Part shown: positions 1 to 64,000 of the stretch, one piece after another
Position numbering within the stretch: position 1 is the stretch's first letter
Layout: the number at the start of each line of letters is the position of its first letter
From: Escherichia phage dhabil
Direction: 5' to 3' (one strand)
Length of the DNA: 64,000 bases
Sequence record: MN850621.1
Made by a program: the position numbers and the translations under genes
Notes under the pieces: generated by a model
Seen by the model: only the letters and a program-made list of their open reading frames with translations
What the model was told of the DNA's origin: nothing
The model's database searches: none

Positions 1-709
1 TAGATTGAATTTCTTTACCTAATTCGTTAGTTGGTACTTTAATGGCCAGATTCTCAGTGAATTCTAATTTATTAAATTCACGATTGATTTCAGATTCTTC
101 ATGGGCCTTAGCCAGTTTCAATTTGTCACCGACATCAACTACAAAGTCTAGTTTACGTTCGGTCAAATAGACCATTGAATCCAGGTTATCAGCAAGGTCT
201 TCACCATAATTAGAACGGTCGAAACCTGTCCAGTTAGCCACCTGATACAAACCAACTACGCCACCACCAGTACCAATTTCACGTAAATATGGTTCTTCGA
301 ATGTAAAACGACAGTCGGTTCCATAGGTATAACAGTAGTCGTTACCCCATTCAACTTTATGACCGATAGGAATGATGTCACACCAGTTAAACAAGACATT
401 ATGGCCAATGATATCTTCGGCAATGCAATCGATAGCATGGGCCGAACCATTAGCAACATCAACGTTACGAATAGTGAATTTAGGCTTATCGCCAGTAATC
501 ATGTTAATGGATTTAATATAGCCTTTAACGAGGTCGTTAAATTTGCTGTGGATAACCAGAATAATTTCATCTGATTGGTTACTATACAAATCATACAAAT
601 GTTTTAATACAGTATGTTGTTTGTAGTTAACCAATACCTTCGGGATTTCGTTAGTAATTGGATACAACCGTGAGCCAAGACCTGCGCCTAAAATAACAAC
701 CTTTTTCAT
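1..709 (-). CDS. sugar-1-phosphate nucleotidyltransferase-like protein (3' end beyond window)
   Basis: ATG at 709-707 preceded by GAGGAA; N-terminus MKKVVILGAGLGSRLYPIT matches the G-x-G-x-R-L-x-P-x-T signature of RmlA/GlmU-type NTP transferases; later GSAHAID resembles the GTAHAV motif; no stop before window start. Confidence 0.5.
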   Translation of the reverse strand, partial: MKKVVILGAGLGSRLYPITNEIPKVLVNYKQHTVLKHLYDLYSNQSDEIILVIHSKFNDLVKGYIKSINMITGDKPKFTIRNVDVANGSAHAIDCIAEDIIGHNVLFNWCDIIPIGHKVEWGNDYCYTYGTDCRFTFEEPYLREIGTGGGVVGLYQVANWTGFDRSNYGEDLADNLDSMVYLTERKLDFVVDVGDKLKLAKAHEESEINREFNKLEFTENLAIKVPTNELGKEIQS

Positions 710-769
710 TATCTGTTCCTCAAGTGAATGTAGATACATTATACACTATTTTTAATAAATTTCTATTGC

Positions 770-1270
770 TTAAATCTTATCTTTACCGTATTCCATGCAC
801 TGTTCTACTGCAGCAGGCACTTTGGTCTTAAGCTTGTTGATTTGTTTCTTATAATCGCGCGCCTTATCGAAGCTCTCGGTTTCGAGCATTTCGTAATAAC
901 GGGCCTCGTGGACGGAAATCTGTAGATTGATATGGTTTACACACATCGCGTACAGTTTCTGCTTTTTGTACAAATCATCTTGGCGCTTCATTTCTGCCTG
1001 GTGTTTGGCTAGTACCGCTTCACGCTTAGACTCTTGTTCACGTTGGAATTCGATTTCCCTTTGAGCATATTTTGCACAGTTATTACCACATTGATTATTA
1101 GCTCGGGTATACACAAGTCCAGAACCAGCACGGAATTTCATTTCGCCGTCGAATTGTTTCTGTTCAGCTGCAATACGAGCTTTACCAACTTCATCAGCCG
1201 AAACTGCATCGCCGTATTGGACCGCGCAACCTGATAGGAGCATACTCATTGCGATAATTAACTTTTTCAT
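770..1270 (-). CDS. putative lipoprotein
   Basis: N-terminal signal peptide with lipobox LLSGC; SD GAGGA before ATG; position downstream of imm-like gene. Confidence 0.5.
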   Translation of the reverse strand: MKKLIIAMSMLLSGCAVQYGDAVSADEVGKARIAAEQKQFDGEMKFRAGSGLVYTRANNQCGNNCAKYAQREIEFQREQESKREAVLAKHQAEMKRQDDLYKKQKLYAMCVNHINLQISVHEARYYEMLETESFDKARDYKKQINKLKTKVPAAVEQCMEYGKDKI

Positions 1271-1411
1271 AATATCCTCAATTAAAACAGTTATACTTAA
1301 TTTGTGCTATAAGAATAATCCATCCCATGATTAATGTTGGAATCATTGGAGGAATTGCCACTGCCCAATAAATGGTAAAGGCAACCATTATAAGAAATAA
1401 AATAATTATCT

Positions 1412-1648
1412 TCATTGTTTAACGATAATGATTTGTGCGTTTGATTTACGTTCAGCGACGATAGCCCAGATTAAAGCCACTACCCAACCAATCATCGTCC
1501 ATCCTAACAGGAGATTAAGGAAGAAGATTCCGACATTGCTACGAGTGCCTCGCAGAAGAGCCAGAATCCATGGTAAAAAGTAACCAATGAACATAATAAC
1601 CAGAGAACCGAATCCTAAAACACCAGCACTAACGATTAAAGCTTCCAT
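1412..1648 (-). CDS. small two-helix membrane protein, positional equivalent of T4 imm
   Basis: 78 aa, two hydrophobic segments; immediately downstream of gene 43 as imm is in T4; early promoter cassette upstream. Confidence 0.45.
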   Translation of the reverse strand: MEALIVSAGVLGFGSLVIMFIGYFLPWILALLRGTRSNVGIFFLNLLLGWTMIGWVVALIWAIVAERKSNAQIIIVKQ

Positions 1649-1649
1649 T

Positions 1650-1708
1650 ATAATTTCCTCATGTAGTTGATAGGAAGGATACTACCACGTTCCATGTGGT
1701 ATGTAAAC
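1650..1708 (-). promoter_or_regulatory. early sigma70-type promoter (degenerate cassette copy)
   Basis: Minus strand GTTTAC, 18 nt, TAGTAT, then SD and ATG of imm-like gene. Confidence 0.5.
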
Positions 1709-1710
1709 AC

Positions 1711-4422
1711 TTAAAAGTCAAACATGTCAAATAATGTTGCTTTTTTCTCGTAGTCGATTTTAGCAGACTCAGTAAAACCGGTCAGAGGTTTGATAAAGGT
1801 CTTTTGGAACAGTACATTGTAGTCCATCCAACGGAGGACTTGGTCACGAATCTGAATCGGAAGTTCAATACCTGACGGCCATGCCATACAAGCTTCACCG
1901 AACGGGTTGCCTTCTTTAAGTGGCAGTACATATACCTTTTCACCATCAACGATACGAGGCATAGTCAAATCACCGGCAGAAGCACGCATGTAAGCTAAGC
2001 AACCTTTGATGTGGTACGGACATTTAGAACCAGGGAAACCGCCTTCATTATATTTCTCGATGTTGTTAGCACTGGATACTGCAGCAATGCTTACATAGTC
2101 TAGTTCGTTAAATTCCTTATTAAACTGTTTGAAATATTCTTGCAAAGAGGCCTCGCCTTCTTGAAGCATACGTCGGATACATTCTTTCAGAGCTTTCTGA
2201 ACCGCTTTAGGTGTACTTGATTTCTGGGTTTCGAGACCCATGATTTTCAAGTGTGGTTCGGCATAGCGAGTACCTTCCATGTCCCAAACGTTCAGTGCAT
2301 AACGTTTCTTGCCTGTCCAGAATCCACCAAGACCTTTAGAACCAAGTGGAGGACCAGCGATAGCTTCTCGGTCCATGAACATCAAGTGCTGTTTATTGTT
2401 CATGTATTCACACATCTCACGGAAGCCTGCATCAATAGCTGGTTCCATACGTTCACGTGCAAATTTATCTAAGAAGTCGACCCAGTGGTTGGTATCACGG
2501 AATTTGTCTTCGCCTACTTTATTGATGATTGCATCGGCCTTAACATAAATGGAGTCGGTATCACCATAGAGCACGAACTTCTGGTTTTCAGTCTTGCACA
2601 CACCATTCAGATATTCGTTAACCTTACGTTCAATCCATTGGAGGGCCATTTGACCAAACAATGTTATTGCAGTTGCGTTCCTGAGGTCATAGTAACGGAA
2701 CCATACGTTACCAAGTGCACCATAAAGGGAGTTGATAAGCAATTTACGGTTAATCTGAGCAGTCATACCTGCGACTTCAGTACGTTCGGCTTTGAACAAC
2801 ATTTCTTTTAAAGAAGAGGCTGACAATTTTTTAATCTGGGCTTTGACTTCGTCAGAGAAGTCGAAACGATAATCAACATCCAATGGACTATCAACAGACA
2901 GATTAGGATTTTCTAATGCTTCTTTAATTAACTCACCATTACGTTGAGCTGCAAGCATATAACCTTTATGTTCTTTACGTTGTAAGAACACCTTCGTGAT
3001 TTCTGTAGGAATCACACCATCACGGTCTTTATAGTACATCATGCCGTTAGGAGAGCAACTGTAGGTGTCGCTAGGACGCGGAGCAGTTCCGGCAATATAT
3101 TCATGTATCGGCGCGTTTGCGAATGTCCCTGCGATGGTCTCTGGGCTTATATTCACTTGTCGAATGATACTCGGGTACAGAGATGTAAGGTCGAAACTCA
3201 TTACATATTTGTACGCGTTAGGAATAGGTTCCTTAACGAAAGCGCCTGGATAAGGTTGAACCGCATGCGATTTGGCCTGAGGAATAACTTTACCCTGTTC
3301 TTTAAGGCTATTAAAGATAATAGCGTCCCAAGTCTTAATTGGACTGAACACCGACTGAATCTGCATCTTGGCATAGTAACCCATGTCCAGACTAAGAAGA
3401 ATGAACTGGCGTTTCATATCAATCTGCACAACACGATATACGTCGATAATGTTATAGGAAATATATCGTTGGTGGTTCGTCTCACGTAACTTGGAGATAG
3501 GACCATCATATTTCAACTTACCTACTTTCAATTCATATTCAGAAACGTAATCCAGAGAATAAGAAGGCTGGTTAGTAAAGCTGAATTTTTTATAAAGGTC
3601 GATATAATCCAGAACAGAGATACCGAACAGTGTAATAATTTCGCGAGCGCCGTACATGTTCTCGATAACTTTAACACGAGTCTTACGATGCGGGCTTAAT
3701 CGCTTAGCAGTGTTCTCACCAAACAGATTTTTCAGACGGTTATAAACGTATGGCACGTCAAATGATTCAACGTTCCATCCAGTCAAAATCACAGGAGTTT
3801 TCTGTTGCCAGAAATTAAGATACTCAAGCATCATTTCTTCTTCAGAATTAAACGGAAGATAAACGATTTTGTCAATGATTTCCTGTGGAACTTCGTCACC
3901 ACCTTCGTCTTGGAGTTTCTCAGCGATTTTAATCGACCACTCTTCGACCGTACCATAAGGTGAAACTAAAAGGTCGAATACATAGAATTTATCATCAATC
4001 GAGTCGTAGTGAGTAATGGCATCGATAGGATGTTTAGCCTGGGCAGGTTCAGGGAATCCATCAGGAGATGTTACCTCGATGTCGAAGTTAGCAATACGAA
4101 TCTTAGAAGAATCATACTTGATTTCTTTACGATAGGTATCAGACAAATAGGCTAATTTATAGTCATCCATACCAAGGGCTTCGAGACCCATATCGTCCAT
4201 GCGCTTCATCCACTGAGAAGCATCGCGCATTGAATCGAATTCTTTCTTAACACAGCCCTTACCGTAGATGTCAATATATTTTACGGCTTGCTCTGGGTTA
4301 GCATGCATAAACATTGTAGGCTTGTAAGGAACTTCACGACTACGTTCGTTACCATTTTTATCGATGTAACGTTCGAGAATATTATCACCGATTTGTTCGA
4401 CTGTCAAATAGAATTCTTGCAT
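1711..4422 (-). CDS. 43: DNA polymerase (family B), gp43
   Basis: Motifs FDIEV (exo I), DLTSLYPSII (pol A), KLLINSLYGALG (pol B), YGDTDS (pol C); about 903 aa from ATG at 4422 (track ORF starts 20 codons upstream at a non-ATG codon); SD AAGGAAA. Confidence 0.97.
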   Translation of the reverse strand: MQEFYLTVEQIGDNILERYIDKNGNERSREVPYKPTMFMHANPEQAVKYIDIYGKGCVKKEFDSMRDASQWMKRMDDMGLEALGMDDYKLAYLSDTYRKEIKYDSSKIRIANFDIEVTSPDGFPEPAQAKHPIDAITHYDSIDDKFYVFDLLVSPYGTVEEWSIKIAEKLQDEGGDEVPQEIIDKIVYLPFNSEEEMMLEYLNFWQQKTPVILTGWNVESFDVPYVYNRLKNLFGENTAKRLSPHRKTRVKVIENMYGAREIITLFGISVLDYIDLYKKFSFTNQPSYSLDYVSEYELKVGKLKYDGPISKLRETNHQRYISYNIIDVYRVVQIDMKRQFILLSLDMGYYAKMQIQSVFSPIKTWDAIIFNSLKEQGKVIPQAKSHAVQPYPGAFVKEPIPNAYKYVMSFDLTSLYPSIIRQVNISPETIAGTFANAPIHEYIAGTAPRPSDTYSCSPNGMMYYKDRDGVIPTEITKVFLQRKEHKGYMLAAQRNGELIKEALENPNLSVDSPLDVDYRFDFSDEVKAQIKKLSASSLKEMLFKAERTEVAGMTAQINRKLLINSLYGALGNVWFRYYDLRNATAITLFGQMALQWIERKVNEYLNGVCKTENQKFVLYGDTDSIYVKADAIINKVGEDKFRDTNHWVDFLDKFARERMEPAIDAGFREMCEYMNNKQHLMFMDREAIAGPPLGSKGLGGFWTGKKRYALNVWDMEGTRYAEPHLKIMGLETQKSSTPKAVQKALKECIRRMLQEGEASLQEYFKQFNKEFNELDYVSIAAVSSANNIEKYNEGGFPGSKCPYHIKGCLAYMRASAGDLTMPRIVDGEKVYVLPLKEGNPFGEACMAWPSGIELPIQIRDQVLRWMDYNVLFQKTFIKPLTGFTESAKIDYEKKATLFDMFDF

Positions 4423-4480
4423 TTCATTTCCTTTATAGACGAGTGATTGTCTTTTGTTTGTTGATGAATCATTATACTCC

Positions 4481-4503
4481 AAAAAAGGGACCGAAGTCCC
4501 TTT
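4481..4503 (-). terminator. intrinsic terminator (TTCG loop) upstream of gene 43 leader
   Basis: Minus GGGAC-TTCG-GTCCC followed by TTTTTT; then GGAGTATAAT and gene 43 SD. Confidence 0.6.
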
Positions 4504-4505
4504 GC

Positions 4506-4721
4506 TTAAATTTCTATTGTCAAACGTTTAATAGTCGGATTGCCATCTTCGCCTTTAGTTCTAATCATAGCCTGGAAGACTTGCTGACCTGGATGTAGTA
4601 ACTTATGGAGGTCCTTTTGAAATTCTATTTGGAGCTCTTCGGAAAGGTCAAAAACAGTTTGAGTTGGTGAAAGCCCGTACACCTCTTTAAGACGTTCACA
4701 CATTTCAATTTCAAGAATCAT
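4506..4721 (-). CDS. hypothetical small protein between regA and gene 43
   Basis: In-frame ATG (MILEIEM...) just after regA stop; 71 aa; start uncertain. Confidence 0.3.
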   Translation of the reverse strand: MILEIEMCERLKEVYGLSPTQTVFDLSEELQIEFQKDLHKLLHPGQQVFQAMIRTKGEDGNPTIKRLTIEI

Positions 4722-4722
4722 A

Positions 4723-5085
4723 TTAATTACCAATGGTATACTTAGACAATAGTTCCCAGTCATTTTTCTGTTTAAAGGAAATGACACGGAAATTATTAGT
4801 AATTTCGAACAATTCAGAATCGTCTACAATATCAATAAGTCCCCAATCCTTAAGAAGCTGGGCGATAGAATCGCGGCGTTGGTAGTCTTCACCATCGATA
4901 TCTACCTGGCGACCGTCCATACGCAACATCTCTTTAAAGTGGACAATATAATACCGTCCTTGCTTTTGCAAAATGTGGCAGGATTGATATAGTTTCTTTT
5001 CTTTATTATTAGCGATACCCATACGAGTCAGGGTCTCTTTCACTTTTAGGAAGTCTTCAGGTTGCTTCAGAGTAATTTCAATCAT
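4723..5085 (-). CDS. regA: translational repressor RegA
   Basis: 120 aa, MIEITLKQPEDFLKVKETLTRMGIANN... closely resembles T4 RegA; sits between gene 62 and gene 43 as in T4. Confidence 0.93.
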   Translation of the reverse strand: MIEITLKQPEDFLKVKETLTRMGIANNKEKKLYQSCHILQKQGRYYIVHFKEMLRMDGRQVDIDGEDYQRRDSIAQLLKDWGLIDIVDDSELFEITNNFRVISFKQKNDWELLSKYTIGN

Positions 5086-5091
5086 TTTAAT

Positions 5092-5664
5092 TTACCATTC
5101 CAATGCTTTCTTTTTCAAGTCTTTTTGTTCTTTCACATTTTTAGTTACGGATTTCAGGAACTCGTCCGTAACCAACCCTTTCATCTTCTTAAGCATCGCC
5201 GGAAGATGGCCTTTAATTTTATAAGTCTCGAGATAACGATAAGCGTCATCATTATTAATTGAATGGTATTTCATTAATAAACGAGTAATAAAAACTACAC
5301 TAACTTCATCATCATGGGCCTTAGCCCATTTACCAAATCTCTTACCCTTAGGAACAGCATGTAAAAGATAGTTGAAGTGGCTTTGGTCGTCAAGTTTAAG
5401 ACAGTTAACCATCGCGGCTTGCATAATGCAATCTACGTGTTGGCTCAAACTATTATCTAGCCAAAATTGATTATAGTTTTCTGATTGAGCCAGGTTACGT
5501 TGTTTTTTACCGTATGTGATATCGTTCATAATGGCAAACAATTCGTTTTCAGCCTTTTCTTTAAATGAATCGGCTAAGGCTTGAATAGCAGCGTCGTTAC
5601 GTTGTTTCCAAGCAACTTCATGTTCATTCAGTTCAACGTCATCATCAAAAAGACTTATAGCCAT
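5092..5664 (-). CDS. 62: clamp loader small subunit gp62
   Basis: 190 aa; T4 gp62-like sequence and position between gene 44 and regA; start overlaps gene 44 stop. Confidence 0.85.
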   Translation of the reverse strand: MAISLFDDDVELNEHEVAWKQRNDAAIQALADSFKEKAENELFAIMNDITYGKKQRNLAQSENYNQFWLDNSLSQHVDCIMQAAMVNCLKLDDQSHFNYLLHAVPKGKRFGKWAKAHDDEVSVVFITRLLMKYHSINNDDAYRYLETYKIKGHLPAMLKKMKGLVTDEFLKSVTKNVKEQKDLKKKALEW

Positions 5665-6614
5665 TGGAGCTCCAGAGCAAGTTGGATAAAAAGATAAGTC
5701 AGGTGAATTTCTGGGTTAGCAGCAATACCATGGTATTGGTTATTTTCACCGACGATTTCATACATTCTAACAATGCTTGGCCCAGGCAATTTACCATAGA
5801 GTTCGTTAGCCAATGTCATAATAAAGTTGGTATAATCATTGACATGACGTGGAGCTAATGCACGGAGTTCTTTAAAGTTTTTATCTTTCAGTGCAGCCAC
5901 TACTTCATCAATAGGCGAATTGGTATTCATTACAATACTCAAAATGCCTGTATCGATTTTACCACTTGAGGAATAACGGTCTAGTTGGTTAACTGTTTTA
6001 CGGAAGTCAGGGAAGTTTTGTTTAACTAAAGCAGCAATAACTTTAAGGTCTTCGACTTCGATATTTTCGTTTTTACAAATTGCTACTGCACGATGAATCA
6101 TTTCTTTCATCATGGTTGTTTGGTCAGCTGGAGTGGCTTCACCAAATTTAATTACGCGACAACGAGATTGAAGTGGACCGATAATACCGTCAATATTGTT
6201 TGCTGTAATAATTACAGAACAGTTTGAGGAATAGGCCTCTAAGAATGAACGAAGGTGGCGTTGAGCTTCAGCAACACCAGCACGGTCGAATTCGTCAATA
6301 ACAATTACCTTACGTTTACCTTCGATAGATTTAGAAGATGCAAAACGAGTAAGTTCGTTACGAACGAAATCAATACGACAGTCGGAACCGTTAACAAACA
6401 ACATGTCTGAATTTGTATCAGCACACAATGCTTTAGCCACGGTAGTTTTACCTGTGCCTGGTGAAGCAGAGACTAGGATAATGTTAGGGATTAGGCCCTT
6501 ATTAACAATGGCTTGGAGAGTTTCTTTATCATGAGCAGGCAGAATACATTCAGATAAAGTACCTGGACGATATTTCTGTTCCCACATGAATTCATTATTA
6601 TTTACTGTAAGCAT
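5655..6614 (-). CDS. 44: clamp loader ATPase gp44
   Basis: 319 aa; Walker A SPGTGKTT, Walker B VIVIDEFD, SRC motif (QSRCRV); T4 gp44-like. Confidence 0.95.
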   Translation of the reverse strand: MLTVNNNEFMWEQKYRPGTLSECILPAHDKETLQAIVNKGLIPNIILVSASPGTGKTTVAKALCADTNSDMLFVNGSDCRIDFVRNELTRFASSKSIEGKRKVIVIDEFDRAGVAEAQRHLRSFLEAYSSNCSVIITANNIDGIIGPLQSRCRVIKFGEATPADQTTMMKEMIHRAVAICKNENIEVEDLKVIAALVKQNFPDFRKTVNQLDRYSSSGKIDTGILSIVMNTNSPIDEVVAALKDKNFKELRALAPRHVNDYTNFIMTLANELYGKLPGPSIVRMYEIVGENNQYHGIAANPEIHLTYLFIQLALELQWL

Positions 6615-6651
6615 ATTAATTTCCTCAGGTTTGTTTTTACATTATACTCCA

Positions 6652-6670
6652 AGGGAGGAATTTCCTCCCT
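6652..6670 (-). other. perfect 20-bp palindrome between gene 45 and gene 44
   Basis: AGGGAGGAAATTTCCTCCCT, followed on minus strand by GGAGTATAAT. Confidence 0.45.
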
Positions 6671-6675
6671 ATGCT

Positions 6676-7374
6676 TTAGAACGAGTGGCTTGAGCCTGCT
6701 TCCATAGCTAATACATAAGAAGCTTGTGTACCTTCAAACTTAGCTGCAAATCGAGCATCCTGACCTTCACCACGAGCCCATAGCAATACATGATAATCGG
6801 CTGGCATCATTTTCATATTGGTTTTGTTAATGATGAACTTAAAGTCAGGACCGTCATGATCGGCTACTACCAAAGAATACAGTGGACGAGTTAATTCTTT
6901 ATCGTCGACTTGTTTATAACCGTTGATAACAATTTTACCATCGTCTACAGTGATTGCAAATGTATCAATACTCAGACCAGAGGACACACGCATCAACTGT
7001 TGATAATCTTCGGCTTTCAGGTCGAAAATAACTTCAGCCACAGGGAACGGGATAGCTTTACTTGGGAATGCGATTGTGCTTGGGTCAGCAATAGGCCACT
7101 TAATTGTTGAACGTTGGTCTTTAATAATTAATGTGGTTTGGTCTTCACTTACCGAAACTTCAGCACTTTCTGATACCAAAGACAGAATACTTAAGAAGCC
7201 ATTCAAATCATAGATTGCTGCTTCGATATCGAAGGTATCACTTACAGTAGCTTCACCATAACTTGCACCGGTAACAGATCGGGTCAGAATGGTGTTACCT
7301 GGTTTAAGCATAATGCCCGGGTTAATACCAGAGAAGTTTTTAAGAATGTTCAGGGTTTCTTTAGAGAATTTCAT
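6676..7374 (-). CDS. 45: sliding clamp gp45
   Basis: 232 aa; T4 gp45-like sequence and size; upstream of 44/62. Confidence 0.93.
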   Translation of the reverse strand: MKFSKETLNILKNFSGINPGIMLKPGNTILTRSVTGASYGEATVSDTFDIEAAIYDLNGFLSILSLVSESAEVSVSEDQTTLIIKDQRSTIKWPIADPSTIAFPSKAIPFPVAEVIFDLKAEDYQQLMRVSSGLSIDTFAITVDDGKIVINGYKQVDDKELTRPLYSLVVADHDGPDFKFIINKTNMKMMPADYHVLLWARGEGQDARFAAKFEGTQASYVLAMEAGSSHSF

Positions 7375-7396
7375 AATGTTTCCTTATCAAGTCAAA

Positions 7397-7816
7397 TTAA
7401 GCAATTACGATCATTTGTTTACGGATTGATTCAGGCAGAGATTCAATATACTCTGGAATCTGGGAAGCAACCATAGCACCGGCTTCAAGCAACTGCTCAT
7501 CAGGGTCGACGCAATAATCATCTTCTAAACGTTCAGAACCGTCGCGGTCGATAACAAGTTTAGCACCTGCGGCCAGTGAATCATTATAATGGCGACGCAT
7601 GATTTCTACCCACTTATCAGATACGTCGTTATCAATAATACCGTAGAGCATGAACTTAGTTTCTTGTGGAAGAGACTGCAGTCGACGGGCAGAGTTGGTA
7701 TCAATATTCAGCACCCATGATTTACGGATACGGTTCTGATTATGCGGGTTGGAATCAGTACGGATGGTTTTAACTTGGATATCTTTAACTGTAACGCCAT
7801 TAGAAGTAGCAAACAT
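7397..7816 (-). CDS. hypothetical protein at T4 rpbA position
   Basis: ORF between gene 45 and gene 46; start set to internal ATG (MFATSNG...); track ORF begins at an upstream TTG. Confidence 0.45.
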   Translation of the reverse strand: MFATSNGVTVKDIQVKTIRTDSNPHNQNRIRKSWVLNIDTNSARRLQSLPQETKFMLYGIIDNDVSDKWVEIMRRHYNDSLAAGAKLVIDRDGSERLEDDYCVDPDEQLLEAGAMVASQIPEYIESLPESIRKQMIVIA

Positions 7817-7872
7817 AATATTTTCTCTCATTTGGTTGGTAAATGTATTATAAATCAATATTTTAAAGCAAT

Positions 7873-8064
7873 TTAATCAAAGTACTCGTAGACAAACCAT
7901 GCTGGATTTCTATTTGACATGATTTTATCATATTCTGACTTAAAAGCATTTTGGAGATAATCTTCAGTAACAAGATGTTCGTCTCCAGAGAAGTTGTTAA
8001 CTAAAACATATCTCTTTATTTCCGGAACGGCCAACAAATGCTGGCCTGTTATAAAATCACTCAT
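7873..8064 (-). CDS. hypothetical small protein (45.2 position)
   Basis: 63 aa ORF, start overlaps gene 46 stop. Confidence 0.45.
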   Translation of the reverse strand: MSDFITGQHLLAVPEIKRYVLVNNFSGDEHLVTEDYLQNAFKSEYDKIMSNRNPAWFVYEYFD

Positions 8065-9743
8065 TCCATCACCGTGAATCGTCCAACTTTCTTCATTTGG
8101 AGATGTTGGCCATAAGCTTGTGGGTCATGGTCTCGGTGAGAGATAATGAACACGTTCGTATCCTCAAGGCTATTCAAGATGGTTGCAATGCTCTTAACGC
8201 CTTCAGCGTCAGTTGCACTGTCAAATACCTCATCAAGAATCAGTGTGGATATATTAACACCTGATACCCTAGAAGCAATATCACGCCATGTAAAAAGAAG
8301 TGCGATATCAATACGTGCTTTCTCACCCTGTGAAAATGAAGCATAACTAAAGTCTTCACGTCCACGTGATTTAATCGTCTCATTGAATTCTTCGTCTAGA
8401 GTAAAGACGTAGTCCGCTTCCATAATCTTCAAATAAGAATTAATCTGCTTATTAAAGATAGGAATGTATTTCTTAATAATGGAACCTTTAATACCGGTAT
8501 CCTTCAACATTTCTGTCAGAATTCCACGATGATATTTTTCCATTACCAAGGACGATTTGGTAGAGACGATTTTATCAAGCTCCGCTTGAAGCGTAGCAAT
8601 CTCTTCAGCATTACTTACGAACTCAGCTGCTGCCTGGTCAATTAATACCTTAACCTTTTTAGCTTTCTCTACAGCAGTAATGGCTTGCTGCTTATGAGTA
8701 GCTATCTGAGATTTAATAGCCAAAGCTTTATTGCGTTGTTCGGTTACTTGGTCTTTAATGAGCTTGAGTTCTTGGTATTGCTCATTAATCTTATCCAAAG
8801 ATTTTTGAAGCTCAAAGTTTTTATCCTTAATTTTAGTAAGGATATTACCATGCTCTTCTAACCCTTGCATACACGTAGGACAATGGCCACCGGTTTCGTA
8901 TAACTTAATTACCTTTGTAAAGGTTGCCATATCATTTTTGATTGCAAATCCTTTATTACTCAGGTCACTCATGGAGTTGCTAGGGTCATCATCTACGATA
9001 ACATTGAGTAATTCATCAGTCAGGGATTCTATGCTCGCCTTCGCAGTCCTGGCTTCTTTAACGAGCTCATCATACATTAATTGTAGACGGGCAGCGTTCT
9101 CGCCGGATAATTTACGTTGACGTTCTTCGTTGTCGTTATAAATTTTAATTTGTTGGGTAATAGAATCTTGCTTAACGTCTATTACTTGGATTTGGCTATT
9201 AGTCTCACGAATCAAAGATTTGTTCAACTTATCCATATCCGCTAATACAGAAACCTCTAAGAGGTCTTCGACGAGTTTTCTTCTTGCAGGAGTGGATAGG
9301 CCCATAAAAGGGGTATATCCAGCTGTGCCGAGTACGACAATTTGTTTAAAGCTTGCGTAGGACATTCCGATAAGCTGTTCAAATTCCGCTTGGAAGTCTT
9401 TACTGCTGGCAGATTCATCAAGACGTTCACCGTCACAAGAGATTTCAAAAACGTTGGGTTTTTGCCCGCGTTTGATATAGTATTCTTTGCCATCATATTC
9501 CATCCACAGTTCGACCAAAAGGTCTTTCTTGTTACTTGAGTTAATCAACTGCCCTTTCTTAACATCACGAAAAGGCTTACCAAACAGAGCAAATGTTACA
9601 GCTTCAAGGAATGTTGATTTCCCTGCACCATTTTTACCTGTGACTAAGGTCTTTTGGACCTTATCAAGTTGGATTGTAATAGGCTGCTGCCCTACCGACA
9701 TAATATTTTTATACGTTACTTTATTTAACTTAAACGTTTTCAT
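8061..9743 (-). CDS. 46: recombination endonuclease ATPase subunit gp46 (Rad50/SbcC-like)
   Basis: 560 aa; Walker A GKNGAGKST, central coiled coil with CPTC zinc hook, C-terminal LILDEVFD (Walker B); T4 gp46-like. Confidence 0.93.
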   Translation of the reverse strand: MKTFKLNKVTYKNIMSVGQQPITIQLDKVQKTLVTGKNGAGKSTFLEAVTFALFGKPFRDVKKGQLINSSNKKDLLVELWMEYDGKEYYIKRGQKPNVFEISCDGERLDESASSKDFQAEFEQLIGMSYASFKQIVVLGTAGYTPFMGLSTPARRKLVEDLLEVSVLADMDKLNKSLIRETNSQIQVIDVKQDSITQQIKIYNDNEERQRKLSGENAARLQLMYDELVKEARTAKASIESLTDELLNVIVDDDPSNSMSDLSNKGFAIKNDMATFTKVIKLYETGGHCPTCMQGLEEHGNILTKIKDKNFELQKSLDKINEQYQELKLIKDQVTEQRNKALAIKSQIATHKQQAITAVEKAKKVKVLIDQAAAEFVSNAEEIATLQAELDKIVSTKSSLVMEKYHRGILTEMLKDTGIKGSIIKKYIPIFNKQINSYLKIMEADYVFTLDEEFNETIKSRGREDFSYASFSQGEKARIDIALLFTWRDIASRVSGVNISTLILDEVFDSATDAEGVKSIATILNSLEDTNVFIISHRDHDPQAYGQHLQMKKVGRFTVME

Positions 9744-9955
9744 GTATTGTTCTCACGAATTGTTTGTTCAGCATATTCTAGCATTTCTTCGGAAGAAGCA
9801 AACACGTCGTCAAGTTCCATGGCCCATGAAACACCTTCAGAATATTCAGAAGTGACATACATAGTTCCGGTATACCAAGAACCATCCACGTCCCATTCTA
9901 CATTACCGAACCAGCCATCGCCAATATGAAAATCATGTTTATACATTTTCATCAT
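9740..9955 (-). CDS. hypothetical acidic protein
   Basis: ORF with SD AGGATG before internal ATG; start uncertain. Confidence 0.4.
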   Translation of the reverse strand: MMKMYKHDFHIGDGWFGNVEWDVDGSWYTGTMYVTSEYSEGVSWAMELDDVFASSEEMLEYAEQTIRENNT

Positions 9956-10202
9956 TATAAGCATCCTTGATGCATGATTCAGCCATATGAATTAATGCCT
10001 CTGGAGTATCATCTTCCATTACATTAAAACTAAATTCTACAGCCCAATCGGTAGCAACATAAACTTTAATAAGCTCGCCGGTATCACGAGTGCTCACGGC
10101 TTCAAACCAGAACTTAATTGTACTAGGTTGACCATCATCATCAATAACTATACAGTCGTGTTCCAGTTCAAGTCCCGATTTTTTGAATTCATCTAAAGTC
10201 AT
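9939..10202 (-). CDS. hypothetical protein
   Basis: 87 aa ORF, ATG overlaps gene 47 stop. Confidence 0.45.
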   Translation of the reverse strand: MTLDEFKKSGLELEHDCIVIDDDGQPSTIKFWFEAVSTRDTGELIKVYVATDWAVEFSFNVMEDDTPEALIHMAESCIKDAYNDENV

Positions 10203-11221
10203 CGTGTAACCTCATTATAAAGTTGTGCAGCCATAGTCTTAAGGGCTTTAACATCGGCTTCAGTGTGGCCATCAGGAAGGGCGTCGATATAATCATACAT
10301 CATATCCAAGAGAGATTTAACTTCATCTTCCTCTTCAGAATCATCGATATAAACACTATTATCTACCTTAGACACAATACGTAAAGAGTGAACAACCTTT
10401 TCAAGCTCTGATTCGAACTTAGTAAGGCCATCATCAATTTTATCGACTATAACACGAACTGCGATATTTGTAAAATCTTTGTAATCGATAGTCGCGTTAG
10501 GGTAATGAATCTTACGATGCCAACAGGTTTCATTAATGATGAAATCCATTTTATGAGTTTCGGTATCAAAAATCCAGAAACCACGGGGGTCGTTCTCATC
10601 ACCTGCAGTCAGGGTCCATGGAGTACCAATGTACTTAACGTTTGCTGCATCAGAAATAGTGTGGAAGTGACCAGACCAAACTTGCTTATACTTTTTAAGG
10701 AAATCAGGTTCTAAACCATGGGATTTCATTCCTTTATAGAAATAGAAACCATTTAATTCCCAATGACCAATACAGAAATCTGCTGTGGTATTTTTGATAT
10801 GGTCCATGATATCGGTCGTGTTTTCTTCACACATCCATGGAATCAAATCAATTTCGGTGCCATCAAAGTTAACCGTAGTAGGTTTTTCAATAACCTTGAT
10901 ATGGTCATATTTACCCAGAACTTCAGAAGCAGCATTAGGAGTTAAGGTATTTTTGTAGTGCATATCATGATTACCAACAACAGTATACATGGTAATGCCA
11001 TTAGCTTTAAGCAAATCAGAGATTTCGCGAGCGAATTCCATACACTTATGGGTAATTGCTTTACGAACGTCAAAGATATCACCATACTGAATCCATACAG
11101 TAATACCATTTGCTTTAGAATAATTGATGGCGTCTTTAATGCCCGACAATTGAATGTTTTGCACCCAAGGGTCGTCGTTCTTAACTCCAAGGTGCCAGTC
11201 ACCTGTGTTTAATATTTTCAT
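10199..11221 (-). CDS. 47: recombination nuclease subunit gp47 (Mre11/SbcD-like)
   Basis: 340 aa; phosphoesterase motifs GDWHLG, GDIFD, GNHD, GHWE; T4 gp47-like. Confidence 0.93.
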   Translation of the reverse strand: MKILNTGDWHLGVKNDDPWVQNIQLSGIKDAINYSKANGITVWIQYGDIFDVRKAITHKCMEFAREISDLLKANGITMYTVVGNHDMHYKNTLTPNAASEVLGKYDHIKVIEKPTTVNFDGTEIDLIPWMCEENTTDIMDHIKNTTADFCIGHWELNGFYFYKGMKSHGLEPDFLKKYKQVWSGHFHTISDAANVKYIGTPWTLTAGDENDPRGFWIFDTETHKMDFIINETCWHRKIHYPNATIDYKDFTNIAVRVIVDKIDDGLTKFESELEKVVHSLRIVSKVDNSVYIDDSEEEDEVKSLLDMMYDYIDALPDGHTEADVKALKTMAAQLYNEVTR

Positions 11222-11267
11222 AATATCCTCGCTTAATTAAACCTATTTTATCATCCATTCAGAAAGC

Positions 11268-11290
11268 AAAAAAGGAGCCTAAGCTCCTTT
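11268..11290 (-). terminator. intrinsic terminator upstream of gene 47
   Basis: Minus GGAGC-TTAG-GCTCC followed by TTTTTT. Confidence 0.55.
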
Positions 11291-11694
11291 ACCAATTAAT
11301 ACGCCATACAGAGGTTCATGAGAAGACCTGAACTTGATTTTCTTATAAGTAATAGTACCTTCATTTTCCGCTTTAATACGAGCAGCTTCAAATTTAAGTA
11401 TCATCTCATTTTTGTCAGATTTAATCTTATCAAAATCCATCGAATTCGTCATTCATAAAACCTCTTAAAAATCAGGATGTTCGTCTTTCATTAGCCACCT
11501 GTCCATGTTATCATCGTTGCCACCATTTCTTAAGTTGGTGCGAATCCACCCAAACCTTGGCTACAGGCTCAATCCGAAAAATTTCATCGGAATATTGCCC
11601 AACCATTTTATATTCGGTTTCAGTCTGCTTAATACAAATATTACCGTATGAGCGAAGTCTGAAGGCGGCTCCAATAAGAAGCCGTTTAAAGGGT

Positions 11695-12006
11695 TTATTT
11701 ACTAGCGCCATTGATAATTTCCCAAATCTGTTTACGCGTAGTTTCCCACATAACTCTAACGATTTCGTCAGTAGTTGGTTGACGGTAAATACCACGTAAT
11801 TTAATTATAGCATATTTGTAAGCTTCGAAATTGTTTTCGAGAACAGCGCCCTGAGCATGTGTATTAAGACGCTTAATTTCACGGGCATTCTTTTTAAGAA
11901 TTTTGGCAGCTTGAGAAGCGGCTTCTTTAGCATTATTCTCTTCTAAACGCTTCTGGGCTTCTTCAATTTGCTCTTCGGTCAATTGAGAAATGTCGGTGCT
12001 TTGCAT
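11695..12006 (-). CDS. hypothetical protein
   Basis: 103 aa ORF, charged/helical. Confidence 0.45.
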   Translation of the reverse strand: MQSTDISQLTEEQIEEAQKRLEENNAKEAASQAAKILKKNAREIKRLNTHAQGAVLENNFEAYKYAIIKLRGIYRQPTTDEIVRVMWETTRKQIWEIINGASK

Positions 12007-12007
12007 A

Positions 12008-12235
12008 TTAATCCTTGTAATTCAGTTTTATATAAAAATCTTCGTCGGTAACGTGATAGTTATAAGTTAATGTTCCTTTTTCAGCTTTAATTTCTACCGA
12101 ATCAGGGTGTTTTGGGTCTATTACAATAGGAAGCTTGGCAATATCCTTAAGATACATTTTAAGAACATAAGGAATTGCCGAATACTCTCCATCTACTTCT
12201 TCTAAAAGGCCTACCAGGTTAATCTTGAGTTCCAT
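12008..12235 (-). CDS. hypothetical protein
   Basis: ORF downstream of gene 55; start set to internal ATG (MELKIN...); track start is TTG. Confidence 0.4.
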
Positions 12236-12776
12236 ATAAAAAATCCAGCTCACCAACTTTAGATTCGGCGCTCTTATCAGACCCTGGCGCTTTAACTAAA
12301 GAGGTTTCATACTGAGTCATTTTGTCGTAAATATCCTGGATAAAAGTTTCATCTGCGATACCTACCATGTCGTCGTCATTAGCGTCATAAACGTTATGGA
12401 CGAAGTAGCTGTATTTCTTTGCCATTTCTTTGCGTTCTTTCTTGATACGCTGAACAAAGGCATTAAAACAAGCCATAGTGATATATGCATGTGGGTTGTC
12501 GTATTTTGTTTCGTCGAAGTTGTGAAGACCTTTAATAGAAGCTTCGATTCCATCAGCAATCATTTCTTGCTTCCAAGATTGGGTATACCCGGAGAAGTTG
12601 AAACGCTTAGAAAGGCCTTCAGCAATGAGCATAATAGCCAAGCCGATAACATCGTTCTGACGAACTATTTTATTAGGATCGGTATTTTCTCGGAGCTCTG
12701 TTTTCCACTGGGTAATGGCTTTCAGAAGCTCCTTATTATTTACATAGTTATTTTTAGTCAGTTTAATTTCGGTCAT
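12219..12776 (-). CDS. 55: late-transcription sigma factor gp55
   Basis: 185 aa; sequence (…[52 protein letters not shown]…) closely resembles T4 gp55. Confidence 0.95.
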
Positions 12777-12799
12777 TGTTACCTCAGATAACTCAAATC

Positions 12800-12840
12800 A
12801 TAGGTCTATTATATCATAGTATTTGAAGACCCGTTTAAAG
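12800..12840 (-). promoter_or_regulatory. promoter-like element upstream of gene 55
   Basis: Minus strand TATAAT followed by cassette core AGACCTAT; -35 unclear. Confidence 0.4.
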
Positions 12841-12842
12841 CA

Positions 12843-13106
12843 TCAACGGAGTAAGCAATAAGCCTGAAATACTGTTTCAAGAATTTTTTTGAACTCTTCG
12901 AAGGAAGGGGCTCCTTCAAATCCTTGGCTTTGAATATAAAGGCAGAATTGTTGGTAAAGGACTAAATATTCGGATTGGTTGTATTTGGAAATATGAGACT
13001 TCCACACTTCAGAAGTCTCTCCGCAAATAAACTCAACATTCATATAGTTATCTATTAAGAAAAATCCTAAGCCTTCATAAGCCAATGTTATGGATACAGG
13101 CGTCAT
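12843..13106 (-). CDS. hypothetical protein
   Basis: 87 aa ORF with ATG start. Confidence 0.45.
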   Translation of the reverse strand: MTPVSITLAYEGLGFFLIDNYMNVEFICGETSEVWKSHISKYNQSEYLVLYQQFCLYIQSQGFEGAPSFEEFKKILETVFQAYCLLR

Positions 13107-13369
13107 TGTAGGAATCGGGCTCCTTCTAGTGCATCATCAAGATTATCAAACTCGTCAACGTAATCAATACCGCCGACCTCATCTTTAGCGTATAGCCAGT
13201 ACCGTTTAAATTCATATTCGATAATAAAGTGGTCACCCTCAATCTGGAGAACCCCATCACTATTAAATTGAACTGCATAACCTGTAAAGCGGACATCATT
13301 CAAGAGTTCTTCTTTCATAGCAATCATTTCCAAGTTTTTATCGTAATTAGAGAGTTTTATTTTAATCAT
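13103..13369 (-). CDS. hypothetical protein
   Basis: 88 aa ORF, ATG overlaps downstream neighbour. Confidence 0.45.
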   Translation of the reverse strand: MIKIKLSNYDKNLEMIAMKEELLNDVRFTGYAVQFNSDGVLQIEGDHFIIEYEFKRYWLYAKDEVGGIDYVDEFDNLDDALEGARFLQ

Positions 13370-13610
13370 TTAAATAATCCTCAAATTCATTTAATGTCAT
13401 GCCTTCGTCCCAAGCTATTTTAGGATCGGGCATTTTCATATAAGTGGTCTTAGAGCTTATAGGAAATATCCTGAAATCGCGATGACTTCCACTTAACATA
13501 TTAGCCGCTTTTATAATAGTTTCACTATTATTCATCATAGGGGTACGTTGGAAACCGGCTAAAGATTTAAGGACTATTATAACCGATACATCTTCAGGCA
13601 AATTACTCAT
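13362..13610 (-). CDS. hypothetical protein
   Basis: 82 aa ORF, ATGA-type overlap with neighbours. Confidence 0.45.
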   Translation of the reverse strand: MSNLPEDVSVIIVLKSLAGFQRTPMMNNSETIIKAANMLSGSHRDFRIFPISSKTTYMKMPDPKIAWDEGMTLNEFEDYLND

Positions 13611-13936
13611 TTAGCAGCCTTAACAATTTTCAGGTCAACGAATTTTTTCTTACGTTGATTCTTCATACGACGGATGGTTTTGTCCGTGATTTCACCCGGG
13701 CACCAAGCTTTAGATTCGACACCAAAGGCGGCCACATCAAACTCGTCGAGAATATATTGAACCAGGATTTCACGAATACCGTTCTTACCAATTTTTTGGT
13801 CTTTAGAGTGCATGATTGGTAACAGTTCAGCAACCCATTGGTCAAGAACCTGAGGAGTTACAAAGCCGGTTTTCATCAGTTCGTTAACTTTATCGAAAGC
13901 GAAAGAGTTCAGTACGTTTTTAATAGCTTGTGACAT
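13607..13936 (-). CDS. hypothetical basic protein
   Basis: 109 aa; N-terminus MSQAI and 5' leader identical to gene at 20456-21301; promoter cassette upstream. Confidence 0.5.
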   Translation of the reverse strand: MSQAIKNVLNSFAFDKVNELMKTGFVTPQVLDQWVAELLPIMHSKDQKIGKNGIREILVQYILDEFDVAAFGVESKAWCPGEITDKTIRRMKNQRKKKFVDLKIVKAAK

Positions 13937-13967
13937 AATAATTTCCTCAGTTTAAAATTTATAATCC

Positions 13968-14005
13968 GTGGGACCATTATACTCTGGTCCCAAGAGTTTG
14001 TAAAC
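13968..14005 (-). promoter_or_regulatory. early promoter within inverted repeat
   Basis: Minus GTTTAC, 18 nt, TATAAT; -10 sits inside palindrome GGGACCA…TGGTCCC. Confidence 0.6.
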
Positions 14006-14205
14006 TATTTTTGTGCTAATGCACCTTTCCAACCTTCATACATCATCGCGGCCGATATTAATATTGCTCCTGAGCATTTTGAATATTTGTTATTCCAAAA
14101 CCAGTTTAGAAAAACTTCGTCATCAATACCTTGAGCTATCATATTTTCAAAGAACTGACGACGAGCTTCAGCAATTCGTTGTGATAATTTAGATTCAGGA
14201 TTCAT
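14005..14205 (-). CDS. hypothetical protein
   Basis: 66 aa ORF with ATG. Confidence 0.4.
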   Translation of the reverse strand: MNPESKLSQRIAEARRQFFENMIAQGIDDEVFLNWFWNNKYSKCSGAILISAAMMYEGWKGALAQK

Positions 14206-14344
14206 TTAAATTTTCCAGTTACCGTTTTCATCAATAAATTCAATCCAGTCATTTACTGACCACTTAGTCGTATCGCCTTTTGGAGCAACATTTAAAGTGT
14301 ATAATCCTTGTTTAAAAAGCATACGTTTGATATTCATACTTTCC

Positions 14345-14638
14345 TCAGCTGTAACGATAGCATTCGTTTGATTTACGTTTTGCAACTCGATGAGAAGTAT
14401 TGTAATCAGGTTCATCGTAGTTGTAAACATCTTTTTTCAGTTTTCTTACTTCTTTACGAAGTTGGCGGTTCATTTCATTCTTAACTTCAGAATCAACGCC
14501 ACGCATACGTTTCCACTTGTCAGATCGGAAGATATTTTCTTCAACTCGTTCCTGACTTACGCCATCTGGTGCTTTACGGCGTCCGGAATAATAAAAATCT
14601 TTTACAGACAATTCTTTACGACGGATAGTTTTACCCAT
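14345..14638 (-). CDS. hypothetical basic protein
   Basis: 97 aa, Lys/Arg-rich. Confidence 0.45.
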   Translation of the reverse strand: MGKTIRRKELSVKDFYYSGRRKAPDGVSQERVEENIFRSDKWKRMRGVDSEVKNEMNRQLRKEVRKLKKDVYNYDEPDYNTSHRVAKRKSNECYRYS

Positions 14639-14640
14639 AG

Positions 14641-14895
14641 TTACCTCAACAGTTTGTATCCAATAAGATTTTTAATATACTGGATATCTTTGATATCCAA
14701 ATCCAACTTAAGGTCTTTCAGACGGTCGGCCAGGGTCAAAAAGGTTACATGCTTCCAATTCTTCACTGGGCAGCAATAAGTCTTAGGACCATTTGCAATT
14801 TCAATATTCTTATCAGTGATGGTGAGAAAAATCAAACGTTCATCATCAAGATTAAGGGTGATGACATTTTTCATTGAATGCAATTTCAGGCTCAT
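14641..14895 (-). CDS. hypothetical protein
   Basis: 84 aa ORF with ATG. Confidence 0.45.
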   Translation of the reverse strand: MSLKLHSMKNVITLNLDDERLIFLTITDKNIEIANGPKTYCCPVKNWKHVTFLTLADRLKDLKLDLDIKDIQYIKNLIGYKLLR

Positions 14896-15074
14896 AATTT
14901 AATTTCCTTAGCTATCGAACAAAATACACCACGGTCACAAATCATTTTAATATTAAGGTCAATTATGGTATACCACACGTCCAGGCTAGATATTTCAGTT
15001 ACTAGAACAGCTTTGCCGTTGATTGAATAATACTGGTTGACTTTAATTTCTTTATCTTGGATAGTCATAATGTT

Positions 15075-15126
15075 CTCCTCATGTGTTGATAGGATAGACT
15101 ATAACACGTGAGGAGAGGAAGTAAAC
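15075..15126 (-). promoter_or_regulatory. early promoter cassette
   Basis: GTTTAC -35; cassette core flanked by 11-bp inverted repeat CTCCTCATGTG/CACGTGAGGAG. Confidence 0.55.
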
Positions 15127-15127
15127 A

Positions 15128-15445
15128 CTAATCTTCAATTAAATCTCGGTCATAGCCAAGCTCAATCAAAAGGGATTTGAAGGCAGGAATATTTTCTATT
15201 TTCTTATTATCAACAAAGATTACAGGATAGCGTATAGCTAAGCTCTTGAAGCCTGCACGTTTGGCCAATGATACTATAAGAGGCTTGTCATATACTGCGC
15301 CTGACGGCGTCTGATTAATCACAGGATAGAAAGTATGTGGGATAGAAAGGGAATTTAGGAGCGATAGAACTGCAATGCACCCTGGACAGCGCATGACTGT
15401 CTCAGGTATACCGTAAATCTCAATTTTAGTTAACTTTTGGTCCAC
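15128..15445 (-). CDS. glutaredoxin/NrdH-like redoxin
   Basis: CPGC active-site motif about 17 residues after a GTG start with AAGGAG upstream; thioredoxin-fold pattern; at T4 nrdH position. Confidence 0.45.
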   Translation of the reverse strand: MDQKLTKIEIYGIPETVMRCPGCIAVLSLLNSLSIPHTFYPVINQTPSGAVYDKPLIVSLAKRAGFKSLAIRYPVIFVDNKKIENIPAFKSLLIELGYDRDLIED

Positions 15446-15722
15446 AGGAAATAACTCCTTGGTAGTCCCAAGTTTTGATAACTTCGTCTTCATTAGTTCC
15501 ATATGGGATGTAAATCTGGATAAGGAACCCGGTATCATCAAAAGAGAAGTAGACCGTAGGTTTAATACCGTGAATCTCTGACAGAGCATAGATGTCCTTG
15601 AGGTCATCTTCCTTATCTTTAAAGAATTCTGGGTTCAGGTCACAGTCATGGAAGTACCATTCTTGGCCAAACTTGTCCCAAGCACCCCAATCAGTAGCTA
15701 CATATTCTTCAAAACGTTTCAT
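15426..15722 (-). CDS. hypothetical acidic protein
   Basis: 98 aa ORF with ATG. Confidence 0.45.
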   Translation of the reverse strand: MKRFEEYVATDWGAWDKFGQEWYFHDCDLNPEFFKDKEDDLKDIYALSEIHGIKPTVYFSFDDTGFLIQIYIPYGTNEDEVIKTWDYQGVISCGPKVN

Positions 15723-15934
15723 TCTTTAACCTTCATCATTTTAGAAATAACACTATGGACAGACTGGATTCGTTTTTCGAACTCAGACTCTTCAAGACCC
15801 TTTTCAGTACTCAGCGCACCAATCATCACAAACAGCAATCCGAATGGGATGACCAGGATTAAAAGACACACAATAAACAGGACAAATGTAATATTGGCCA
15901 GGATATCAGAAACAGCGTTACGAAATTTATTCAT
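15719..15934 (-). CDS. hypothetical membrane protein
   Basis: One long hydrophobic helix; start set to internal ATG (MNKFRN). Confidence 0.4.
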   Translation of the reverse strand: MNKFRNAVSDILANITFVLFIVCLLILVIPFGLLFVMIGALSTEKGLEESEFEKRIQSVHSVISKMMKVKE

Positions 15935-16055
15935 TAAAGAACCCACATATTAGTTACAACAAATAACCATTGAGCAGGATACTCAACACCCATAATACGC
16001 CCTGCATCGTTCAGAGATTCAACTAGAGCATAGAATGTGTAGCCATAAAAATTAA

Positions 16056-16529
16056 TCATTTAAGCGATTTCCTCAGTTGTTTTTTAAATGAATCAACCAT
16101 TTGTTTTTTGGTATCAGATTCATTATAAGTCATTCCGTGTGAAAGCATTTCAGCAATCATTTCTTCCTTACCTAATCTACTGAACTCTTTGGTTTTATCA
16201 GGAACGAAATTAGGATGGATATTGTTTTCGGTATAATCAGCTTTTAGATAGACCAGCAAATTCTCTAACCATTCGAGGTAGTCAACGTTTTGACCTTTAA
16301 GACCAGAACGGTTGAACTTATGCTTCATTTGTCCTTCTGCAGCATTGCACAGGTTACATAGTAAACCACGAACCTTACCGGCTTTTGGCCCGTTCAATTC
16401 ATGGTCGTGGTCAAGGTGGTTACTTTGAACATCAGGGTTTAATTCACGTTTACAAATCAAACACTTACCATGTTGTGCATCATAAAGTTTTTGTTTTTCT
16501 TCTTTGTATAGTTTGCCAGTCAACAACAT
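16056..16529 (-). CDS. 49: endonuclease VII (Holliday junction resolvase) gp49
   Basis: 157 aa; MLLTGKLYKEEKQKLYDAQHGKCLICKRELNPDVQSNHLDHDHELNGPKAGKVRGLLCNLCNAAEG is near-identical to T4 endo VII as I recall it. Confidence 0.96.
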   Translation of the reverse strand: MLLTGKLYKEEKQKLYDAQHGKCLICKRELNPDVQSNHLDHDHELNGPKAGKVRGLLCNLCNAAEGQMKHKFNRSGLKGQNVDYLEWLENLLVYLKADYTENNIHPNFVPDKTKEFSRLGKEEMIAEMLSHGMTYNESDTKKQMVDSFKKQLRKSLK

Positions 16530-17030
16530 AATAAACCCTTACCATTATTAGATAAGGGTATTTATTAAACGTTATAAAATGAGCGATGCAACCTTTTAAA
16601 TTGACGAATCATCTTTTTGGTAGGACGGGTATATAATCCTACACAAGTGGCCATAAACTGGTCAGTAGGACTTCCTTTGATAAGAAGTTTCCAGACCTTG
16701 TCACCATTTAACTTTTCGGTATAGACTAATTTAGTTTTCATCAGAAGACCTCGTCAGAAAAGCGGAGTTGCGCTTCAAGCCAATGGATATAATCGGCTGC
16801 AGCTTTAATCAAATCAGACTCTAGGTCAGGTAAAGAACCCGAATCCGATAACTCGTAAAGCGAATGTTCAATCAGACGGCCTTTATGACGGCCAATTTCA
16901 ATTTTGGTACTCATATCCAAACTCCATATCGATTAAATCATTGTTTGAAGGTTCATTATACTCTATTTCGGAATCGTTGTAAACCGGTTCCTCTGGCTCG
17001 GTAGTTTCCCACCGAGCGACATACCACGGC

Positions 17031-17339
17031 TTAACGGTCACACCACCAACTACTTACTTCAAAATCAGGCTCGCCGTTTTCCCAATACCAAGGGCCAACC
17101 GGATGCCAATCACCATGCTCATCTTCTTCAAATTCTTCGGATTCGAGCCCGACGTATTGCCATTGAACTTCATAAGCAGTGCCACCAATTACAACAGTAT
17201 TCTCACCATACGGATTAGCCACAGCAAAGTCAATACCTTCTGCTTTAGCCAACCAAACCATGTATTCATAGAGTTTATATTCTAGGTCGTCTTCGGTGCC
17301 ATCACCTAGAAAAATGGTTTGTTCGTTTAACCCAATCAT
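17031..17339 (-). CDS. hypothetical acidic protein
   Basis: 102 aa ORF. Confidence 0.45.
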   Translation of the reverse strand: MIGLNEQTIFLGDGTEDDLEYKLYEYMVWLAKAEGIDFAVANPYGENTVVIGGTAYEVQWQYVGLESEEFEEDEHGDWHPVGPWYWENGEPDFEVSSWWCDR

Positions 17340-17508
17340 AATTCCACCATAAATTCAAATAACTGGTCGCGTACACAAGTATCAGTCCAACCCCATTCGT
17401 TGGCTTCTTCTTTTAACCAATCCGGGAGATTTGCTAATACGGTTTCTTTACTAGGGGCAGGAGTATCAAACTCTCCTGCACAGGTTTTATAGGCCATATC
17501 AAATTTGG

Positions 17509-17772
17509 TCATTTGAAATACGCCCGCAGTTGGTCAAAGCCACCAATAGAAGTTCCATCAGGAGCAAATACCTGAGGCATAGTCAAACCTACTTGAGATT
17601 CACGACCAAGAGCAGTCAAGAGTTCAGCAATCTTCTCATCATCAAATACACCTTTTTCCGGCATCACGTTAATGAATTCGTAAGGTTGTTTCTTAACATC
17701 AAGTAGACGTTTGGCATTATCACAGAAAACACAACGGTGAATATTTGAATCGTAACCATAAACTTTAAACAT
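17509..17772 (-). CDS. nrdC: thioredoxin/glutaredoxin NrdC
   Basis: 87 aa; CVFC redox motif; sequence closely resembles T4 NrdC. Confidence 0.9.
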   Translation of the reverse strand: MFKVYGYDSNIHRCVFCDNAKRLLDVKKQPYEFINVMPEKGVFDDEKIAELLTALGRESQVGLTMPQVFAPDGTSIGGFDQLRAYFK

Positions 17773-17773
17773 T

Positions 17774-18010
17774 TTAAATTCCTAATACTTGTTTGAATGC
17801 TTCAGAACGGTCAAGTTCTGTTCCATATTTTTCGAGGTGTTCGTATTTTAAATCATAAACATCAGATAGTATATTATTATACGAACGAGTTAAAGCAGAT
17901 TTCAATACTGAATAACTGTCCGGGAATTTACCATGCTCTTTATAATAAGCCAAAGTAAGTTCGCGAACCGCCTTATCGGCGGCCTCTACATATTCTTTAC
18001 GCTTTGCCAT
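17774..18010 (-). CDS. hypothetical protein
   Basis: ORF downstream of nrdC; start set to ATG (MAKRKEY); track start is TTG. Confidence 0.45.
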
Positions 18011-18218
18011 TTTCGTCTCGCTCAAATTTGTGCTTACAATGACGGCATTTATACTGAAGCGGATTATGACGCCATTGAATCAACTGGACCTGTTCAGTTC
18101 CACATTCAGGACAATTTGGAACATTCTTAGAAGCTCGTTCGCGACGTTCGACAATTTTAATAATTTGATTCCAATCAGGAATAGTTTGGTCGATATCATC
18201 GGCTAATTGATATTTCAT
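17997..18218 (-). CDS. zinc-ribbon protein
   Basis: 73 aa; CPECG…CRHC four-cysteine pattern. Confidence 0.45.
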
Positions 18219-19225
18219 TTCAACAGCTCCAGAGCTTGTTCAAGACGGTCTAAACGATTGGTAGACTCTTCCCAAAGTTTCTTGGCAGCGGTATATTGGC
18301 CAGTCAGTTTTTTGTTAATAGCAAGGGCATCTTTATACGCTTTTTCTAAGGCAACGATTTCCGGTAACTTGGATTTAGTAATTGGTGTAGGAGCCATGAT
18401 AGGGCTATTCAAGTCATTAATCAAGTCTTCTAATGTAGCAGGCTCTTTATCGGTGTTCACAATTTCCTCACATTTTTCTTGGTAAATTTCAGCATCGGTT
18501 TTTGGAACAGGACATTTGATTTCGCGGACTTTTACTAAGACCTCGTATCCTTTCCAGCCATAGAAATGTTTTACTTCTTGAGTCTCATATTTCTCTACTG
18601 TATCCATAAAAGCTAAGGCTTGTTCGATAATATTCAAGGTGTCGTAAGCAATATCTTGATACTTTACAACTTCCGCGTCATCTTTAGGTTTCCTATTAGG
18701 TGACCAAATAACAGAAATAATAGCTTTTCCTTTATAACTATTTGTTTTAATCATGCAATTAGCCATAGGGTGAATAGTACGGGAATCACCAGAAACTATG
18801 GTTTTAGAGGCCGCTTTGAGAATTAATGCAGAGTTAGCCTTAAATTCGCTAGTCCAACGCTGTGGAAATAGACCACTAGGATCCATACCTTTCATTTTGA
18901 TATAGCTTTTTAAAACATCACCAAACCATTGGTAGCTAACAACGTGGCTGGAACCTGGGTGTTTCTCTTTGCCAAACTCTGAAAGGATATCCTTATTAAC
19001 CAGCCGCGAAAGCAGTCGAGAACCTTTAAATGTATCTATGATATCAGGGATAAACAAACGCCCTGCAATCTTTTCTATTTCAGATTTAAAATACAGCGAC
19101 AAATCTTCGTCAATTTGGTCTACCCATTTATTGATATTAGAAACTATCACCTCATATGGGGTTAATGGAGGGGTATTGTCAGTGATATACGTAGTAAAGG
19201 CATTGATGTATTCAGTACGGGTCAT
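18215..19225 (-). CDS. hypothetical protein (C-terminal coiled coil)
   Basis: 337 aa from ATG at 19225 (MTRTEY); SD GAGGAG; promoter cassette upstream. Confidence 0.55.
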   Translation of the reverse strand: MTRTEYINAFTTYITDNTPPLTPYEVIVSNINKWVDQIDEDLSLYFKSEIEKIAGRLFIPDIIDTFKGSRLLSRLVNKDILSEFGKEKHPGSSHVVSYQWFGDVLKSYIKMKGMDPSGLFPQRWTSEFKANSALILKAASKTIVSGDSRTIHPMANCMIKTNSYKGKAIISVIWSPNRKPKDDAEVVKYQDIAYDTLNIIEQALAFMDTVEKYETQEVKHFYGWKGYEVLVKVREIKCPVPKTDAEIYQEKCEEIVNTDKEPATLEDLINDLNSPIMAPTPITKSKLPEIVALEKAYKDALAINKKLTGQYTAAKKLWEESTNRLDRLEQALELLK

Positions 19226-19231
19226 GATATT

Positions 19232-19283
19232 CTCCTCAGTAGTTGATAAAAGGATTATACTCCATCCGTCCTTGGATGTAAAC
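19232..19283 (-). promoter_or_regulatory. early promoter cassette (degenerate)
   Basis: GTTTAC -35 directly after upstream stop; TTGATA core; SD GAGGAG and ATG at 19225. Confidence 0.5.
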
Positions 19284-19284
19284 A

Positions 19285-20178
19285 TTATTTTAGAGCTAAT
19301 AGTGCCGCGCGAAGCTTGTCACGCTGGTTTTCCATATTCTTGATGCGATTAAGAACGTCTTGAATACTCTTTTTCTCATCTTCAATCTGGCCATTTAAAC
19401 GATGGATTGATTCCTGGATGCTATCTGCATAATAGGTCTCAATAGGTTTCATCGTAGGGTTAGTAACAACCAAAGAATTATCGGGTTTAATTTTCCAATG
19501 ATACGGTTCGGAATTGAATGGACTGGGCACCGCGGTGGTTTTGAATTTGTCATAGGCTGCATACTGGCCTACGCTGTCACATGATACTGCAGAGATACGA
19601 CGTTCCATTTGTGGGTCCTTTTGTTGGGATTGATAAGGGGCATAAGATAAAAGATATTCGCGAGTTAGTTTAACTCTTATATACACTGCATCGGCTTGCC
19701 CTGAACAATCGGCATATTCATCGGTTGTAACTTTATACGATTCTACTGCCTTAATACGGGTCATTGCTTCCCTAAATAAGGTTTCGAATGCTTCACGAAG
19801 GGCCTTATTACCTTTTGAGGTAGGACGGAAACGAACTTGGATACCGTCAGCCAGAATATTAATGACCAGGTTACGAGCCGTAAAATTAATATTCTTGATA
19901 TTAACAGGAACCGTAGAAATACGTCCTGCGGTAGCCAAGAGGTCTTTGATATTAGCTCGTAATGTTGCACCAAACAGGTGGGCTGGGCGACGGCAATAAT
20001 CGTTCAAAGAAGAAATATAAGTTCCTTTACGACCTACGCCATAAGTATAATTACCATTACAAATATGACCAAAGTCAGCTAGCCGATCGATAGCGATACG
20101 ACGAGTCGTGTCATGGTCGTATATAGAGTATTCTTTACGTGTTTTAATATTCATATTAAAGTCCAAATAATTTTTCAT
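19285..20178 (-). CDS. hypothetical protein (C-terminal coiled coil)
   Basis: 297 aa ORF. Confidence 0.55.
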   Translation of the reverse strand: MKNYLDFNMNIKTRKEYSIYDHDTTRRIAIDRLADFGHICNGNYTYGVGRKGTYISSLNDYCRRPAHLFGATLRANIKDLLATAGRISTVPVNIKNINFTARNLVINILADGIQVRFRPTSKGNKALREAFETLFREAMTRIKAVESYKVTTDEYADCSGQADAVYIRVKLTREYLLSYAPYQSQQKDPQMERRISAVSCDSVGQYAAYDKFKTTAVPSPFNSEPYHWKIKPDNSLVVTNPTMKPIETYYADSIQESIHRLNGQIEDEKKSIQDVLNRIKNMENQRDKLRAALLALK

Positions 20179-20371
20179 AGAATTTAGCGATAGGCCAAAA
20201 CACCATCATAATGACCAAAACAACCCAAAGTAGGGGCCATACTAGTGTAATGAATACTGCATCATAGCTTGATTCAATTTCGATTGGATTCCAATCACCT
20301 GATTTATGAATGATAAAGGTCGTCATAAATCCTAGCACAAAGTAAAGGAGAATAAAACCTAAGATTTCCAT
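20156..20371 (-). CDS. hypothetical membrane protein
   Basis: 71 aa, two hydrophobic helices. Confidence 0.45.
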   Translation of the reverse strand: MEILGFILLYFVLGFMTTFIIHKSGDWNPIEIESSYDAVFITLVWPLLWVVLVIMMVFWPIAKFYEKLFGL

Positions 20372-20455
20372 ATTAACCTATAATGTTTGAGAAAATTAGC
20401 CACAGAACACCCGTGGCTACGATTACATATCCAAGAACAGCGAGCCATTCCATAA

Positions 20456-21301
20456 TTAATCCTTAAGAAGATTTAGGATATCGATATATTTCCGGCGTTC
20501 AGCCTTAGCTTTGGCATTCAGACCAGAGAGTCGGAAAATCTCATCATCTTGTTGTTGGATTGTAACATTCAAGCAAGTAAGCAAATTGCTAAAATACTCA
20601 ATCTGGGCTTGATGTTTCTCATTGCTGCGCACTGGTACAGGTTCCATTTTAGGAGCTTGTTCTGAATGCTCTTCAGCCAGGTCTTTAATTTTATAAAGTT
20701 TAATACGTTGGCCTACTCCAGTTTCAGCATCACCAAAACTAAGAACACCGTGTTGTTCTAATTCAGACAGGGCCAAGCGCAGATGGAACTTCCAGTTGTC
20801 ATATTGACAACCACTAAAAGTTGAAATGGTATACTCATTTTCATTTCCAGGGTGGTTAACAATATTAAAGATAATCCAATCACCTGAACCGTTAGTCTTA
20901 AATGTCATTTGTTTATCAAGACCTTTTGCAAGTCGAGCGCCAAGAGCCAGTAGACGTCGTTGGTTGGCATGAAGGTCTTGAACAACTTCACCAAATGACA
21001 TCGCCGGGATTAAACGACCATAAAGGTCGTAGCCTTTGTTATAATTTTTAAGAATAATTTTGGCATTAGCACGAGACAACATACCTGTTTTACGAAGAGT
21101 TTTCATGACCCGGTCTTCTAACGTAAACGAACCTTTAGTCTTGTCAAAGATTTTAATAAAGTCATCTTTAACAGTACAAACATTGAACTTGTCCCACATC
21201 ATATATAGGACCTTTTCAACCACTTCTTTAGAACTAGGAATACGACCAAATTTAACAACTTTTTTAACTTCAGAACGAATTTGATTAATTGCTTGTGACA
21301 T
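20456..21301 (-). CDS. hypothetical protein
   Basis: 281 aa; shares MSQAI N-terminus and leader with gene at 13607-13936. Confidence 0.55.
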   Translation of the reverse strand: MSQAINQIRSEVKKVVKFGRIPSSKEVVEKVLYMMWDKFNVCTVKDDFIKIFDKTKGSFTLEDRVMKTLRKTGMLSRANAKIILKNYNKGYDLYGRLIPAMSFGEVVQDLHANQRRLLALGARLAKGLDKQMTFKTNGSGDWIIFNIVNHPGNENEYTISTFSGCQYDNWKFHLRLALSELEQHGVLSFGDAETGVGQRIKLYKIKDLAEEHSEQAPKMEPVPVRSNEKHQAQIEYFSNLLTCLNVTIQQQDDEIFRLSGLNAKAKAERRKYIDILNLLKD

Positions 21302-21364
21302 AATAATTTCCTCAGTAAGTAATTAAGAACCTAGAACCATTATACCATCCTTGGTATAAAGCGT

Positions 21365-21889
21365 TTATGCGAGAACCGTCTTTAAACGCTCTTCAAATTT
21401 CTGAAGCAGAGCTTGGCGTTCAGCTCGTTGTGATTTGTACTGCTCGATACGACCTGAAGTGAGGGCGTACTGTTCGTTTACTGATTCCCGCATAAATTCA
21501 GGAATCTCTTTACAAGCTTTGATTTCGTCAAACTTATCAATAACCGCTTGTTGTTCGGCAATTAAGTTATCAAAATAAGCGATATCTGATTTAACGTTTG
21601 CCAGGTCAGATTCAGTAGGCATTAAACGTTTATTACGCTCAGCTTGATAAGCTTGGTTGGTTTCACGACTCCAGTGAAGAGTACGTTTTTTGTTGGTGTT
21701 TTTGTAGAGCTCTACAATACCAACTGAATCGATGACAGCAATCCAGTTCCAACGGCTTTTGTAAATCTCTCCTCCAGATACGGTAATCTCATTACCACAA
21801 GCAACGTCATTAAAGAACTTGCTTTGTTTTTCGGATTTGAAATTACCATTGTTAAAATTAATCAGTGAAAAAATATCTTTAGCGTTCAT
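21365..21889 (-). CDS. hypothetical protein
   Basis: 174 aa ORF; promoter cassette upstream. Confidence 0.5.
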   Translation of the reverse strand: MNAKDIFSLINFNNGNFKSEKQSKFFNDVACGNEITVSGGEIYKSRWNWIAVIDSVGIVELYKNTNKKRTLHWSRETNQAYQAERNKRLMPTESDLANVKSDIAYFDNLIAEQQAVIDKFDEIKACKEIPEFMRESVNEQYALTSGRIEQYKSQRAERQALLQKFEERLKTVLA

Positions 21890-21895
21890 GATAAC

Positions 21896-21944
21896 CTCCA
21901 GTAGTTGATAGGTCTATAGTATCATTTCTACTGGAGATGTAAAC
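21896..21944 (-). promoter_or_regulatory. early promoter cassette (canonical copy)
   Basis: Minus GTTTAC, 17 nt, TGATACTAT, AGACCTATCAA; flanked by 9-bp inverted repeat CTCCAGTAG/CTACTGGAG. Confidence 0.65.
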
Positions 21945-21946
21945 AA

Positions 21947-22288
21947 CTAATAAAAACTTTTTTCACCGGCTTGTCCACTAAACCATGCGGATTGGGTGTT
22001 CTCTTTCCGTTGATGTTTAATACGAATAAGGTATTCATTCCTGATGGCACAGAGTTCATCTCTGAAGTCGCCTGCCAACTTAACCTGCTTACGGTCTAGA
22101 TTTATTAAGGCTTGGGTCTTCGCTGCCAAGAGCAGTCTCTTGTAGTCTCCTTCTTCACAATCGGTTTTGTAAACCTTCTCAGCGAATTGGTGTTTAAATT
22201 CATTATCATAGTCTTCAATAGACTGTTTCATGGCATTAGAGTATTTCAACTCTGCTTTTATAAGGTCATAACTAAATTGTTCGAACAT
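21947..22288 (-). CDS. hypothetical protein
   Basis: 113 aa ORF. Confidence 0.45.
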   Translation of the reverse strand: MFEQFSYDLIKAELKYSNAMKQSIEDYDNEFKHQFAEKVYKTDCEEGDYKRLLLAAKTQALINLDRKQVKLAGDFRDELCAIRNEYLIRIKHQRKENTQSAWFSGQAGEKSFY

Positions 22289-22298
22289 AATTTCACCT

Positions 22299-23279
22299 TT
22301 ATTTCAGAAGTGTAACTTCAGCGATTTCGCTCCAGTCATTTTTATCGGTGGCAATGAAGTCCGCCAGGTAAAGAGCCGTGCGTAATGATACGTTACGAAG
22401 ACGAGATACATTGGCCTTCATCCATGCTAGAGCTTGATAAGTCTCAGCATCAGTCAGACCTCGGTTTTGCATCATATCAGTGGACAGGATAACGTCTTCA
22501 ACACGAACCATAATCTCTTCATTCGAGTGAACTCCGAGGTCTAAGTAAACCGAACGAGATACTAAAGCCTGGAGGTGTGGAGCAAGTTTAGTTCCACGCT
22601 CTAATTCACGGTCAATGTCAACGTTGGTGATGAACACGATGGTGCCTTCGTATTCGAATTCTTTATCGATATTTTTATCATCGAGATAAGAACTTGAAGT
22701 GCTCCAGCACACCTTACGTTTCTCACCGGTATCCAATGCGGCTTTAAGAAGGTTCAGGATATCCATGTCAGAGAATACATCAACATCATCAATAAGAAGA
22801 ACACTATTAGGGCCGCGGTTATTCCAAAGCTGCTCGTAAAGACCGATTCCACTAATCTTTCCGTTGATTGATTTATATTCGATAGTTTCATTTTCGTGGG
22901 CATTTTGTAATGCTTTATCTAAAGAGTAGGTTTTACCAATACCTGCGGCACCAGAGATGATAAGGGAACGAATTTTACCATCGATGATTCCGTTAGTCAT
23001 CATGTTCATTACTTTAAAACGTTTGTTGATGCGATGTTTCATTTCTTCAGAGGATTCGGTAACCATTACAGGAGCTTCAGCACCTTCCATTTCAACGTCA
23101 CATTTGAACACCCACACACCACGTTCAACACCATCAATCTGTACGAATACCTTGCCATCACCGAGGTGAGCTTCAGATTCATGAATTTTATTAGGGAACC
23201 AGGTTTTACCTGAACTCATGAACGTACCAGAGATTTCATTACCGCGATAGATACCTTTGTTGATTTTGATAGTTAACAT
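22299..23279 (-). CDS. P-loop NTPase (AAA-like)
   Basis: Walker A SGAAGIGKT and Walker B VLLIDDVD; start set to ATG (MLTIKINKG) after promoter cassette. Confidence 0.55.
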   Translation of the reverse strand: MLTIKINKGIYRGNEISGTFMSSGKTWFPNKIHESEAHLGDGKVFVQIDGVERGVWVFKCDVEMEGAEAPVMVTESSEEMKHRINKRFKVMNMMTNGIIDGKIRSLIISGAAGIGKTYSLDKALQNAHENETIEYKSINGKISGIGLYEQLWNNRGPNSVLLIDDVDVFSDMDILNLLKAALDTGEKRKVCWSTSSSYLDDKNIDKEFEYEGTIVFITNVDIDRELERGTKLAPHLQALVSRSVYLDLGVHSNEEIMVRVEDVILSTDMMQNRGLTDAETYQALAWMKANVSRLRNVSLRTALYLADFIATDKNDWSEIAEVTLLK

Positions 23280-23289
23280 TATATTCTCC

Positions 23290-23345
23290 GTTTCACTCAG
23301 TAGATTTGATAGGTCCATAATAACATGCTCTACGAGAGGGTAAAC
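23290..23345 (-). promoter_or_regulatory. early promoter cassette (variant)
   Basis: TTTACC -35, TTATTAT -10 region, core GGACCTATCAA; precedes ATPase gene. Confidence 0.5.
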
Positions 23346-23364
23346 TCTTTTTTGCACTAAACCC

Positions 23365-23386
23365 AAAAAAGGACCCCGAAGGGTCC
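23365..23386 (-). terminator. intrinsic terminator (TTCG loop)
   Basis: Minus GGACCC-TTCG-GGGTCC followed by TTTTTT, then promoter cassette. Confidence 0.6.
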
Positions 23387-23581
23387 TAAATTGCGCTCCA
23401 ATAATTATGGAAGCGGATATTATTGATAGCCCAGTTAATACACCGTCTTATCTGCTTAGACGTAGGCTTGCATACGTACTTGAAATTGATTCGTCTACCG
23501 GTTTCTCTACAAACTACTTCAAGATACCAACGACAGGTTTTATGAGGTCTTCCATATGACAGGAAAACCTTGATTTCTTCT

Positions 23582-24592
23582 TTAGCGGTAATAAGAGTTG
23601 TGGTTGTCAAGATACACCTCTTCGACGAACTTGTCCCAGAACTTCATGTCCACCTTCTCAGGTATACCGTTCTTATGAGCTTGTACAGCCAGGACTTCAA
23701 CTTCATCAACAATGTTTTCTAGCAGCCCTTGGACCACTTTAAAAGGCATATCACCTGCTTTTATTGCTTTAATAATAGAAGCATTTTTAAGTGGATAAAC
23801 CAAATCGCCTGTTTGATAGATTTCCTTCAACTGATATCCAGCACGATAAGCGTGGCTCAGAGCTTTCCAGTCAATACCTTCATTGGCTTCGGCCTTACGA
23901 GCACGTTCACCATATTCGGCATCAAGTTTATTCAGAGATTGCTTGAGCTCGATTAATGACAAAGTAGTTTGGTATTTACGACCGAGGACGGTATAGAACG
24001 TTTGAGGACCTGTTTTCTCGTGGTTATGAAATACCCATTCACAGAACTCATTTTCAGGGAGCCGGTGCTTAATATCTTCTACCTTAGTACGTCGTTGCTT
24101 AGTAGAACCATCTTCTTGATAATCAACCCACTGTTCAGGAATCTGGTTAACAATTGCCAGTACACCACGTAAAGCAGCCAGTCGAGAACCCTTAACACCA
24201 TATTTAGAAGCTTGCTTACGGACGTACCCTAAATAGGCTTTCATGTTGGTTGTATAGAAACGCGAACGGTTATCTTGGATAAATTTCCATACATCAGGTA
24301 AATCAGATTTAACCACCATTTCAGGCGGAGTGTGGAGCATATCCAGAGCAACGGTTTCGCCTTCAGCAGCCAGTTTAAAGAAATATTTCAGACTGTAAAG
24401 CTCATGGTCAACATCATCTTTAGTGTTTTTGGAAGCAGTGTTATTCGTGTTCAGGTTGGTATGGTTCATTGCCGTACCTAACAGAATATCACGCGGATGT
24501 GGAACAAAGATTTCTTTAAAATCGACATCAGATTCCGGAGTACTTGTTCCATAAAGGTGGCTACCGAAGTAGCCTTTCATAACTGTTCTCAT
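23582..24592 (-). CDS. nucleotidyltransferase-fold protein (Pol-beta superfamily)
   Basis: N-terminal GSHLYGTSTPESDVD fits the G[SG]-x(9-13)-D-x-[DE] motif; 336 aa. Confidence 0.5.
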   Translation of the reverse strand: MRTVMKGYFGSHLYGTSTPESDVDFKEIFVPHPRDILLGTAMNHTNLNTNNTASKNTKDDVDHELYSLKYFFKLAAEGETVALDMLHTPPEMVVKSDLPDVWKFIQDNRSRFYTTNMKAYLGYVRKQASKYGVKGSRLAALRGVLAIVNQIPEQWVDYQEDGSTKQRRTKVEDIKHRLPENEFCEWVFHNHEKTGPQTFYTVLGRKYQTTLSLIELKQSLNKLDAEYGERARKAEANEGIDWKALSHAYRAGYQLKEIYQTGDLVYPLKNASIIKAIKAGDMPFKVVQGLLENIVDEVEVLAVQAHKNGIPEKVDMKFWDKFVEEVYLDNHNSYYR

Positions 24593-25041
24593 TTCTTAGC
24601 CTCAAAATGGATTACCGGACACATCTTAGATTTACGAGCTTTAATATATTGAATGAAAACATTTTCTTTAATTTCCTTTCCTTCACGTTTAGCTTTAATG
24701 CGTTCCCATTCTTTTTCTTCTTTACGTAAATCGTACCGGGCCCATAAATTCATTAGACCATACACCAAACCAAAAGCTACCGCTAGAATAAGGGCTATTA
24801 TAATCAGTCCTAAAATAAAACCTAAACTTAAACCAACAGGAGTACTCAATACAAAGAACTGCTCCAATATACCGGCACCTGCAACAGTTAAGCCGAAAAT
24901 AGTACTACCTGCAAGCACAGAACACATAAAGCACACCCAAACCATTTTCCAGAAGTATGCGCATAATGATCGCGGACGCGAATAACTGGCATAAAAGCGG
25001 TCATGTAATTTAACATGCCAAGAGTTTTCATTGATAATCAT
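24589..25041 (-). CDS. hypothetical membrane protein
   Basis: 150 aa; two to three hydrophobic helices, Gly-rich. Confidence 0.45.
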   Translation of the reverse strand: MIINENSWHVKLHDRFYASYSRPRSLCAYFWKMVWVCFMCSVLAGSTIFGLTVAGAGILEQFFVLSTPVGLSLGFILGLIIIALILAVAFGLVYGLMNLWARYDLRKEEKEWERIKAKREGKEIKENVFIQYIKARKSKMCPVIHFEAKK

Positions 25042-25050
25042 AATATTTCC

Positions 25051-25611
25051 TTAAGAGTTCATAGTTGGGATAACAGAGTTCAGATAAGATACTAAAACTT
25101 TTAGCTCGTCCTTCGTAAATACAACTTCATTTTCACCGTCGTGTCTTTGGACCAAGGATAGCAAATCACGGCCCTGGTGTTGATACACGGTTAGTTCGGT
25201 ATCATAATCCATTTCTTCTTCATCACCTTCAAATGTTTCACTAGAACGAATTACGGCATCTTGACCAGGGACTTTCCATTCAACTTCCGGCTTGCATTCT
25301 TCCTGGAACAGTTTAAAAATACATTTAAAGAAATTACTAGAATCGCTAATGCTCAGACATTCTCCGTCTGTTTCCAAATTAAACCCTTTGTCATGGTTAT
25401 AAATCTGGGCCCATAAACCATCATTAATATCAAATACACCTCTAAATCTGCCATTAAGATATTCGTGTTTGTCCAAAACCTTTAAATCATAAAGCGGCTT
25501 GATATCTTGGATAGTCAGTACGATTTTATCGTCTTCTTGTGAAAGCACAATTGCATTATCAACTACTTCAGCAGTCAGGTCACCAAACAGCCCAGATGTT
25601 TCAATAATCAT
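25051..25611 (-). CDS. hypothetical acidic protein
   Basis: 186 aa ORF. Confidence 0.45.
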   Translation of the reverse strand: MIIETSGLFGDLTAEVVDNAIVLSQEDDKIVLTIQDIKPLYDLKVLDKHEYLNGRFRGVFDINDGLWAQIYNHDKGFNLETDGECLSISDSSNFFKCIFKLFQEECKPEVEWKVPGQDAVIRSSETFEGDEEEMDYDTELTVYQHQGRDLLSLVQRHDGENEVVFTKDELKVLVSYLNSVIPTMNS

Positions 25612-25621
25612 TTTCCGTTCC

Positions 25622-25804
25622 TCATTTCACATTTTGTTTAATAAAATTTAGCAATTCTTTAAGGGCTTTATCTTCTTCTTTAGAAAGCCTAGTACAATCA
25701 TCAACCGAGTAATGGTGACAAAATGCTGTTTCGAATCTGGCAACTGTACCAGCATAGGCCTCGATAAGCTCTTCAAGCTTTAAGTGCTTTTCTTTGGTTT
25801 TCAT
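25622..25804 (-). CDS. hypothetical protein
   Basis: 60 aa ORF. Confidence 0.35.
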   Translation of the reverse strand: MKTKEKHLKLEELIEAYAGTVARFETAFCHHYSVDDCTRLSKEEDKALKELLNFIKQNVK

Positions 25805-25807
25805 AAA

Positions 25808-26092
25808 TCACCGGTTATGTTTTAAAATACTATAAAGCTCTTCGACTTGGCTTGCATCCAGATAAATGACCTCGTCATCTTGTTCCAGGACAATTCCGCC
25901 TTTAATAAGATTCCACTCTACCACTTCAACAGTCATATCATCACCTGAACCTGCTAATGTTTCAGGTTTCAAAACAATAACACCATCTTCAGAATTACCA
26001 CTCGGGTCGTATAACATTACAGTTTCCTCGCTAACCGTGAAAAGAATAAACCTATTAAAACTGGACCAATAAGCATTGTAAGCCAAGCCCAA
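25808..26092 (-). CDS. hypothetical protein
   Basis: 94 aa ORF; start uncertain. Confidence 0.4.
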   Translation of the reverse strand: MGLAYNAYWSSFNRFILFTVSEETVMLYDPSGNSEDGVIVLKPETLAGSGDDMTVEVVEWNLIKGGIVLEQDDEVIYLDASQVEELYSILKHNR

Positions 26093-26108
26093 GGTTCAAG
26101 ATAGTAAA

Positions 26109-26366
26109 TCATCTCATGCTCCTATGCCAACAGTTACGTGGCTCACGTTTAAAAATTTCATCATGCATTGACTGACAACCTACACAGTATATCACACCCT
26201 TAATAGCTTGACGTCGTGCTTCAGGAATCTCTTCATCACAATCAAAACAATATTTAGCCGATTCACGTTCAACTGCTACTTGCTTACGGGCGTGTACTAT
26301 AGCGGCCTGTACGACCGCTTCCATTTCGAGCTGTTCGGCCCCGTCCTTAGCAAATCCAACGGCCAC
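26109..26366 (-). CDS. DksA/TraR-type C4 zinc-finger protein
   Basis: CFDCDEEIP…CVGCQ pattern typical of TraR/DksA C4 fingers; GTG start in track. Confidence 0.5.
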   Translation of the reverse strand: MAVGFAKDGAEQLEMEAVVQAAIVHARKQVAVERESAKYCFDCDEEIPEARRQAIKGVIYCVGCQSMHDEIFKREPRNCWHRSMR

Positions 26367-26548
26367 TATGCTTTCAACCCATTAAGATACTCAACCAAGG
26401 CTGCTTTAGAGTTAGCCAAATCTCGTTTACACTGCTCTATTCCGGAATACGAATAACCTTCACAATATTCAACAGCCAGGTCATTGGATGCGTTTTCAAT
26501 GTGCTGGGCGAGTTTGATAATTTTCTCAATCTGTTCGGTAGTTAACAT
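26366..26548 (-). CDS. hypothetical protein
   Basis: 60 aa ORF. Confidence 0.35.
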   Translation of the reverse strand: MLTTEQIEKIIKLAQHIENASNDLAVEYCEGYSYSGIEQCKRDLANSKAALVEYLNGLKA

Positions 26549-26561
26549 AATATTTTCCTCA

Positions 26562-26792
26562 TTAAATTTTTTCGAATAATGCCAAAGCTTTTTCGATAGC
26601 TACAGATTTAGTACCAATAACCATTTTAGGCTGTGATTGGAACTTAGTAGCTTCATAAACTTCTAAACCAGTTACTTTACCGTTTTGTTCGATAATAGCA
26701 AAGGTAGCGTTTTCAAAATCTTCAGCTTTAACTTTAAGTGCTTTAGAAGCTTTAGCGATATCGATAACTTTCAGGTTGGTGATGGTTTTCAT
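26562..26792 (-). CDS. hypothetical protein
   Basis: 76 aa; cassette-type leader (GGAGAATAAAATG) and promoter upstream. Confidence 0.5.
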   Translation of the reverse strand: MKTITNLKVIDIAKASKALKVKAEDFENATFAIIEQNGKVTGLEVYEATKFQSQPKMVIGTKSVAIEKALALFEKI

Positions 26793-26800
26793 TTTATTCT

Positions 26801-26849
26801 CCTCATTAGTTGATAGGTCTATAGTATCACGTTCCTAGAGGATGTAAAC
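26801..26849 (-). promoter_or_regulatory. early promoter cassette
   Basis: GTTTAC, 17 nt, TGATACTAT, AGACCTATCAA, then GGAGAATAAAATG. Confidence 0.65.
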
Positions 26850-26857
26850 ACTAAAAC

Positions 26858-26887
26858 GAAAAAAGGTCCCACCGAAGTGAGACCTTT
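26858..26887 (-). terminator. intrinsic terminator (TTCG loop)
   Basis: Minus GGTCTCAC-TTCG-GTGGGACC followed by TTTTT, then promoter cassette. Confidence 0.6.
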
Positions 26888-26889
26888 GA

Positions 26890-27276
26890 TTATTCTAACG
26901 TTAACAAATACTTAGTCTGGTAAAAGACACCAGTGATGTCGTCCAAAGTCGATTGGATGGCCTTAGGAAGATTTTTGTAGATTTTATCAGACGCTTTAAT
27001 AAGTTCATCAAGAAAATCTATGGGGTCTTTAGGCAGTTCTGAAGCAGACGGTAGTGATGCTTTATATTCTTTGCCACTAAATCCTAAATACTGTTCACTG
27101 AACTGGTCTAGTGGTCCTTGAACTTCTGTATAATAGAAGTCATATGCTTTGTGTCTTGCATAGCTTTTGGTTTCCAAATGGGCTGACTTAAAATAGGCTA
27201 AAGAAACCAACAGCCAGCCAATATAAGAATCTACTTCAGTCCCTCGACTAAGTACGAAATCATTGAATTTCATCAT
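26890..27276 (-). CDS. hypothetical protein
   Basis: 128 aa ORF. Confidence 0.45.
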   Translation of the reverse strand: MMKFNDFVLSRGTEVDSYIGWLLVSLAYFKSAHLETKSYARHKAYDFYYTEVQGPLDQFSEQYLGFSGKEYKASLPSASELPKDPIDFLDELIKASDKIYKNLPKAIQSTLDDITGVFYQTKYLLTLE

Positions 27277-27553
27277 CTACCTTCATTAGTTTAGCGTATC
27301 GTTCTCCGATAGCCCGACCTTCAATCGAGCAAGACTCTATTGTATTGCAATTTGAAATTTTCCAAGAAGCAGTTACATAAGCCCAGTAGTCTTCGGAAGC
27401 CTTTACACTAGGTTTACTCATTTGCGCATAAACTGGCATCGCACTACTAGCAAAGGCATCCATCAATTTAGGGTCGGATTTGTTTGCTAGTGAAGATGTC
27501 GGGCTTAAACATCCAATCATAAGGATACAAGCCACTGTACGGAAAATACCCAT
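27260..27553 (-). CDS. putative lipoprotein
   Basis: Signal peptide with lipobox MIGC. Confidence 0.45.
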   Translation of the reverse strand: MGIFRTVACILMIGCLSPTSSLANKSDPKLMDAFASSAMPVYAQMSKPSVKASEDYWAYVTASWKISNCNTIESCSIEGRAIGERYAKLMKVDDEIQ

Positions 27554-27646
27554 ACAAAAGTCCTTTGTTATTTTATACGAATTTGCCTTTCGGCCTTAAC
27601 CGATAGCGATTACCAAAAGCTAAAGCTCTACGGTTAGTATTACTAT

Positions 27647-27925
27647 TTATAGCTTTTTAAGCTTACGACAATAAGAATAGAACACGTCGTTAAAATTATA
27701 TTCAACCCAATTCCTCTGTATAGGCGAGGTAATGGAAAGCATATAATGCGCTTTAATTAAATCCATTCCATTTTTATTAGGACATTCTTTATTATTAGCA
27801 TTATACGTCGCTGCTACAACTTCTATCTCTCTTTTGTAAGCCACATCATCCATGATGGGCGAAAGAACAATATAAGAGATGGCCACAGCGAACGCTAGAA
27901 TTAAAATCTTTGAATTTAGGTCCAT
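27647..27925 (-). CDS. signal-anchored periplasmic protein, rI-like by position
   Basis: N-terminal hydrophobic anchor, Cys-containing; adjacent to tk as rI is in T4. Confidence 0.35.
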   Translation of the reverse strand: MDLNSKILILAFAVAISYIVLSPIMDDVAYKREIEVVAATYNANNKECPNKNGMDLIKAHYMLSITSPIQRNWVEYNFNDVFYSYCRKLKKL

Positions 27926-27932
27926 AGTACCC

Positions 27933-28505
27933 TCAACTCGTTATTTCTATCCAGTGCTTCCTGCACAATGACACGTAAGAATCGTTGCCACCTATAGAAA
28001 CTTGGGCTCCGTCCTTAATTGCGATACCATCTTGGACCCTAGCAGTCATAGTAGCTTTACGGCCGCAATGGCACACACCTTTGTACTCAACGAGTTTATC
28101 TGCTGTAGCGAGTAATTCAGCAGAACCAGGAAACAGTTTACCCTGAAAATCAGTTCTTAGCCCATAGCACATAACTGGAACATTATAATTGTCTACTATC
28201 TTTGCCAGTTGTTTTATCTGTGCAGGTTCTAAGAACTGTGCTTCATCCACAAACACACAGTGGATATCTTTTTGAGATTCAGCCCAACGATAGAACTCGT
28301 ATAGGTCCATATCCGGAGTCACTGCATTAGCCTCTTGACTAATCCCTATACGAGACGAAATGGTATGGCTTGATTCTCTATTGTCTATCGCAGGCTTTAA
28401 AAGGAGCACGCCCATACCACGTTCTTTGTAGTTATGAGCCGCTGTTAGCAATGAAGCGGTCTTACCTGAGTTCATTGCCGCATAGTGAAAATAAAGTTGA
28501 GCCAT
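27933..28505 (-). CDS. tk: thymidine kinase
   Basis: 190 aa; P-loop AAMNSGKT, CHCG zinc motif; closely resembles T4 Tk. Confidence 0.95.
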   Translation of the reverse strand: MAQLYFHYAAMNSGKTASLLTAAHNYKERGMGVLLLKPAIDNRESSHTISSRIGISQEANAVTPDMDLYEFYRWAESQKDIHCVFVDEAQFLEPAQIKQLAKIVDNYNVPVMCYGLRTDFQGKLFPGSAELLATADKLVEYKGVCHCGRKATMTARVQDGIAIKDGAQVSIGGNDSYVSLCRKHWIEITS

Positions 28506-28514
28506 ATTACCTTC

Positions 28515-28700
28515 TTAAAGACTATTCACATAAGCAATTAATTCGTTTTCTTTCGCATCAAATCTATTAGCAAATTCTTCCTGATGTTCGGCATCTATTG
28601 GGCCGTATTCATCGTAAAAAGCGTTTGCTTCTGTATGCTCATCCAAAAGCTCATGGATAAGCTCAAACAATCTACTTTTCTGACTAATACTTAAACTCAT
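28515..28700 (-). CDS. hypothetical protein
   Basis: 61 aa ORF. Confidence 0.35.
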   Translation of the reverse strand: MSLSISQKSRLFELIHELLDEHTEANAFYDEYGPIDAEHQEEFANRFDAKENELIAYVNSL

Positions 28701-28903
28701 TTAGGTTCACCATATCGCACAAATTTAGGATGTTCGCAATAACCAGAATGAAAACCTTCACCCTTATGATTAGAGCAGCCTTTATTAGAGCAATACCACC
28801 AGTAATCATATTCGCAATTCATTTCATCGTTGCATAAAGCTGCGATTACAGGCCATTCACATTTTTCACATTTGGCCGTTTTAAGAATTCGCACTTGACT
28901 CAT
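28697..28903 (-). CDS. Cys-rich small protein
   Basis: 68 aa with CEKCEW…CSNKGC…C pattern. Confidence 0.4.
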   Translation of the reverse strand: MSQVRILKTAKCEKCEWPVIAALCNDEMNCEYDYWWYCSNKGCSNHKGEGFHSGYCEHPKFVRYGEPK

Positions 28904-29354
28904 AATCCACCACTATTAAATCAATATCAGGAGTAAACATGTCGATTAATTTAGAAACCTTGTCCCAATCACCACCAGCAATACCACAACCTATGCGCGG
29001 AATATAAATTCTTGGTTTAAACAAAAGGTCATTTGCTTGTAGATTTAATTCTATCATACAGTTTACTAAAGCACCGTAATCAAGATTAGGGCCTGGTTCG
29101 TATTGGGTGTACAAATTATAACACATACCAAACCCAGTAGGCTTATGTTTAAAAACAATAGACATGTCACCTAATTTATCACGAGAACCATATTCAGTAG
29201 TGGTCTTATCAATTTCTAATATTTTAGGATAGGCCCTTGCTAATTGACCAGCCACCCCTGAACCCATAGTATGAAAACAGTTGCACCCGTGTGCAATAAT
29301 ATTACCTTGAAGAAACAGGGCGACGATATCGCCCTTAATATAATCAATAATCAT
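28881..29354 (-). CDS. macrodomain protein (ADP-ribose binding/processing)
   Basis: GDIV…HGCNC…GSGVAGQ…IGCGIAGGDW matches macrodomain signature blocks. Confidence 0.6.
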   Translation of the reverse strand: MIIDYIKGDIVALFLQGNIIAHGCNCFHTMGSGVAGQLARAYPKILEIDKTTTEYGSRDKLGDMSIVFKHKPTGFGMCYNLYTQYEPGPNLDYGALVNCMIELNLQANDLLFKPRIYIPRIGCGIAGGDWDKVSKLIDMFTPDIDLIVVDYESSANS

Positions 29355-29707
29355 TTAGAGTTTAGCCCTCGGTTGTAAGAGTCAACGAGTCTGTCTACCA
29401 TAGACGCGCACATTTCTTTGTACTTTTTATCAGACGGAACACATTCAGTAACGTTTAGACGTTGCTCGTATCTTTTAGAAAGAGTTTTCTCTTTCATTCG
29501 GCGATGCTCGACGTCGTTCTGTCCATCTTTAAAAGCAGCTGTTATTTTTGAACTGAATTCAATAACGCATTCAGTATTACTCGGATGACAATAATCTTTT
29601 GCTGTACGGGTGGCATACTCGACAATTGAATTATTTGTATCATCAACCTGTGATGCTAATACTCCCGGAGCAATCAACATAAGCGCTATAGTCATCTGTT
29701 TAATCAT
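29351..29707 (-). CDS. secreted protein
   Basis: 118 aa with N-terminal signal peptide (ALMLIAPGVLAS). Confidence 0.45.
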   Translation of the reverse strand: MIKQMTIALMLIAPGVLASQVDDTNNSIVEYATRTAKDYCHPSNTECVIEFSSKITAAFKDGQNDVEHRRMKEKTLSKRYEQRLNVTECVPSDKKYKEMCASMVDRLVDSYNRGLNSK

Positions 29708-30247
29708 TTAATATACCGCCTCAAACATCTTTTTAGATTTTAGGTAATTGGCCTTTTCTAGAACTTCGGAAGCATATTTACTGCCTGCTTTGACATTCCA
29801 GCCCGCATTATAAGAAGCAATCGCTTTTCTCAGGTCACCTTTGTGAACATCAATCCAATAAGACAGCTCAATGTAGGCCCAAGAGGCACTGTTCTGTCGT
29901 TTTTGGACCATGCGAATTATTTCTTTGTCTGACATCTTCCAACCTACCTGTTGAACACGACTTCTTAACGTAGGCAAGTAATTTTGGAACATGCCATAAG
30001 CATGGTGCTTATCTTTATTTAAACCTTGATTAATTCCAGCAGATGATTCCTGCCATAATAATCCGGCCATTATATATCCTAATCCTTTTTGATTAGGGTT
30101 TTCTTTGAACTTTCCCGACTTTTGGTATTGTTCACCGAAAGCATACGCATAATGTAAATTATCGAGTTGTTCATTACTGAAAGTAGGCTCTACGCTATAG
30201 GCAGACATACTAACTGTCAATAGTAAAGTGGCTAATACTTTTTTCAT
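29708..30247 (-). CDS. secreted lytic transglycosylase-like protein (SLT domain)
   Basis: Signal peptide; WQESS…AYGMFQ…SYNAG fits the SLT catalytic E-S…G-L-M-Q…A-Y-N-A-G pattern. Confidence 0.5.
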   Translation of the reverse strand: MKKVLATLLLTVSMSAYSVEPTFSNEQLDNLHYAYAFGEQYQKSGKFKENPNQKGLGYIMAGLLWQESSAGINQGLNKDKHHAYGMFQNYLPTLRSRVQQVGWKMSDKEIIRMVQKRQNSASWAYIELSYWIDVHKGDLRKAIASYNAGWNVKAGSKYASEVLEKANYLKSKKMFEAVY

Positions 30248-30259
30248 GAGACCTCATTA

Positions 30260-30718
30260 TTAAAGATAGATTACTTTCGTGCTGGTTTTACCTTCTAAAC
30301 GTTTAGAATTAACAAATGCCATACGACATTTTAATGAATATCCTTTATCAGGATGTTTACGATCTACGGTCATACCCAACCATAAGGTTTTATCGGTAAT
30401 CTCGAGACGCAGTGGACGATACACTTTACCTGGGACAATTTCAGATTCTATGTCAGGAAGAGGCTCCTGGATTAAAAATTCATGGATTTCTTTAACATGA
30501 TTGTGGAGCTTCTTGAACAAAGAGAAAACATATTTTTCGTCAATTTCACGTTGGATAGCACGGTCCAACAAGTGATTAGAGTACTTAATAAAGAAAGCTG
30601 GGACACCGCTCTTAATGGCGGCTTTTTTGATGGACGCGTTAAGTTCACGAAATTCGGTTTCGAACTGACGACGTAATTTGTTGCGGCGGATGAATACTTC
30701 TGAATTAATTTCTGACAT
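30260..30718 (-). CDS. regB: endoribonuclease RegB
   Basis: 152 aa; EVFIRRNKLRRQFETEFR…HLLDRAIQREIDE closely resembles T4 RegB. Confidence 0.92.
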   Translation of the reverse strand: MSEINSEVFIRRNKLRRQFETEFRELNASIKKAAIKSGVPAFFIKYSNHLLDRAIQREIDEKYVFSLFKKLHNHVKEIHEFLIQEPLPDIESEIVPGKVYRPLRLEITDKTLWLGMTVDRKHPDKGYSLKCRMAFVNSKRLEGKTSTKVIYL

Positions 30719-30726
30719 TTTGTAAT

Positions 30727-30775
30727 CTCCTGTAGTTGATAGGTCTATAGTACCACGTCTACAGGAGATGTAAAC
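30727..30775 (-). promoter_or_regulatory. early promoter cassette upstream of regB
   Basis: GTTTAC -35; core flanked by perfect inverted repeat CTCCTGTAG/CTACAGGAG. Confidence 0.65.
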
Positions 30776-30780
30776 TGCTT

Positions 30781-31059
30781 TTAGTATTTTTCCTCAGGTT
30801 GGAAAACGGAACGACAGGCCCACATGGATGCTTCTTTCAAGCGTTCGATTGCCGTACGAATCTGGGCGAGGCGTTCATGAGTAAGGTCGAATTCTTCATC
30901 ACTCATTTTATCAACACCGGAGCATGTAAAGGCTTCAACATATTCTTCTTCTAATGCTTTAAAGATTAAGCCCAATCGAACTTCAGCATCTTTAATGGCA
31001 TTCACTTTACCGATTTTATCGTCGGTATGTGGCTTGTAACCTTTGATGTCTTCAATCAT
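30781..31059 (-). CDS. hypothetical protein
   Basis: 92 aa ORF. Confidence 0.45.
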   Translation of the reverse strand: MIEDIKGYKPHTDDKIGKVNAIKDAEVRLGLIFKALEEEYVEAFTCSGVDKMSDEEFDLTHERLAQIRTAIERLKEASMWACRSVFQPEEKY

Positions 31060-31274
31060 TTCACTTCCTCGCCAGTTGCGATATCATATTCCACCAAACG
31101 AAGGCCTTCAGTCCAACCTTGCACGGAGATATAAGTAGTTGGGTAAACCACTTCTTTACCATTCCACTGACCACCGTCCCAGACTTCCAGAAAGTCTTGT
31201 TCACCCGGCCCATTAAACCATTCAACAAATCTCTTCAGAGCTTCATCAGAGCCTTCAATTGTCAATTTAGACAT
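31056..31274 (-). CDS. hypothetical protein
   Basis: 72 aa ORF. Confidence 0.4.
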   Translation of the reverse strand: MSKLTIEGSDEALKRFVEWFNGPGEQDFLEVWDGGQWNGKEVVYPTTYISVQGWTEGLRLVEYDIATGEEVK

Positions 31275-31563
31275 ATTTTTTCCAGTCAGAAATCATATGA
31301 ATCTCTTGGTCATACGTCAAGAGACTGCGAGTAATAATACCCTTACACGGCCCAGAGATGAACTCGAGAGTGAAGTAAGGAACCTGTTTCATTAATCGGA
31401 TGCTTGGGGCGTGGCATCTAAAACGAGAGCCCTTAAAGGGCCCTGACATGAATACATATTCTAATGGATAGAAATAAGCATATTCGAAATTTGTAGTAAG
31501 GTCCTCTCTTCGAACCTTACGTGAGAAATAACAGAACTCAAAAAGCTCTTCATCAGTCATCAT
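31267..31563 (-). CDS. hypothetical protein
   Basis: 98 aa ORF. Confidence 0.45.
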   Translation of the reverse strand: MMTDEELFEFCYFSRKVRREDLTTNFEYAYFYPLEYVFMSGPFKGSRFRCHAPSIRLMKQVPYFTLEFISGPCKGIITRSLLTYDQEIHMISDWKKYV

Positions 31564-32087
31564 TGCATTCCTATCACAAAGAACAGTGGCAGAGGTTTAG
31601 AACCCTGGCACATAAATTTATTCATCATTACCTGGTAAGCTTCATAGAACTTATCCATCGCTGGTAGGCGAATAGGCTCTTCAATAATAATCAATAATCG
31701 GGTAACAGACAGTCCACGATACTTATGGAAGTTATCTTCGTCTAAAAATGAACGCACGGTATCATACACAACAAACCCAGGACCTTCTACTTGAAGGTGT
31801 GGTTGGGCCTTAGAAACCCTTTTTATTATATTACAGATTTCTCGTGAGCGATGCGAAGAACTTGACATAACAATCACATCATTACCCTTGGAAACCCAAT
31901 CCGCCGCGAACTGGGCGATGGCACTTGTTTTACCTGTTTGACGCCCGCCGTCAAGTCGAAGAGTACCAAACTCTTGCATTCTTGAAGTAGGTTCATACCA
32001 GGTATATTGGTCTGAGTCTAAACGTTCAATGGCGCGTTCAGCGAAGGCGTGCATTAAGGTTAGATAAATGGGGGTTAAAAATTTCAT
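31560..32087 (-). CDS. hypothetical P-loop protein
   Basis: GGRQTGKTS Walker-A-like motif; 175 aa. Confidence 0.45.
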   Translation of the reverse strand: MKFLTPIYLTLMHAFAERAIERLDSDQYTWYEPTSRMQEFGTLRLDGGRQTGKTSAIAQFAADWVSKGNDVIVMSSSSHRSREICNIIKRVSKAQPHLQVEGPGFVVYDTVRSFLDEDNFHKYRGLSVTRLLIIIEEPIRLPAMDKFYEAYQVMMNKFMCQGSKPLPLFFVIGMQ

Positions 32088-32225
32088 AGTTGTCTCTTAG
32101 TTGTGGGCCGTTCCTTGGCACATTAATTCGTCCCTTTCTGCATTTACCCATTACCGCACTTGGGCTCGACCTTATTACAGGTTGGCGGGAGTCCCTCACA
32201 GAATTGTGAGGTCCAGGTTGCTCCC

Positions 32226-32642
32226 TTATGCGTAAATCGCCTTACCATAATGTTTGTACCAGGTAGGACGTTGTGCAATTTTTTCATCCAAACGGGCTTG
32301 TGAAATAGCGATAGAAGCTTCGTGAGGAACATAATCACCACGGAATTCCTGAGGAATATCACTAATGTCCTGGACTGTAGTATCCTTGATATTAAAGCCA
32401 CGTTTTAAACATTCAGCTATAAGCTCAATTTGACGCTTACGTAAAAATTCAAGCTTATCATAAAAGAATGTAACATGGCCTGTACCAAGGATAAAAGTAG
32501 GGCTGATTTTAAAATCACGAACACGTTTACCGTTAGCAACATGCTTACGAACTGCACCGAAAACACGTGGTAATTCACGGTATTCAGCCATAAGGTGTTG
32601 GTCGGCCAATTCAGATACTAAGGTAAGGTTGATACGAGTCAT
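32226..32642 (-). CDS. denV: endonuclease V (pyrimidine-dimer DNA glycosylase) DenV
   Basis: 138 aa; [34 protein letters not shown]… is near-identical to T4 DenV as I recall it. Confidence 0.96.
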
Positions 32643-32648
32643 TTTAAT

Positions 32649-32697
32649 CTCCTGTAGTTGATAGGTCTATAGTATCATGCCTACCGGAGATGTAAAC
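32649..32697 (-). promoter_or_regulatory. early promoter cassette upstream of denV
   Basis: GTTTAC -35; TGATACTATAGACCTATCAA core; imperfect inverted repeat. Confidence 0.6.
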
Positions 32698-32702
32698 TGC
32701 TT

Positions 32703-33191
32703 TTATCTATAAGCGGCCCAAGTACCTGTTTTAAAGGTGGCGATAACACGCTTGGCACGATTCGGGGTTTGCTTGTACCAACGAGACTGCGCCAGGTTAA
32801 CTGCGGCGTCATCCCAACGTTTTTGTTGGAGCATACGCAGAGAGTTGGTAAATCCCGCTACACCAGCTTCACCCATTTGGAAGACCATATTAATCAATGC
32901 ACAACGACGAACTTCGTCCAGCACATCATAAACCGGTTTCAATTTAGGATTGCGCATTATAGCTCTACGAGCATTTTCCACTGAACGATTAAAGAGTTGT
33001 TCAGCTTCAGCCATAGTAATACGACCATTACAAACTCGACCCATAAGCTTATCAAGTTCAGCGCGAGCAACATCTTTAGATGGGTTCTTGGTAACTAACT
33101 GGCCTATACCAATAGTCCAATAACCTTCGGTGTCTTTATAAAGATTTAAATCAAGACCTTCGTCTTGACGTAACATATCAAAAATATCCAT
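32703..33191 (-). CDS. e: endolysin (T4 lysozyme)
   Basis: 162 aa; [23 protein letters not shown] and [31 protein letters not shown] match T4 lysozyme. Confidence 0.96.
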
Positions 33192-33194
33192 AAT

Positions 33195-33214
33195 ACCTCC
33201 TGAGTATAGGAGGT
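33195..33214 (-). promoter_or_regulatory. RBS-sequestering hairpin in gene e leader
   Basis: Minus strand ACCTCCT-loop-AGGAGGT pairs the SD of e with an upstream complement; same arrangement as described for T4 gene e. Confidence 0.55.
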
Positions 33215-33221
33215 ATTTATA
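33214..33221 (-). promoter_or_regulatory. late promoter (TATAAATA) for gene e
   Basis: Minus-strand TATAAATA immediately 5' of the RBS hairpin of e. Confidence 0.6.
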
Positions 33222-33671
33222 TCAAAAGAGCGAATCTAAAACCTTAAACATCGACGGGCCCATGACATATTCCCATTGCGGACGTTTAATCAAGGCGAAG
33301 GCATCAAATTCAGGAATCGTACGACCATCAGGGAACGTGTGGTAAGCTGTACATTTGCAATTCTTGAACTGCTCGTGTTCGACAGGCACAGTATATAAGA
33401 ACAGGTGTAGATTCTTATTGCTAGAATATTTGAACTCACCTAGGTCTTTCAGGAACGCAGGATCGTATGCAGTGAATCCAATCTCTTCTTCAGTTTCACG
33501 CATTGCTGCTTGAATAGGCTCTTCACCCGGTTCGACATGACCTTTAGGGATGTCCCATTTATGACGCATATTCTCTGGATTACGAGAACCTGTTACACGA
33601 CCCATAACCAATTCTTTATCGGCGGTCATAAACAAAATACCGGCGGATAGTTCTTTAACTTTTTTACTCAT
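33222..33671 (-). CDS. nudE: Nudix hydrolase
   Basis: Nudix box GHVEPGEEPIQAAMRETEEEIG; directly next to e as in T4. Confidence 0.85.
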   Translation of the reverse strand: MSKKVKELSAGILFMTADKELVMGRVTGSRNPENMRHKWDIPKGHVEPGEEPIQAAMRETEEEIGFTAYDPAFLKDLGEFKYSSNKNLHLFLYTVPVEHEQFKNCKCTAYHTFPDGRTIPEFDAFALIKRPQWEYVMGPSMFKVLDSLF

Positions 33672-33900
33672 CGTCTCGTTTCCATGATTGGTTAAAAATG
33701 TCGCTCATTAAAATTTCAAGTCTATTTTCTAATGACGGACTTTCACTATCAGATATTTGGACCATATAATCAGAAATAGGTCGGAACATATCCAAGTCGC
33801 TTTCTAAATCTTCTTTGATTTTCTCTTCTGATGTTCCAGTGTCATAGGAATACAGATAAGAATCGCATGACTCAGATTTAATATAAATCGCAATACTCAT
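33664..33900 (-). CDS. hypothetical acidic protein
   Basis: 78 aa ORF. Confidence 0.4.
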   Translation of the reverse strand: MSIAIYIKSESCDSYLYSYDTGTSEEKIKEDLESDLDMFRPISDYMVQISDSESPSLENRLEILMSDIFNQSWKRDDE

Positions 33901-34484
33901 TTACGGCATTCCTCAATAAAAGAGTTTAATGTATTTTTCTTAGTGATATCGTCATATACCTTTTTAACTTTAGAAATACGAAAAGGTACTTCAATAACTG
34001 CAGTCCATAAAAATGATGCGATAAGTCCTAAGATAGCCGCAGACATCGCTGAAGCAAATAGCGTAATAGGCAGGTCATTATCCGTTGTCAGGAAAAACCC
34101 TAGGAGTGGGAAAAATAATATCCCCATCCAAACATAGAACCTAGAACTCACCAATTTGTCGTATTCATCACTCCATGTACGGAAGCCGTATTTTTTGCTA
34201 TAACAAATCAATGGGTCCGGCGTCTGTTCTTTATGGGGTTCCGGTTGCCAACCATTTACGATATAGCCCATTTTATATTCCTCAATTAAAAGTTGTTTCA
34301 TTTCAGCAGTACATCCTGACCAATCTACTGTACTGGCTGAAATTCCTTCATCAGCATCATCAATATTTCGCCAGGACTTTTTAATAATCATATTCTCACC
34401 ATTTGGGATAATGATTCCGGCATTTTCAGACCGACGGATGAAGTTTACATCAACACCCATGCAACCAGGTTCATAAAGGGCCAT
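33897..34484 (-). CDS. hypothetical membrane-anchored protein
   Basis: 195 aa; C-terminal hydrophobic segments. Confidence 0.45.
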   Translation of the reverse strand: MALYEPGCMGVDVNFIRRSENAGIIIPNGENMIIKKSWRNIDDADEGISASTVDWSGCTAEMKQLLIEEYKMGYIVNGWQPEPHKEQTPDPLICYSKKYGFRTWSDEYDKLVSSRFYVWMGILFFPLLGFFLTTDNDLPITLFASAMSAAILGLIASFLWTAVIEVPFRISKVKKVYDDITKKNTLNSFIEECRK

Positions 34485-35170
34485 TACCAGCCCTCCATAG
34501 GGAATTCCAGATATACTTGAGCATTAACGCGGATTTCATTTGTAATCTTTTTAACACGGTCGGTATTACGAGACACACGACCAAACCAGCGCCATCCGTT
34601 ACTTACTGCACGGGAACCTGTATGCCATGTCTGCCAATCAAACTGGAGCAATGTACGGTCAGGAGCATCCCACTTGGTTAATTCATTAGACTCAATTTTT
34701 TCCAGAACTTCTTTATGCCACTGGCGATAGATAAGTTCGCCATCAGGAATCTGGCTAAATTGTGCAGTTCCGGTTGCAAAATAAGTAGGACACACATCAG
34801 CGTTAACAAGACCAAGAATATGTTCAGAATGGTATCGAGGGTTATCATAATCAGGTTGCCCTGCAGTAATAAAGTGTTGACCAACCGGAATATCCGGGCG
34901 TGGTACATCATCATGGTGATAACCTGGGATAGCAGGATACCAACCAGGCATCAGCATATGAACCCGAGAATCAAATACAACCTGGTCGGTGTTCCAATCA
35001 TCCGGCAGACTCATTATAAAGCTACGAGTAATAGGGCCACCATTATCAAAAGCGAAAGCCAATGAGCTGTTGAAGAACATAGTTTCGTTTTTGATTTTAT
35101 CGTTAGAAATTTTACCAGCGAAACCGCCTACTGCACGAGCTTGAGAATTAAAAGTTTTTGGGCTGTTCAT
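34484..35170 (-). CDS. hypothetical protein, possible 2OG-Fe(II) oxygenase fold
   Basis: H85-x-D87, H183 and R198-x-S200 spaced as in 2OG-Fe(II) oxygenases; weak, motif-spacing only. Confidence 0.35.
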   Translation of the reverse strand: MNSPKTFNSQARAVGGFAGKISNDKIKNETMFFNSSLAFAFDNGGPITRSFIMSLPDDWNTDQVVFDSRVHMLMPGWYPAIPGYHHDDVPRPDIPVGQHFITAGQPDYDNPRYHSEHILGLVNADVCPTYFATGTAQFSQIPDGELIYRQWHKEVLEKIESNELTKWDAPDRTLLQFDWQTWHTGSRAVSNGWRWFGRVSRNTDRVKKITNEIRVNAQVYLEFPMEGW

Positions 35171-35180
35171 AATATTTTCC

Positions 35181-35411
35181 TCAGAAGCAAGTATTAACTT
35201 TACCAGTTGTGCTTACACATGTGTTACCGAGCTGAACACCTAAAGTACCATTAGGATTCATATGGAGATTATTACCGATCTTAACCGATGTACCATCTTT
35301 ACTGACAACGATTGAGGATTCAACTTGTGTTTCGTCTCCAACATCAACAATAAAAGGAACTGCAGCTAAAGCAACCAAGCTCAGGGCTAAAACACTCATG
35401 ATGGCTTTCAT
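35181..35411 (-). CDS. small secreted protein
   Basis: ATG (MKAIMS…) with signal peptide; GGAGAATAAA SD; promoter cassette upstream. Confidence 0.5.
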   Translation of the reverse strand: MKAIMSVLALSLVALAAVPFIVDVGDETQVESSIVVSKDGTSVKIGNNLHMNPNGTLGVQLGNTCVSTTGKVNTCF

Positions 35412-35417
35412 TTTATT

Positions 35418-35480
35418 CTCCAATTCACTCATTTGTTTTGATAGGTCTATAATAACATATCTTACGAGAATGTATATTAC
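35418..35480 (-). promoter_or_regulatory. early promoter cassette (variant)
   Basis: Core TTGATAGGTCTATAATAACAT with leader GGAGAATAAAATG; -35 degenerate. Confidence 0.45.
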
Positions 35481-35689
35481 TTTTTGTTGAAAAAGTACAT
35501 TTTACCTTTAGGGGATAAGGATACACGAAGTGCATTACCGATACCAACCGAACATTTAACCAGGTCAGCAGATTTCAATTCACCAAATGCTTGACGAAGG
35601 TCACCGTCACGAGTGTTAACCATCAGACATTTAGCACCAGCTGCACGAACTTCGTTTAACATGTTGATTGCTTGGTTAGAAAGTTTCAT
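35477..35689 (-). CDS. hypothetical protein
   Basis: ATG (MKLSNQ…) with cassette leader; 70 aa. Confidence 0.5.
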   Translation of the reverse strand: MKLSNQAINMLNEVRAAGAKCLMVNTRDGDLRQAFGELKSADLVKCSVGIGNALRVSLSPKGKMYFFNKK

Positions 35690-35696
35690 TTTATTC

Positions 35697-35757
35697 TCCA
35701 TTTCACTCTGTTGTTTTGATAGGTCTATAGTATCACACCTATAGACCTTGTACACTG
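35697..35757 (-). promoter_or_regulatory. early promoter cassette (variant)
   Basis: Core with internal inverted repeat GGTCTATAG…CTATAGACC; -35 region GTGTAC. Confidence 0.5.
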
Positions 35758-35767
35758 TTTTATGCAA

Positions 35768-36727
35768 TTATTTTTCGAAAGGACGAATTAAATGTTGATT
35801 ACGCTTAAACCGGTTGATGTAGTCACTTTCACCTAGGGTCCTATACATATTCACTACAGCTTGGTAGTTTTCCCAGGCATACTCACGGAACCAACCTGAA
35901 GTGATTGAGGTGCACACTTTCTCAAGAGCCATATAGAAACTTGTGGCCGCTGGGATATTAAAGTCATTAGGAACCTGCGAACGCTCTAGAGCAAGTACAC
36001 ATGCTTCTTCATAAACCCCTGCCAGTTTAATAGCTTCAGGCAAAGCTTCAAACTTCTCACGAGAGGTCATGACTTCAGAACCATCTTTCATATAAAAGGT
36101 ATACGCTGGGCGTCCGGCTAATGCCACAGCTTCATGAATAGAGTCGTGGTCTAATGTATAGATGGTATCATTAAAGAACGATGATTTGTTTACATCTAAT
36201 TTAGGATGAGAATAGCTCAACGTTTCTTTCTGACGTTGCAGCATGATTTCTTGGAGCTCTTCATTCAAGGTTACACCTTTATTACGAAGGTATTTGATGT
36301 GGGACATCGTCTTCAAAAAGAAAGGGTTGTTCTTCAAATAACGATGGCTCATTTTGATGGCCAGACAGATATCAGGCGTGGCCCAATAGAAACCCGTCAT
36401 CCGATCTTTCTTAATATGTGTTTTAGCATAATTCAGAAGGCGGTAGCTTGAGGTGAAATCCTCATCTTGGAGTTCGCCGGTAATTTCACGTACGTTAGTC
36501 AAGGCGCGGACGATATAAGCTTCAAAATAGGTTTCTTTACCGTTGTGCATGCATTTAAAAGCCTGGACGTCAGGGTTGTCTACGTGTACATGGGCGCCAA
36601 ACATCTGTGCTTTAAAATTATTCCATGACCCCTGGTCGGCAATAAAATCCCAATCAGAATTTTCGATATACTTACTTTCAATCAGACCAGCGTGGTGCAG
36701 TGCACGAGAACCAATAACTAGCATCAT
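35768..36727 (-). CDS. hypothetical protein
   Basis: 319 aa ORF, no motif recognised. Confidence 0.55.
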   Translation of the reverse strand: MMLVIGSRALHHAGLIESKYIENSDWDFIADQGSWNNFKAQMFGAHVHVDNPDVQAFKCMHNGKETYFEAYIVRALTNVREITGELQDEDFTSSYRLLNYAKTHIKKDRMTGFYWATPDICLAIKMSHRYLKNNPFFLKTMSHIKYLRNKGVTLNEELQEIMLQRQKETLSYSHPKLDVNKSSFFNDTIYTLDHDSIHEAVALAGRPAYTFYMKDGSEVMTSREKFEALPEAIKLAGVYEEACVLALERSQVPNDFNIPAATSFYMALEKVCTSITSGWFREYAWENYQAVVNMYRTLGESDYINRFKRNQHLIRPFEK

Positions 36728-36929
36728 AATATTTTCCTCATTAATAAAGACGAGTTACTTCATATTTACCCAGTTCAGATTTTTTTGCTTCAATACGCGT
36801 TGCGGCTAGATTAGCAGCCTCTAGTGAAGAAAATTGGACCACTTGGGAAGTATTCTGCCTTACGCCACCTTGTGGGTGAGTAACAAAAACAATAAGAACA
36901 TTATACATAATATTTTCCTCAGAGTAAAC

Positions 36930-37169
36930 TTAAATTTCAGCAACGTAATCGTTATGCAATTCCCACATATCATCAGAATTATTCTTAATGATAGGAATTA
37001 TCTCATTAGAGATTTCTTCGGCATAAGGGTCGTTGATACAGTGAGCGTCTTCAAAACGAACACCATAATCAGACTTCTTATAGGCAAAGCCATAAATCTT
37101 TTTAAACTTGGCACGACTAATGCGTACCGGCTCATCAGACTTATCAGACAGTGGAGAGTAATACCACAT
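36930..37169 (-). CDS. hypothetical protein
   Basis: 79 aa ORF. Confidence 0.4.
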   Translation of the reverse strand: MWYYSPLSDKSDEPVRISRAKFKKIYGFAYKKSDYGVRFEDAHCINDPYAEEISNEIIPIIKNNSDDMWELHNDYVAEI

Positions 37170-37213
37170 AATGTTCTCCTCATGTTTGTGTAAGGTAATA
37201 GTAACACAAGTTT

Positions 37214-37564
37214 TTAGAGTTGTACATCACTTCTGCAATATTCTAAAAATAATTTATCGCTGTCTACTGTATCCCAACGCCGCCAAGATGGATTCCAGAC
37301 CAGAGCGTTGTCACCACAATCATTGAGCTTAAAATGGTCGTAGTACATGGCTATGTGTCTAGTCTCGTCACCGGAGAACCCTAGTATAGGCTCGCCGTGG
37401 GTATGATACATATGATGGTGCATTGAGAGGTCGCACTTATAAAACATCTCACGTTTACCACGAACGAACAAGAAAGCTTGCCCATTCATATAGAATTCTT
37501 TATCTGTTTTCAAAAGATATTTGAATACTGAATCTTTGTGCATAAGTCCTCCTACCACATCCAT
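37214..37564 (-). CDS. hypothetical His-rich protein
   Basis: 116 aa; HHHMYHTH stretch. Confidence 0.45.
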   Translation of the reverse strand: MDVVGGLMHKDSVFKYLLKTDKEFYMNGQAFLFVRGKREMFYKCDLSMHHHMYHTHGEPILGFSGDETRHIAMYYDHFKLNDCGDNALVWNPSWRRWDTVDSDKLFLEYCRSDVQL

Positions 37565-37573
37565 GTGGCTAAA

Positions 37574-37801
37574 TTATTTTCCTAACGAAATACGAGTAGG
37601 TTTTTTACCAAAGTATTCTTCATAAGAACCATCTAAACGACCTGCTTTAGACCGGCAATATGAATCATACTTTTTATAATAGGCCATCTCAGTATTATAA
37701 CGTGGGTGTCTATCAGCCATAATAATACTTAACGGCCAACCTTTGGCATAATCGCGAAGACCGTTTATTTTATGAATGTATCTTTTCTTTAATTTTAGCA
37801 T
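37574..37801 (-). CDS. hypothetical basic protein
   Basis: 75 aa ORF. Confidence 0.4.
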   Translation of the reverse strand: MLKLKKRYIHKINGLRDYAKGWPLSIIMADRHPRYNTEMAYYKKYDSYCRSKAGRLDGSYEEYFGKKPTRISLGK

Positions 37802-38019
37802 GAGCTTGGGTACCAGATTTTACCATCGGAGCGAGCAACGAAGGTACGACCAGCTTCTTCACCATAACAAGAGCTATTCAGCCAATCTTCAAGACGAACT
37901 TCACCATCATAATCATCAAGCTCAACACCAAAATCCTGAGCAGAAGCCATATCTTTTACTTTCTTATACAGCGCAGCCAGTTCAAGAGCTGCTTTTTCTA
38001 ATTCATTAATATTAGACAT
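37795..38019 (-). CDS. small paralog family member 5 (C-terminal WYPSSC)
   Basis: 74 aa; ends in W-x-x-SS-C then TAA; member of five-gene tandem array. Confidence 0.55.
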   Translation of the reverse strand: MSNINELEKAALELAALYKKVKDMASAQDFGVELDDYDGEVRLEDWLNSSCYGEEAGRTFVARSDGKIWYPSSC

Positions 38020-38028
38020 TTTATCACC

Positions 38029-38241
38029 TTAGCAAGACATAGAGGATGTAAACCAGAAACCTTCACCATCTGGGATACCGTAATCATCACGGACCCATTC
38101 GTAATCATCATATTCCGGATTCTTTGGGGAAATGTATTGTCCACGGCCGGAAACATGGAACTCTTCACCTGTTTCGTCAGCCACGGACTGACCTTTACGT
38201 ACTAATTCACGGATTTGTTTTTCAATTTCATCAATAGTCAT
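38029..38241 (-). CDS. small paralog family member 4 (C-terminal WFTSSMSC)
   Basis: 70 aa; GRGQYISP loop and C-terminal W-x-x-SS-x-x-C. Confidence 0.55.
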   Translation of the reverse strand: MTIDEIEKQIRELVRKGQSVADETGEEFHVSGRGQYISPKNPEYDDYEWVRDDYGIPDGEGFWFTSSMSC

Positions 38242-38250
38242 TTTATTACC

Positions 38251-38448
38251 TTAGCATTCGTAAGAGGAGGACACCCAAGAGGTACCACTAATAGTAATAC
38301 AACCGTTATAAAGCGTTATATGTCGTTCTAAGTCACGAGCACCATCAATATAGATATCAGCTTCTTCGCGTTCTTCTTTACAAATTTGAATAACGTTTTC
38401 AATTGCCGCAGCGGCAGTTCGGATTGCACAATCTAATTCACGAGACAT
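38251..38448 (-). CDS. small paralog family member 3 (C-terminal WVSSSYEC)
   Basis: 65 aa; C-terminal WVSSSYEC then TAAGG. Confidence 0.55.
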   Translation of the reverse strand: MSRELDCAIRTAAAAIENVIQICKEEREEADIYIDGARDLERHITLYNGCITISGTSWVSSSYEC

Positions 38449-38457
38449 AATATTTCC

Positions 38458-38739
38458 TTAACATTCAGAAGAAGAGGACACCCAACCGCCAGTTGCGAGG
38501 TCAGTTGTATAGTCATGAGTATTAACAATAGCCCATTCAGGATGACCATCTTCTTCCCAATGGGCAAGGTCAGCTTTCAAGGCGCCAGGAGAATAATAGT
38601 CACCGCCCATACCGCGAGCAGGGTATATATTAAAATGAGTCTCATATTTGTCTGCAATTTCCTCGGCACGACGAATAGCTTCATGAATTTCTTTTACTGC
38701 GGCCAGAAGCTCTGGATGGTTATGATTATCATTCATCAT
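38458..38739 (-). CDS. small paralog family member 2 (C-terminal WVSSSSEC)
   Basis: 93 aa; EEIADKY…GGDYYSPG…WVSSSSEC. Confidence 0.6.
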   Translation of the reverse strand: MMNDNHNHPELLAAVKEIHEAIRRAEEIADKYETHFNIYPARGMGGDYYSPGALKADLAHWEEDGHPEWAIVNTHDYTTDLATGGWVSSSSEC

Positions 38740-38748
38740 AGCTTTTCC

Positions 38749-39039
38749 TTAGCACATTGCCGAAGAGGAGACCCAGGCACCAACTGTAACGACGCCATTT
38801 TCAACTTCACCGCCATTGTTTTCAATTTCATCTTTAAACCACTGGGAGCATTCATAACCAACAGGGTAGTAGGTACGTCCTGAGCCATAATCACCTGTTC
38901 CGAATTGAATACCGTACTTATCGGCAATAGCTTCACATTTGGATTCGATGATATCTACTTTACCGAGCAGGGCATAGATAGCTTTTTCTGCAGATTTCTC
39001 GTCGTTGTATTCAGGGATTTCAATTTCAATTTTATTCAT
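38749..39039 (-). CDS. small paralog family member 1 (C-terminal WVSSSAMC)
   Basis: 96 aa; EAIADKY…GSGRTYYPVG…WVSSSAMC. Confidence 0.6.
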   Translation of the reverse strand: MNKIEIEIPEYNDEKSAEKAIYALLGKVDIIESKCEAIADKYGIQFGTGDYGSGRTYYPVGYECSQWFKDEIENNGGEVENGVVTVGAWVSSSAMC

Positions 39040-39389
39040 GATTTACATTCCTTAATAAAGGTTTCAAGGTCATTACGTTTGGTTTGTTTTACATACTCAT
39101 TATAATTAGCCATCTCTAAAGCATATCTCTTACGGATGGGAGCATTCAAAGCATTTGTATGGCAAATATCATACACGAGAGGGATAAAATAAGCCACGAC
39201 AGCCGGAGCAATTATCATATAGAAACCCATCTCAATAGGCATGACTCCTTCGATTGCAGCCATAACTGTGGTCATTACCAGACCAACCAGACCGCCGAGC
39301 ATACCTGTGACAATTCCCGTGAATAAGGAAATAGCAATATCATATTCAGCCAATTGATAAACATGCGATGAAAGACTAGGCCGTTCCAT
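39036..39389 (-). CDS. hypothetical membrane protein
   Basis: Several hydrophobic helices; start set to internal ATG (MERPSL); uncertain. Confidence 0.4.
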   Translation of the reverse strand: MERPSLSSHVYQLAEYDIAISLFTGIVTGMLGGLVGLVMTTVMAAIEGVMPIEMGFYMIIAPAVVAYFIPLVYDICHTNALNAPIRKRYALEMANYNEYVKQTKRNDLETFIKECKS

Positions 39390-39918
39390 TTTGGACCTCT
39401 TTAGCGTATTCACGGCATTCAGCAATAAAGCGATTAAGCTTCCGTTGTTGTTTACGACTTTCTAATGTGTACTCAGCAGTTAAGATACCAAGCTCGGCTT
39501 TATCATAATTTTTAATATCAGTGTAAGATGGTCGACGGTCGACCATTCCAAATACATCACCATTTTCTAAAGCCACATAGCATACTAAATGGTAATCATC
39601 GTCTGCCATATTAAGAAGCACGCAATCATTGCTCTCATTTAAAGAATATACTGAATAACGTAGTCCAGCGAATTCCACTCGTTGAATAGCCAGATTTACG
39701 TCAATAATTTCCAAAGCATCTTCAAAAGAAAGGTCTTCAGCTAAAGCAAAAATAAAAGGTAATTTGGTAGTATCGCCACGGCTAGATGTTCTGCTTAAGA
39801 AATCGTTTGAATAGCCTAGGTCTTGGCGAATTCTATAAAGAACTGAATTGGTTTCATGGGAAAGACCACTATTTTTAAACCAATCAATATTTGATATAAG
39901 GTTATCATATAAACTCAT
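39376..39918 (-). CDS. hypothetical protein
   Basis: 180 aa ORF with strong SD GGAGGAGAGGAG. Confidence 0.5.
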   Translation of the reverse strand: MSLYDNLISNIDWFKNSGLSHETNSVLYRIRQDLGYSNDFLSRTSSRGDTTKLPFIFALAEDLSFEDALEIIDVNLAIQRVEFAGLRYSVYSLNESNDCVLLNMADDDYHLVCYVALENGDVFGMVDRRPSYTDIKNYDKAELGILTAEYTLESRKQQRKLNRFIAECREYAKEVQNGTA

Positions 39919-39941
39919 AATATTCTCCTCTCCTCCAAATA

Positions 39942-39959
39942 GGGAGACCGAAGTCTCCC
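39942..39959 (-). terminator. hairpin (TTCG loop), terminator-like
   Basis: Minus GGGAGAC-TTCG-GTCTCCC, weak T tract, then strong SD. Confidence 0.45.
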
Positions 39960-39966
39960 GGTAATA

Positions 39967-40560
39967 TTACTTAAGTGAATTAATGTAGTCTTCGATATCG
40001 GCTGAAGTCGTATCCATTCCAACTTGTGGGCCTTTAAACGTTTCTACACGCAGCAGGGTATCTTCAATATCAATCTTAGTCAATGCAGCGATTTCAACCA
40101 CATCATCGGCAGTAGCAATACCAAGGGCAGCCATATTACGAGTTTCACGAATGTACTCAAGCTTAACCGCTAGTTCCTGGCGAGAGTCATCAAGTTCCTT
40201 GACCTTCAGTTTAATTTCATTACGCATTTCGATATAATCGTCTGCTTTCTTACGAAGTTGATTAGCTGTACGACGATAAAGGAGGCCAAGTTTAGCATGC
40301 ACCTGGACATCGGCGCCTTCTTTAATCAGTTTACGAATTTCACGCTCTTTTGAAGCGGCGAGTTGGTCTTTTTCATTCGCTAACTCGCGAATACGTTTTT
40401 CTTCATTCACAGACTTAACATGAGCAGTCTGGAGTTCAGTAATTTTATCAATCAGGGTAGAAGCAGCTTTAGTATACTGGTCTTCGATTGACAGGTTCTG
40501 AGTCATTGCGGTACCCAGTTTAGAACGGATGAATTCAACGATTTTCTTTAAAGTGTTCAT
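39967..40560 (-). CDS. coiled-coil protein, possibly PspA/IM30-like
   Basis: ATG (MNTLKKIV…) with SD GAAGGAAA; long amphipathic helices; weak resemblance to PspA N-terminus. Confidence 0.4.
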
Positions 40561-40589
40561 AGTATTTCCTTCAGTCGGTTGATATTTTG

Positions 40590-40633
40590 TAATCCATGAG
40601 GACATTATACCCTGTCCTCTGAGGGTTGTAAAC
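40590..40633 (-). promoter_or_regulatory. early sigma70-type promoter
   Basis: Minus GTTTAC, 18 nt, TATAAT; -10 inside palindrome GGACA…TGTCC. Confidence 0.6.
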
Positions 40634-40636
40634 ATT

Positions 40637-41035
40637 TTATTTCATTTTTGCTAGGCAAATTTCATTGGCTTCCCATTGAGCTTGCTTAATAATAGCTTTG
40701 GATACAGGAACCCTTTGACCATAAGTTTTTGACGTTGAGAGAACAATATATTTGTTTGCCTCATTATGCCAACCTAGTGATTTTTCACCATGAGTACCTT
40801 TAACCACAGCTGACACCTCAACAGAGCAACCACCATCAGAAATCTTGGTTTCTACAATCCATTCATTTCTCTCGACAGCTTCAATTTCCGATCTCCTTTT
40901 TTCTTCATACATGGCGGCCCAATCAGTTTTTGCCAAGCTGAAAGTAAGAGCTTTCTCTAATTCTTTGGCAGCTTTTTGTTGTTCAGGCGTTAATGAATTA
41001 TACAACTCTTGCATTTCTTTATCTTCGATATTCAT
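40637..41035 (-). CDS. hypothetical protein
   Basis: 132 aa ORF. Confidence 0.45.
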
Positions 41036-41092
41036 TATGCTCTCCTCAAATTACGGGCTCATAATATCTCAATCATGAGCCCGTGTAAACAA

Positions 41093-41356
41093 TTATTTCA
41101 TATTATTGAAATAATCTTCCGCATCAAAATCGTTATCGTGATAAACTTTGGTAGACAATTTGACGTACCCTTCGGCAGCAAACATATTAACCACAACCTT
41201 TACGGTATACCACTGTCCATCGTCATTACCCATTACTGCGTAGGTTTCAAATATGGGATGGTCATCACCTATAACCTTAATATCGTTAACAGTAGCACCA
41301 AATTCTTCAGGAACGCATTTCATAAAGAAATTAAACAATTCACCATAATTATCCAT
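41093..41356 (-). CDS. hypothetical acidic protein
   Basis: ATG (MDNYGELF) after AAGGAGAGTAAA; promoter cassette upstream. Confidence 0.5.
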   Translation of the reverse strand: MDNYGELFNFFMKCVPEEFGATVNDIKVIGDDHPIFETYAVMGNDDGQWYTVKVVVNMFAAEGYVKLSTKVYHDNDFDAEDYFNNMK

Positions 41357-41370
41357 TTTACTCTCCTTCA

Positions 41371-41420
41371 CTCTGTTGTTTTGATAGGTCTATAGTATCA
41401 CGTTTAAAGGAGGTGTAAAC
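41371..41420 (-). promoter_or_regulatory. early promoter cassette
   Basis: GTTTAC -35; TGATACTATAGACCTATCAA core; follows a TTCG terminator. Confidence 0.6.
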
Positions 41421-41454
41421 AACTTTGTGAAATTATTTTTAGTTTAAACCCCCT

Positions 41455-41477
41455 AAAAGGAGACCGAAGTCTCCTTT
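41455..41477 (-). terminator. intrinsic terminator (TTCG loop) after IPIII-like gene
   Basis: Minus GGAGAC-TTCG-GTCTCC followed by TTTT. Confidence 0.6.
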
Positions 41478-41479
41478 CA

Positions 41480-42103
41480 TTATTTACGAGTCTTTTCGAA
41501 CTGAGCTGCGTCACCGGCCAGTCGGCGTGCTTGACGAAGTTTGTTGTCAATTTCTTCGCGCATAGGCTGGGTGTACTTAAGGCCTTCAACCGTCAGATAG
41601 AGACGATAAAGGTCTGGTGTGTCCAGGTTGTTAATGTGTTGACCGTTACGAAGAACATTGAATTCACGAACAAGGTGTTTAGTTTCGGATTCTATTTCAG
41701 AAACCAAAGAAGCCAGTTGGTTATATTTTTTAACAATAGTGCTGGTGTCGAACTTGATTTTAGGTTTAGGAGCTTCTTTTACAGGCTCTGCTTTAGGTGC
41801 TGCCGCAGGTTTAGGTGGTGCAACTTTGGTTGGGGCTGCAGGTTTAGCAACAGGAGCTTTAGCTGGTTTAGCAGGTTTAGTAGCGCCACCGGCTACGATA
41901 TCTTTAAAAGCTTTGGAAGCTTTGTAATATTCTTTCTGGTTACTAGTATCAAAACCATACATATCATAAACGTTTTTAAAGAACTCGGTAGTGGTTTTAG
42001 TCCCGGAAATTTTATCATAAGCAGCTTGCCACATATCTTTAGTCATGCGCACGCTGGCTTCAGTCAGAACGCTTTCGTTCAAAAATTCATTGTAAGTTTT
42101 CAT
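41480..42103 (-). CDS. capsid internal protein (IPIII-like)
   Basis: N-terminus MKTYNEFLNESVLTEA matches the T4 internal-protein capsid targeting sequence; Pro/Ala/Lys-rich linker; late promoter upstream. Confidence 0.6.
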   Translation of the reverse strand: MKTYNEFLNESVLTEASVRMTKDMWQAAYDKISGTKTTTEFFKNVYDMYGFDTSNQKEYYKASKAFKDIVAGGATKPAKPAKAPVAKPAAPTKVAPPKPAAAPKAEPVKEAPKPKIKFDTSTIVKKYNQLASLVSEIESETKHLVREFNVLRNGQHINNLDTPDLYRLYLTVEGLKYTQPMREEIDNKLRQARRLAGDAAQFEKTRK

Positions 42104-42132
42104 TATTGTTTCCTGTGTTAATTAACTTATCT

Positions 42133-42140
42133 ATTTATAC
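42133..42140 (-). promoter_or_regulatory. late promoter (TATAAATA)
   Basis: Minus-strand TATAAATA about 30 nt upstream of IPIII-like gene. Confidence 0.55.
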
Positions 42141-42170
42141 AAAAAAGGCCCAACCTTTCGGAAGGGCCTT
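42141..42170 (-). terminator. intrinsic terminator ending the tRNA transcription unit
   Basis: Minus GGCCC-loop-GGGCC hairpin followed by TTTTTT. Confidence 0.55.
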
Positions 42171-42171
42171 T

Positions 42172-42338
42172 AACCTAGGGTAACCTTGTCGGGGTTCCAC
42201 CTGCTAGGCAAGTGTTCGGTGCGCCGTTTCAGCTGTGAGATAAGGGACTTTAAGAGGAACTCATGTACGCCTTAAAGTCGGGTCTTATTCAGGGAACTTC
42301 AGTCCGACGACTTACCGGTAGCGACCCGGTTTCTTGTT
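42172..42338 (-). ncRNA. structured small RNA downstream of tRNA-Arg (possible T4 species 1/2-like stable RNA)
   Basis: About 165 nt non-coding segment between tRNA-Arg and the terminator with long hairpins (CGGGTC…GACCCG; GACTTTAAG…CTTAAAGTC); no tRNA T-loop. Confidence 0.3.
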
Positions 42339-42414
42339 TGGTCGAGACAGTAGGGATCGAACCTACGACCCAGGACTTAGAAGGTCCTTGCTCTTCCTTC
42401 TGAGCTATGCCTCG
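42339..42414 (-). tRNA. tRNA-Arg (anticodon TCT)
   Basis: Hand-folded cloverleaf: acceptor CGAGGCA/TGTCTCG, D-arm GCTC/GAGC, anticodon stem AGGAC/GTCCT with loop CTTCTAA, T-arm GTAGG-TTCGATC-CCTAC, CCA encoded. Confidence 0.8.
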
Positions 42415-42418
42415 TATT

Positions 42419-42493
42419 TGGCGGACATGCATGGATTCGAACCATGGACCAATTGATTAACAGTCAACTGCTCTACCACTGAGCTACACATCC
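42419..42493 (-). tRNA. tRNA-Asn (anticodon GTT)
   Basis: Hand-folded: D-arm GCTC-AGTGGTA-GAGC, anticodon loop CTGTTAA, T-arm CATGG-TTCGAAT-CCATG, CCA encoded; acceptor stem has two G-T pairs. Confidence 0.7.
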
Positions 42494-42497
42494 AAAT

Positions 42498-42571
42498 TGG
42501 TGGCCCTGGGTGGAATCGAACCACCATCCAGCGATTATGAGTCGCTCGCTTGACCGTCCAGCTACAGGGCC
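42498..42571 (-). tRNA. tRNA with CAT anticodon (Met, or Ile if lysidine-modified)
   Basis: Hand-folded: acceptor GGCCCTG/CAGGGCC, anticodon stem AGCGA/TCGCT with loop CTCATAA, T-arm GGTGG-TTCGATT-CCACC, CCA encoded. Confidence 0.75.
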
Positions 42572-42656
42572 TTAATTCTATTATGAAAGGCTCTTTGAGG
42601 GAAGAACCTTTGGTAATAGAGGGTATTAATGATAGAGTAATAATATCACATAATTC

Positions 42657-42941
42657 TTAAAGCATATTAATATAGTCAAGTTTAATAGAAGCAATCTTCA
42701 AAGGGTTTTTAAAGATGTCGTATTCGACCAATCCATTTTCAGTTGCGGTATAAAAAGTAAAGTTAACAGAATTATAGCGATGGCTGTTAACTTTGAGTTT
42801 AACATCGCTTGAACTACGGCCAATATTAACCTGTTGAACATCAAGCACGGCATCTTTGCCGTAATTTCGAATCAACAACTCGGCTGCAACCTGATCGGAT
42901 TTATAGCCATTCTCTGGATTAGTAACCTTAACGTATAACAT
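42657..42941 (-). CDS. hypothetical protein
   Basis: 94 aa ORF. Confidence 0.45.
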   Translation of the reverse strand: MLYVKVTNPENGYKSDQVAAELLIRNYGKDAVLDVQQVNIGRSSSDVKLKVNSHRYNSVNFTFYTATENGLVEYDIFKNPLKIASIKLDYINML

Positions 42942-43322
42942 TTAACCCTCGTCTACAATAGTGTGGGTATTGGCATTGACAATCTGCCACCAGTCAAAAC
43001 GATTGGAACCGTAACAAGGCTTATTCTCGTTTTCTTTAATGATATCGCGCAGTTCATCTTCAGTCGCGGCCTTTGCGATTAAGTCAGCATAACCGCCACG
43101 AGGATAATAGTTATCACCGGCAAAGAGCAAAAAGTTTGTTTTGATATTCTTGAATTCTTCAAGAGTAATAACTGTTCCACCCGGTTGAACAATATCTACA
43201 TAACTATATCCTAATTTCTGTGCTTCATTTACCGCTTCAAGCAGGGTGTCATGCGCCCACCCAATTTGGCAATCTGGTTTTTCAGATGGATTTGCTTGAT
43301 AATCCGCATACACTTTATACAT
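42942..43322 (-). CDS. hypothetical protein
   Basis: Start set to ATG (MYKVYADY) after AAAGGTGAGTAAA. Confidence 0.5.
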   Translation of the reverse strand: MYKVYADYQANPSEKPDCQIGWAHDTLLEAVNEAQKLGYSYVDIVQPGGTVITLEEFKNIKTNFLLFAGDNYYPRGGYADLIAKAATEDELRDIIKENENKPCYGSNRFDWWQIVNANTHTIVDEG

Positions 43323-43323
43323 T

Positions 43324-43509
43324 TTACTCACCTTTAGAGATTTTATCCATAACGAAAGAGATTGAACCAATTAAGAATGCCACTACTAAAGAGATTATAT
43401 TCTCGGAAGTTGTAAGCAAATCCAACATGAATCCTGCAAACATACTAAAGCCAAAAGCAGTAACGGCGGCCAGTGCAGTAACATTTCTAATTAATTCACA
43501 ACGTTTCAT
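43324..43509 (-). CDS. small membrane protein
   Basis: ATG (MKRCEL…) with cassette leader; one or two hydrophobic helices. Confidence 0.45.
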   Translation of the reverse strand: MKRCELIRNVTALAAVTAFGFSMFAGFMLDLLTTSENIISLVVAFLIGSISFVMDKISKGE

Positions 43510-43519
43510 TTTATTCTCC

Positions 43520-43575
43520 AATCACTCATTTGTTTTGATAGGGCTATAGTATCATCACTAGAGCCCGTTGTAAAT
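43520..43575 (-). promoter_or_regulatory. early promoter cassette (variant)
   Basis: ATTTAC -35; core TTGATAGGGCTATAGTATCA with inverted repeat GGGCTATAG…CTAGAGCCC. Confidence 0.5.
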
Positions 43576-43579
43576 AACT

Positions 43580-43858
43580 TTAAAGTGCTTTTTTCAAAAT
43601 ATCAAAGTGCTTGGTGGCGATGTAAACGGTTTTCATTACAGAAGATTCTTGAGCCGGGGAAATAACAATGCTCCCACCGTCTTTTTTAGCATGGTAACCG
43701 TCGCCCAGATAAACAGTACCTTTAAGTTCATCACCATTAAGACCGATAACCGGTTTACCTTCACGGCCTTTGTTTAGGGCTATAACTTCACTCATAACAC
43801 TGGCTTCAGTGATAGGAGCCACTTTTTGAGATTTACTAAATTCTTGATAAGTTTTCAT
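43580..43858 (-). CDS. capsid internal protein (IPI/IPII-like)
   Basis: N-terminus MKTYQEFSKS… is the T4 internal-protein targeting sequence; 92 aa. Confidence 0.55.
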   Translation of the reverse strand: MKTYQEFSKSQKVAPITEASVMSEVIALNKGREGKPVIGLNGDELKGTVYLGDGYHAKKDGGSIVISPAQESSVMKTVYIATKHFDILKKAL

Positions 43859-43880
43859 TTTGATTTCCATTTGGTTAGTT

Positions 43881-43926
43881 TGTTTTTGATAGGCCTATAG
43901 TATCATCACTAAAGCCCTTTGTAAAA
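43881..43926 (-). promoter_or_regulatory. early promoter cassette (variant) upstream of internal-protein gene
   Basis: TTTTAC -35; core TTGATAGGCCTATAGTATCA. Confidence 0.5.
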
Positions 43927-43936
43927 CATTTTTAAA

Positions 43937-44820
<884 letters not shown>

Positions 44821-44828
<8 letters not shown>

Positions 44829-45582
44829 TTTTATTTCCTAATAATTTATCAATAGTAGTGTATAGTTCAGAAAGAGTGCCGTTATTTTCAATAACAACGT
44901 CACCAGGTAAAATTGGTAGACCCGCTTCAGTGATGTGCGAGTCTTGTACTTGACCGGTTTCAGCGCGAACTACATGAATAATCGTAGCACCCATCGCTCT
45001 GAGCGAATCAATTTCGTGTGTTTGACGAACATCAGGTACGACATAGTATTTCGCATCAGAGTATATTTTATCAAAATAGTCTAAAGCGAACAACTTAACC
45101 CAATACATCTTATCAAATTGGTTAACAATAATATCAGTCCCAAGGGTCTGCATGAGACGACGTACTGACCAATTGTTATTTTTATTTATTACTTCAAATA
45201 GCTGGTCTTTTGTTTCTTCAGACAGATACTGGGCCGGGGTAAGACCATAATGATATGCGATACGAACATCAATTCCTGGAATAGGAAGGATATTATTCAG
45301 CTTAACAATAGCATGTTCAAAAATATCAACCACATCATACGGTTTTAAAGGAATTATTTCTTCACGGTCATAACCGATACCTTCAAAACAATTAAAATCT
45401 AATTTAGGCATATAGCTACGGTCGAATACAGGGTCATCAGATATGTATTCATAAGCTTCAGCCAGATACTTTTTAATAGGACCAGCGAGTTGGAATTTTA
45501 CGGAATCCATATTCTCAATTACATAGTTAGCAACGGTATCCTTACCGCTACGTTTGATTCCTACAATTGATATTAGTTTCAT
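44821..45582 (-). CDS. 1: deoxynucleoside monophosphate kinase gp1
   Basis: P-loop GIKRSGKDT; WSVRRLMQTLGTD and MYWVKLFALDY blocks as in T4 gp1. Confidence 0.9.
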
Positions 45583-46172
45583 TATTTTCTCATAGATGGA
45601 TGCATAGACATACGAGCCACACGTTGTTCGGCATACGAATCAATTTGTGGACGACCTGTAACTATTGTACCATCTATTTCTACAGCAAACGACTTGAAGT
45701 TGAATGTTGCCGTAGCGATTATAGCAGGGTCAGAATCTTCTTTATACGAGTATTGGATTTCCGATAAGTCGGATGGCCAACCGCCGTAGTAATGAATGCT
45801 CATTACGATTTTCTGTTTGTTGTTATCAAGGATATGGAGGGTAATCGCTTCAGGCAAGCCTTTAGGATGCCAGGCTTCGGATTCATGTGTTACATAGTTG
45901 TTTAATGATAGCATCCATTTATAAACGTCCATCCATGATTTCAGCTCACGGTCTACAAGAAAGTTTACAATCAAGGGGTCGAATTCTACTGTAGAACCTG
46001 GCAGCTTAGCACGATGTATGCCCTGGGTCGATCCGGGGACGTCTGAGATAGGAATATGGATACCCGGTAGTGTTACATCTTGTACGTTCAATTTGAATGA
46101 CTGCGTCATTCCTGAGTCACTAACCTCTAAGATAAAGTTGGTAGTGTTAGTTTGGTTAAATAAACCGTTCAT
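45582..46172 (-). CDS. 3: tail completion/sheath stabiliser gp3
   Basis: 196 aa; position between gene 1 and gene 2 as in T4. Confidence 0.75.
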   Translation of the reverse strand: MNGLFNQTNTTNFILEVSDSGMTQSFKLNVQDVTLPGIHIPISDVPGSTQGIHRAKLPGSTVEFDPLIVNFLVDRELKSWMDVYKWMLSLNNYVTHESEAWHPKGLPEAITLHILDNNKQKIVMSIHYYGGWPSDLSEIQYSYKEDSDPAIIATATFNFKSFAVEIDGTIVTGRPQIDSYAEQRVARMSMHPSMRK

Positions 46173-46254
46173 AGGATTCCTATATTGCTTAAGTCCCAGA
46201 CAGTGTATAATGGTCCTAGGTCTATTCCATTCAATAACTGGCTGGGATAATAGA

Positions 46255-46905
46255 TTATTTTATAAATTCACGTAATCTTACAGGTGTCATAAAAGGCCAT
46301 TTGGCTATAGTTGGTTTTATCCAGTATCTTTCATGACATGTAGCTTTAAACGCCCGAACCATATCCTTGGCCTCTTCTATAGTATCCACACCAAATTGTT
46401 CACAAGTTTTCTTTCTGGCTTTATCCCATCTCCGTTTAGCAAGCTCTGCTTGGAGGTCTTTATTGGCAAAATGGCCATTATTCCTGTTATGTGTGGTTCC
46501 TTTAGTAGGGCTCCATCCTCGTCCCTTTACAAATCCTTTAGGGACAGGTTCGTCTGGGAATAATTTAATACACTTATCACCGTTATTATAATAAACCTTT
46601 CCGGTTTGGGTAGCTGTAATATTCTCAGAATGTTTACGTTTAAGCCACCCATAAAGCTTATTAGAACGACGAGGACCTTGAGTCATTGTCATAGCTGCAA
46701 AAGTTAGTCCAGGATGGCCCGGATGTATTTTAACTAATAGTTGATGTGCCAAATAATGTTCTTCAGGGGTTAAATCAACTAGGTTTGTAGATTCATCACC
46801 TCCACCCATACATCTAGGTAAGATATGATGAGACTCTGTATAGCAGGATAGTGCTCGTCCTTGAGCACGTTTAATTAATGAAGAATATATTTTCTGGTAA
46901 TCCAT
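46255..46905 (-). CDS. HNH homing endonuclease (free-standing)
   Basis: ESHHILPRCMGGGDESTNLVDLTPEEHYLAH is a canonical HNH block; inserted between gene 2 and gene 3; ATG overlaps gene 2 stop. Confidence 0.75.
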   Translation of the reverse strand: MDYQKIYSSLIKRAQGRALSCYTESHHILPRCMGGGDESTNLVDLTPEEHYLAHQLLVKIHPGHPGLTFAAMTMTQGPRRSNKLYGWLKRKHSENITATQTGKVYYNNGDKCIKLFPDEPVPKGFVKGRGWSPTKGTTHNRNNGHFANKDLQAELAKRRWDKARKKTCEQFGVDTIEEAKDMVRAFKATCHERYWIKPTIAKWPFMTPVRLREFIK

Positions 46906-47741
46906 TATGCGTTCTTCCAAACTTTCTGAGCACTGTAACGCTTACCTTTAGACATAAACTGCTGAAGAGGAAGTAGGGTTACGTTAGCCCAATCAGAAGG
47001 TTTTATCTCTACTAAAGGTCCCTTGATATTTCCAGGGATATAAGCCTTAATCATCGCGTCAGCACCAGCAAATCCTTTTACCTTACTCCAATCAATTTTT
47101 AATTTGGTCGAGTTCGTAATGGTAGGCGTACTCGCGTATTGCTTCAGCAATTCTTCTAGAAATTGTTGGCGTGCTTTAGGCGGAATATAGTGTAAGTTCA
47201 ACCCATACATCAGATTATGCTTACCGAGCCCAAGATAAATGATTAAAGGATATTTGTCCCAGTAGGGTAATGTGTCCTTGTGTTTAGCATCATAGATATA
47301 AGCATAAAGCTTACCAGGAGATGGTTTAGATACCTGGTGTCCACGAATTCCTTTCTTTAATGTTTCTGTAAACCATTTAGCTGATTTATTGTTTACAGCA
47401 GCGCCTTCGTTAGCAATCTTATCACGAATACTCTTTCTAAAACTATTCACCAAAATTAATTGACGTTCGGCTTTGGTCAATTTATTGCCAGGTTTCTTCT
47501 GAAGTTTTTCGACCTGTACGGCAGTTTTAATTCGACTCGAGTATCGAGACATCGCAGATGTAAAGCTAGAATACTTAATGCCTTTATCTTCAGCGAATTT
47601 CTTAGACGAGACACCTTTGGCCTTAGCTTTGGCATATTCAACACCTAAAGCTATCCATTGTTGCTCTGAACGAGTAGGCTTAGAACCTTTTGTGGTTTCA
47701 GTGGCCTCATTGATGTAGGAAAATATACTCATCCTTTCCAT
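46905..47741 (-). CDS. 2: DNA end-protector gp2
   Basis: 278 aa; position between gene 4 and gene 3 as in T4. Confidence 0.8.
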
Positions 47742-48178
47742 CCTAATTTTTTCAGTGAATGTTCGGTAATCAATCTAAAGTTGATACCCATTTTATCTGC
47801 GGTAGCTTTAGCGGCTTTCCACTTGTCACTATTCACAGACCAAGTATAATGTTCGTTAATATATCTCTTTTTAGCGGCAGTGGTCATTTTTACCGGAATC
47901 GCTGGAGGGTGGGTCTCTTTAAAAGGTTTGACTTCAAAAAAGAATTGTTGACCATTATCAAACTTAACCCAGAAGTCCATATAATATCGACGTTTCTTTC
48001 CTTCAGCATTACAAAAATATGGAATCACAACCTCTTCTGAATTCCATTGGACTACATTAGGATGATTATCAAGCCATCTCATTAGCCATGCTTCCCAAGA
48101 GGAACGATATTGGATTTTCTTCCAGTCACCTTTATATTTTTGTAAGTTTGTAGGTTTAAATTTCCCTGAGTAAGCCAT
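47729..48178 (-). CDS. 4: head completion protein gp4
   Basis: 149 aa; divergent from gene 53 with late promoter upstream. Confidence 0.8.
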
Positions 48179-48189
48179 AGTTGCCTCCT

Positions 48190-48197
48190 TATAAATA
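48190..48197 (+). promoter_or_regulatory. late promoter (TATAAATA) for gene 53
   Basis: Plus-strand TATAAATA about 28 nt upstream of gene 53 ATG. Confidence 0.6.
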
Positions 48198-48204
48198 TTA
48201 ATAT

Positions 48205-48212
48205 TATTTATA
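48205..48212 (-). promoter_or_regulatory. late promoter (TATAAATA) for gene 4 operon
   Basis: Minus-strand TATAAATA in the 46-bp divergent region between gene 4 and gene 53. Confidence 0.6.
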
Positions 48213-48224
48213 CTCGGAGGCCCT

Positions 48225-48827
48225 ATGCTCTTCTCATTTTTCGATCCTATCGATTACGAATCAAAAACAGTCAAGCCGGATTCGGGCTCATTAACAAATG
48301 CCGATGTATTGAGCGTGCCGATGACTGATATATTTAGAAATTATAAAGAATATTTTGATAAAGTGGCTAAAAATTATACACTAAAGACTTATTATATCAA
48401 TGGGGCCCCTCGTCCAGAAGAATTGGCCCATCTTCTTTATGGCAATGTCCAATTATATTGGGTTCTACTTATGTGCAACAATATATATGACCCTTATTAT
48501 GGATGGATTACCGGGCAAGAAGCAGCATATCAAGCGGCAATCCAAAGATATTCTACCGACGGCGGAAACCAGGTCCTTTACCATGTAAACGAAAAAGGTG
48601 AGAAATTCTGGAATCTTGTCAACACACCGGAAAATCCGTATACTTGGTATGATAAAGGCGATACAGAAAAACGTTATCCTCAATACGAAGGTCCATTAGC
48701 CGCAGTAGATATTTACGAGGATGCCATTCGTAAAAATGAATATAAGCGCGAAATAAAGATTATTGACCCTAATGATATTGAGTCTTTTATTTCTGCCCTT
48801 ATTCGTGAAATGGAGAAAGCCCTCTAA
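48225..48827 (+). CDS. 53: baseplate wedge protein gp53
   Basis: 200 aa; MLFSFFDPIDYESKTV…YYGWITGQEAAYQA resembles T4 gp53; late promoter upstream. Confidence 0.88.
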   Translation: MLFSFFDPIDYESKTVKPDSGSLTNADVLSVPMTDIFRNYKEYFDKVAKNYTLKTYYINGAPRPEELAHLLYGNVQLYWVLLMCNNIYDPYYGWITGQEAAYQAAIQRYSTDGGNQVLYHVNEKGEKFWNLVNTPENPYTWYDKGDTEKRYPQYEGPLAAVDIYEDAIRKNEYKREIKIIDPNDIESFISALIREMEKAL

Positions 48828-50569
48828 TGATTAACATGTCTGATAACGTAAGTTGGTTCGTCGGTGTAGTTGAAGACCGAATGGACCCACTCCAACAAGG
48901 TCGTGTACGCGTACGCGTATGGGGTATGCACCCGTATGAAAAAGTACAGGGCCCTGTAAAAGGCCTTCGTACGGAAGATTTACCATGGATGTCGGTATTA
49001 ATGCCTACATCTTCTGCCTCTGTTTCCGGTATCCAAACCGCTATGACTGGTATGGTCCCTGGTACACAAGTTTATGGCCATTTTCTTGATAAGTGGAAAT
49101 TAAACGGGCTTGTCCTTGGTACGTACGGTTCAGCATCAAAACAAAAGGCAAATCCAAACGAAGGTTTTAGTGACCCTACAGGGCAGTATCCGCTTTATTT
49201 AGGTAATGATGCCGCTGCACTAAACCGAGGTGGTGAAGTTGGATATGATGCCACTTCTAACGTAATACAAGATGCAAACACTGATGTAGGTATTAATCCT
49301 GACGGTTTGGATTTAAGCCAAGTTAAGCCTGATGATAATCCTAATTTCACAATAGAAAACATGCTTCATCGTGATGAAGGGCTTAGACTGAAGGTATATT
49401 GGGACACCGAAGGATACCCTACTATTGGTATAGGCCACCTTATTACTCCACAACCTATTAGAGATATGACCCAGATAAACAAAATATTATCTAATCAAAT
49501 AGGTCGAGAAGTTAAAGGTAATCCAGGTGCAATATCAATGGACGAGGCTTCTAAGTTATTCCAGGAAGACCTTAAAAAAGTTCAAAACGATATAGGTAGG
49601 CATAGTGTTGTAGGTCCGGTTTACAATAAAGAAAACCGTTCAAGACAAATGGCTCTTGAAAACATGGCTTTCCAAATGGGTTTAGGTGGACTTGCTAAAT
49701 TCCGTGGTATGCTCAGTGCTATGTTAATAGGCGATTATAAAAAGGCATTTGAGGAAGCTCGTAATTCAGTATGGTTTAACCAAACTAAGGGACGTGCCTC
49801 AAGGGTATCAATGATTATCCTTACCGGTAATATGGAATCATACGGTATTATGGCCCCTAAAGAAAGAGAATTTAATGGCCGTTCTTATAGGATGATTCAA
49901 ACCTTTGCAGCCCCTACAAATTCAGACCCAGCCGACCCATGGACTCCAGAAGATACAAGGATTCTTTTTAAAGAGCCGGATTCCAGTTATAAAGGCGAAT
50001 ATCCATATGTCCAAACCATGCAAACTGAAGGTGGGCATATCCAAGAATTCGATAACACACCAGGGCAAGAACGTTACCGATTAATTCACCCTACAGGTAG
50101 TTATGAAGAAGTTGCTCCTGATGGACGTAAAACTTCTAAGACCGTAGCCGACGGATATTATATGACCCAAGGCGATTCTAATACTTATGTTGGCGGTAAT
50201 AATAAAGTCAATATAGGTGGTGATGAAACCTATTATAATATGGCAAACGTTCGACGTCAAACTGACGGTTCTGAAAGCATCCATATTCGTGGTAACGAAA
50301 CCAAAACGGTAGAAGGCGACGGAACCCTTATTGTTAAAGGAAATGTTACGGTTATTGTTGAAGGCAATGCTGATATAACTGTTAAAGGTGATGCAAAAAC
50401 ATTAGTTGAAGGCAACCATGATTATACAGTAAATGGAAACGTTAAATGGTCGGTAAACGGAAACGTTGATATGACCGTTGCTGGTAATTGGTCTGAAACT
50501 ATGTCGACTATGAGTTCTATTGCATCCGGTCAATATACTATTGATGGTTCGAGGATTGACATTGGCTAA
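48827..50569 (+). CDS. 5: baseplate hub / cell-puncturing lysozyme gp5
   Basis: 580 aa; N-terminal OB domain, lysozyme block DEGLRLKVYWDTEGYPTIGIGHLI, C-terminal VEGN/VKGN beta-helix repeats; T4 gp5-like. Confidence 0.95.
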   Translation: MINMSDNVSWFVGVVEDRMDPLQQGRVRVRVWGMHPYEKVQGPVKGLRTEDLPWMSVLMPTSSASVSGIQTAMTGMVPGTQVYGHFLDKWKLNGLVLGTYGSASKQKANPNEGFSDPTGQYPLYLGNDAAALNRGGEVGYDATSNVIQDANTDVGINPDGLDLSQVKPDDNPNFTIENMLHRDEGLRLKVYWDTEGYPTIGIGHLITPQPIRDMTQINKILSNQIGREVKGNPGAISMDEASKLFQEDLKKVQNDIGRHSVVGPVYNKENRSRQMALENMAFQMGLGGLAKFRGMLSAMLIGDYKKAFEEARNSVWFNQTKGRASRVSMIILTGNMESYGIMAPKEREFNGRSYRMIQTFAAPTNSDPADPWTPEDTRILFKEPDSSYKGEYPYVQTMQTEGGHIQEFDNTPGQERYRLIHPTGSYEEVAPDGRKTSKTVADGYYMTQGDSNTYVGGNNKVNIGGDETYYNMANVRRQTDGSESIHIRGNETKTVEGDGTLIVKGNVTVIVEGNADITVKGDAKTLVEGNHDYTVNGNVKWSVNGNVDMTVAGNWSETMSTMSSIASGQYTIDGSRIDIG

Positions 50570-50579
50570 TATTTTACCT

Positions 50580-51101
50580 ATGAGCACTGATTTAGGAGAC
50601 TCCATGGAAGGAGCCTCAATCGATGTTACGTTTACCGCTCAATTAGAAACAAACGAAACATTAGTTGAAATAAATATAACAGAATATGAGCCAACAGAAG
50701 GCATTATTGTCGATGGGGCTCGTTTATACGGAACCTATGAATCGGTATTTGGATTCTCTGAAGATGCGTTAAAATATCGATTAGGTGATGAATTTAAAAC
50801 AGCAGGTTCATGGAAAGATTTACCAGAGGACAAGAGCACTCAATTATACCTCTGGAAAGCCCCTGGTAATCTTCAGAAGACTTTTTCCTATACTGTCACA
50901 TTAATCTATGACTTTCAGGAAGAGTCATCAGGAGGTGATACAGGGAGCTCAGGAGGAAGTAATTCTAGAGCCGGTAGCGAAACCGACCCTCCTCCAGCAC
51001 CAGTAAGAAAAACCCTTACTAAGGTTTATACCAAGGTTATAGTGGGTAATTGGAGCAAATGGGCTAATCAACTCAGAGAATATGTATATGCGAGGCCATA
51101 A
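50580..51101 (+). CDS. 5.1: gp5.1-like protein
   Basis: ORF after gene 5; start set to first ATG downstream of gene 5 stop (MSTDLGD…). Confidence 0.55.
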
Positions 51102-51394
51102 TGTCGGGCTTAAGTTATAACCAATGCGTAACCGCAGGTCATGAAGCATGGCCTCCTACAGTAATAAATGCCACCCAGGGTAAAGTATTTACAGGCGGCA
51201 TTCCTGTATTAGTCGATGGGGACCCAATAACTCCTCATACAGAAATTAAAAAACCATATGAAACCCACGGTGGGGTAACCCAACCTAGAACATCAAAGGT
51301 ATATGTTACAGGCAAAAAGGCTGTCCAGATGGCAGACCCTATTTCGTGCGGTGATACAGTCGCACAAGCCTCATCTAAAGTATTCATAAAATAG
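51101..51394 (+). CDS. 5.4: PAAR-repeat spike tip protein gp5.4
   Basis: 97 aa, Gly/Pro-rich with His and Cys, same size and position as T4 gp5.4. Confidence 0.8.
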
Positions 51395-51402
51395 GAATTA
51401 AA

Positions 51403-53361
51403 ATGGCTACTCCTACGAATTACCAATTAACAAGAACCGTTAACGCTATCCCAAAAGTATTTGTGGGAGCTACGTTTGAAGAAATTAAAAAGAATATTAT
51501 AGACTGGCTTTCCAGCCAGGACGAATTTAAGGATTATGATTTCGTTGGTTCTCGAATGAATATCCTTATTGATATGCTTGCTTATAATACCCTTTATATG
51601 CAGCAATTTGCTAACACAGCTTTATACGAATCTTTTATAGGAACAGCAAACCTTCGTTCTTCTGTTGTCCAAGCTGCACAAGACAATGGATATCTCCCTA
51701 GTTCTAAGTCTGCAGCTAAAACTACGGTAATGCTCACATGCACGCAAGCCCTTAATGAAAAGAATATTCGTATCCCTAGAGGTACCAAATTCTTGGCTTA
51801 TGCACGTGATACATCAGCAGACCCATATTCTTTTGTGACAACTGATAACGTTATCGCAGTGCGAGACGTTAATAATCAGTATTGGCCTATTGTTTCTTTG
51901 GCCCAGGGACGTATTATTCGTACTGAACTTAAATATGACCCTAAAACTCCTATTCTTATTCGTGACCCTGATATTGATAGACAAGAAGTTAGACTTTACG
52001 TTGATGGCGCAGAATGGATTAACTGGACCAATAAATCAATGGTCCACGCTGGCAGTACTTCAACAATTTATTATATGCGTGAAACCGTAGATGGTAATAC
52101 AGAATTCTTCTTTGGTGAGGGTGAAGCCGAGAAATCTGTTGCGGGTGGAGTATTGGAAGCTAATTATATCGGCGGCCTAAAACCTGTTAAAGATTCTACT
52201 ATCGTCATCGAATATCTTCGTACAGATGGTGAAGTTGCTAACGGTGCGGTGGACTTCAGTTATGCTGACTCCTTGGCTTATATTACTGTAGAAAAAATTA
52301 CTGAAAACTATAACGACGACCCTGATTATGTGGGTGCTGATGGTGGTGGCGACCCTGAAGATATTGAACGAATCCGTGAATTGGCTGTAGTTAAGCGTGA
52401 AGCCCAGATGCGTGCTGTAACAGGAACCGACTACGATACATTCGTATCCGAACGTTTTGGTTCTATCGTGCAAGCAGTACAAACCTTTACAGACCCAAAT
52501 AAACCCGGTTATGCTTTTGTCACCATTAAACCTAAATCAGGGCTATATTTGACCGCGGTCCAACGTGAAGATATCCAAGACTATCTAAAAGAATTTAACT
52601 TAGCCCCTATTACCGCTTCTGTTATTTCTCCCGATTATTTGTTCTTAAAGCATAAAATTAAGGTATCGTATGCCTTGAATAAATTACAGGAATCTGAACA
52701 GTGGTTATCGGCCCAAATTCTTTCTCAGATAGACCGTTATTATATTAACGAAGTAGAAATTTTTAACCACGGATTCGCTAAGTCAAAAATGCTGACTTAT
52801 ATTGATAATGCTGACCATAGTATTTTAGGCTCCTCTGCTACCATAACAATGGTTCGTGAGGTATTGAACTTTTTCAAAACTCCTGAGTCAGGTATTAAAT
52901 ACTATAATCAATACACTAACCGTTCTGTGGTTTCTAGTGAATTTGAGTTTGTCCCTACTAACGTTTCTGAAGACCACCCGGCATATAATGTACGAATTGC
53001 CGCTACAGATAAAGACGAACGTGGTGATGGTAAAATGGTTATTGGGCCTTTCCGTCCAGGAGATGTAATTGAAAACCAATATATTAAACCATATACAGGA
53101 AATGACTTTGATAAAATGCCTGCTCCTGCAGACCAATCCGTTTATTACGTTATAGGTGAAATCGATTATTATTCAGATTTCATTTTCTGGGACATCGCGG
53201 CTATTGGTTTAACGTCCGACCGTTTTGAAGTTCAATCTATAGAACTTTATGCGGGACCTGACCAAGATAACATCTTTACAAAAGATGGTTCATTAATCGT
53301 ATTTGAAGATGACCTCCGCCCTCAATACACGACCATTGAATTAGAACCTATTACAATATAA
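51403..53361 (+). CDS. 6: baseplate wedge protein gp6
   Basis: 652 aa; NYQLTRTVNAIPKVFVG… and HAGSTSTIYYMRETVDGNTEF blocks as T4 gp6. Confidence 0.92.
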   Translation: MATPTNYQLTRTVNAIPKVFVGATFEEIKKNIIDWLSSQDEFKDYDFVGSRMNILIDMLAYNTLYMQQFANTALYESFIGTANLRSSVVQAAQDNGYLPSSKSAAKTTVMLTCTQALNEKNIRIPRGTKFLAYARDTSADPYSFVTTDNVIAVRDVNNQYWPIVSLAQGRIIRTELKYDPKTPILIRDPDIDRQEVRLYVDGAEWINWTNKSMVHAGSTSTIYYMRETVDGNTEFFFGEGEAEKSVAGGVLEANYIGGLKPVKDSTIVIEYLRTDGEVANGAVDFSYADSLAYITVEKITENYNDDPDYVGADGGGDPEDIERIRELAVVKREAQMRAVTGTDYDTFVSERFGSIVQAVQTFTDPNKPGYAFVTIKPKSGLYLTAVQREDIQDYLKEFNLAPITASVISPDYLFLKHKIKVSYALNKLQESEQWLSAQILSQIDRYYINEVEIFNHGFAKSKMLTYIDNADHSILGSSATITMVREVLNFFKTPESGIKYYNQYTNRSVVSSEFEFVPTNVSEDHPAYNVRIAATDKDERGDGKMVIGPFRPGDVIENQYIKPYTGNDFDKMPAPADQSVYYVIGEIDYYSDFIFWDIAAIGLTSDRFEVQSIELYAGPDQDNIFTKDGSLIVFEDDLRPQYTTIELEPITI

Positions 53362-53376
53362 GCCTCTTAGGAGGCT
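53361..53376 (+). other. hairpin between gene 6 and gene 7
   Basis: AGCCTC-TTAG-GAGGCT immediately before the SD of gene 7. Confidence 0.4.
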
Positions 53377-53389
53377 TTGAGGAGATTTA

Positions 53390-56300
53390 ATGTCTGTGCA
53401 AGCGCCTTCCGTTACTAGTTTGAGAATTGATAAACTCTCGGCTAACCATGTAAGTATTCTTTGGGATGACGTAGGCGCCAATTTCTATTATTTCGTAGAA
53501 CTGGCCCAAACCAAGGATGCGGGTGAATCTATACCCGATGATAAGTTATTTTGGAGAAATTTAGGTTACACCCCGAACAATAACTGGTTCGAAGAAAGAT
53601 TTATTTCTCCTAATTCGTTTTATAAAATGCGTGTCGCTGTAGCTGCTCAAGGATTTGAACAATCTGAATGGGTTTATACAGAAGAATTCGAGACATTTTC
53701 TACCAACGCATATACCTTCGAGCATATGCGAGAATTCACTTTATCCAATAAATTCATTGAAGAAAAATTTACCAAAAATAACCAGAATTACGTGGATTTT
53801 AATAGTGATGCCATTATGGCTTCTATGATGACAGAGGATTTTACTTGGACTCCATCGTATTCTCACCTTTCTTCAATTTCTAATTATGTATTAAAGGCTG
53901 ACCGCTTTCATGAGATTCAAGGAAGTATTCAAGCCGTATGTAAGGACCCTAATCGTTCCATTTTAATGGAGCTTGGTGGTGTACTTTATCTTTTAGAAAG
54001 ATTTCAGAACACTGCTAAGGTATCTAATGACAAAGCTCAAAACTGGCACTATATTCGTTTGTTTAATGACCGAGTAGGTAACCCGGTTTCACGTACGGCC
54101 CATTACCAAACGGACACCACAACTTATGTTTTAGGTTATGACCGTATATTTTACGGACGTAAATCGAGCGATATCAGATGGTCTGCTGACGATGTACGTT
54201 TTAGCTCACAAGACGTGACATTTGCTAAAATTGGTAGTGATATCGACCTTGATTTTGAAATTGAAATTTTTGGTTCTTATGCCCGTTTACCATTAGCTAT
54301 TTCTACTATAGCAGAGGCAATGTGTGCTTCGGATGATTTTATTTACGTGGCTGCTAGAGACAGAGTTTATAAAGCAAAAACCACCGATGCGCCTATTGAT
54401 ACCGACCCAGGTTCTCCTACTTATGGTGAAAAAATATTTGAAAGTGGATATTCGACCATAACCGGCAACCCTAAAGCAGTTTGTTATAAATTGGACTCTA
54501 TTCAAGGAAATACTTTTGCCTTAATTACGGGTGAAGTTAAAGAAGAAAGAATGGACCCTACTAAAGAAGAAAACGTGGTTGATTCTGAATCTAAAGGCGT
54601 TTATTGGTTGGATGCTGAAACTGATACATGGACCAGAGTATTTGGTAATACTGAAGAAGAGAGACGTCGTATTGAGCATGGTTATACCAGCATGTCTACA
54701 GACGGTGAAGAAATATTCTTTAGCTCAAGTAACTTCAAATACGAGGTGGAAGTTGACAACGAATTGCCTTTAGAATACCCTATCGTGGCTTCTGCCGTAA
54801 AATACGTTAAGGATGAGCAGTGGATTCATGATAAACATTATCTGATGATGAGCTTTAGAGCCAACAGTAAATCAGATTTTAAAGAATTCAAACCTGGCCG
54901 AATGGCTTATTACGCCGAACCATTCTTTAGTTGGTCTAGACGCGATGGAACCCGCTCTTGGATTACCACAAGTAATCATGCGATGGTAGTTTATAACGAT
55001 GCATTATATCAGAAAATTATTGATTTAAACAGTGGTTCTTCTCCAGAGCGTATTATCCGTGAAATTTGGGATAAAGGCTTTTGTACCGTAACATGCCCTA
55101 ACATTGAATTCAGCGGATTTAAAAAATATTCTTCAGGTATTATGATTCACAAATCATCAGGTGAATTGGTAGGATATTTCGAGTTCGATTATCGAGTTCG
55201 AGATGAAGTTAGAATAATTTGGAAGCCTAAAGAAATAATGTTTACCGCAGAGCTCCAAAACCAAGAGCATGAAATCCCATGGACCCCTAAAGAAGAAACA
55301 GGTGAACAAGACCCTGATTTGCGTCCTTTATTGGTTAAAATGGTCCCTGATAGTTATTTGCTTCAAGATTCTAACTTTGAAAAATTCTGCGAATATTATC
55401 TTCAGTTTATTAGTGATGGCTCTGGCACTCATTATAATAACCTATTAAATCTTATTCGTAACCAATATCCTCGTGAAGAAGACTCGTGGGAATATTTGTG
55501 GTCCGAAATCTATAAACGTAATATCTACCTGTCTAAAGAAAAGCGCGACGAAGTGGTTCGTTTCTTCCAGGCTCGTCAATCGGATTTCTGGTCTACAAAA
55601 GGTACCGAGGCTTCTTATAAGTTCCTGTTTAAATTGCTTTATAACGAAGATGTCGAAATTGATATAGAGTCTAAGAACTCTATTGAATATGATATCATTG
55701 TAGAATCCGATAACATCAGTGAAGATATTGTCGGCCAAACAATTTATACCCCTACAGGAAGAAGTAATGTTACTTATATAGAACGAAATTATAAAGATGG
55801 TAAATTGCAATGGCGTTTAACCATTCATAATCTTTTAGGTCGTTTTATAGTGGGTCAAGAGATTAAATCTGAACGCACATCATTTAAAGGTATGATAGTG
55901 CAGGGTGTACGCGGTAAAGAATTGTTAAGTAACAATATCGATTATATTAACCGCAACCGTTCTTATTATGTTATGACTATTAAATCCAACCTCCCTACTT
56001 CTCGATATCGTAATGATGTATTGAGATTTGTCCACCCTGTAGGATTTGGTTTTATAGGGATTACGTTGCTTTCTATGTTTGTTAACGTCGGTTTGACATT
56101 AAAGCACACGGAAACCATTATTAATATACTTAAGAACTATAAGTGGGACTCAGGTCTTCCATCTGAATGGTATGATAGAGTTGCTGTAATCGGATTTGAT
56201 GGTAATATAGAACGAGACCCTAGAACAGGGCTCCCGGTTTATAACGTTGGACCTAAAGCAGGTGAACCGTTTGATATTCCTGCTGATTATGACGCAGAAA

Positions 56301-56482
56301 ATGATTTCTCTGTATTCCAAGGCCAATTACCTCATGAACGTATTAAAAAGCATAGTCCTTTATTTGACCAAAGTGCAGTAACATTTTCAAAATGGCGTGC
56401 TTTAGTTGATGACAGACTTAAAGCTGATATAGGAAACCCTAGAGACCCGCAAGACCCAACTCAGGTAAAAATTGATGATTAA
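53390..56482 (+). CDS. 7: baseplate wedge protein gp7
   Basis: 1030 aa, size and position of T4 gp7. Confidence 0.88.
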   Translation: MSVQAPSVTSLRIDKLSANHVSILWDDVGANFYYFVELAQTKDAGESIPDDKLFWRNLGYTPNNNWFEERFISPNSFYKMRVAVAAQGFEQSEWVYTEEFETFSTNAYTFEHMREFTLSNKFIEEKFTKNNQNYVDFNSDAIMASMMTEDFTWTPSYSHLSSISNYVLKADRFHEIQGSIQAVCKDPNRSILMELGGVLYLLERFQNTAKVSNDKAQNWHYIRLFNDRVGNPVSRTAHYQTDTTTYVLGYDRIFYGRKSSDIRWSADDVRFSSQDVTFAKIGSDIDLDFEIEIFGSYARLPLAISTIAEAMCASDDFIYVAARDRVYKAKTTDAPIDTDPGSPTYGEKIFESGYSTITGNPKAVCYKLDSIQGNTFALITGEVKEERMDPTKEENVVDSESKGVYWLDAETDTWTRVFGNTEEERRRIEHGYTSMSTDGEEIFFSSSNFKYEVEVDNELPLEYPIVASAVKYVKDEQWIHDKHYLMMSFRANSKSDFKEFKPGRMAYYAEPFFSWSRRDGTRSWITTSNHAMVVYNDALYQKIIDLNSGSSPERIIREIWDKGFCTVTCPNIEFSGFKKYSSGIMIHKSSGELVGYFEFDYRVRDEVRIIWKPKEIMFTAELQNQEHEIPWTPKEETGEQDPDLRPLLVKMVPDSYLLQDSNFEKFCEYYLQFISDGSGTHYNNLLNLIRNQYPREEDSWEYLWSEIYKRNIYLSKEKRDEVVRFFQARQSDFWSTKGTEASYKFLFKLLYNEDVEIDIESKNSIEYDIIVESDNISEDIVGQTIYTPTGRSNVTYIERNYKDGKLQWRLTIHNLLGRFIVGQEIKSERTSFKGMIVQGVRGKELLSNNIDYINRNRSYYVMTIKSNLPTSRYRNDVLRFVHPVGFGFIGITLLSMFVNVGLTLKHTETIINILKNYKWDSGLPSEWYDRVAVIGFDGNIERDPRTGLPVYNVGPKAGEPFDIPADYDAENDFSVFQGQLPHERIKKHSPLFDQSAVTFSKWRALVDDRLKADIGNPRDPQDPTQVKIDD

Positions 56483-57479
56483 TTCAACAGTAATATATCG
56501 TTCTATTGTTACTTCTAAATTTAGAACGGAAAAGATGTACAACTTTTACAGAACAATCGGTGATGGTGAAGACCAGAACACGATGTATGTATCTTTCGGG
56601 AGAGCCCAACCATGGGCTCCTAACGAAAACGACCCAGGCTTTGCTCCACCGTATCCTGTAGATGATTCTGAGGGCGTAGAGGACGTCTGGACAAACATGA
56701 TGGGTTGTGTTAAGGTTTATAAGAGTATGTTGGATTGTGTTGTTCCTCGCAAAGACTGGGGCGATACCTCTTATCCTAATCCTTTCACATTCCAGATTGG
56801 TGAAATTGTAGTGGCGAATAGCCAGCCGCAAAACCGTACTGATGTTGGTGCAGGTTGGATGGTTTATCGTTGTGTGGATGTTCCTGAATCCGGAGCATGC
56901 TCTATTTTATCTCTTGATAATAAAACCGAGTGTATTAAACTTGGCGGTAAATGGACCGCAAACGTCCCTTCAGTTAAAGCTCCAGCAGGACAAGGCGATA
57001 CCGAAGGTATGGTTGATACCGGCGATGGGTATCTTTGGGAATATCTTTATGAGATTCCACCTGATGTAAGTATCAACCGTTGTACCAATGAATATATTGT
57101 AGTTCCATGGCCGGAAGAAATTGCTGAAGACCCTGAACGTTGGGGATACGAGAATAACCTCACTTGGCAACAAGACGATTACGGATTGATTTATCGTATT
57201 AAAGGCAATACTATTCGTTTTAAAGCATTCTTAGATTCAGTTTATTTCCCTGAATTTAGTTTGCCAGGGAATAAAGGATTTAGACAACTTTCAATAATTT
57301 CCAACCCATTGGAAGCTAAAGCCCACCCATCAGACCCGATCATTAAAGCCGAAAAAGAGTACTATGACGTTATAGACCTCTCCCGCCACTCCGGTGAAAT
57401 GATTTATATGGAAAACCGTCCTCCGGTTATTCGTTCCATGGACCAAACCGAAGAAATTAACATTATCTTCGAATTCTAA
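56472..57479 (+). CDS. 8: baseplate wedge protein gp8
   Basis: 335 aa, size and position of T4 gp8. Confidence 0.88.
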   Translation: MMINSTVIYRSIVTSKFRTEKMYNFYRTIGDGEDQNTMYVSFGRAQPWAPNENDPGFAPPYPVDDSEGVEDVWTNMMGCVKVYKSMLDCVVPRKDWGDTSYPNPFTFQIGEIVVANSQPQNRTDVGAGWMVYRCVDVPESGACSILSLDNKTECIKLGGKWTANVPSVKAPAGQGDTEGMVDTGDGYLWEYLYEIPPDVSINRCTNEYIVVPWPEEIAEDPERWGYENNLTWQQDDYGLIYRIKGNTIRFKAFLDSVYFPEFSLPGNKGFRQLSIISNPLEAKAHPSDPIIKAEKEYYDVIDLSRHSGEMIYMENRPPVIRSMDQTEEINIIFEF

Positions 57480-57480
57480 T

Positions 57481-57500
57481 AAAGGGCCGCAAGGCCCTTT
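57481..57500 (+). terminator. hairpin (GCAA loop) after gene 8
   Basis: GGGCC-GCAA-GGCCC followed by TTT; late promoter of gene 9 follows. Confidence 0.5.
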
Positions 57501-57506
57501 CGGGGG

Positions 57507-57514
57507 TATAAATA
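57507..57514 (+). promoter_or_regulatory. late promoter (TATAAATA) for gene 9
   Basis: Plus-strand TATAAATA about 27 nt upstream of gene 9 ATG, after a hairpin. Confidence 0.6.
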
Positions 57515-57540
57515 CATTATATCAATAATGAGGCATACCT

Positions 57541-58401
57541 ATGATTAAGCAAACTGGTAAATTACTAATTGACGTTGGTGAAATTGGTAATGCTAGCACC
57601 GGCGACATTCTTTATGACGGTGGTGTTAAACTAAACACCGACTTAAACAACATCTATAATACCTTTGGTGACCAACGTAAAACCGCTCTTACAGGCGAAA
57701 CTACCGGTCAGAAATTACATGCCACTGGATACTATCAAAAATTTGGCGATACCGACCAAGCAAGTTCTGTTGACCTTGGTTCTTTGGTTGATATTGATGC
57801 TTCTACAGGTTCTATAGTGTTAACCACGGTAAAAGGAGCCGTAGGTGAAGGTATTGAAATAATTAACTCTAATGGAAGTATTTCAGCTACCAACTATCTT
57901 GAAATCCGTATATTGGATTCGTTTTTAAACCATCCTACATCAACCCTAAGAATAGTAACTCCTTATACTAGAGTTCTATTATGGTGTGTAAGTGACATCA
58001 ACGGTATAGCTGTATGGGATTATTCTATTGAGAGCATGTTTGGTGATAAACGAGTGCCGTTAAATAGAACATATAACATTTCTAACGTACCTAGAGATAT
58101 ACCGGTGGTTTTTTCAGGTCAATATTCTTTGGTCAAGCTTTTAGTTACCGCAGTAAATGCTAATGAAACCATTTATAAAGCTTCTGAATATCTTTTGTTT
58201 ATGGATAACCAAGCTAAAAAAATATATTCCACCGAATATGCTGTTATCCGTCGTGGACAGACCACTGATGAAGACGAAATTTACAAACTCGATTTTAAAT
58301 TTGATACCTCTAACTATATAGTGGCTACGGCATCATCTGAAACCCCTATGAGATTAGCAATTAAAGTCGTAGATACCCAAACTATTGGAGTTCCATTATA
58401 A
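57541..58401 (+). CDS. 9: baseplate wedge / long tail fibre socket gp9
   Basis: 286 aa; late promoter TATAAATA upstream; size and position of T4 gp9. Confidence 0.88.
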   Translation: MIKQTGKLLIDVGEIGNASTGDILYDGGVKLNTDLNNIYNTFGDQRKTALTGETTGQKLHATGYYQKFGDTDQASSVDLGSLVDIDASTGSIVLTTVKGAVGEGIEIINSNGSISATNYLEIRILDSFLNHPTSTLRIVTPYTRVLLWCVSDINGIAVWDYSIESMFGDKRVPLNRTYNISNVPRDIPVVFSGQYSLVKLLVTAVNANETIYKASEYLLFMDNQAKKIYSTEYAVIRRGQTTDEDEIYKLDFKFDTSNYIVATASSETPMRLAIKVVDTQTIGVPL

Positions 58402-60212
58402 TGAAACAAGAATTAAAAATAGGCCAGGCCGTTGATGATGGCTCCGGAGATTACCTGCGCGCAGGTGGTCTAAAAATCAATAATAACTTTAACGAGTTAT
58501 ACTATCAATTAGGTGATGGAGATAATCCTCACGCTGCTGGTGCCTGGAAACAATATTCTACTGCAGATGGTCCTTTACTTAATGCTGTTATGGGTCATAG
58601 CTATACGTTGAATACCCAGGGTGGAAGGATTAACGTTCAACTTCCTAAAGGTACCCCTTCAGAATATAACTTTGTAATTCGTTTGCGTGACGTTTATTCT
58701 TCTTGGCAAGCTAACCCTGTAACAATTATACCTGCTCCAGGTGATACGATTAAAGGCTCTGCTGTACAGGTTGAAATAGCCCGTAACTTTGCTGACCTTG
58801 AACTTGTCTATTGTGCTCCGGGTCGCTGGGAATATGTTGAGAACAAGCAAGTTAACCGTATTCCAAATAACGACCTCGCTACTGTAGCAACCAAACAGTT
58901 TATTGCTACTGAAGGCCAAACCGATTTCTTGGATATTTTCCCAGGATTAACCTATAATATTTCTAGTCTTAGCGTAATTCAACGTGGTAACACCTTGTTT
59001 TATGGTGTAGATGATATATTTGATGAAGCCACTTCAGAGTTCGGTAGCCCAGGCGCTAACCCAGGCGAATTGGTTGAATTGAACGGTAAAGATATCCGTT
59101 TGAAATATCCATGTGAAGCCGGTGATACAGTAATCATTAAATCCTATAACGATGGATTGGCCCAATGGCGTAGTTCTTATAATCGTCGTGATATTACTAT
59201 TTTAGATAAAACCCTTACCCATGAAACCACAGTTAACGGTTCTAAAGTAGTATTAGACCTTTCTACCATACAGACTATTACCGCGGTGGAATTAAATGTT
59301 TCTCCTACAAGCCCTATTAACCCTAATGCTTGCCAGGTAATGCTTAACAGTACTTTATTGCACCAAGCTGGTACTGCAGGGTTCCCTGCTTTCTATTGTG
59401 AAGGTGTTGATACTGATGATGCAGCTCTTTGTGCTGATTCGGGTGGTGTATGGACACAATCTAAATCTGATTATATTTTGAATATTGCAGATGACGATAA
59501 AATCGAATCATTCGAATTTGGACGTAAATTAGAACATGGTGATATCCTTACCGTAATTTGGTATAATAATGATATTGGTACTACCATGACTATTGATGAG
59601 ATTTTGGATACTACAAATGATATCTACATTTCTCAAGGTCCTTCGGTGTCTTTAACCGGCCAGGTTCGTATTACTGATGTGGATAATCCATTTTCTCCTA
59701 ACTTTGAACCTGTTGCAGAATCCGAAGTTTCTATTAATACGGCTGCAGTGATGTTCGATTTGTTCCATCCAATAGGGACAATTTACGAGAACACGGTGAA
59801 CCCTAATAACCCTGCAACTTATATGGGTATGGGTAGTTGGAAACGTTTATCTGATAGTTTCCTTGTAGGTTGGTCGCCGGATGCAGATTCATTGTTCAAT
59901 GCGAACAATAACGATTTGGATTCTTCTGGTATTCCTAAATCTACCGCAGGTGGAACAGGTGGTTCTCATAATATTTCGATTAAATATGAAAATGTTCCTG
60001 AACTTAATACAGATGACAAGGTATTAGTTGCTGATGATAATGGCCCTATTGTTATCGGTGGATGTTTGGTAGACCCGGATGCACAAGGTCCTGCTTATAC
60101 CAAATATCGTGAAGATAAAGCTACAATAAACAAGCAGCAATCTACAACGCCTATTCCAATTAATACATTGCCTCCATATACAACCGTTTATCGCTGGGTG
60201 AGGATTGCGTAA
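58401..60212 (+). CDS. 10: baseplate wedge protein gp10
   Basis: 603 aa, size and position of T4 gp10. Confidence 0.88.
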   Translation: MKQELKIGQAVDDGSGDYLRAGGLKINNNFNELYYQLGDGDNPHAAGAWKQYSTADGPLLNAVMGHSYTLNTQGGRINVQLPKGTPSEYNFVIRLRDVYSSWQANPVTIIPAPGDTIKGSAVQVEIARNFADLELVYCAPGRWEYVENKQVNRIPNNDLATVATKQFIATEGQTDFLDIFPGLTYNISSLSVIQRGNTLFYGVDDIFDEATSEFGSPGANPGELVELNGKDIRLKYPCEAGDTVIIKSYNDGLAQWRSSYNRRDITILDKTLTHETTVNGSKVVLDLSTIQTITAVELNVSPTSPINPNACQVMLNSTLLHQAGTAGFPAFYCEGVDTDDAALCADSGGVWTQSKSDYILNIADDDKIESFEFGRKLEHGDILTVIWYNNDIGTTMTIDEILDTTNDIYISQGPSVSLTGQVRITDVDNPFSPNFEPVAESEVSINTAAVMFDLFHPIGTIYENTVNPNNPATYMGMGSWKRLSDSFLVGWSPDADSLFNANNNDLDSSGIPKSTAGGTGGSHNISIKYENVPELNTDDKVLVADDNGPIVIGGCLVDPDAQGPAYTKYREDKATINKQQSTTPIPINTLPPYTTVYRWVRIA

Positions 60213-60877
60213 TGACTTTAACAGAAATGAAAAGCGGGTTAAAATCCCGCCTTGCCGACTTTTTAGAATTTTCTTTTACAACTAATCAACCTGCCGCAGT
60301 GGCAGGTCAACGCCCTATTGGTGGTCCATCGGCAAACCAAACCCGAAAAGGCGTTTATTACCCTACAGTCCAAAGTGCTATTGATGATATTGCTTTCCGC
60401 GCAGAACTTCCTGTTAATGCGGTGGTAACTACTACCGAAAACAGAGCGCCTGGCTTTATCCAACAATCTGATAAATTAACTTTCTCTGGCTCCATTTCTT
60501 CTGGTGGCGAATTAGGCGATACGGTTATAATTAAGGTATTTGGTTTGCCTGTTGAAGTTATTGTGGGTGATTCTTCGGTTCTGGTTGCTTCTAAAGTTAA
60601 CGATGTTTTTATAAGCGCTATTGCTAATAGTTATATTTTAGCAGAAACCTCTATCGACCCTCTGGACCAATCTACTTTAAACATTAAATATAACGACTAC
60701 CAAAACCATATTTTTGAGCCATTTAAACAGGCTGGATGTACCATTTCCCAAACTATAGTCCAAGAGCCTCGTGCAGGTTATGGATACTGGGAATATTTAG
60801 GTTCTACTACAGAATCTATGACCGGTGGAACTATAAATGGAACTACAACTTTATATCACTATAAGCGAGTAAGTTAA
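60212..60877 (+). CDS. 11: baseplate wedge protein gp11
   Basis: 221 aa, size and position of T4 gp11. Confidence 0.88.
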   Translation: MTLTEMKSGLKSRLADFLEFSFTTNQPAAVAGQRPIGGPSANQTRKGVYYPTVQSAIDDIAFRAELPVNAVVTTTENRAPGFIQQSDKLTFSGSISSGGELGDTVIIKVFGLPVEVIVGDSSVLVASKVNDVFISAIANSYILAETSIDPLDQSTLNIKYNDYQNHIFEPFKQAGCTISQTIVQEPRAGYGYWEYLGSTTESMTGGTINGTTTLYHYKRVS

Positions 60878-62409
60878 TGTCTACAAATACACTAAAACAT
60901 ATAAGTGATAAATCGGAATTTAAAACATTCGACCCTACCGGGTCGAATTTTGACCCTAGTATTACCAACGTCCAAGACGCCTTATCATCCATTTCTGCTA
61001 TAGGTGTTACAGGTAATATTCCGGCCGCATCCGAAACAGAACAGGGTATTATTAGATTAGCCACCCAACAAGAAGTTATTGATGGCACTGATACTTTCTC
61101 TGCTGTGACCCCGGCTACTTTAAAAGGCCGCTTGGACATTCCTACTCAAGCAACTGAAACCTATGTAGGTATCACACGTTATGCTACTAATGATGAGGCC
61201 ATCGCTGGGACAGAGACCCAGGCTGCAATCGTAGCATCATCTTTGAAGGCTACTATAGATTATACATTCACCAATCGTTTAGCCACAGAGAACACTACAG
61301 GTGTACTCAAGATTTCAACCTTGCCAGCGGCTTTAGCGGGTACAGATGATACTACGGCTATGACGCCTCTTAAAACCGCACAGGCAATTGGAGCCGCTAC
61401 ATCGGCCTTACCAACTTATGCAAGTGCAACACAAACTACTGAAGGTATTGTTAGAATCGCGACAAATGCCGAAGTGGCAAATGGCACATTGACTAATGGC
61501 GTCGCAATTTCTCCATCAGGGCTTATTTCTTTAACTTCTAATACTTCTCGACGTGGACTGGTTCAATTAGCCACTGGAGCTGAAGTTTCGGCCGGAATTG
61601 ATGCAAATAAAGCTATTACGCCTCAAACCCTTTTGTCAAGAACGGGTAATACCGGTAGAATAGGCCTTCTTAAAACCACAACTACCGTGGGTTCTGGCGA
61701 TGGAAGTACAGCATTGGCATATAATGCTAACGTTATTTCTACCACCGGTGGTACTATTAATGGTACTTTAAACGTTAATGGTACTTTACGTCGTAATGGG
61801 CGTGATGTTGTTACTGTCGACCAATTAAAAGATTCTGTTCCTATTGGTACTATCGTTATGTGGGGAGGCCAAATTAACAATATCCCTGCAGGTTGGGCCG
61901 TTTGTGATGGTGGTAACTCTGGTGAGCAAGGATTCCGAAACGTAGTTGGTAGTAAATGGGGCTCAACTGGTGCTCGTCCTGACTTCCGTGGATTATATCC
62001 TAGAGGTGCAAACCAAACTAATGACGGTGGATTAAAAGAATGGGACGCCAACGTTAGAATTAGAGACGCCAAAGGTAACGACGCCAAAGGCAAACCAAAA
62101 TTAGGTGTAGGTTGTGGTTCATATGGACACGGTACAGTACAAGCTCAACAACTTCGGTTCCATAAACATGCAGGTGGTTTTGGTGAACATGATAACGCAG
62201 GTGCTTTTGGTAACACTGTTCGTTCCAACTTTGCCGGTACTCGTAAAGGATTAGACTGGGATAACCGTTCTTACTTTACAAACGAAGGATACGAAATTGA
62301 CGGTTCCGGTTCACGAGATTCAAGAACTACCCTAAACAGTGAAGGGTTAATTGGTAACGAAAACCGTCCTTGGACTATGTCCATCCTATTCATTATTAAA
62401 GTTGCTTAA
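60877..62409 (+). CDS. 12: short tail fibre gp12
   Basis: 510 aa; Thr/Ala/Gly-rich fibrous repeats; size and position of T4 gp12. Confidence 0.88.
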   Translation: MSTNTLKHISDKSEFKTFDPTGSNFDPSITNVQDALSSISAIGVTGNIPAASETEQGIIRLATQQEVIDGTDTFSAVTPATLKGRLDIPTQATETYVGITRYATNDEAIAGTETQAAIVASSLKATIDYTFTNRLATENTTGVLKISTLPAALAGTDDTTAMTPLKTAQAIGAATSALPTYASATQTTEGIVRIATNAEVANGTLTNGVAISPSGLISLTSNTSRRGLVQLATGAEVSAGIDANKAITPQTLLSRTGNTGRIGLLKTTTTVGSGDGSTALAYNANVISTTGGTINGTLNVNGTLRRNGRDVVTVDQLKDSVPIGTIVMWGGQINNIPAGWAVCDGGNSGEQGFRNVVGSKWGSTGARPDFRGLYPRGANQTNDGGLKEWDANVRIRDAKGNDAKGKPKLGVGCGSYGHGTVQAQQLRFHKHAGGFGEHDNAGAFGNTVRSNFAGTRKGLDWDNRSYFTNEGYEIDGSGSRDSRTTLNSEGLIGNENRPWTMSILFIIKVA

Positions 62410-62418
62410 GGAAATAAA

Positions 62419-64000
62419 ATGATTGACAAACTGAGTATTAAAGAACTTCCGTTTGTCGATGGTGTACCTGATGCATCCCAAGAGCGTATCCGTTGGATAC
62501 GCAATGGCGAATGTATTGAAGGAGCCACGACTAAATACGGTCACGACGGTAATTTGAATGCCCCTGCTTTAGGAGTACAAACTAACGTAGTTAGATTAGA
62601 AGAAAACAGCATAGCTTCTAAAGACAAAATTAACGAGCTTGTGGATAACGTTAATTTGATTAATGAAGCCCTTGATATTTCTACTGATACGGCTGTTATT
62701 CAGCAAATTGAAAAGAACCGTGTCGATATATTGGCTGTAGATGAAAAGGCTTCCGAGACTAAAAAGGACTTAGGCGACTTAACAGTTAATTTTAATTTTT
62801 TAGAAGAAGATGTCGGTTATTATGACCCGTCTTTAGATGGCCCGTATCTCACTGTTAGAGAAAATATAAATCTTCTTAAATCAGAAATTGGCCATTATGC
62901 AAACCAAGATATAAACAGCCAGCCGCTTCCTCCCGGTGAAACTTCTGAAGCCACCGGTATGAAACGTCGTATTATGGATAATACCAGTGCTATTGTCGAC
63001 CATTCGCAACGTATAGATACCCTTGAAAAGAATTATGAAGATTCTGATGTAGGTCAACTTGGGCTTAAACTTAACGAAATTCGTGAAGAACTTGGTCCAC
63101 ATATTGATACGGTAGGTAAACAACCTGCTTATACTAGAATTTCAGCTCTCGAAACGGCAGCCGTAAACTTTAATGAATCGATAGATTCTATCAAAACCAG
63201 TATAGGCTTTAATAAGGGCTCTATTGATACCAGAGTAACTACATTAGAAACTAAAACGTCTACTTTAGAAAACACTGTTAATAATGGATTGGTCCCTAGG
63301 GTTACTGCAGTAGAAACTGCCATCGGTACTGCCGATACCCCTACGTCTATTAACGGCAGATTGGGCGGCTTGCGTACTGATGTTAATGAGTTAAAAACCA
63401 TAGTTGGTGCTAGTTCATCTGAAGGGCTTCGTTTCCAGGTTTCTGATATAGACCGTAAAATCGGTGCGGATGTGAGTCCGGCAGCAGGAACAATCAATAA
63501 ACGTTTGAACGACCTTACAACTCAAGGCAATACTTCAGCCTCTACTATTCAGGATTTGCAGGCCGAAATTGGTAATAACCAAACAGGCATCAAAGGTTCT
63601 ATTCTTAAAATCACCAACCAAATTGAAGGAACCAACCCTAACGGTAGTACCGTAGAAGAACGAGGATTAATAAACTCGGTTAAAGGCCTTGAAGCTCAGA
63701 TGCCTACTAAATTGGGTGAAGCACCTACTGATGGTAAATTGTATGGACGTAAGGATTCGGCATGGACGGAAATCCTTGATGGTACTACAGAAATCGATGC
63801 AGTAAAAGCTTCTTTATTGGTTACTGATGGTAAGGTATCAGCCTTAACGGCTAGAGTCGATACTAATGACGCCTCCATTTCTTCTCTTGATACCAGAACT
63901 GGTGCTTTAAACACTTCAGTAGGAGAAATTAAAGCCGATGTTGTTTTGTTAAAATCCAAAGACACTGAGCAAGATAATCGTATTACTGCTTTGGAAGAAA
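62419..64000 (+). CDS. wac: fibritin (whisker) wac, 3' end beyond window
   Basis: ATG at 62419 after AAGGAAATAAA; MIDKLSIKELPFVDGVPDASQERIRWIRNGE… resembles T4 fibritin N-terminus; heptad-rich; open to window end. Confidence 0.85.
   Translation, partial: MIDKLSIKELPFVDGVPDASQERIRWIRNGECIEGATTKYGHDGNLNAPALGVQTNVVRLEENSIASKDKINELVDNVNLINEALDISTDTAVIQQIEKNRVDILAVDEKASETKKDLGDLTVNFNFLEEDVGYYDPSLDGPYLTVRENINLLKSEIGHYANQDINSQPLPPGETSEATGMKRRIMDNTSAIVDHSQRIDTLEKNYEDSDVGQLGLKLNEIREELGPHIDTVGKQPAYTRISALETAAVNFNESIDSIKTSIGFNKGSIDTRVTTLETKTSTLENTVNNGLVPRVTAVETAIGTADTPTSINGRLGGLRTDVNELKTIVGASSSEGLRFQVSDIDRKIGADVSPAAGTINKRLNDLTTQGNTSASTIQDLQAEIGNNQTGIKGSILKITNQIEGTNPNGSTVEERGLINSVKGLEAQMPTKLGEAPTDGKLYGRKDSAWTEILDGTTEIDAVKASLLVTDGKVSALTARVDTNDASISSLDTRTGALNTSVGEIKADVVLLKSKDTEQDNRITALEE

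Follow-up and report, generated by a model that had tools for sequence, protein, structure and literature searches.

The open reading frame that runs off the start of the window, a stretch of 64,000 nucleotides from Escherichia phage dhabil (MN850621.1), very probably encodes the N-terminal domain of the Dhakavirus orthologue of AfhE and RB69 gp53:52, a two-domain enzyme serving the arabinosyl-5-hydroxycytosine pathway of DNA modification. The domain architecture, conserved catalytic motifs, orthology, and synteny of this protein are established here, while its substrates and the order of the reactions are taken from the literature. The enzyme family, the pathway, and their presence in Dhakaviruses are already known from work published from 2018 to 2026: Thomas et al. 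noted a full-length homologue in the Dhakavirus IME08 in 2018 (PMC6024577), and comparative genomics counts Dhakaviruses among the clades with a syntenic cluster (PMC13326640). Which restriction, CRISPR, and type IV defences a therapeutic coliphage escapes depends on hypermodified cytosine, and phage-therapy work uses Dhakaviruses (JS98, IME08, CLB_P2).

The nucleotidyltransferase/kinase at the window edge

The window holds the 5′ part of the gene (1..709, minus strand), which amounts to codons 1-236 of 557 and covers the whole N-terminal nucleotidyltransferase domain, reaching ~20 residues into the kinase domain. The ATG start codon lies at 709-707, an AGGA is found ~8 nt upstream of it, and the frame remains open for 236 codons up to the window edge. 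The N-terminus reads MKKVVILGAGLGSRLYPIT, in which the earlier note had recognized the start of a sugar-1-phosphate nucleotidyltransferase, and the profile matches of the 236-codon fragment agree. These are Pfam NTP_transferase (PF00483; 36.1 bits with a gathering cut-off of 21.2, residues 3-100) and phrog_4098 (6e-109), a PHROG of unknown function. A PF00483 score above the cut-off and a phrog_4098 match of this strength mean that the window-edge frame is not a chance ORF, and since the latter match covers profile positions 1-240 of 559 and stops there, more than half of the protein is missing from the window. The domain is that of a sugar-1-phosphate nucleotidyltransferase and, as had been argued, not a dCMP hydroxymethylase.

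The full gene and its downstream neighbours were read from phage dhaeg (MN850609), to which positions 1-1700 of the window are 100% identical; the remainder of the gene lies beyond the window, at 11036-12000 of the dhaeg locus L001. Dhaeg is a Dhakavirus of the JS98 group, and the same 1,700 positions are 94-98% identical to about 50 relatives. The product, dhaeg_214, is a protein of 557 aa that GenBank annotates as “hypothetical protein”. At full length it is still a nucleotidyltransferase, and it gains a C-terminal sugar kinase domain that was beyond the view of the earlier note: PF00483 is matched at residues 3-100 and APH (PF01636) at residues 346-417, the latter with 26 bits (cut-off 23.2) and in a kinase domain that falls outside the window.

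Motif conservation was judged over an alignment of 55 homologues extending down to 30% identity. In the nucleotidyltransferase half, the signature GxGxRLxP...PK is invariant, and the invariant residues are G10, R14, L15, P17, P23, K24, D111, and D192-x-G194-D195-x-x-K198. In the kinase half, they are K224, E238, H374-G-D376-x-x-x-S380-N381, and D394. The catalytic loop of the dhaeg_214 kinase half, H374-G-D376-P-H-Y-S-N381, is of the HxDxxxxN type, with D394 as the downstream metal-binding aspartate.

An AF2 model built on a 99%-identical cluster representative of dhaeg_214 has a pLDDT of 93.9 and a pTM of 0.89. Foldseek searches against the PDB match its N-terminal half to RmlA, HddC, MurU (4y7t), the inositol-phosphate cytidylyltransferase IPCT, and LicC (1jyk), and its C-terminal half to the APH(2'') structures 3tdv, 3ham, and 6ctz. 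The same structural templates are given for RB69 gp52:53 (PMC13326640, Table 1). The gene had previously been called RmlA/GlmU-type, a label that holds at the level of the fold, where RmlA is among the Foldseek matches, but not at that of the family, where the NCBIfam equivalogs score below their cut-offs (TIGR01208 rmlA_long, 21.2 vs 320; TIGR01173 glmU, 21.8 vs 367). Dhaeg_214 shares with RmlA and GlmU the Rossmann-like nucleotidyltransferase fold and the GxGxRxxPxT...K signature, while it lacks both the left-handed beta-helix acetyltransferase domain and the RmlA tetramerisation region and has a kinase domain instead. A PDB sequence search with the full protein returned weak matches to the N-terminal loop alone (LicC, HddC, and RmlA; E ~1e-3) and no AfhE structure.

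The bacterial pairs AmgK/MurU and LicA/LicC also couple an APH-family kinase, specific for a sugar or for choline, with a minimal nucleotidyltransferase that follows it, and their folds, that of choline kinase included, match those of the phage protein. In contrast to dhaeg_214, these are separate proteins that act on MurNAc or choline, and the sequence similarity is confined to the nucleotide-binding loop (E ~1e-3). The substrate of the phage kinase would, in addition, already be 5-phosphorylated, so that a phosphatase step is needed. Metagenomic proteins of ~920-946 aa combine HAD, SIS isomerase, and nucleotidyltransferase/kinase in a single chain. These fusions connect the enzyme with both a phosphatase and a sugar-phosphate isomerase, by a route that does not depend on phage synteny.

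The cassette between gene 43 and uvsX

The gene 43 DNA polymerase (1711..4422, minus strand) bounds the variable 43-uvsX region on its upstream side, and the order downstream is dhaeg_214, 215, 216, 217, 218, and then uvsX. Dhaeg_214 is collinear with RB69 gp53:52 over its full length; its N-terminal part aligns with gp53 (44%, E 3e-55) and its C-terminal part with gp52 (41%, E 3e-78). RB69 gp53/gp52, and likewise gp47/gp46, represent one gene each, split by sequencing errors (PMC6024577; PMC13326640). Deleting the C reported at 29116 in order to repair the gp53/gp52 frameshift leaves one internal stop, although the resulting protein has 99% identity to the representative of the Mosigvirus cluster and the identity matrix does not change. 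The other members of the cassette are dhaeg_215, a 127-aa HAD phosphatase (62% to RB69 gp51); dhaeg_216, a 178-aa P-loop nucleotide kinase (38% to gp45); dhaeg_217, a 232-aa thymidylate-synthase homologue (80% to gp48); and dhaeg_218, a protein of 297 aa without a Pfam match (70% and 65% to gp47 and gp46, respectively).

Dhaeg_217 is encoded at 9425-10123 of L001, outside the window, and bears on the T4 positions that had been compared with this locus. The window-edge gene, which was said to sit where T4 has imm.1/gene 42, is indeed not gene 42, but the phage does possess a gene 42 homologue, namely that for dhaeg_217, three genes further downstream. At the position of ThyA Asp169, dhaeg_217 and RB69 gp48 have the sequence RSQN, E. 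coli ThyA has RSCD, and T4 gp42, to which dhaeg_217 is only 24.5% identical, has RSND. The D169N substitution is diagnostic of 5-hydroxy-dCMP synthases (PMC13326640). The acceptor base is probably not hydroxymethylcytosine but 5-hydroxycytosine, made by this nearby RSQN-bearing homologue.

RB69 DNA contains mono- and di-arabinosylated 5-hydroxycytosine, and gp48 makes 5-hydroxy-dCMP (PMC13326640). The same source assigns gp52:53 as a kinase and UDP-arabinofuranose pyrophosphorylase by analogy with HY126 AfhE, and gp51 as an AfhF-type phosphatase that converts arabinose-1,5-bisphosphate to arabinose-1-phosphate (PMC13326640). The AfhE activities, arabinose-5-phosphate 1-kinase and the formation of UDP-arabinofuranose from arabinose-1-phosphate and UTP, are known for HY126 AfhE only, as described second-hand in PMC13326640. 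The dhaeg system resembles those of RB69 (ORF53_52c) and HY126 in placing the nucleotidyltransferase ahead of the APH-like kinase in a chain of 557 aa (561 in the known system), in the partners of the enzyme (HAD phosphatase, 5-hydroxy-dCMP synthase, DNA arabinosyltransferase, and nucleotide kinase), and in the genomic slot between gene 43 and uvsX. It differs in that the identity to the RB69 enzyme is only 41-44%, the comparison with HY126 AfhE being one of description and not of sequence. Unlike RB69, dhaeg has its nucleotide kinase gene between those for the phosphatase and the synthase, a rearranged order, and has imm, a small ORF, and a lipoprotein gene between gene 43 and the enzyme.

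Homologues of dhaeg_214 are present in phages with measured arabinosyl- or pentosyl-5-hydroxycytosine, namely Serratia phage 92A1 (47-50% identity at 100% coverage) and Shewanella phage Thanatos-1 (TH1_060, 43-46% identical). Of the enzymes compared from T4-like phages, those of the dhaeg/Marfa branch stand furthest apart, with 44-50% identity to the other clades vs 47-73% among those others, so that their sugar or nucleotide specificity may differ. In Shigella phage SP18, a Gaprivervirus and thus of the sister genus, all five cassette genes are absent as one block, which indicates that the nucleotidyltransferase comes and goes with the DNA-modification genes. TH1_060 is essential for Thanatos propagation; the purified protein shows no activity with xylose-1-phosphate, while a syntenic 300-aa “transferase” of the same phage has UDP-xylose pyrophosphorylase activity in vitro (PMC12838424). 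Given these in vitro results, the assignment of enzyme roles within the cassette is not fully settled.

Absences were searched for in the rebuilt full dhaeg genome of 170,817 bp, with RB69 and T4 proteins. A tblastn search of this genome with the T4 a-gt and b-gt proteins gave no match, and the interval from gene 47 to gene 55 (window ~11.2-12.2 kb), in which the earlier note had seen no glucosyltransferase, indeed encodes small DUF proteins only. The T4 system of gene 42 and alpha- and beta-glucosyltransferases is found at the same place in the genome and works on the same principle, in that a thymidylate-synthase-family enzyme modifies dCMP and a UDP-sugar then serves as donor for glycosylation of the DNA. 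T4, however, takes UDP-glucose from the host and needs no sugar-activating enzyme, and its base is hydroxymethylcytosine, whereas that of dhaeg, which has no a-gt/b-gt homologue, is predicted to be hydroxycytosine. [quoted passage not shown] The isomerase is likewise missing from the Marfa locus. The second arabinosyltransferase gp3, distal in RB69, the U32-like gp50, gp49, and imm.1 have no homologue in the dhaeg genome.

Proposed route to arabinosyl-5-hydroxycytosine and competing readings

By analogy with the published systems, the C-terminal APH-like kinase domain would phosphorylate D-arabinofuranose-5-phosphate at C1, and the HAD phosphatase dhaeg_215 would remove the 5-phosphate. The N-terminal nucleotidyltransferase domain, which lies within the window, would then join arabinofuranose-1-phosphate and UTP to give UDP-arabinofuranose. 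In parallel, dhaeg_217 would hydroxylate dCMP to 5-hydroxy-dCMP, which kinases including dhaeg_216 may raise to the triphosphate for incorporation into DNA by gp43. Dhaeg_218, the single glycosyltransferase, would place arabinose on the 5-hydroxyl group, and the predicted end product is arabinosyl-5-hydroxycytosine DNA, resistant to restriction and CRISPR nucleases. Of the roles that the earlier note had entertained for an NDP-sugar, feeding a non-glucose DNA modification is the most likely one, as judged from the RB69-type cassette.

Two gene absences shape the details of this proposed route. E. coli makes arabinose-5-phosphate itself via KdsD and GutQ, which can supply the compound, so that a phage isomerase is probably dispensable; as dhaeg has none, we infer from its gene content that arabinose-5-phosphate is drawn from these host enzymes. 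Dhaeg also has no second transferase, and Thanatos, whose single arabinosyltransferase goes with mono-arabinosylated DNA, suggests by analogy that dhaeg DNA would carry mainly one arabinose per cytosine, i.e., mono-arabinosylated 5-hydroxycytosine. The prediction of mono-arabinosylated 5-hydroxycytosine dependent on host arabinose-5-phosphate is apparently new to measurement: a literature search for nucleoside analysis or measured DNA modification of a Dhakavirus or JS98 found none. The practical gain is in annotation, as new names can be given to five genes of dhaeg and its relatives that are labelled “hypothetical” or wrongly: “capsule biosynthesis protein” becomes the phosphatase and “putative thymidylate synthase” the 5-hydroxy-dCMP synthase.

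The Dhakavirus/Marfavirus enzyme could instead act on a different phosphosugar or rely on a different nucleotide carrier, in which case the DNA would bear a non-arabinofuranose, as yet undescribed glycoform of 5-hydroxycytosine. Related phages do build other sugars on this base, e.g., RL38J1 (PMC13326640), making it a platform for diverse sugars. The nucleotidyltransferase/kinase also diverges much more from RB69 (41-44%) than its cassette partners do (62-80%), identity between its branch and every other clade is 44-50%, and no phage isomerase supplies arabinose-5-phosphate. The last point loses force with the host route through KdsD/GutQ and with an isomerase-less layout that is common to Marfa. 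The enzyme, moreover, retains all catalytic and most nearly invariant positions, and two of its partners are closer to those of RB69: the donor-accepting glycosyltransferase is 65-70% identical to gp47:46 and the phosphatase 62% to gp51. A different sugar or carrier is, on balance, unlikely, and UDP-arabinofuranose remains the preferred product.

A link between the NDP-sugar and the cell envelope, by which the enzyme would contribute to superinfection exclusion together with the lipoprotein and Imm, is highly improbable. The proposal, also raised in the earlier note, draws on adjacency, as imm, the small ORF, the lipoprotein gene, and the nucleotidyltransferase gene form one co-directional run, and on the weak resemblance of the HAD partner dhaeg_215 to capsule-biosynthesis phosphatases (TIGR01689, 55 bits vs a cut-off of 162). 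Against it stands SP18, which retains the trio of imm, small ORF, and lipoprotein while the nucleotidyltransferase and its four partners are absent as a block. In RB69 and Marfa, conversely, the cassette includes the enzyme, and no lipoprotein gene adjoins it; the occurrence of the enzyme follows that of the 5-hydroxy-dCMP synthase and the DNA glycosyltransferase, and the nearby genes encode neither a membrane glycosyltransferase nor a flippase. Least probable of all is that dhaeg_214 has no function, being a decayed gene or a wrongly called ORF, in favour of which one can cite its GenBank label of “hypothetical protein”. The frame of 557 codons is unbroken and shows 98-100% conservation in no fewer than 50 Dhakavirus genomes, the catalytic residues of both domains are invariant, the fold is predicted with confidence (pLDDT 93.9), and the Thanatos homologue is essential (PMC12838424). 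An active enzyme of the arabinosyl-5-hydroxycytosine pathway is thus retained as the reading of the window-edge gene.

Imm, a small ORF, and a lipoprotein upstream of the enzyme

As had been noted, a lipoprotein gene and an imm-like gene adjoin the nucleotidyltransferase gene. Dhaeg_213 (770..1270, minus strand) encodes a predicted lipoprotein of unknown function with 166 aa that belongs to phrog_1754. Its signal peptide ends in a canonical lipobox of the form L-[AS]-[GA]-C, LLSG-C15 (MKKLIIAMSMLLSG-C15), which is invariant in 12 homologues and has Ala at +2, and lipidation is predicted. An invariant QCGNNC motif is also present, and the C-terminal half is helical. The AF2 model has a mean pLDDT of 68, with values <50 for residues 1-41, and is poor over the conserved N-terminal half. 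Searches of dhaeg_213 against Pfam, NCBIfam, and PADLOC gave nothing significant. Homologues occur in Dhakavirus and Gaprivervirus, with weak ones in T4-like phages of Serratia, Edwardsiella, and Enterobacter, and none was found in the RB69 record at 2,000-34,000 or the T4 record at 23,000-42,000.

In Marfa, the cassette directly follows gene 43 and the lipoprotein is lacking, while the SP18 locus runs 43, imm, small ORF, lipoprotein homologue, and uvsX. Since SP18 keeps imm, the small ORF, and the lipoprotein without the cassette, the lipoprotein goes with imm and not with the sugar enzyme, and a role for it as a partner in the sugar pathway was rejected on this comparison. Its position beside imm is compatible with an envelope role.

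Two promoter-like sites, both on the minus strand and both consensus matches only, flank this run. The sigma-70-like match at 738..765 (TAGAAA, 16 nt, TATAAT; 10/12) lies within the 60 bp that separate the stop codon of the lipoprotein gene from the ATG of the nucleotidyltransferase gene, and that at 1679..1707 (TTTACA, 17 nt, TAGTAT, with a TG before it) lies between gene 43 and imm. The promoter scan yielded 9 sites in the region vs 6.2 +/- 2.4 in shuffles, so the sites are not enriched and the matches are only suggestive.

The gene imm (1412..1648, minus strand) encodes a superinfection immunity membrane protein of 78 aa that matches PF14373 (5e-18) and is 43% identical to T4 Imm. Its stop codon overlaps (ATGA) the ATG of the small hydrophobic ORF (1278..1415, minus strand; 45 aa; phrog_3610, 9e-22), which is unannotated in MN850609 and has as its relatives RB69p054 (56%), SP18_gp046, and an unannotated 49-aa ORF in T4.

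Distribution and fusion of the proposed modification genes

The proposed cytosine-modification cassette of Escherichia phage dhaeg (dhaeg_214-218), taken as a whole five-gene unit, is a clean presence/absence polymorphism among close relatives. In Shigella phage SP18, which belongs to the sister genus Gaprivervirus, imm is followed by a small ORF, the lipoprotein gene, and then directly by uvsX (positions 6608-7590 of L010, the SP18 record region 16217-30633). This SP18 locus contains no thymidylate-synthase homologue, no sugar enzymes, and no glycosyltransferase.

Three metagenomic homologues of dhaeg_214 (P0067, P0081, and P0097; 922-946 aa) have a fused domain architecture. A domain scan of P0067 and P0097 identifies an HAD phosphatase, an SIS isomerase, and a nucleotidyltransferase in one chain, with a C-terminal remainder that aligns with the kinase half of dhaeg_214; the domain set of P0081, taken from a precomputed domain list, is identical. 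This architecture suggests that the entire route from ribulose-5-phosphate to an NDP-pentose resides in one polypeptide outside the T4-like phages.

Annotation of the cassette and of gene 43

The GenBank product names of dhaeg_215 and dhaeg_217 in MN850609 are misleading. Both genes lie outside the window, in the dhaeg record region L001. dhaeg_215 (L001 10653-11036), named “capsule biosynthesis protein”, is an HAD sugar-bisphosphate phosphatase with 62% identity to RB69 gp51, itself named “phosphoheptose isomerase” in RefSeq. dhaeg_217 (L001 9425-10123), named “putative thymidylate synthase”, bears the 5-hydroxy-dCMP synthase signature.

For gene 43, the mechanically called ORF (window 1711-4482, minus strand) opens with TTG and encodes 923 aa. 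The GenBank CDS has its start 60 nt downstream, at window 4422, and encodes 903 aa; this annotated start is more likely to be correct.

Small proteins and neighbors of imm and hoc

A 45-aa hydrophobic ORF (phrog_3610; window 1278-1415, minus strand), absent from the MN850609 annotation, begins with an ATG that overlaps the imm stop codon (ATGA). It is conserved in RB69 (RB69p054, L007 27824-27934) and SP18 (SP18_gp046, L010 6847-6990) at 52-56% identity. The T4 counterpart is an unannotated 49-aa ORF (L013 3228-3377) within the imm-42 “intercistronic” region, with the same ATGA overlap with imm as in dhaeg. The product resembles a small membrane protein whose translation is coupled to that of Imm.

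Outside the window, the 501-aa “hypothetical protein” dhaeg_81 (L009 6512-8017; dhaeg record 56011-57516) adjoins the hoc genes. Its sequence combines collagen triple-helix repeats (8.6e-24) with two carbohydrate-binding modules of the CBM5/12 type (1.9e-9), and the protein may serve in capsid decoration or adhesion.

Follow-up and report, generated by a model that had tools for sequence, protein, structure and literature searches.

The minus strand of the window, as we call the whole 64,000-nucleotide stretch of Escherichia phage dhabil analyzed here (record MN850621.1), carries genes 46, 45.2, rpbA, 45, 44, 62, regA, ORF43.1, and 43, in that order, with gene names drawn from the annotation of phage JS98 and from the list of open reading frames (ORFs) of the window (Table 1). 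This 46-to-43 block reads as the classic T4 DNA-replication gene cluster. Over the stretch of ~3.1 kb around the junctions considered below, identity is 99.5% to Escherichia phage CLB_P2 and ~98% to JS98 and JS10, and by such comparison the window belongs to a JS98-like T4-type coliphage of the genus Dhakavirus (Tevenvirinae). Genes annotated as motA and asiA are present in JS98 (~98% identity over this cluster); they fall outside the window. An Rfam search of the window returned three tRNAs only, with no family over the hairpins.

Table 1. Genes, stem-loops, and promoter-like elements of the dhabil window
Feature	Position	Strand	Details
Gene 45	7374-6676	minus	JS98 annotation/ORF list
Stem-loop AGGGAGGA-aau-UCCUCCCU	6652..6670	minus	Directly 3' of the gene 45 stop codon
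GGAGTATAATG, copy 2	6640..6650	minus	TATAAT 6646-6641; 26 nt upstream of gene 44 ATG
Gene 44 ATG	6614-6612	minus	SD GAGG 6626-6623
Gene 44	6614-5655	minus	JS98 annotation/ORF list
regA	5085-4723	minus	JS98 annotation/ORF list
ORF43.1 homologue, small	4721-4506	minus	Pfam PF25760
Stem-loop AAAGGGAC-UUCG-GUCCCUUU	4484..4503	minus	3' end of regA/ORF43.1 unit
GGAGTATAATG, copy 1	4470..4480	minus	TATAAT 4476-4471; GGAG at -16 to -13
Operator-like hairpin AGAC-AAUCACUC-GUCU	4437..4452	minus	4-bp stem, 8-nt loop
Gene 43 SD AAGGA	4433-4429	minus	ATG 4422-4420
Gene 43 (DNA polymerase)	4422-1711	minus	JS98 annotation/ORF list
Middle junction before gene 47	11245..11290	minus	Hairpin AAAGGAGC-uuag-GCUCCUUU 11290-11271, MotA box TGCTTTC 11268-11262, 11 bp, TAAAAT 11250-11245
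Stem-loop AGGACCC-UUCG-GGGUCCU	23370..23387	minus	U5 tail; then early promoter TTTACC 23344-23339, 16 bp, TATTAT 23322-23317
Stem-loop AAAGGUCUCAC-UUCG-GUGGGACCUUU	26862..26887	minus	U-tail; then early promoter TTTACA 26848-26843, 16 bp, TACTAT 26826-26821
regB, GGAG-specific endoribonuclease gene	30260..30718	minus	PF10715, E 2e-69; JS98 annotation
Stem-loop GGGAGAC-UUCG-GUCUCCC	39942..39959	minus	Straight into SD GGAGGAG and ATG (39918); no promoter after
Stem-loop UGAAAGGAGAC-UUCG-GUCUCCUUUUA	41454..41479	minus	Then early promoter TTTACA 41419-41414, 16 bp, TACTAT 41397-41392
Late junction	57481..57514	plus	Hairpin AAAGGGCC-gcaa-GGCCCUUU 57481-57500, then TATAAATA 57507-57514

Two junctions of this cluster resemble each other closely. 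Before gene 43, the minus strand reads TAA-gc-AAAGGGAC-ttcg-GTCCCTTT-ttt-GGAGTATAATG, and before gene 44 it reads TAA-agcat-AGGGAGGA-aat-TCCTCCCT-t-GGAGTATAATG, with AGCA shared 5' of the stem. An initial annotation had described a hairpin followed by the same 11-mer at both places, and direct reads of the two sites bear this out. The window has just two exact copies of the 11-mer; allowing one mismatch yields five matches (1.34 expected), and the 9-mer GAGTATAAT is present in five copies against 0.84 expected, a count reached in none of 100 shuffles. All five copies of the 9-mer are intergenic, 5' of genes, and on the minus strand, which is the coding strand of the early genes, and the three other than the gene 43 and 44 sites are TTTACA-17-TATAAT early promoters. 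Hence, the succession of a hairpin and GGAGTATAATG is confirmed as a real, non-random pattern. A small ORF with GGAG as its SD and the ATG of GGAG-TATA-ATG as its start, which would have 22 codons at the gene 43 site and read ATG-TAA at the gene 44 site, was considered and set aside, since this ATG is missing in T4 and most relatives.

The stem-loop before gene 43 folds at -11.5 kcal/mol (z of -3.2 vs shuffles) and is followed by a tail of six U's, counting those at the stem end together with the ttt at 4483-4481, so that its design is that of a predicted canonical intrinsic terminator. With its C(UUCG)G loop, it would end the regA and ORF43.1 transcripts while abutting the -10 region of the promoter discussed below. 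The corresponding hairpins of 14 lineages show 100% pairing, with double changes at five of seven pairs, a pairing percentage that is partly circular, as these hairpins were picked with a hairpin finder. The weight rests instead on the presence of a strong hairpin in every lineage despite sequence change, the stems including GGGAC/GTCCC, GGAGCC/GGCTCC, AGGGC/GCCCT, GGGCC/GGCCC, and GGGGC/GCCCC.

Directly 3' of this hairpin, the TATAAT of the first 11-mer copy is most readily taken as the -10 of a counterpart of the T4 middle promoter P43, a promoter that T4 switches on through the action of MotA and AsiA on sigma-70 RNA polymerase. The predicted start, at about 4466-4464, would give an RNA that begins ~44 nt before the gene 43 AUG. 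Among sequences upstream of gene 43 from 34 related contigs, compared as 17 lineage sequences, TA(T/A)AAT is invariant (17/17), with gp43 N-terminal identity falling as low as 55-57%, and the gene 43 site is thus predicted to be a conserved promoter. In T4, Table 1 of Hinton 2010 (PMC2988021) lists a MotA-dependent P43 start at 29933, citing Guild 1988 and Hsu & Karam 1990. Read in the T4 record, this position lies 5 nt after the matching TATAAT, and the six neighboring middle promoters of the same table all start 7 nt after their -10. Neither 11-mer site is a copy of the early promoter cassette: a -35 element, GTTTAC(A/T) at 16-18 bp upstream of the -10, is absent at both sites, where the hairpin fills the space, and the gene 43 site matches a MotA-dependent middle promoter of T4.

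Where a MotA box would lie at this promoter is less obvious. Scored against (a/t)(a/t)(a/t)TGCTTtA at 12±1 bp upstream of the -10, with the spacer counted from the 7-mer aligned to TGCTTTA up to TATAAT, the loop 7-mer of the window, GACTTCG, has the CTT core, a 3/7 match, and a spacer of 15, outside 12±1. The geometry of T4 P43 is alike, with GGCTTCG and a spacer of 15. Across lineages, the box and the loop follow a complementary pattern. A hairpin abutting the -10 goes with (G/A)CTTCG in the loop 7-mer, at a spacer of 13 in most such lineages and of 15 in T4 and the window; a hairpin set 16-20 nt further upstream goes with a separate box, TGCTAT or TACTTTA, at 11-12 bp from the -10. This pattern suggests that the DNA of the terminator tetraloop doubles as a weak MotA box, and the loop of the window would put its CTT core about where that box belongs. 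The T-run between the stem and GGAG varies from four to six among Dhakaviruses, such that the loop-to--10 spacing is not tightly held. Some context favors a loop box: an ACTT-centered MotA box is functional at T4 P46, on modified DNA, JS98 encodes MotA and AsiA, and canonical TGCTTTA-type middle promoters occur elsewhere in the window (e.g., before rpbA and gene 47). We also observed that GAGTAT, taken as an alternative -10, lies at a 12-bp spacer from the loop box in both T4 and the window, and that the listed T4 start fits either hexamer. The GGAG at -16 to -13 is kept in 10-13 of the 17 lineages, while those without it often have TGn instead; known promoter requirements leave this conservation without an explanation, a point to which we return.

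Between this promoter and gene 43, the leader contains a short hairpin (positions 4452-4437) that matches the design of the gp43 translational operator of T4 and RB69, in which an 8-nt loop, AAUAACUC, adjoins the SD (PMC3014915). Its loop, AAU(A/C/U)ACUC, recurs in relatives, and the stems covary. As a putative operator, it would be bound by the DNA polymerase, which would repress its own translation; the polymerase operator proposed for the gene 43 leader in the initial annotation is therefore present at the level of sequence.

The whole arrangement parallels the T4 regA-43 junction, TAAgcaaGGGGCttcgGCCCCttatttGGAGTATAAT followed by the operator, which is laid out as TAA-gca-AGGGGC-ttcg-GCCCCT-tattt-GGAGTATAAT, operator hairpin, and SD. 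The two share gene context and element order, a C(UUCG)G hairpin after AGCAA, the GGAGTATAAT block, 15 bp from the loop CTTCG to TATAAT, and an operator loop of the form AAU-N-ACUC next to the SD. They deviate in the loop core, which is ACTT in the window and GCTT at T4 P43; in the operator, where the window has AAUCACUC on a 4-bp stem and T4 has AAUAACUC; and in the presence, in the window, of ORF43.1 between regA and the hairpin. Further, the T4 start is a mapped one and that of the window a predicted one. By analogy with T4, we infer termination, initiation, and MotA dependence at this junction in the dhabil phage. A literature search found no genome-wide T4 start-site or 3'-end data covering the gene 43 and 44 sites.

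Beyond the replication cluster, the window holds more hairpins of the kind that Tuerk and colleagues are said to have described in 1988, namely, C(UUCG)G tetraloop hairpins in T4 intercistronic regions. Like those of T4, they have a GC stem and a C-G pair closing the UUCG, and they lie between genes as predicted terminators. Four further TTCG hairpins had been listed in the initial annotation, and all four exist, a few bases from where it had placed them. They had been said to lie usually just upstream of a promoter. This is so for those at 23387, 26887, and 41479 (three of the four have a TTTAC(A/C)-16-TA..AT promoter within 25-35 nt downstream), but not for that at 39959, which runs into an SD and ATG. 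The common design proposed for them, an A-run, GC stem, TTCG, and stem, likewise describes the hairpins at 4503, 26887, and 41479 and fails for those at 23387 and 39959. We regard them as probable ordinary T4-type terminators, several of which would sit in terminator/early-promoter/SD cassettes of the published PeSL type. Durand 2006 (PMC1702504) mentions UUCG-loop terminators in T4, in whose stems GGAG is often found.

The PeSL (promoter-early stem-loop), as defined in work on plastic early regions, where it is repeated, begins with a stem-loop that acts as terminator or attenuator; an early promoter of the form TTTACW-N17-TAYWAT comes next, and then the SD and start codon (Arbiol 2010, PMC2839356; Comeau 2014, PMC4122927). 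The same papers mention PeSL-like sequences around JS98 gene 43, describe stems that overlap the -10, and report PmSL, a middle-promoter version, for phage nt-1. Both PeSL forms have likenesses in the window: early junctions in which a hairpin is followed by a GTTTAC-type -35 (hairpins at 17017, 23387, 26887, and 41479) and stems overlapping the -10 (at 14004, 40632, and 41089). The gene 43 and 44 sites differ from the strict PeSL in lying within the conserved replication core and in lacking a -35, and the gene 43 site resembles the PmSL of phage nt-1. With the middle junction before gene 47 and the late junction on the plus strand (Table 1), hairpin-then-promoter junctions in the window cover all three T4 promoter classes (early, middle, and late). 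Thus, the idea of a reusable module is sound insofar as such junctions recur across promoter classes, but a hairpin lies upstream of only ~5 of ~15 early promoters, and most early promoters have, instead, an inverted repeat inside the promoter. The terminator-promoter module is common, yet the early region as a whole is not built from it.

The gene 44 junction is a different matter. The hairpin itself folds well (-13.0 kcal/mol, z of -3.6 vs shuffles). Its 3' flank, UUGGAGUAUAAU, has only two U's, which does not amount to the U-tract of a canonical intrinsic terminator, and a terminator scan of the window did not list the site. In the 45-44 spacer gathered from 33 related loci, the gene 45 stop is followed at once by a GC-rich hairpin in nearly every one of these Tevenvirinae loci. 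The loop is UUCG in most of them, and the stems show double changes at seven of seven pairs. Dhakaviruses have lost the UUCG loop (AAU/AAAUU), which most relatives retain. The most likely role of such a hairpin is to attenuate read-through or to protect the gene 45 mRNA at its 3' end. The claim that both junctions combine a terminator with a promoter is supported for gene 43 only; at gene 44, there is no U-tract, the TATAAT is not conserved in related genera, and no T4 promoter is listed there.

What follows the gene 45 hairpin varies among lineages. Dhakaviruses have GGAGTATAATG, PEi20-like and CIP9-like phages GGAGTATTAAG, VR7/VR26-like phages GGAGTATTGAG or GGAGTACAAAG, and one further lineage GGAGTAATAAT; T4-like phages have TATAAT without GGAG, with the TAT lying within the stem and covarying (ATAGAGGGC/GCCCTCTAT), and the remaining lineages have neither the GGAG nor the TATAAT motif. 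GGAGUA is the sole block conserved after the hairpin in the Dhakavirus, VR7/VR26, PEi20, and CIP9 groups. A model with only the hairpin leaves two things unexplained, namely, why all 11 nt match the gene 43 site exactly and why GGAGTA is conserved in the three other groups. Two candidates at this site were rejected. First, MotA-box-like TGCTTTA/TGCTTAA sequences lie on the opposite strand just upstream of both hairpins (reading AAGCA on the minus strand), with no -10 after them. Second, in the minimum free energy fold, AAGCAUA (6675-6669) pairs with UAUGCUU at the gene 44 AUG; with a z of only -1.8 and no conservation in relatives, we attribute this pairing to chance.

One potential explanation for the shared 11-mer is that both copies are working promoters, with gene 44 transcripts starting at ~6635 through a -10-only element (GAG-TATAAT) or an unrecognized activator site in the hairpin. 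The enrichment of GAGTATAAT, whose other three copies lie in clear early promoters, is in line with this, as is the TATAAT found right after the gene 45 hairpin in T4-like phages too. However, the coding strand at the gene 44 site lacks a -35, a TGn, and anything like a MotA box, for which the best match is 2/7. The hexamers of the PEi20, CIP9, and VR7/VR26 groups (TATTAA, TATTGA, TACAAA, or TAATAA) lack the key -7 T, and the T4-like TAT belongs to the stem with which it covaries. Further, the Hinton 2010 table (PMC2988021) is empty of middle promoters between P43 and P45 (32626), and the T4 RNA-seq paper places genes 43, 45, and 44/62 (map units 35,662-27,197) downstream of Pe35.3 as highly MotA-dependent, which would put genes 45, 44, and 62 under upstream promoters. 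A conserved promoter at the gene 44 site is thus not supported by these comparisons, and we consider it rather unlikely that both copies serve as promoters. The gene 44 copy may have a lineage-specific role; in Dhakavirus, the 11-mer may serve as a weak start with a -10 only, as an element acting in the RNA, such as a RegB-type site, or as both.

Alternatively, the second copy may have no function of its own, its identity to the first having arisen by chance or by gene conversion or recombination between similar hairpin-bounded junctions, in the manner of PeSL shuffling. Such exchange would fit the PeSL-like sequences already noted around JS98 gene 43, the AGCA common to both sites 5' of the stem, and an ORF43.1 indel, one end of which coincides with the 5' edge of the gene 43 hairpin. 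Yet GGAGTA is kept in groups with ~80-90% gp44 identity and differing flanking intergenic bases, which speaks for constraint rather than a recent accident, and an exact 11-mer in two spacers of ~60 nt is very unlikely by chance. We therefore deem a functionless second copy improbable, and more so than a second promoter.

A third explanation places the action mainly in the RNA. RegB cuts single-stranded GG^AG before an A-rich tract, with the consensus GGAGRAYARAA and U tolerated at position 5, according to Durand 2006 (PMC1702504). Here, GGAGUAUAAUG would be a RegB/S1 cleavage site just 3' of a protective hairpin, such that cutting of read-through RNA would separate the gene 45 from the 44-62 mRNA and the regA from the 43 mRNA, the upstream RNA retaining its 3' hairpin and the downstream RNA gaining a new 5' end. 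This would be compatible with a -10 role of the same bases at gene 43. The window encodes regB (Table 1), the GGAG is unpaired in centroid folds, and gp43 synthesis in T4 is reportedly stimulated by RegB. The closest likeness is the RegB site in the T4 motB leader, GGAGUAUAAAA, as deduced from the text of Durand 2006 (PMC1702504) and then read in T4 DNA. Its first nine nucleotides are identical to GGAGUAUAA, a single-stranded GGAG followed by UAUAA; it, too, lies just 3' of a hairpin-forming repeat, and it shares 10 of 11 positions with the T4 gene 43 site. Cleavage would also supply a reason, which promoter requirements do not, for the retention of GGAG at the gene 43 site in most lineages and of GGAGUA at the gene 44 site across four groups. 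Against it, positions 10 and 11 of the window sites are U and G, in contrast to the AA of the motB site and the favored A's, and relatives also miss positions 8 and 11. Moreover, 42 of 68 intergenic GGAGs in T4 are RegB-resistant, by the count of Durand 2006 (PMC1702504), and GGAG is entirely absent from the gene 44 site of T4. On balance, an action mainly in RNA is conceivable though not probable, if somewhat less doubtful than a pair of promoters.

These roles could also be combined. In a dual-use model, which we advance only tentatively and which we think as doubtful as the paired promoters, GGAGTATAAT(G) would serve in DNA as the -10 region of the gene 43 middle promoter and in read-through RNA as a RegB/S1 site 3' of a protective hairpin. 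If so, early polycistronic RNA would be cut in two, the upstream message being capped by a hairpin and the downstream one beginning with a promoter-like 5' end. Such cutting could underlie the reported RegB stimulation of gp43 synthesis, and it would account for the retention of GGAGUA 3' of the gene 45 hairpin in several genera that have no surviving -10.

Weighing these alternatives, we consider it likely that the junctions are standard intercistronic control elements of a T4-type replication cluster, that is, a terminator, P43 counterpart, and polymerase operator before gene 43, a hairpin before gene 44, and T4-type terminators at the other TTCG loops. In this respect, the pattern rediscovers known T4 biology, as PeSL cassettes and UUCG-loop terminators are already published, and our findings leave the current view of T4-type gene control unchallenged. 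Their value lies mainly in annotation. Phage therapy work draws on Dhakavirus genomes, whose database entries lack regulatory features, and the correspondence with T4 would allow the terminator, P43, and polymerase operator of the gene 43 junction to be annotated with confidence. Beyond this, the gene 44 copy, together with the occurrence of GGAG beside hairpins across genera, offers a small hypothesis, namely, that the mRNAs of the replication genes may be processed by RegB.

The hairpin ahead of gene 43 lies beside a gene that is variably present among the Dhakaviruses. Specifically, we identified a homologue of ORF43.1 (71 aa, PF25760) between regA and the hairpin in both the window and JS98, whereas on another Dhakavirus contig (related-phage locus L085, about 920-960) the open reading frame is missing and the regA stop codon adjoins AAGCAAAGGGAC, which places the boundary of the ORF43.1 indel at the hairpin module's 5' edge. 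On its 3' side, the hairpin is followed by a T-run whose length ranges between 4 and 6 T in Dhakaviruses that are otherwise almost identical (the window compared with related-phage loci L082-L096), thus shifting the spacing from hairpin to -10 between 13 and 15 bp.

Further into the gene 43 leader, a hairpin resembling the gp43 operator carries the loop AAUCACUC in the window, as opposed to AAUAACUC in T4 and RB69, and the corresponding loops of relatives read AAU(A/C/U)ACUC. Compared across these sequences, loop position 4 shows natural variation. The gp43 operator loop is reportedly the one used in the original SELEX experiment.

In the gene 44 leader, AAGCAUA directly 5' of the gene 45 hairpin pairs with UAUGCUU over the gene 44 start codon in the minimum free energy fold; this pairing was not significant (z -1.8) and is not kept in relatives. 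Rfam matches in the window comprised only three tandem tRNA genes, which correspond to a cluster of tRNAs for Arg, Asn and Met in the JS98 annotation.

Features of the window, with predicted folds for the promoter cassettes
Feature	Position	Strand	Predicted fold
ORF43.1 homologue	4506-4721	minus	
T-run 3' of gene 43 hairpin	4478-4486	minus	
Operator-like hairpin	4437-4452	minus	
AAGCAUA	6669-6675	minus	
UAUGCUU	6609-6616	minus	
tRNA genes	42342-42571	minus	
Inverted repeats at early-promoter -10	13969-13992, 40598-40619, 41053-41084, 35721-35748	minus	
Spacer/SD early promoters (-35)	30774, 21943, 32696, 15125	minus	-13 to -21 kcal/mol, z -3 to -7.6
Spacer/SD early promoter (-35)	41419	minus	-9.6 kcal/mol, z -1.7 (weak)
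Spacer/SD early promoter (-35)	26848	minus	-7.8 kcal/mol, z -1.0 (weak)

At some early promoters, inverted repeats also flank the -10 or extend over it, one example being TGGGACCA-gagtataa-TGGTCCCA. The window promoter at 14004 resembles the T4 motB promoter (T4 locus L118, 680-720) nearly base for base, including the GGGACC/GGTCCC repeat, and stems overlapping the -10 have already been described for the promoter-early stem-loops (PeSLs) of RB49 and phi1 (PMC2839356, PMC4122927).

At six early promoters, the gene downstream has an SD region complementary to the spacer that directly follows TTTACA, as in the pairing of TCTCCTGTAG with CTACAGGAGA, TCTCCAGTAG with CTACTGGAGG and CCTCTCCTCACGTGT with ACACATGAGGAGA. 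A comparison of two of these cassettes showed a single compensatory change, from T:A to A:T. In RNA reading through such a cassette from upstream, the pairing would hide the SD together with its GGAG; in RNA initiated at the cassette's own promoter, both would stay exposed. This putative hiding of the SD would be similar to the logic known for the T4 genes e, soc, 49 and I-TevI.

Follow-up and report, generated by a model that had tools for sequence, protein, structure and literature searches.

A recurring early-promoter cassette with embedded inverted repeats in Escherichia phage dhabil and its candidate role in insulating genes from read-through

On the minus strand of Escherichia phage dhabil (MN850621.1), positions 21944-21887 of the 64,000-nt stretch analyzed here (the window) read GTTTAC AT CTCCAGTAG AAATGA TACTAT AGACCTATCAA CTACTGGAG GTTATC ATG. 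This locus raises the question of what such a block does when it recurs ahead of many genes, and in particular why several of its copies carry inverted repeats that differ in sequence from copy to copy. The initial annotation had seen in it one of at least 16 early-promoter cassettes, akin to the promoter-early stem-loop (PeSL) elements of RB49-type phages.

We assign the phage, by its nearest matches, to Dhakavirus, as a JS98-like T4-type coliphage, and not to the RB49-type relatives. With megablast, window positions 20000-26000 matched Escherichia phage dhaeg at 98.6% and CLB_P2 at 97.7% identity, followed by JS98, JS10 and the IME281 group at ~90-93%. Based on the annotation of JS98, dhaeg, CLB_P2 and JS10, 1-46 kb of the window is a long minus-strand early region in the order imm/gene 43, 55, 49, nrdC, tk, vs, regB, denV, e, tRNAs, internal-protein genes and gene 1, after which come the late genes. 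All cassettes described below are minus-strand elements, located from 1.6 to 44 kb amid small early ORFs, and the late-gene part of the window (46-64 kb) has none. In an Rfam scan of positions 1-47000, only three tRNAs reached the gathering score, and the cassettes matched no family.

To define the family, we scanned for GTTTAC-like and TAnnnT hexamers 16-18 nt apart and then checked each match for a Shine-Dalgarno sequence (SD) and ATG. The window holds 16 copies of the form GTTTAC, 17-18 nt, TAnnnT, SD, ATG (Table 1, in which each is named by its -35 position). As a matter of sequence match, the two hexamers are 17-18 nt apart in all 16, and all 16 end in the SD and start codon of the next gene; a TG-extended -10 was scored in 10 of them by the sigma70 scan, and the regions upstream are mostly A-rich. 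These elements and their placement fit T4-type early promoters, consistent with the earlier proposal of a sigma70 -35/extended -10 promoter. The extended 20-mer TGATACTATAGACCTATCAA, with up to 3 mismatches allowed, had 10 matches, all on the minus strand, compared to 0.00 expected in shuffled sequence, and the repeated family is thus confirmed. The full core occurs in 10 of the 16 cassettes, (C)TATCAAC alone in three (1708, 15126, 19283), and neither in three (14005, 40633, 41090). The pattern GTTTAC-N-TACTATAGNCCTATCAA had 5 matches in the window. A literal form of the motif, GTTTAC-N16-19-TGATACTAT, was discarded with 0 matches, the 17-18 nt spacing being that between the hexamers. A generic sigma70 scan gave no excess over shuffles (57 vs 59.8 and 61 vs 51.3); such a scan alone cannot validate promoters, and only the extended family motif is significant.

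The membership first listed changes little. Fifteen of its 16 positions are cassettes, the one near 12800 is a core-like block that lacks a GTTTAC -35, and the cassette at 41090 had been overlooked. Two accompanying features are rarer than the "many" first reported: a TTCG-loop terminator precedes three of the 16 (23345, 26849, 41420), and the exact common leader GGAGAATAAAATGAAA follows four.

Table 1. Cassettes of the window, parts of the copy at 21944, and the gene e element (all minus strand; dG in kcal/mol; z relative to shuffled sequence)
Feature	Coordinates	Downstream gene	Sequence and structure	dG	z	Other
1708	1646..1708	imm-like gene	has CCTATCAAC; weak structure	-10.8	-1.15	
14005	13934..14005	55.2-like gene	type II, GGGACC/GGTCCC around TATAAT	-16.7	-2.9	without extended core
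15126	15066..15126	55.6-like gene	type I, spacer CTCCTCACGTG, leader CACATGAGGAG including SD	-21.1	-6.3	
19283	19223..19283	nrdC.4	has TTATCAAC; structure not significant		+0.1	
21944	21887..21944	nrdC.8	type I, ATCTCCAGTAG/CTACTGGAGGT, predicted to mask SD	-17.8	-3.8	full core
21944, -35	21944-21939		GTTTAC			
21944, 5' arm	21936-21928		CTCCAGTAG			
21944, -10	21921-21916		TACTAT			
21944, segment after -10	21915-21905		AGACCTATCAA			
21944, 3' arm	21904-21896		CTACTGGAG			
21944, start codon	21889		ATG			
23345	23277..23345	nrdC.10	without embedded hairpin		+0.75	TTCG-loop terminator 23370-23387 ahead
26849	26790..26849	76-aa ORF	5-bp CCTC/GAGG pairing only		-0.8	TTCG-loop terminator 26862-26887 ahead; common leader GGAGAATAAAATGAAA
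30775	30716..30775	regB	type I, ATCTCCTGTAG/CTACAGGAGAT	-17.8	-4.6	
32697	32640..32697	denV	type I, one G.A mismatch	-13.7	-3.2	
35477	35409..35477		truncated -35 (ATATAC); weak structure			head of inserted promoter+ORF module 35181-35476; common leader
35755	35688..35755		type II, AGGTCTATAG/CTATAGACCT, encloses -10	-15.4	-3.7	common leader
40633	40558..40633	e.6	GAGGAC/GTCCTC around TATAAT		-0.9	without extended core
41090	41033..41090		13-bp type II, ACGGGCTCATGAT.../...ATGAGCCCGT	-21.4	-6.0	
41420	41354..41420	e.8	spacer CCTCCTT / AAGGAGAG	-10.0	-2.0	TTCG-loop terminator 41456-41477 ahead
43575	43507..43575	trna.4-like gene (MKRCEL)	type II, GGGCTCTAG/CTATAGCCC		-2.3	common leader
43926	43856..43926	internal-protein gene (MKTYQEF...)	imperfect type II		-2.0	
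gene e element (not a family member)	33192..33240	lysozyme gene e	late promoter TATAAATA; ACCTCC...GGAGGT hairpin over SD			

We folded each cassette from the spacer to the ATG, as it would occur in RNA coming from upstream, and compared it with shuffles. An inverted repeat with its 5' arm inside the promoter spacer is present in about 10 of the 16. The repeat is perfect at 21944 (CTCCAGTAG/CTACTGGAG) and at 30775 (CTCCTGTAG/CTACAGGAG), and forms 10 of 11 pairs at 15126; of three repeats initially given as perfect, two are, while the third had been miscopied with letters transposed. The cassettes fall into three types. In type I, spacer ATCTCCnnTAG pairs with leader CTAnnGGAGAT, such that the SD is within an 11-bp stem and the -10/start block is in the loop (dG about -14 to -21 kcal/mol, z -3.2 to -6.3); folding in silico predicts a paired SD in read-through RNA at all of its copies, 15126, 21944, 30775 (regB), 32697 (denV) and, more weakly, 41420. 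In type II (14005, 35755, 41090, 43575, 43926), the partner of the spacer is the -10/start block, as in AGGTCTATAG/CTATAGACCT, GGGCTCTAG/CTATAGCCC or ACGGGCTCATGAT/ATGAGCCCGT, and the SD is left free. Type III copies (1708, 19283, 23345, 26849, 35477, 40633) have no significant structure. A U tract is absent after every type I and type II hairpin, the next sequence being ATCAAAAC, GTTATC or ATTACAAA.

Folding reached z <= -2 in 10 of the 16 cassettes and z <= -3 in seven. This sets cassettes apart from ordinary gene starts: the 55 nt upstream of their start codons had a mean z of -2.8, compared to 0.03 at 92 other gene starts (p=6e-5), among which the only other strong hits were gene 49, a published case of ribosome-site sequestration (PMC3014915), and an alternative start codon of cassette 35755. 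The gene e element, which has the classical T4 arrangement (PMC3014915), serves as a positive control within the window. Some genomes have imperfect pairing, namely at denV in the window and at nrdC.8 in both dhaeg and JS98/JS10.

If the pairing is of use to the phage, the two arms should fit each other better than they fit the arms of other copies. For this comparison, an exact scan of IMG/VR for TACTATAGNCCTATCAA yielded 108 loci from ~20 T4-like genomes, with 131 distinct flanks and 98 parsed cassettes ahead of 38 different genes, a set that is ascertained on the core motif. The matches include JS98-group phages and the Enterobacter phages CC31 and PG7, in both of which the exact core is multi-copy. 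Across 37 gene groups, the native minimum free energy (MFE) had a mean of -10.2 kcal/mol, compared to -8.0 kcal/mol with swapped spacers and -4.65 kcal/mol with shuffled spacers, and none of 2000 permutations reached the native value. The variable base N of the core goes with the spacer, AGACC occurring with GGTCT in 13/13 cases and AGCCC with GGGCT in 24/25, and N=C at 43575 likewise covaries with its spacer. Moreover, the 5' arm of type II occurs in three registers, each of which pairs with the same core.

The type I helix is 96% paired across 12 distinct copies, a score reached by 1/500 shuffles, and slid registers drop to 31-54% paired. Its double changes (A-U/U-A and G-C/U-A, in addition to a sense-strand U-A/U-G change) occur at only 2 helix positions among these 12 copies. 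At the 41090 promoter, the arms are ACGGGCTC/GAGCCCGT in the window and ATAGGCTn/GAGCCTAT in the T4 counterpart, that is, two compensatory pair changes around an identical loop. The compensatory change that the initial annotation had proposed is thus upheld by spacer swaps and by covariation, with the caveat that the cassettes are paralogs of common ancestry and the compensatory changes amount to few independent events. We also considered a protein operator and ruled it out, since the arm sequences vary freely among copies while their complementarity stays.

The strongest test of selected pairing is the comparison of a single promoter, that of regB, across genera. We collected the sequences upstream of regB by tblastn from T4 and ten further phages of other genera. 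Alignment with MAFFT followed by RNAalifold, applied to the regB promoters of seven genera, predicted zero pairs and misaligned the arms; it was replaced by folding of each sequence against shuffles and by a spacer-swap permutation. A stem between spacer and SD is found at regB in at least seven genera, with arm sequences that differ beyond the anti-SD: ATCTCCTGTAG in Dhakavirus, CCTCTTGACTG in T4, TCTCCTCTAGTTG in Mosigvirus, TTCTCCTCTTTATG in Gelderlandvirus and TCCTCATTTG in Winklervirus. SonariX and Jiaodavirus stack TCTCC/GGAGA on GGGCTAT/ATAGCCC or GGGCCAT/ATGGCCC. In Gaprivervirus, the -10 region pairs with the SD and AUG, and one Klebsiella phage has type II only. The structure at the Tegunavirus regB promoter was not significant (z -1.4), and in the one Krischvirus phage the promoter is absent at regB. 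Overall, folding z was between -3.9 and -6.7 in 8 of 10 genera, and the stem took in the whole SD in 7 of 10; in another two, part of the SD was paired. The native regB promoters of 10 genera had a mean MFE of -16.9 kcal/mol, compared to -9.2 kcal/mol when spacers were swapped, and 0/20000 permutations reached the native value.

The structures are distributed unevenly with respect to upstream transcription. A cassette with an embedded hairpin tends to lack an intrinsic terminator upstream, and vice versa: of 121 distinct cassettes, 23 have an intrinsic terminator <=75 nt upstream, and these folded with a mean of -6.0 kcal/mol, compared to -13.7 kcal/mol for the others (p=7e-9), and the relation held between gene groups (-4.9 vs -11.9 kcal/mol; p=0.0015). 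Similarly, the three terminator-preceded cassettes of the window have a weak hairpin or none, and at the strongly structured ones the stop codon of the upstream gene lies 1-15 nt from the -35. A role in read-through transcription predicts such an inverse relation to terminators; a role at the level of DNA would not. Sense and antisense strands fold equally (-10.2 vs -9.8, p=0.52), and wobble pairs therefore do not single out RNA.

We think it likely that the repeats are the T4-type early promoters of Dhakavirus, belonging to the PeSL class, and that their hairpin insulates genes from read-through. The host sigma70 RNA polymerase would recognize the A-rich upstream region, the GTTTAC -35, the TGn and the TAcTAT -10. 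The block formed by AGNCCT and the ATCAA that follows it would comprise a C-rich discriminator and the initial transcribed sequence, with the predicted start at the A of ATCAA, and each promoter would be joined directly to the SD and start codon of its target gene. This arrangement would place the 5' arm upstream of the start and, in type I, the -10 and start in the loop. Transcripts of the cassette itself should be translatable because the 5' arm, being upstream of the start, is absent from them. RNA reading through from the gene above would carry both arms and fold. The type I fold would mask the ribosome site, since its 3' arm includes the GGAG or GAGG of the SD, and should also shield GGAG from RegB, an enzyme that is blocked by secondary structure. 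The hairpin would insulate its gene from upstream transcription, the job that an intrinsic terminator would have at cassettes that possess one. As a side effect, cassettes, being nearly identical over 40-100 bp, could offer targets for homologous recombination by which the genes between them are deleted, inserted or swapped. By analogy, the best reading of this insulation is that the logic of T4 lysozyme may be applied to early promoters.

We are more hesitant about extending this scheme to a general rule of T-even phages, which we regard as possible and somewhat doubtful. Under such a rule, the promoter spacer would carry an anti-SD or anti-start arm, read-through RNA would be silent, and hairpin and terminator would be interchangeable; the regB hairpin would have been kept by compensatory evolution in at least seven genera, only promoter-proximal immediate-early transcripts would be both translatable and RegB-sensitive, and the near-invariant AGNCCTATCAA might be a target for the shut-off of early promoters.

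The alternative that survives best is the one proposed by Arbiol, in which the embedded stem-loops are terminators or attenuators, or stabilize the 3' ends of upstream RNA, and any masking is incidental. One PeSL stem-loop of RB49/phi1 lowered downstream lacZ expression as much as rrnB T1 (Arbiol 2010, PMC2839356), the inverse relation to terminators would follow equally well from one terminator per junction, and the free SD of type II hairpins is as this idea expects. Nevertheless, the lack of U tracts after type I and II hairpins does not suit terminators, our terminator scan found only the separate TTCG-loop terminators, and in at least seven genera the type I partner is specifically the SD, which a terminator would not need. 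We consider this explanation unlikely for the family as a whole, but for type II hairpins an attenuator role stays a live rival to insulation.

Still less probable, in our view, is that the inverted repeats act as DNA, either as hairpins or cruciforms that tune promoter opening or as recombination or endonuclease VII sites that promote shuffling. The arms are mostly perfect Watson-Crick repeats that fold equally on both strands, the stems enclose the -10 element, cassettes show an excess of breakpoints (see below), and a crossover was mapped to the loop of one stem-loop (Arbiol 2010, PMC2839356). However, action as DNA predicts neither the inverse relation to upstream transcription terminators nor a 3' arm that is so often the SD, and U-G pairs found on the sense strand at T4 regB and in the nrdC.8 group would become C-A mismatches in the complementary strand. 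Finally, that the pairing is functionless, the cassettes being recent duplicates spread by recombination and the repeats and covariation coming from few founders, would agree with the near-identity of the window's regB and denV cassettes over about 60 nt, with double changes confined to 2 helix positions and with the persistence of hybrids whose pairing is broken, but it is highly improbable given that regB orthologs have arms that differ between genera and are complementary in each, with native beating swapped in 20000/20000, that type II reaches one core from three registers, and that one promoter shows two compensatory pair changes between T4 and the window.

Returning to the favored reading, of promoters insulated by a hairpin, we examined how far the cassettes also account for differences in gene content. 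BLAST alignments of window 1-47 kb to 36 related loci were chained, which gave 97 distinct indel/replacement boundaries; ~100-nt "deletions" in loci L072 and L096, which look like storage artefacts, were left out of the breakpoint statistics. Boundaries are enriched at cassettes: 19 of the 97 are <=15 nt from one, in a zone that makes up 3.2% of the sequence (~6-fold over uniform; p=3e-10), although boundaries are not independent of one another and the ends of BLAST alignments are drawn to conserved cassettes. When only gene-junction boundaries are considered, 19/60 are at the 16/102 junctions that hold a cassette (~2-fold, p=0.0015). The association with gene-content breakpoints made in the initial annotation thus stands for these 19, whereas 80% of boundaries lie away from cassettes.

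Two loci illustrate what exchange at cassettes may look like. At denV, JS10 has a promoter (AAAAGCAGTTTACATCTCCTAGAATTG...) driving ipIII and an ORF, 1103 nt in all, with the denV cassette next. In the window, dhaeg and CLB_P2, one hybrid cassette occupies this site; its start resembles the first JS10 promoter and the rest the second. As expected for exchange between cassettes, the hybrid appears to be a clean promoter-promoter deletion of the ipIII module and would fit a crossover in GTTTAC(A/T)TCTCC. At 35181-35476, a unit of promoter and ORF that is absent from relatives sits as an insertion precisely at the junction between a stop codon and the SD that follows. Two further candidates were rejected: a 207-nt insertion (a gene) in dhaeg adjoins the regB cassette and was not mediated by it, and the hybrid nrdC.8 cassette of JS98/JS10 is weak evidence of conversion, as two substitutions suffice. 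The evidence supports a contribution of the cassettes to shuffling, and not a role as its main driver.

A defined set of Dhakavirus early promoters helps annotation, though it is not new in kind, and the cassettes help to account for the varied gene content of early regions among these therapy-relevant coliphages. Two results go beyond the literature accessible to us, namely that spacers carry the masking strand for the SD, conserved with covariation at regB across genera, and that hairpins and upstream terminators tend to avoid the same cassette. If confirmed, insulation would give a simple rule for the individual timing of densely packed, co-oriented early genes, would account in part for how tightly RegB is controlled, and would suggest a design principle for insulated expression cassettes.

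How do these cassettes compare to systems already described? The morons of lambdoid phages are promoter-gene-terminator units inserted between genes. The unit at 35181-35476 resembles them in that it consists of a promoter and a small ORF located between genes; it differs in having no terminator of its own, and in that its promoter comes from the resident early family and is not foreign.

The closest likeness is to PeSLs. These combine, in intergenic positions, an A/T-rich region, a sigma70-type early promoter, a stem-loop, and an SD with start codon; they occur in many copies in early plastic regions and at indel/replacement junctions between close relatives. Judged on sequence, each of these features is found in the cassettes, and their composite architecture matches that of Arbiol 2010 (PMC2839356) and Comeau 2014 (PMC4122927), in agreement with the identity initially suggested. 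PeSLs had previously been extended to T4/PST with the promoter consensus TTTACW-N17-TAYWAT (PMC4122927), into which TACTAT fits, and PeSL-like sequences were mentioned for JS98. There are differences as well. Published PeSL stem-loops occupy one of five positions: the A/T region upstream, the -35, the interval separating the two boxes, the -10, or the segment immediately ahead of the start. In none of these does the 3' arm fall in the SD, whereas a type I stem reaches from the spacer into the SD. RB49 PeSL stems are formed by a G-tract and a C-tract, unlike those of Dhakavirus; moreover, about 6 of the 16 copies here have no stem-loop, and only 20% of breakpoints are at cassettes.

The cassettes also resemble T4 early promoters, whose "uber" UP/-35/TGn/-10 consensus reaches beyond the hexamers (Hinton 2010, PMC2988021), and T4-like early promoters in general, which prefer C at -3 to -1 (Nolan 2006, PMC1524935). 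They share the GTTTAC -35, the TG-extended -10, the A-rich upstream region and C at -3 to -1. Indeed, T4 denV is preceded by an identical cassette, GTTTACATCTCCTGTAGGTATGATACTATAGACCTATCAACTACAGGAG, and close copies lie ahead of T4 trna.4 and e.8; the AGNCCTATCAA block is more uniform in Dhakavirus/Karamvirus than in the T4 region examined. Hairpin arms encoded in the spacer are not mentioned in the reviews of T4 early promoters, though other papers may mention them. The spacer-to-SD hairpin lies outside both the described PeSL positions and the listed cases of sequestration, and is apparently undescribed, with an earlier mention in JS98 or T4 genome papers being possible.

Those sequestration cases, T4 e, soc, 49 and I-TevI, in which long transcripts have a sequestered ribosome site (McPheeters 1986; Uzan and Miller 2010, PMC3014915), offer the nearest functional parallel. 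RegB is itself tightly controlled, cleaves its own GGAG SD and is blocked by secondary structure (PMC3014915). The window has the hairpins of both e and gene 49. As in that class, the SD or AUG is in a helix whose 5' strand is upstream of the start of a nearby promoter, such that only RNA from the nearby promoter would be translatable, a prediction in the case of the cassettes. In contrast, the internal promoter of that class is late (gp55, TATAAATA) and delays expression, whereas the cassette promoter is of the early sigma70 type. By this analogy, the cassettes would work like the e/soc/49/I-TevI class without being members of it as described: their masking strand is the spacer of the promoter itself, and the expected effect would be to limit expression to the immediate-early period.

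Every cassette with the complete core carries the start block AGNCCTATCAA (for example, at 21905-21915 of the window), which spans -6 to +5 and hardly varies across the 38 or more different genes that it precedes in Dhakavirus and Karamvirus. The near-invariance holds in stem and loop positions alike, and pairing does not explain it; the constancy could come from promoter function, from recombination that homogenises the copies, or from a binding site for a factor.

The cassette of nrdC.8 is one in which the hairpin pairing is partly broken in three relatives. JS98 and JS10 have the 5' arm CTCCATTAG together with an unchanged 3' arm, CTACTGGAG, while dhaeg has a single substitution, which lies in the 3' arm. 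The same 5' arm, CTCCATTAG, also occurs in an unrelated cassette ahead of a gene starting MKNLL. Possible causes of the partial loss of pairing are conversion among dispersed cassettes and mere drift.

Two observations concern stored sequences. Two IMG/VR loci (L072 and L096) have only 0-1 nt in place of several window segments, each about 100 nt long, and this regular size suggests an artefact of the stored sequence rather than real deletions; we left these replacements out of the counts of indel boundaries. Ahead of e.7, the promoter hairpin in the T4 record NC_000866.4 has an N in its 5' arm (locus position ~13345; ATAGGCTNATG).

Features of the window discussed in this part
Feature	Position	Strand	Detail
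Core-like block TATAATAGACCTATGA	12797-12840	minus	precedes gene 55, whose ATG is at 12776
Late promoter TATAAATA, then ACCTCC...GGAGGT hairpin	33192-33240	minus	hairpin over SD of e
Moron-like unit	35181-35476	minus	cassette and 76-aa ORF
Three tRNA genes	42342-42571	minus	Arg, Asn, Met (dhaeg annotation)

The moron-like unit is missing in JS10 and in six IMG/VR loci, and it is inserted precisely between a stop codon and the SD of the next gene. Its cassette has a -35 truncated to ATATAC, and its ORF begins with a signal-peptide-like N-terminus, MKAIMSVLALSLVALAAV. Cassettes also lie upstream of internal-protein genes that begin with the capsid-targeting sequence MKTYQEF (at 43856-43926 in the window and, among IMG/VR loci, in the MKTYQ group). 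Swapping of internal-protein genes via conserved flanks was suggested earlier (Repoila 1994, as cited in PMC4122927); at the MKTYQEF genes, the flanks as conveyed by that citation correspond to the conserved promoter, leader and N-terminus. An insertion hotspot around the tRNA genes in CLB_P2 and JS10 involves no cassettes.

Lysozyme gene e and gene 49, published examples of ribosome-site sequestration, served as internal positive controls. The window keeps at e the classical arrangement of T4 lysozyme, a late promoter followed by an SD hairpin, and folding upstream of gene 49 (start 16529) is unusually strong (z -4.0).

The initial annotation had counted a copy near 12800 in the promoter family; this block, ahead of gene 55, lacks the GTTTAC -35. 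This block contains a GGTCT/AGACC mini-repeat and, 14 nt upstream of TACTAT, a TGCTTTA resembling a MotA box. It is possibly the middle-promoter counterpart of the early cassette, comparable to the PmSLs of phage nt-1.

Follow-up and report, generated by a model that had tools for sequence, protein, structure and literature searches.

The closest described counterparts of the genes considered here are those of phage T4. Mutations in T4 vs interact genetically with host valS(ts). In the classification of Blackburn and Clarke, the motifs E-S, GxxQ and YNxG are the signature of family-1 lytic transglycosylases. Cleavage of the T4 RI signal peptide at IEA↓N (arrows mark cleavage sites) has been proven experimentally (PMC8385771). 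T4 Vs (NP_049724; PF26829) was reported to bind the cytoplasmic valyl-tRNA synthetase (ValRS) (Müller and Marchin 1975/1977, cited by PMC8076793), and cytoplasmic production of the His-tagged protein gave insoluble material (PMC8076793). A vs knockout displays a medium-dependent plaque defect, which its authors interpret via ValRS, and a recent transposon screen ranked vs first among T4 genes for condition dependence in minimal medium, for a reason that was not explained. The SLT match of vs.1 was already noted, citing a 2003 review of the T4 genome, in PMC1524935. The SLT label for the Vs.1 family is also found in UniRef and in some GenBank records.

Results and Discussion

The window, i.e. 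the whole stretch of 64,000 nucleotides from Escherichia phage dhabil (MN850621.1) that was analysed, is Dhakavirus (JS98-like) sequence. In megablast searches it was 99.7% identical to Escherichia phage CLB_P2 (CLB_P2 hits, 99.6-99.7%) and 97.4% identical to JS98, and its genes run collinear with those annotated in JS98, CLB_P2 and T4. Positions 27260-30247 correspond to the early region rI–tk–vs–vs.1 that is ordinary for T4-related coliphages of the JS98 type, an identification that is not reasonably refutable because of the near-identical match to published genomes. Our main reading, to which we give a probability of about 0.72, is that of a Dhakavirus early region encoding four exported proteins, RI, a gp099-family protein, Vs.1 and Vs, with the roles proposed below.

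All genes described here lie on the minus strand, in the conserved order regB-vs.1-vs-tk.4-...-tk-(gp099)-rI-rI.-1, and four of the products would leave the cytoplasm. Directly upstream of vs.1 is regB (30260..30718), encoding a cytoplasmic endoribonuclease (Pfam REGB_T4, E 2e-69; 59% identity to T4 RegB). The thymidine kinase gene tk, also for a cytoplasmic product, occupies 27933..28505 (Pfam TK, E 5e-57; 70% to T4 Tk), and rI.-1 (26890..27276; 57% to T4 rI.-1; DUF5856) is the last gene of the unit. The macro-domain protein encoded by tk.4 (28881..29354; Pfam Macro; 57% to T4 Tk.4, also known as AdfM) is cytoplasmic and stands outside the exported set; an anti-DarTG2 role of the tk.4 product has been reported in a preprint (10.1101/2025.11.20.689424).

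The regB-vs.1-vs-tk.4... unit is likely headed by a sigma-70/T4-early-type promoter-like site (30747..30774, minus strand; TTTACA-16-TG-TACTAT), which lies 30 nt upstream of regB and is a consensus match only; the count of early promoter-like sites in the region was not above that in shuffles. The suggestion of the first-pass annotation that the wall enzyme is made early is supported insofar as vs.1 belongs to this tightly packed unit. The sequence TATAAATA (27644..27651, minus strand), 90 nt upstream of rI, equals the T4 late-promoter consensus, but its whole-window count was not above chance and only its position is suggestive. Right after rI.-1 follows an intrinsic-terminator-like hairpin with a T-run (26862..26887, minus strand; 11-bp stem with 5 G-C pairs), again a consensus match only.

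Four open reading frames of the region (27260-27553, 27647-27925, 29351-29707 and 29708-30247) begin with one or two basic residues and then a stretch of 16-19 residues that are hydrophobic and uncharged, with Kyte-Doolittle 10-residue maxima of 2.3-3.4. Under the same rule no such leader was found in the interleaved tk, tk.2, Zn-binding and tk.4 genes. The rule, crude as it is, flags nine of the 116 open reading frames in the window, and four of these fall within this 10-gene stretch (hypergeometric P ~0.003 for one placement, ~0.03 when placement is allowed for). The leader of Vs.1, MKK-VLATLLLTVSMSAYS↓VE, has a basic n-region, an uncharged h-region (10-19 residues) and small residues at -3/-1, and that of Vs, MIKQ-MTIALMLIAPGVLA↓SQ, shows the same signal-peptide features. 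Export was called from sequence rules together with conservation; on this basis all four N-terminal export signals claimed for the run around tk are real, including the signal peptide (VLA↓SQ) of the 118-aa protein at 29351-29707. The four labels given in the first-pass annotation were sound as to export, but their assignment to the genes was shifted.

The gene vs (29351..29707; 118 aa) is annotated as a "valyl-tRNA synthetase modifier". Its product is 45% identical to T4 Vs (BLASTP, E 6e-30) and matches phrog_1256 (E 4e-34), and relatives carry PF26829; length class, signal-like N-terminus, four cysteines and a position directly downstream of vs.1 are all shared with the T4 protein, from which it does not stand apart as a family member. 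Behind the predicted signal peptide the AlphaFold model (pLDDT 79) shows a four-helix bundle, and the cysteines form two pairs, C40/C47 and C89/C100. All four are invariant in 26 close relatives, and three of the Cys columns are invariant in 44/44 distinct Vs-like sequences. A hydrophobic leader is present in every one of 52 Vs-like proteins from T4-like loci, five of which have a canonical LSGC lipobox and would therefore be committed to the envelope. By its sequence features the T4 Vs family points to the periplasm, but by its name to a target in the cytoplasm. The ValRS binding, the knockout plaque defect and the valS(ts) interaction are not accounted for by a purely periplasmic Vs.

The stop codon of vs.1 abuts the start of vs (taaATG junction, with GAGG 11 nt upstream), and the gap between the two genes is -8 to +7 nt in 52/52 T4-like loci. 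Vs diverges faster than Vs.1 in all 46 non-Dhakavirus loci (mean identity 41% vs 67%), and despite this fast evolution the pair is retained in Acinetobacter, Aeromonas and enterobacterial phages. In Acj61, Kimel and three Acinetobacter-phage loci from IMG/VR, the genes vs.1-vs-p138-gp099-rI are contiguous and make up a single block whose products are exported. Two genes separate vs.1 from the vs-like gene in Slopekvirus KP27, and more distant vs.1-like genes were found without vs. Synteny is high everywhere in these phages, and adjacency alone is therefore weak evidence of shared function. What is new here is the vs.1-vs adjacency in all 52 loci, the universal Vs leaders, the invariant cysteines and the contiguous block in Acinetobacter phages.

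From the topology signals and the strict synteny, the most economical reading is a periplasmic partnership of Vs and Vs.1. Vs would be Sec-exported (lipoprotein-type in some phages), a four-helix protein with two Cys pairs that is translationally coupled to vs.1, and would act alongside Vs.1 in the periplasm, regulating or inhibiting it. By analogy, T4 Spackle (gp61.3, which inhibits the gp5 tail lysozyme) and PliG are small exported Cys-containing proteins directed against a periplasmic muramidase. Spackle is largely helical, like Vs, yet neither the sequence nor the fold of Vs matched Spackle, PliG or RI; the fold search returned generic helical bundles only, and no match to any known lysozyme inhibitor. 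A stronger proposal, which we put forward tentatively and ourselves regard as rather doubtful, is that Vs is a secreted, disulfide-stapled partner of Vs.1 (inhibitor, regulator or targeting factor) and not primarily a ValRS modifier, and that the pair, co-translated early and ancestrally contiguous with rI, constitutes a module of T4-like phages directed at peptidoglycan. If so, the association with ValRS would be secondary, or would arise from compartments mixing after cell breakage, and the minimal-medium defect of the Δvs phage would stem from Vs.1 acting without restraint or misdirected.

It is possible, though we would not expect it, that Vs is after all a cytoplasmic ValRS modifier whose leader is unused or whose pool is partly exported, with the adjacency and the exported run being inherited synteny. 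Binding and modification of ValRS by Vs require cytoplasmic residence, and the classical binding data (as cited in PMC8076793) speak for such a role, as does the impairment of the knockout specifically in minimal medium, which fits a link to translation or amino acids. Moreover, the whole regB-rI order is conserved across T4-like phages, so that adjacency counts for little, KP27 separates the two genes, and Vs did not resemble known muramidase inhibitors in structure. Weighing against a cytoplasmic Vs are the leader, which is kept in all 52 proteins despite a mean identity of ~41% in the mature part, the five lipoboxes, the invariant paired cysteines, typical of oxidised periplasmic proteins, and the retention of the pair from Acinetobacter and Aeromonas to enterobacterial phages although Vs evolves fast.

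The partner gene, vs.1 (29708..30247), encodes a 179-aa exported protein of the SLT/goose-lysozyme fold, a putative periplasmic lytic transglycosylase. It is 67% identical over its full length to T4 Vs.1 (NP_049725; phrog_600; UniRef "Transglycosylase SLT domain-containing protein"; BLASTP, E 7e-90), occupies the same slot between regB and vs, and shares the signal peptide and the E-S, GMFQ and SYNAG motifs; the two are orthologues with no difference of substance. By tblastn, 2,074 phage records have a Vs.1-type gene. The first-pass annotation had pointed to the SLT motifs WQESS, GMFQ and SYNAG, and these are confirmed as W65-Q-E67-S68-S69, G85-M-F-Q88-N89 (GLMQ-type) and S145-Y146-N147-A148-G149 (AYNxG-type). 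In 39 relatives E67, S69, G85, Q88, N89, Y146, N147 and G149 are invariant, S68 is at least 90% conserved, and the leader (signal peptide at residues ~1-18) is present in 39/39 when aligned. In a profile alignment E67 coincides with the catalytic Glu of g-type lysozyme. The window protein itself scored below the gathering threshold of Pfam SLT PF01464 (15.7 vs 21.3 bits, E 0.011), and sequence-only searches of the PDB reached an E of only ~0.3. SLT was matched at E<0.05 by 37 of the 39 relatives (best, 1.3e-7), several of which have a precomputed PF01464 match. The AlphaFold model (pLDDT 87) has a lysozyme-like all-alpha fold, and its best Foldseek matches are from the same protein families.

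Compared with EtgA, MltE, Slt70/Slt and MltF (PF01464, GH23), Vs.1 is only 13-18% identical, falls below the Pfam gathering score and has a family-specific N-terminal helix (residues ~25-38, FSxxQxDNLxYAYxFGEQ). Its size and architecture are comparable to those of the small specialised lytic transglycosylases EtgA and VirB1, but unlike the genes of EtgA-type enzymes vs.1 is found in a lytic phage beside a small exported partner gene and not in a secretion-system operon. Most likely, as judged from the fold of the model and the motifs, Vs.1 is a Sec-exported single-domain enzyme that would use its invariant catalytic Glu-Ser to make local cuts in the glycan strands of peptidoglycan in the periplasm, beginning early in infection.

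Two other views of Vs.1 have to be weighed. It is unlikely that the protein is no strict lytic transglycosylase, and instead acts hydrolytically, as a goose-type lysozyme, or is a peptidoglycan-binding module with weak catalysis. The two chemistries are not separable by fold alone, and the loop at 72-77 after the catalytic Glu is variable and modelled with low confidence; however, the E-S, GxxQ and YNxG motifs are those of family 1, and the invariant columns of the 39 relatives hold no conserved acidic residue matching the second carboxylate of goose lysozyme. More unlikely still is an auxiliary or back-up endolysin, a Sec-exported muramidase aiding late lysis and not early wall remodelling. 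Such a function would suit the lysozyme-like fold with its intact catalytic Glu, the name "putative lysin" given to relatives in some GenBank records, the vs.1-like gene of Felixounavirus momo, which adjoins rIIA-rIIB 1.2 kb from the spanins, and the linkage of vs.1 with rI in Acinetobacter phages. However, the canonical T4-type endolysin e is encoded only a few kb away in the window ("lysozyme R" of CLB_P2), vs.1 stands in the early unit behind regB and not among late lysis genes, and an endolysin secreted early without regulation would kill the host prematurely. T4 e mutants do not lyse, and Vs.1 therefore cannot suffice for lysis.

The open reading frame at 27260..27553 had been called a lipoprotein, which is probably wrong; it is rI itself, encoding the antiholin (lysis-inhibition protein; phrog_1246). 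It matches Antiholin PF24205 at E 2e-25 (88.7 bits; cut-off 27), and its predicted cleavage site, SLA↓N after Ala23, aligns with that of T4 RI (Ala24). As in the T4 operon rI.-1/rI/rI.1, rI.-1 follows, and the Cys pair is shared, as Cys-x5-Cys in RI of the window, JS98, T4 and SP18 and as Cys-x3-Cys in Cronus, Acj61 and Kimel, both paired columns aligning in 7/7 sequences. Different from T4 RI are the low identity of 25% (BLASTP) and an extra lipobox-like Cys in the leader (LMIGC15), which has Met at -3, Arg5 only 10 residues upstream and the conserved SPase I site downstream. A leader Cys is also present in RI of JS98, SP18 (ILGC) and Kimel (LVGC), and is absent from that of T4, Cronus and Acj61. 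By homology, RI of this phage would act as established in T4, its signal peptide being cleaved and the protein binding the periplasmic domain of holin T, with lysis delayed as a result.

The slot of T4 rI.1 is taken in the window by an unrelated gene (27647..27925; 92 aa; phrog_6298) of the JS98 gp099 family, whose product gave no BLASTP match to T4 rI.1. It is predicted to have an N-terminal transmembrane segment and a periplasmic domain with conserved CPN(K/R) and W-x3-NF-x3-F-x3-C motifs. The signal anchor that had been proposed at the T4 rI position stands, but the position is that of rI.1. Cronus encodes homologues of both gp099 and rI.1, and in each of SP18, Cronus, Acj61 and Kimel a gp099 homologue stands just ahead of rI. 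The gp099-family protein, with its signal anchor, thus accompanies rI in several genera and, to judge from position, may have an accessory role in lysis inhibition.

The first-pass annotation had further recognised none of the genes other than the rI-like one from T4; absence from T4 holds for the gp099-family gene and fails for vs and vs.1, both with T4 orthologues at equivalent map positions. Novelty relative to T4 was considered for vs (45%) and vs.1 (67%) and is refuted. A run of phage-specific additions including a lipoprotein, which the absence of the 92-aa gene from T4 and the lipobox-like leaders of RI in this phage, SP18 and Kimel might suggest, is highly improbable given the clear T4 orthologues of vs, vs.1 and rI, the RI proteins without leader Cys and the alignment of SLA↓N to the proven T4 cleavage site.

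Conclusions

The exported set is not peculiar to this phage, as rI, vs and vs.1 are present in T4 itself, and three of the four exported proteins, including the SLT-like Vs.1, are already known T4 genes. The overall finding is thus already known, and adds little by itself because these T4-family genes are annotated already and the genome is nearly identical to those of published phages; the topology of Vs is the one point worth following up. The sole hint for a role in lysis timing or superinfection control is the contiguity of vs.1, vs, p138, the gp099 homologue and rI in Acinetobacter T4-like phages.

Vs.1 is a widely conserved gene product of T4-like phages, and a secreted early wall-cleaving enzyme, if that is what it is, would be relevant to the timing and inhibition of lysis and to resistance against lysis from without. 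The family-wide export signals of Vs fit uneasily with a functional label that is 50 years old.

Results

In a megablast search, 27000-30800 matched 538 phage records, most closely Dhakavirus CLBP2 / Escherichia phage CLB_P2 (99.6-99.7% identity over 100%) and JS98 (97.4%), and the window is collinear with the annotated maps of JS98, CLB_P2 and T4 (56-67 kb). The minus strand carries every gene of the region: regB (30260-30718), vs.1 (29708-30247), vs (29351-29707), tk.4 (28881-29354), the gene of a 68-aa Zn-binding small protein (PF23895; 28697-28903), tk.2 (28515-28700), tk (27933-28505), a 92-aa ORF (27647-27925), rI (27260-27553) and rI.-1 (26890-27276). BLASTP against the translated genes of the T4 record gave counterparts for vs.1 (67% identity, E 7e-90), vs (45%, E 6e-30), rI (25%, E 2e-9), rI.-1 (57%), tk (70%), tk.2 (51%), tk.4 (57%) and regB (59%); the 92-aa ORF had none in T4, nor did T4 rI.1 in the window. 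The identity of the regB-rI region is secure, and the region is ordinary. The run of exported proteins around tk reported by the first-pass annotation is a re-description of T4-family genes that are already known, with labels partly shifted by one gene: its "lipoprotein" (27260-27553) is RI, and the protein it placed at the rI position occupies the rI.1 slot. Its impression that these genes are foreign to T4 is mistaken for vs and vs.1. A promoter-like TTTACA-16-TG-TACTAT lies upstream of regB and a strong terminator-like hairpin directly after rI.-1; since the scan for such sites gave counts no higher than the shuffled expectation, these transcription-unit boundaries are suggestions only.

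The tk-tk.4 interval (28515-28903, minus strand) holds two small genes in the window and in CLB_P2 and three in JS98 (comparison locus L001, 3010-3607), a difference of about 200 nt. The 68-aa Zn-binding protein has no similarity to T4 tk.3, though JS98-type annotations use that name. Between vs and tk lies a macro-domain gene orthologous to T4 tk.4, which has been named AdfM and shown to protect T4 against the DarTG2 defence system (2025 preprint, 10.1101/2025.11.20.689424); an anti-defence gene sits amid exported ones.

The predicted export signals are present. Each of the four flagged ORFs opens with a short n-region that is basic and then 16-19 uncharged residues of strong hydrophobicity, a leader absent from the tk, tk.2, Zn-binding, tk.4 and regB proteins of the same stretch, and leaders of the export type are kept throughout the families. 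A crude uniform leader rule flagged 9 of 116 non-overlapping ORFs in the window, four of them within the ten-gene stretch (hypergeometric P ~0.003 at fixed placement); once placement is allowed for, the enrichment is modest. NCBIfam returned nothing for any of the four proteins. Elsewhere in the window (770-1270 and 1412-1648, both minus strand), a 166-aa protein of phrog_1754 (unknown function), whose canonical lipobox is MKKLIIAMSMLLSGC, adjoins the superinfection-immunity gene imm (phrog_1039), and may be another envelope-directed protein.

The WQESS, GMFQ and SYNAG motifs attributed to Vs.1 are likewise in place. A database search with Vs.1 yielded 100 clusters, several of which have a precomputed PF01464 match or are called "Transglycosylase SLT domain-containing protein" in UniRef. 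When 39 diverse members were aligned, every one had the signal peptide, and W65, E67, S69, G85, Q88, N89, E127, W131, Y146, N147 and G149 are invariant. The window protein scores 15.7 bits against Pfam SLT, under the gathering score of 21.3; 37 of the 39 relatives match at E<0.05 (best 1.3e-7). A PDB search with the single sequence gave no matches, and one with the profile gave only g-type lysozymes at E ~0.3, with E67 on their catalytic Glu. The fold was for that reason established from a predicted structure, whose alignment was built without T4 Vs.1, as lysozyme-like with the catalytic Glu intact; the catalytic motifs are established at the sequence level. Vs.1 is a putative lytic transglycosylase or a putative lysozyme.

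The SLT resemblance itself is not new. Nolan et al. 2006 reported that vs.1 matches SLT marginally in 6/6 T4-like genomes (PMC1524935), a paper that also cites an earlier PSI-BLAST match to SLT from the T4 genome review, and GenBank records, that of Acinetobacter phage Kimel included, already name vs.1 relatives "SLT transglycosylase". A tblastn search placed vs.1-like genes in 2,074 phage records, among them Felixounavirus and Ackermannviridae. In the Felixounavirus Escherichia phage momo (comparison locus L087, 2001-2549) the gene is called "putative lysin" and lies immediately after rIIA-rIIB, 1.2 kb upstream of a spanin pair; the locus has no vs-like gene.

Among the T4-like phages, vs.1 and vs are strictly adjacent and translationally coupled. 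When IMG/VR was pattern-scanned with the vs.1 alignment, 74 loci were retrieved, 52 with a vs.1 at least 41% identical to that of the window and 22 distant. A Vs-like ORF starts -8 to +7 nt from the vs.1 stop codon in all 52, and in none of the 22 distant loci, which belong to other phage groups. The window junction reads ...tat taa ATG..., with GAGG 11 nt upstream, and the stop codon of vs shares bases with the tk.4 start (ATGA). Klebsiella phage KP27 (Slopekvirus; comparison locus L009, 1321-3096) is the one exception: two genes of 48 and 196 aa separate its vs.1 from the Vs-like gene, and its vs.1 has a longer N-terminal region (213 aa).

The 118-aa protein of the window is the T4 Vs orthologue (phrog_1256; PF26829, "ValRS_modifier"). 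A hydrophobic leader is visible in 52/52 Vs-like N-termini, five with an LSGC lipobox, and three Cys columns are invariant in all 44 distinct full-length sequences; within 26 close relatives the leader and four Cys (C40, C47, C89, C100) are invariant. Mature Vs is less conserved than mature Vs.1 in 46/46 non-Dhakavirus loci (mean identity to the window 41% vs 67%). Searching 1.84 billion representative proteins with the Vs profile returned only seven clusters, and no relative outside the T4-like phages to lend a function. The two most distant clusters retain the Cys pairs; the leader is of the Sec type in one, and the other has a canonical lipobox, MKKLFVLLIVFALSGC. In both cases the gene immediately upstream is a vs.1 that is 63-65% identical to that of the window. 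Vs-like proteins with the leader and four Cys are also encoded after vs.1 in RB49-like and Acinetobacter phages and, two genes away, in Slopekvirus. Descent of Vs from a duplicated RI or gp099-family gene was rejected on hhalign of the Vs profile (probability 0.04 against RI, 2.7 against the 92-aa protein). In the Dhakavirus Escherichia phage vB_EcoM_005 (comparison locus L013, 4041-4298, P0105), an in-frame internal deletion shortens Vs from 118 to 85 aa, at the cost of the first Cys pair and the greater part of helices 1-2; this is a candidate natural loss-of-function allele.

Directly downstream of vs, about 22 of the 52 T4-like loci encode a third exported family (about 140 aa, with a signal peptide, two Cys, and a leader followed by AWE(K/Q)), for instance as Acj61p138 (L011, 1049-1474), Kimel orf136 (L008, 2321-2746) and in locus L004 (4324-4743); neither T4 nor the window has it. 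In Acinetobacter phages, vs.1, vs, this p138 gene, the gp099 homologue and rI form one uninterrupted block, into which enterobacterial phages interpose tk.4 to tk. The exported genes are ancestrally contiguous with rI.

The 92-aa protein (JS98 gp099 family; phrog_6298, unknown function) has homologues in 92 phage records by tblastn (Dhakavirus, Gaprivervirus, Erwinia phage Cronus, Acinetobacter phages). An N-terminal transmembrane segment precedes a domain with conserved CPN(K/R) and W-x3-NF-x3-F-x3-C. SP18, Acj61 and Kimel have rI as the next gene downstream of the gp099 homologue; in Cronus the two are separated by an rI.1 homologue, and because Cronus carries both families, gp099 and rI.1 are not alternatives of each other. 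The T4 genes rI.-1, rI and rI.1 belong to a single operon, for which accessory effects on lysis inhibition have been reported (Golec et al. 2010, cited through PMC6832632). By its position only, the 92-aa protein may be an accessory factor in lysis inhibition.

The product of 27260-27553 matches Pfam Antiholin (PF24205, E 2e-25) and phrog_1246 "lysis inhibition". Its leader holds a lipobox-like LMIGC, similar to motifs in SP18 (ILGC) and Kimel (LVGC); since T4, Cronus and Acj61 lack such a motif, and SSLA/NKSDP of the window aligns with SIEA/NVDP of T4 in a seven-phage alignment, a lipoprotein is unlikely on this comparison. T4 RI has a normal signal peptide, experimentally proven to be cleaved after Ala24 (IEA/N), the SAR domain being an older description (PMC8385771). 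Both Cys of the RI pair align in 7/7 sequences. A T4 late-promoter consensus, TATAAATA, at 27644-27651 (minus strand), 90 nt upstream of rI and overlapping the 92-aa gene stop codon, suggests that rI may also be transcribed late, apart from the upstream early unit.

Discussion

We propose that Vs.1 would cut periplasmic peptidoglycan from early times, and that Vs would act with or on it. The only support for early timing is the promoter-like site upstream of regB, together with what is known of T4.

Two obstacles confront the proposed role of Vs. First, Vs is classically assigned as a factor binding the cytoplasmic ValRS (cited in PMC8076793). Secondly, in a recent transposon screen no T4 gene was more depleted in M9 glucose than vs, and a clean vs deletion plaqued poorly there; the authors explain the defect via ValRS, remark that no role for the modification is known, and do not discuss Vs topology. 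His-tagged T4 Vs made in the cytoplasm was insoluble (PMC8076793), which is compatible with a disulfide-dependent secreted protein, albeit as weak evidence.

In conclusion, Vs.1 remains of interest as a putative enzyme on the basis of its model. In the literature searched we found no discussion of the family-wide export signature of Vs or its invariable coupling to vs.1, and together these open a specific and cheap genetic test.
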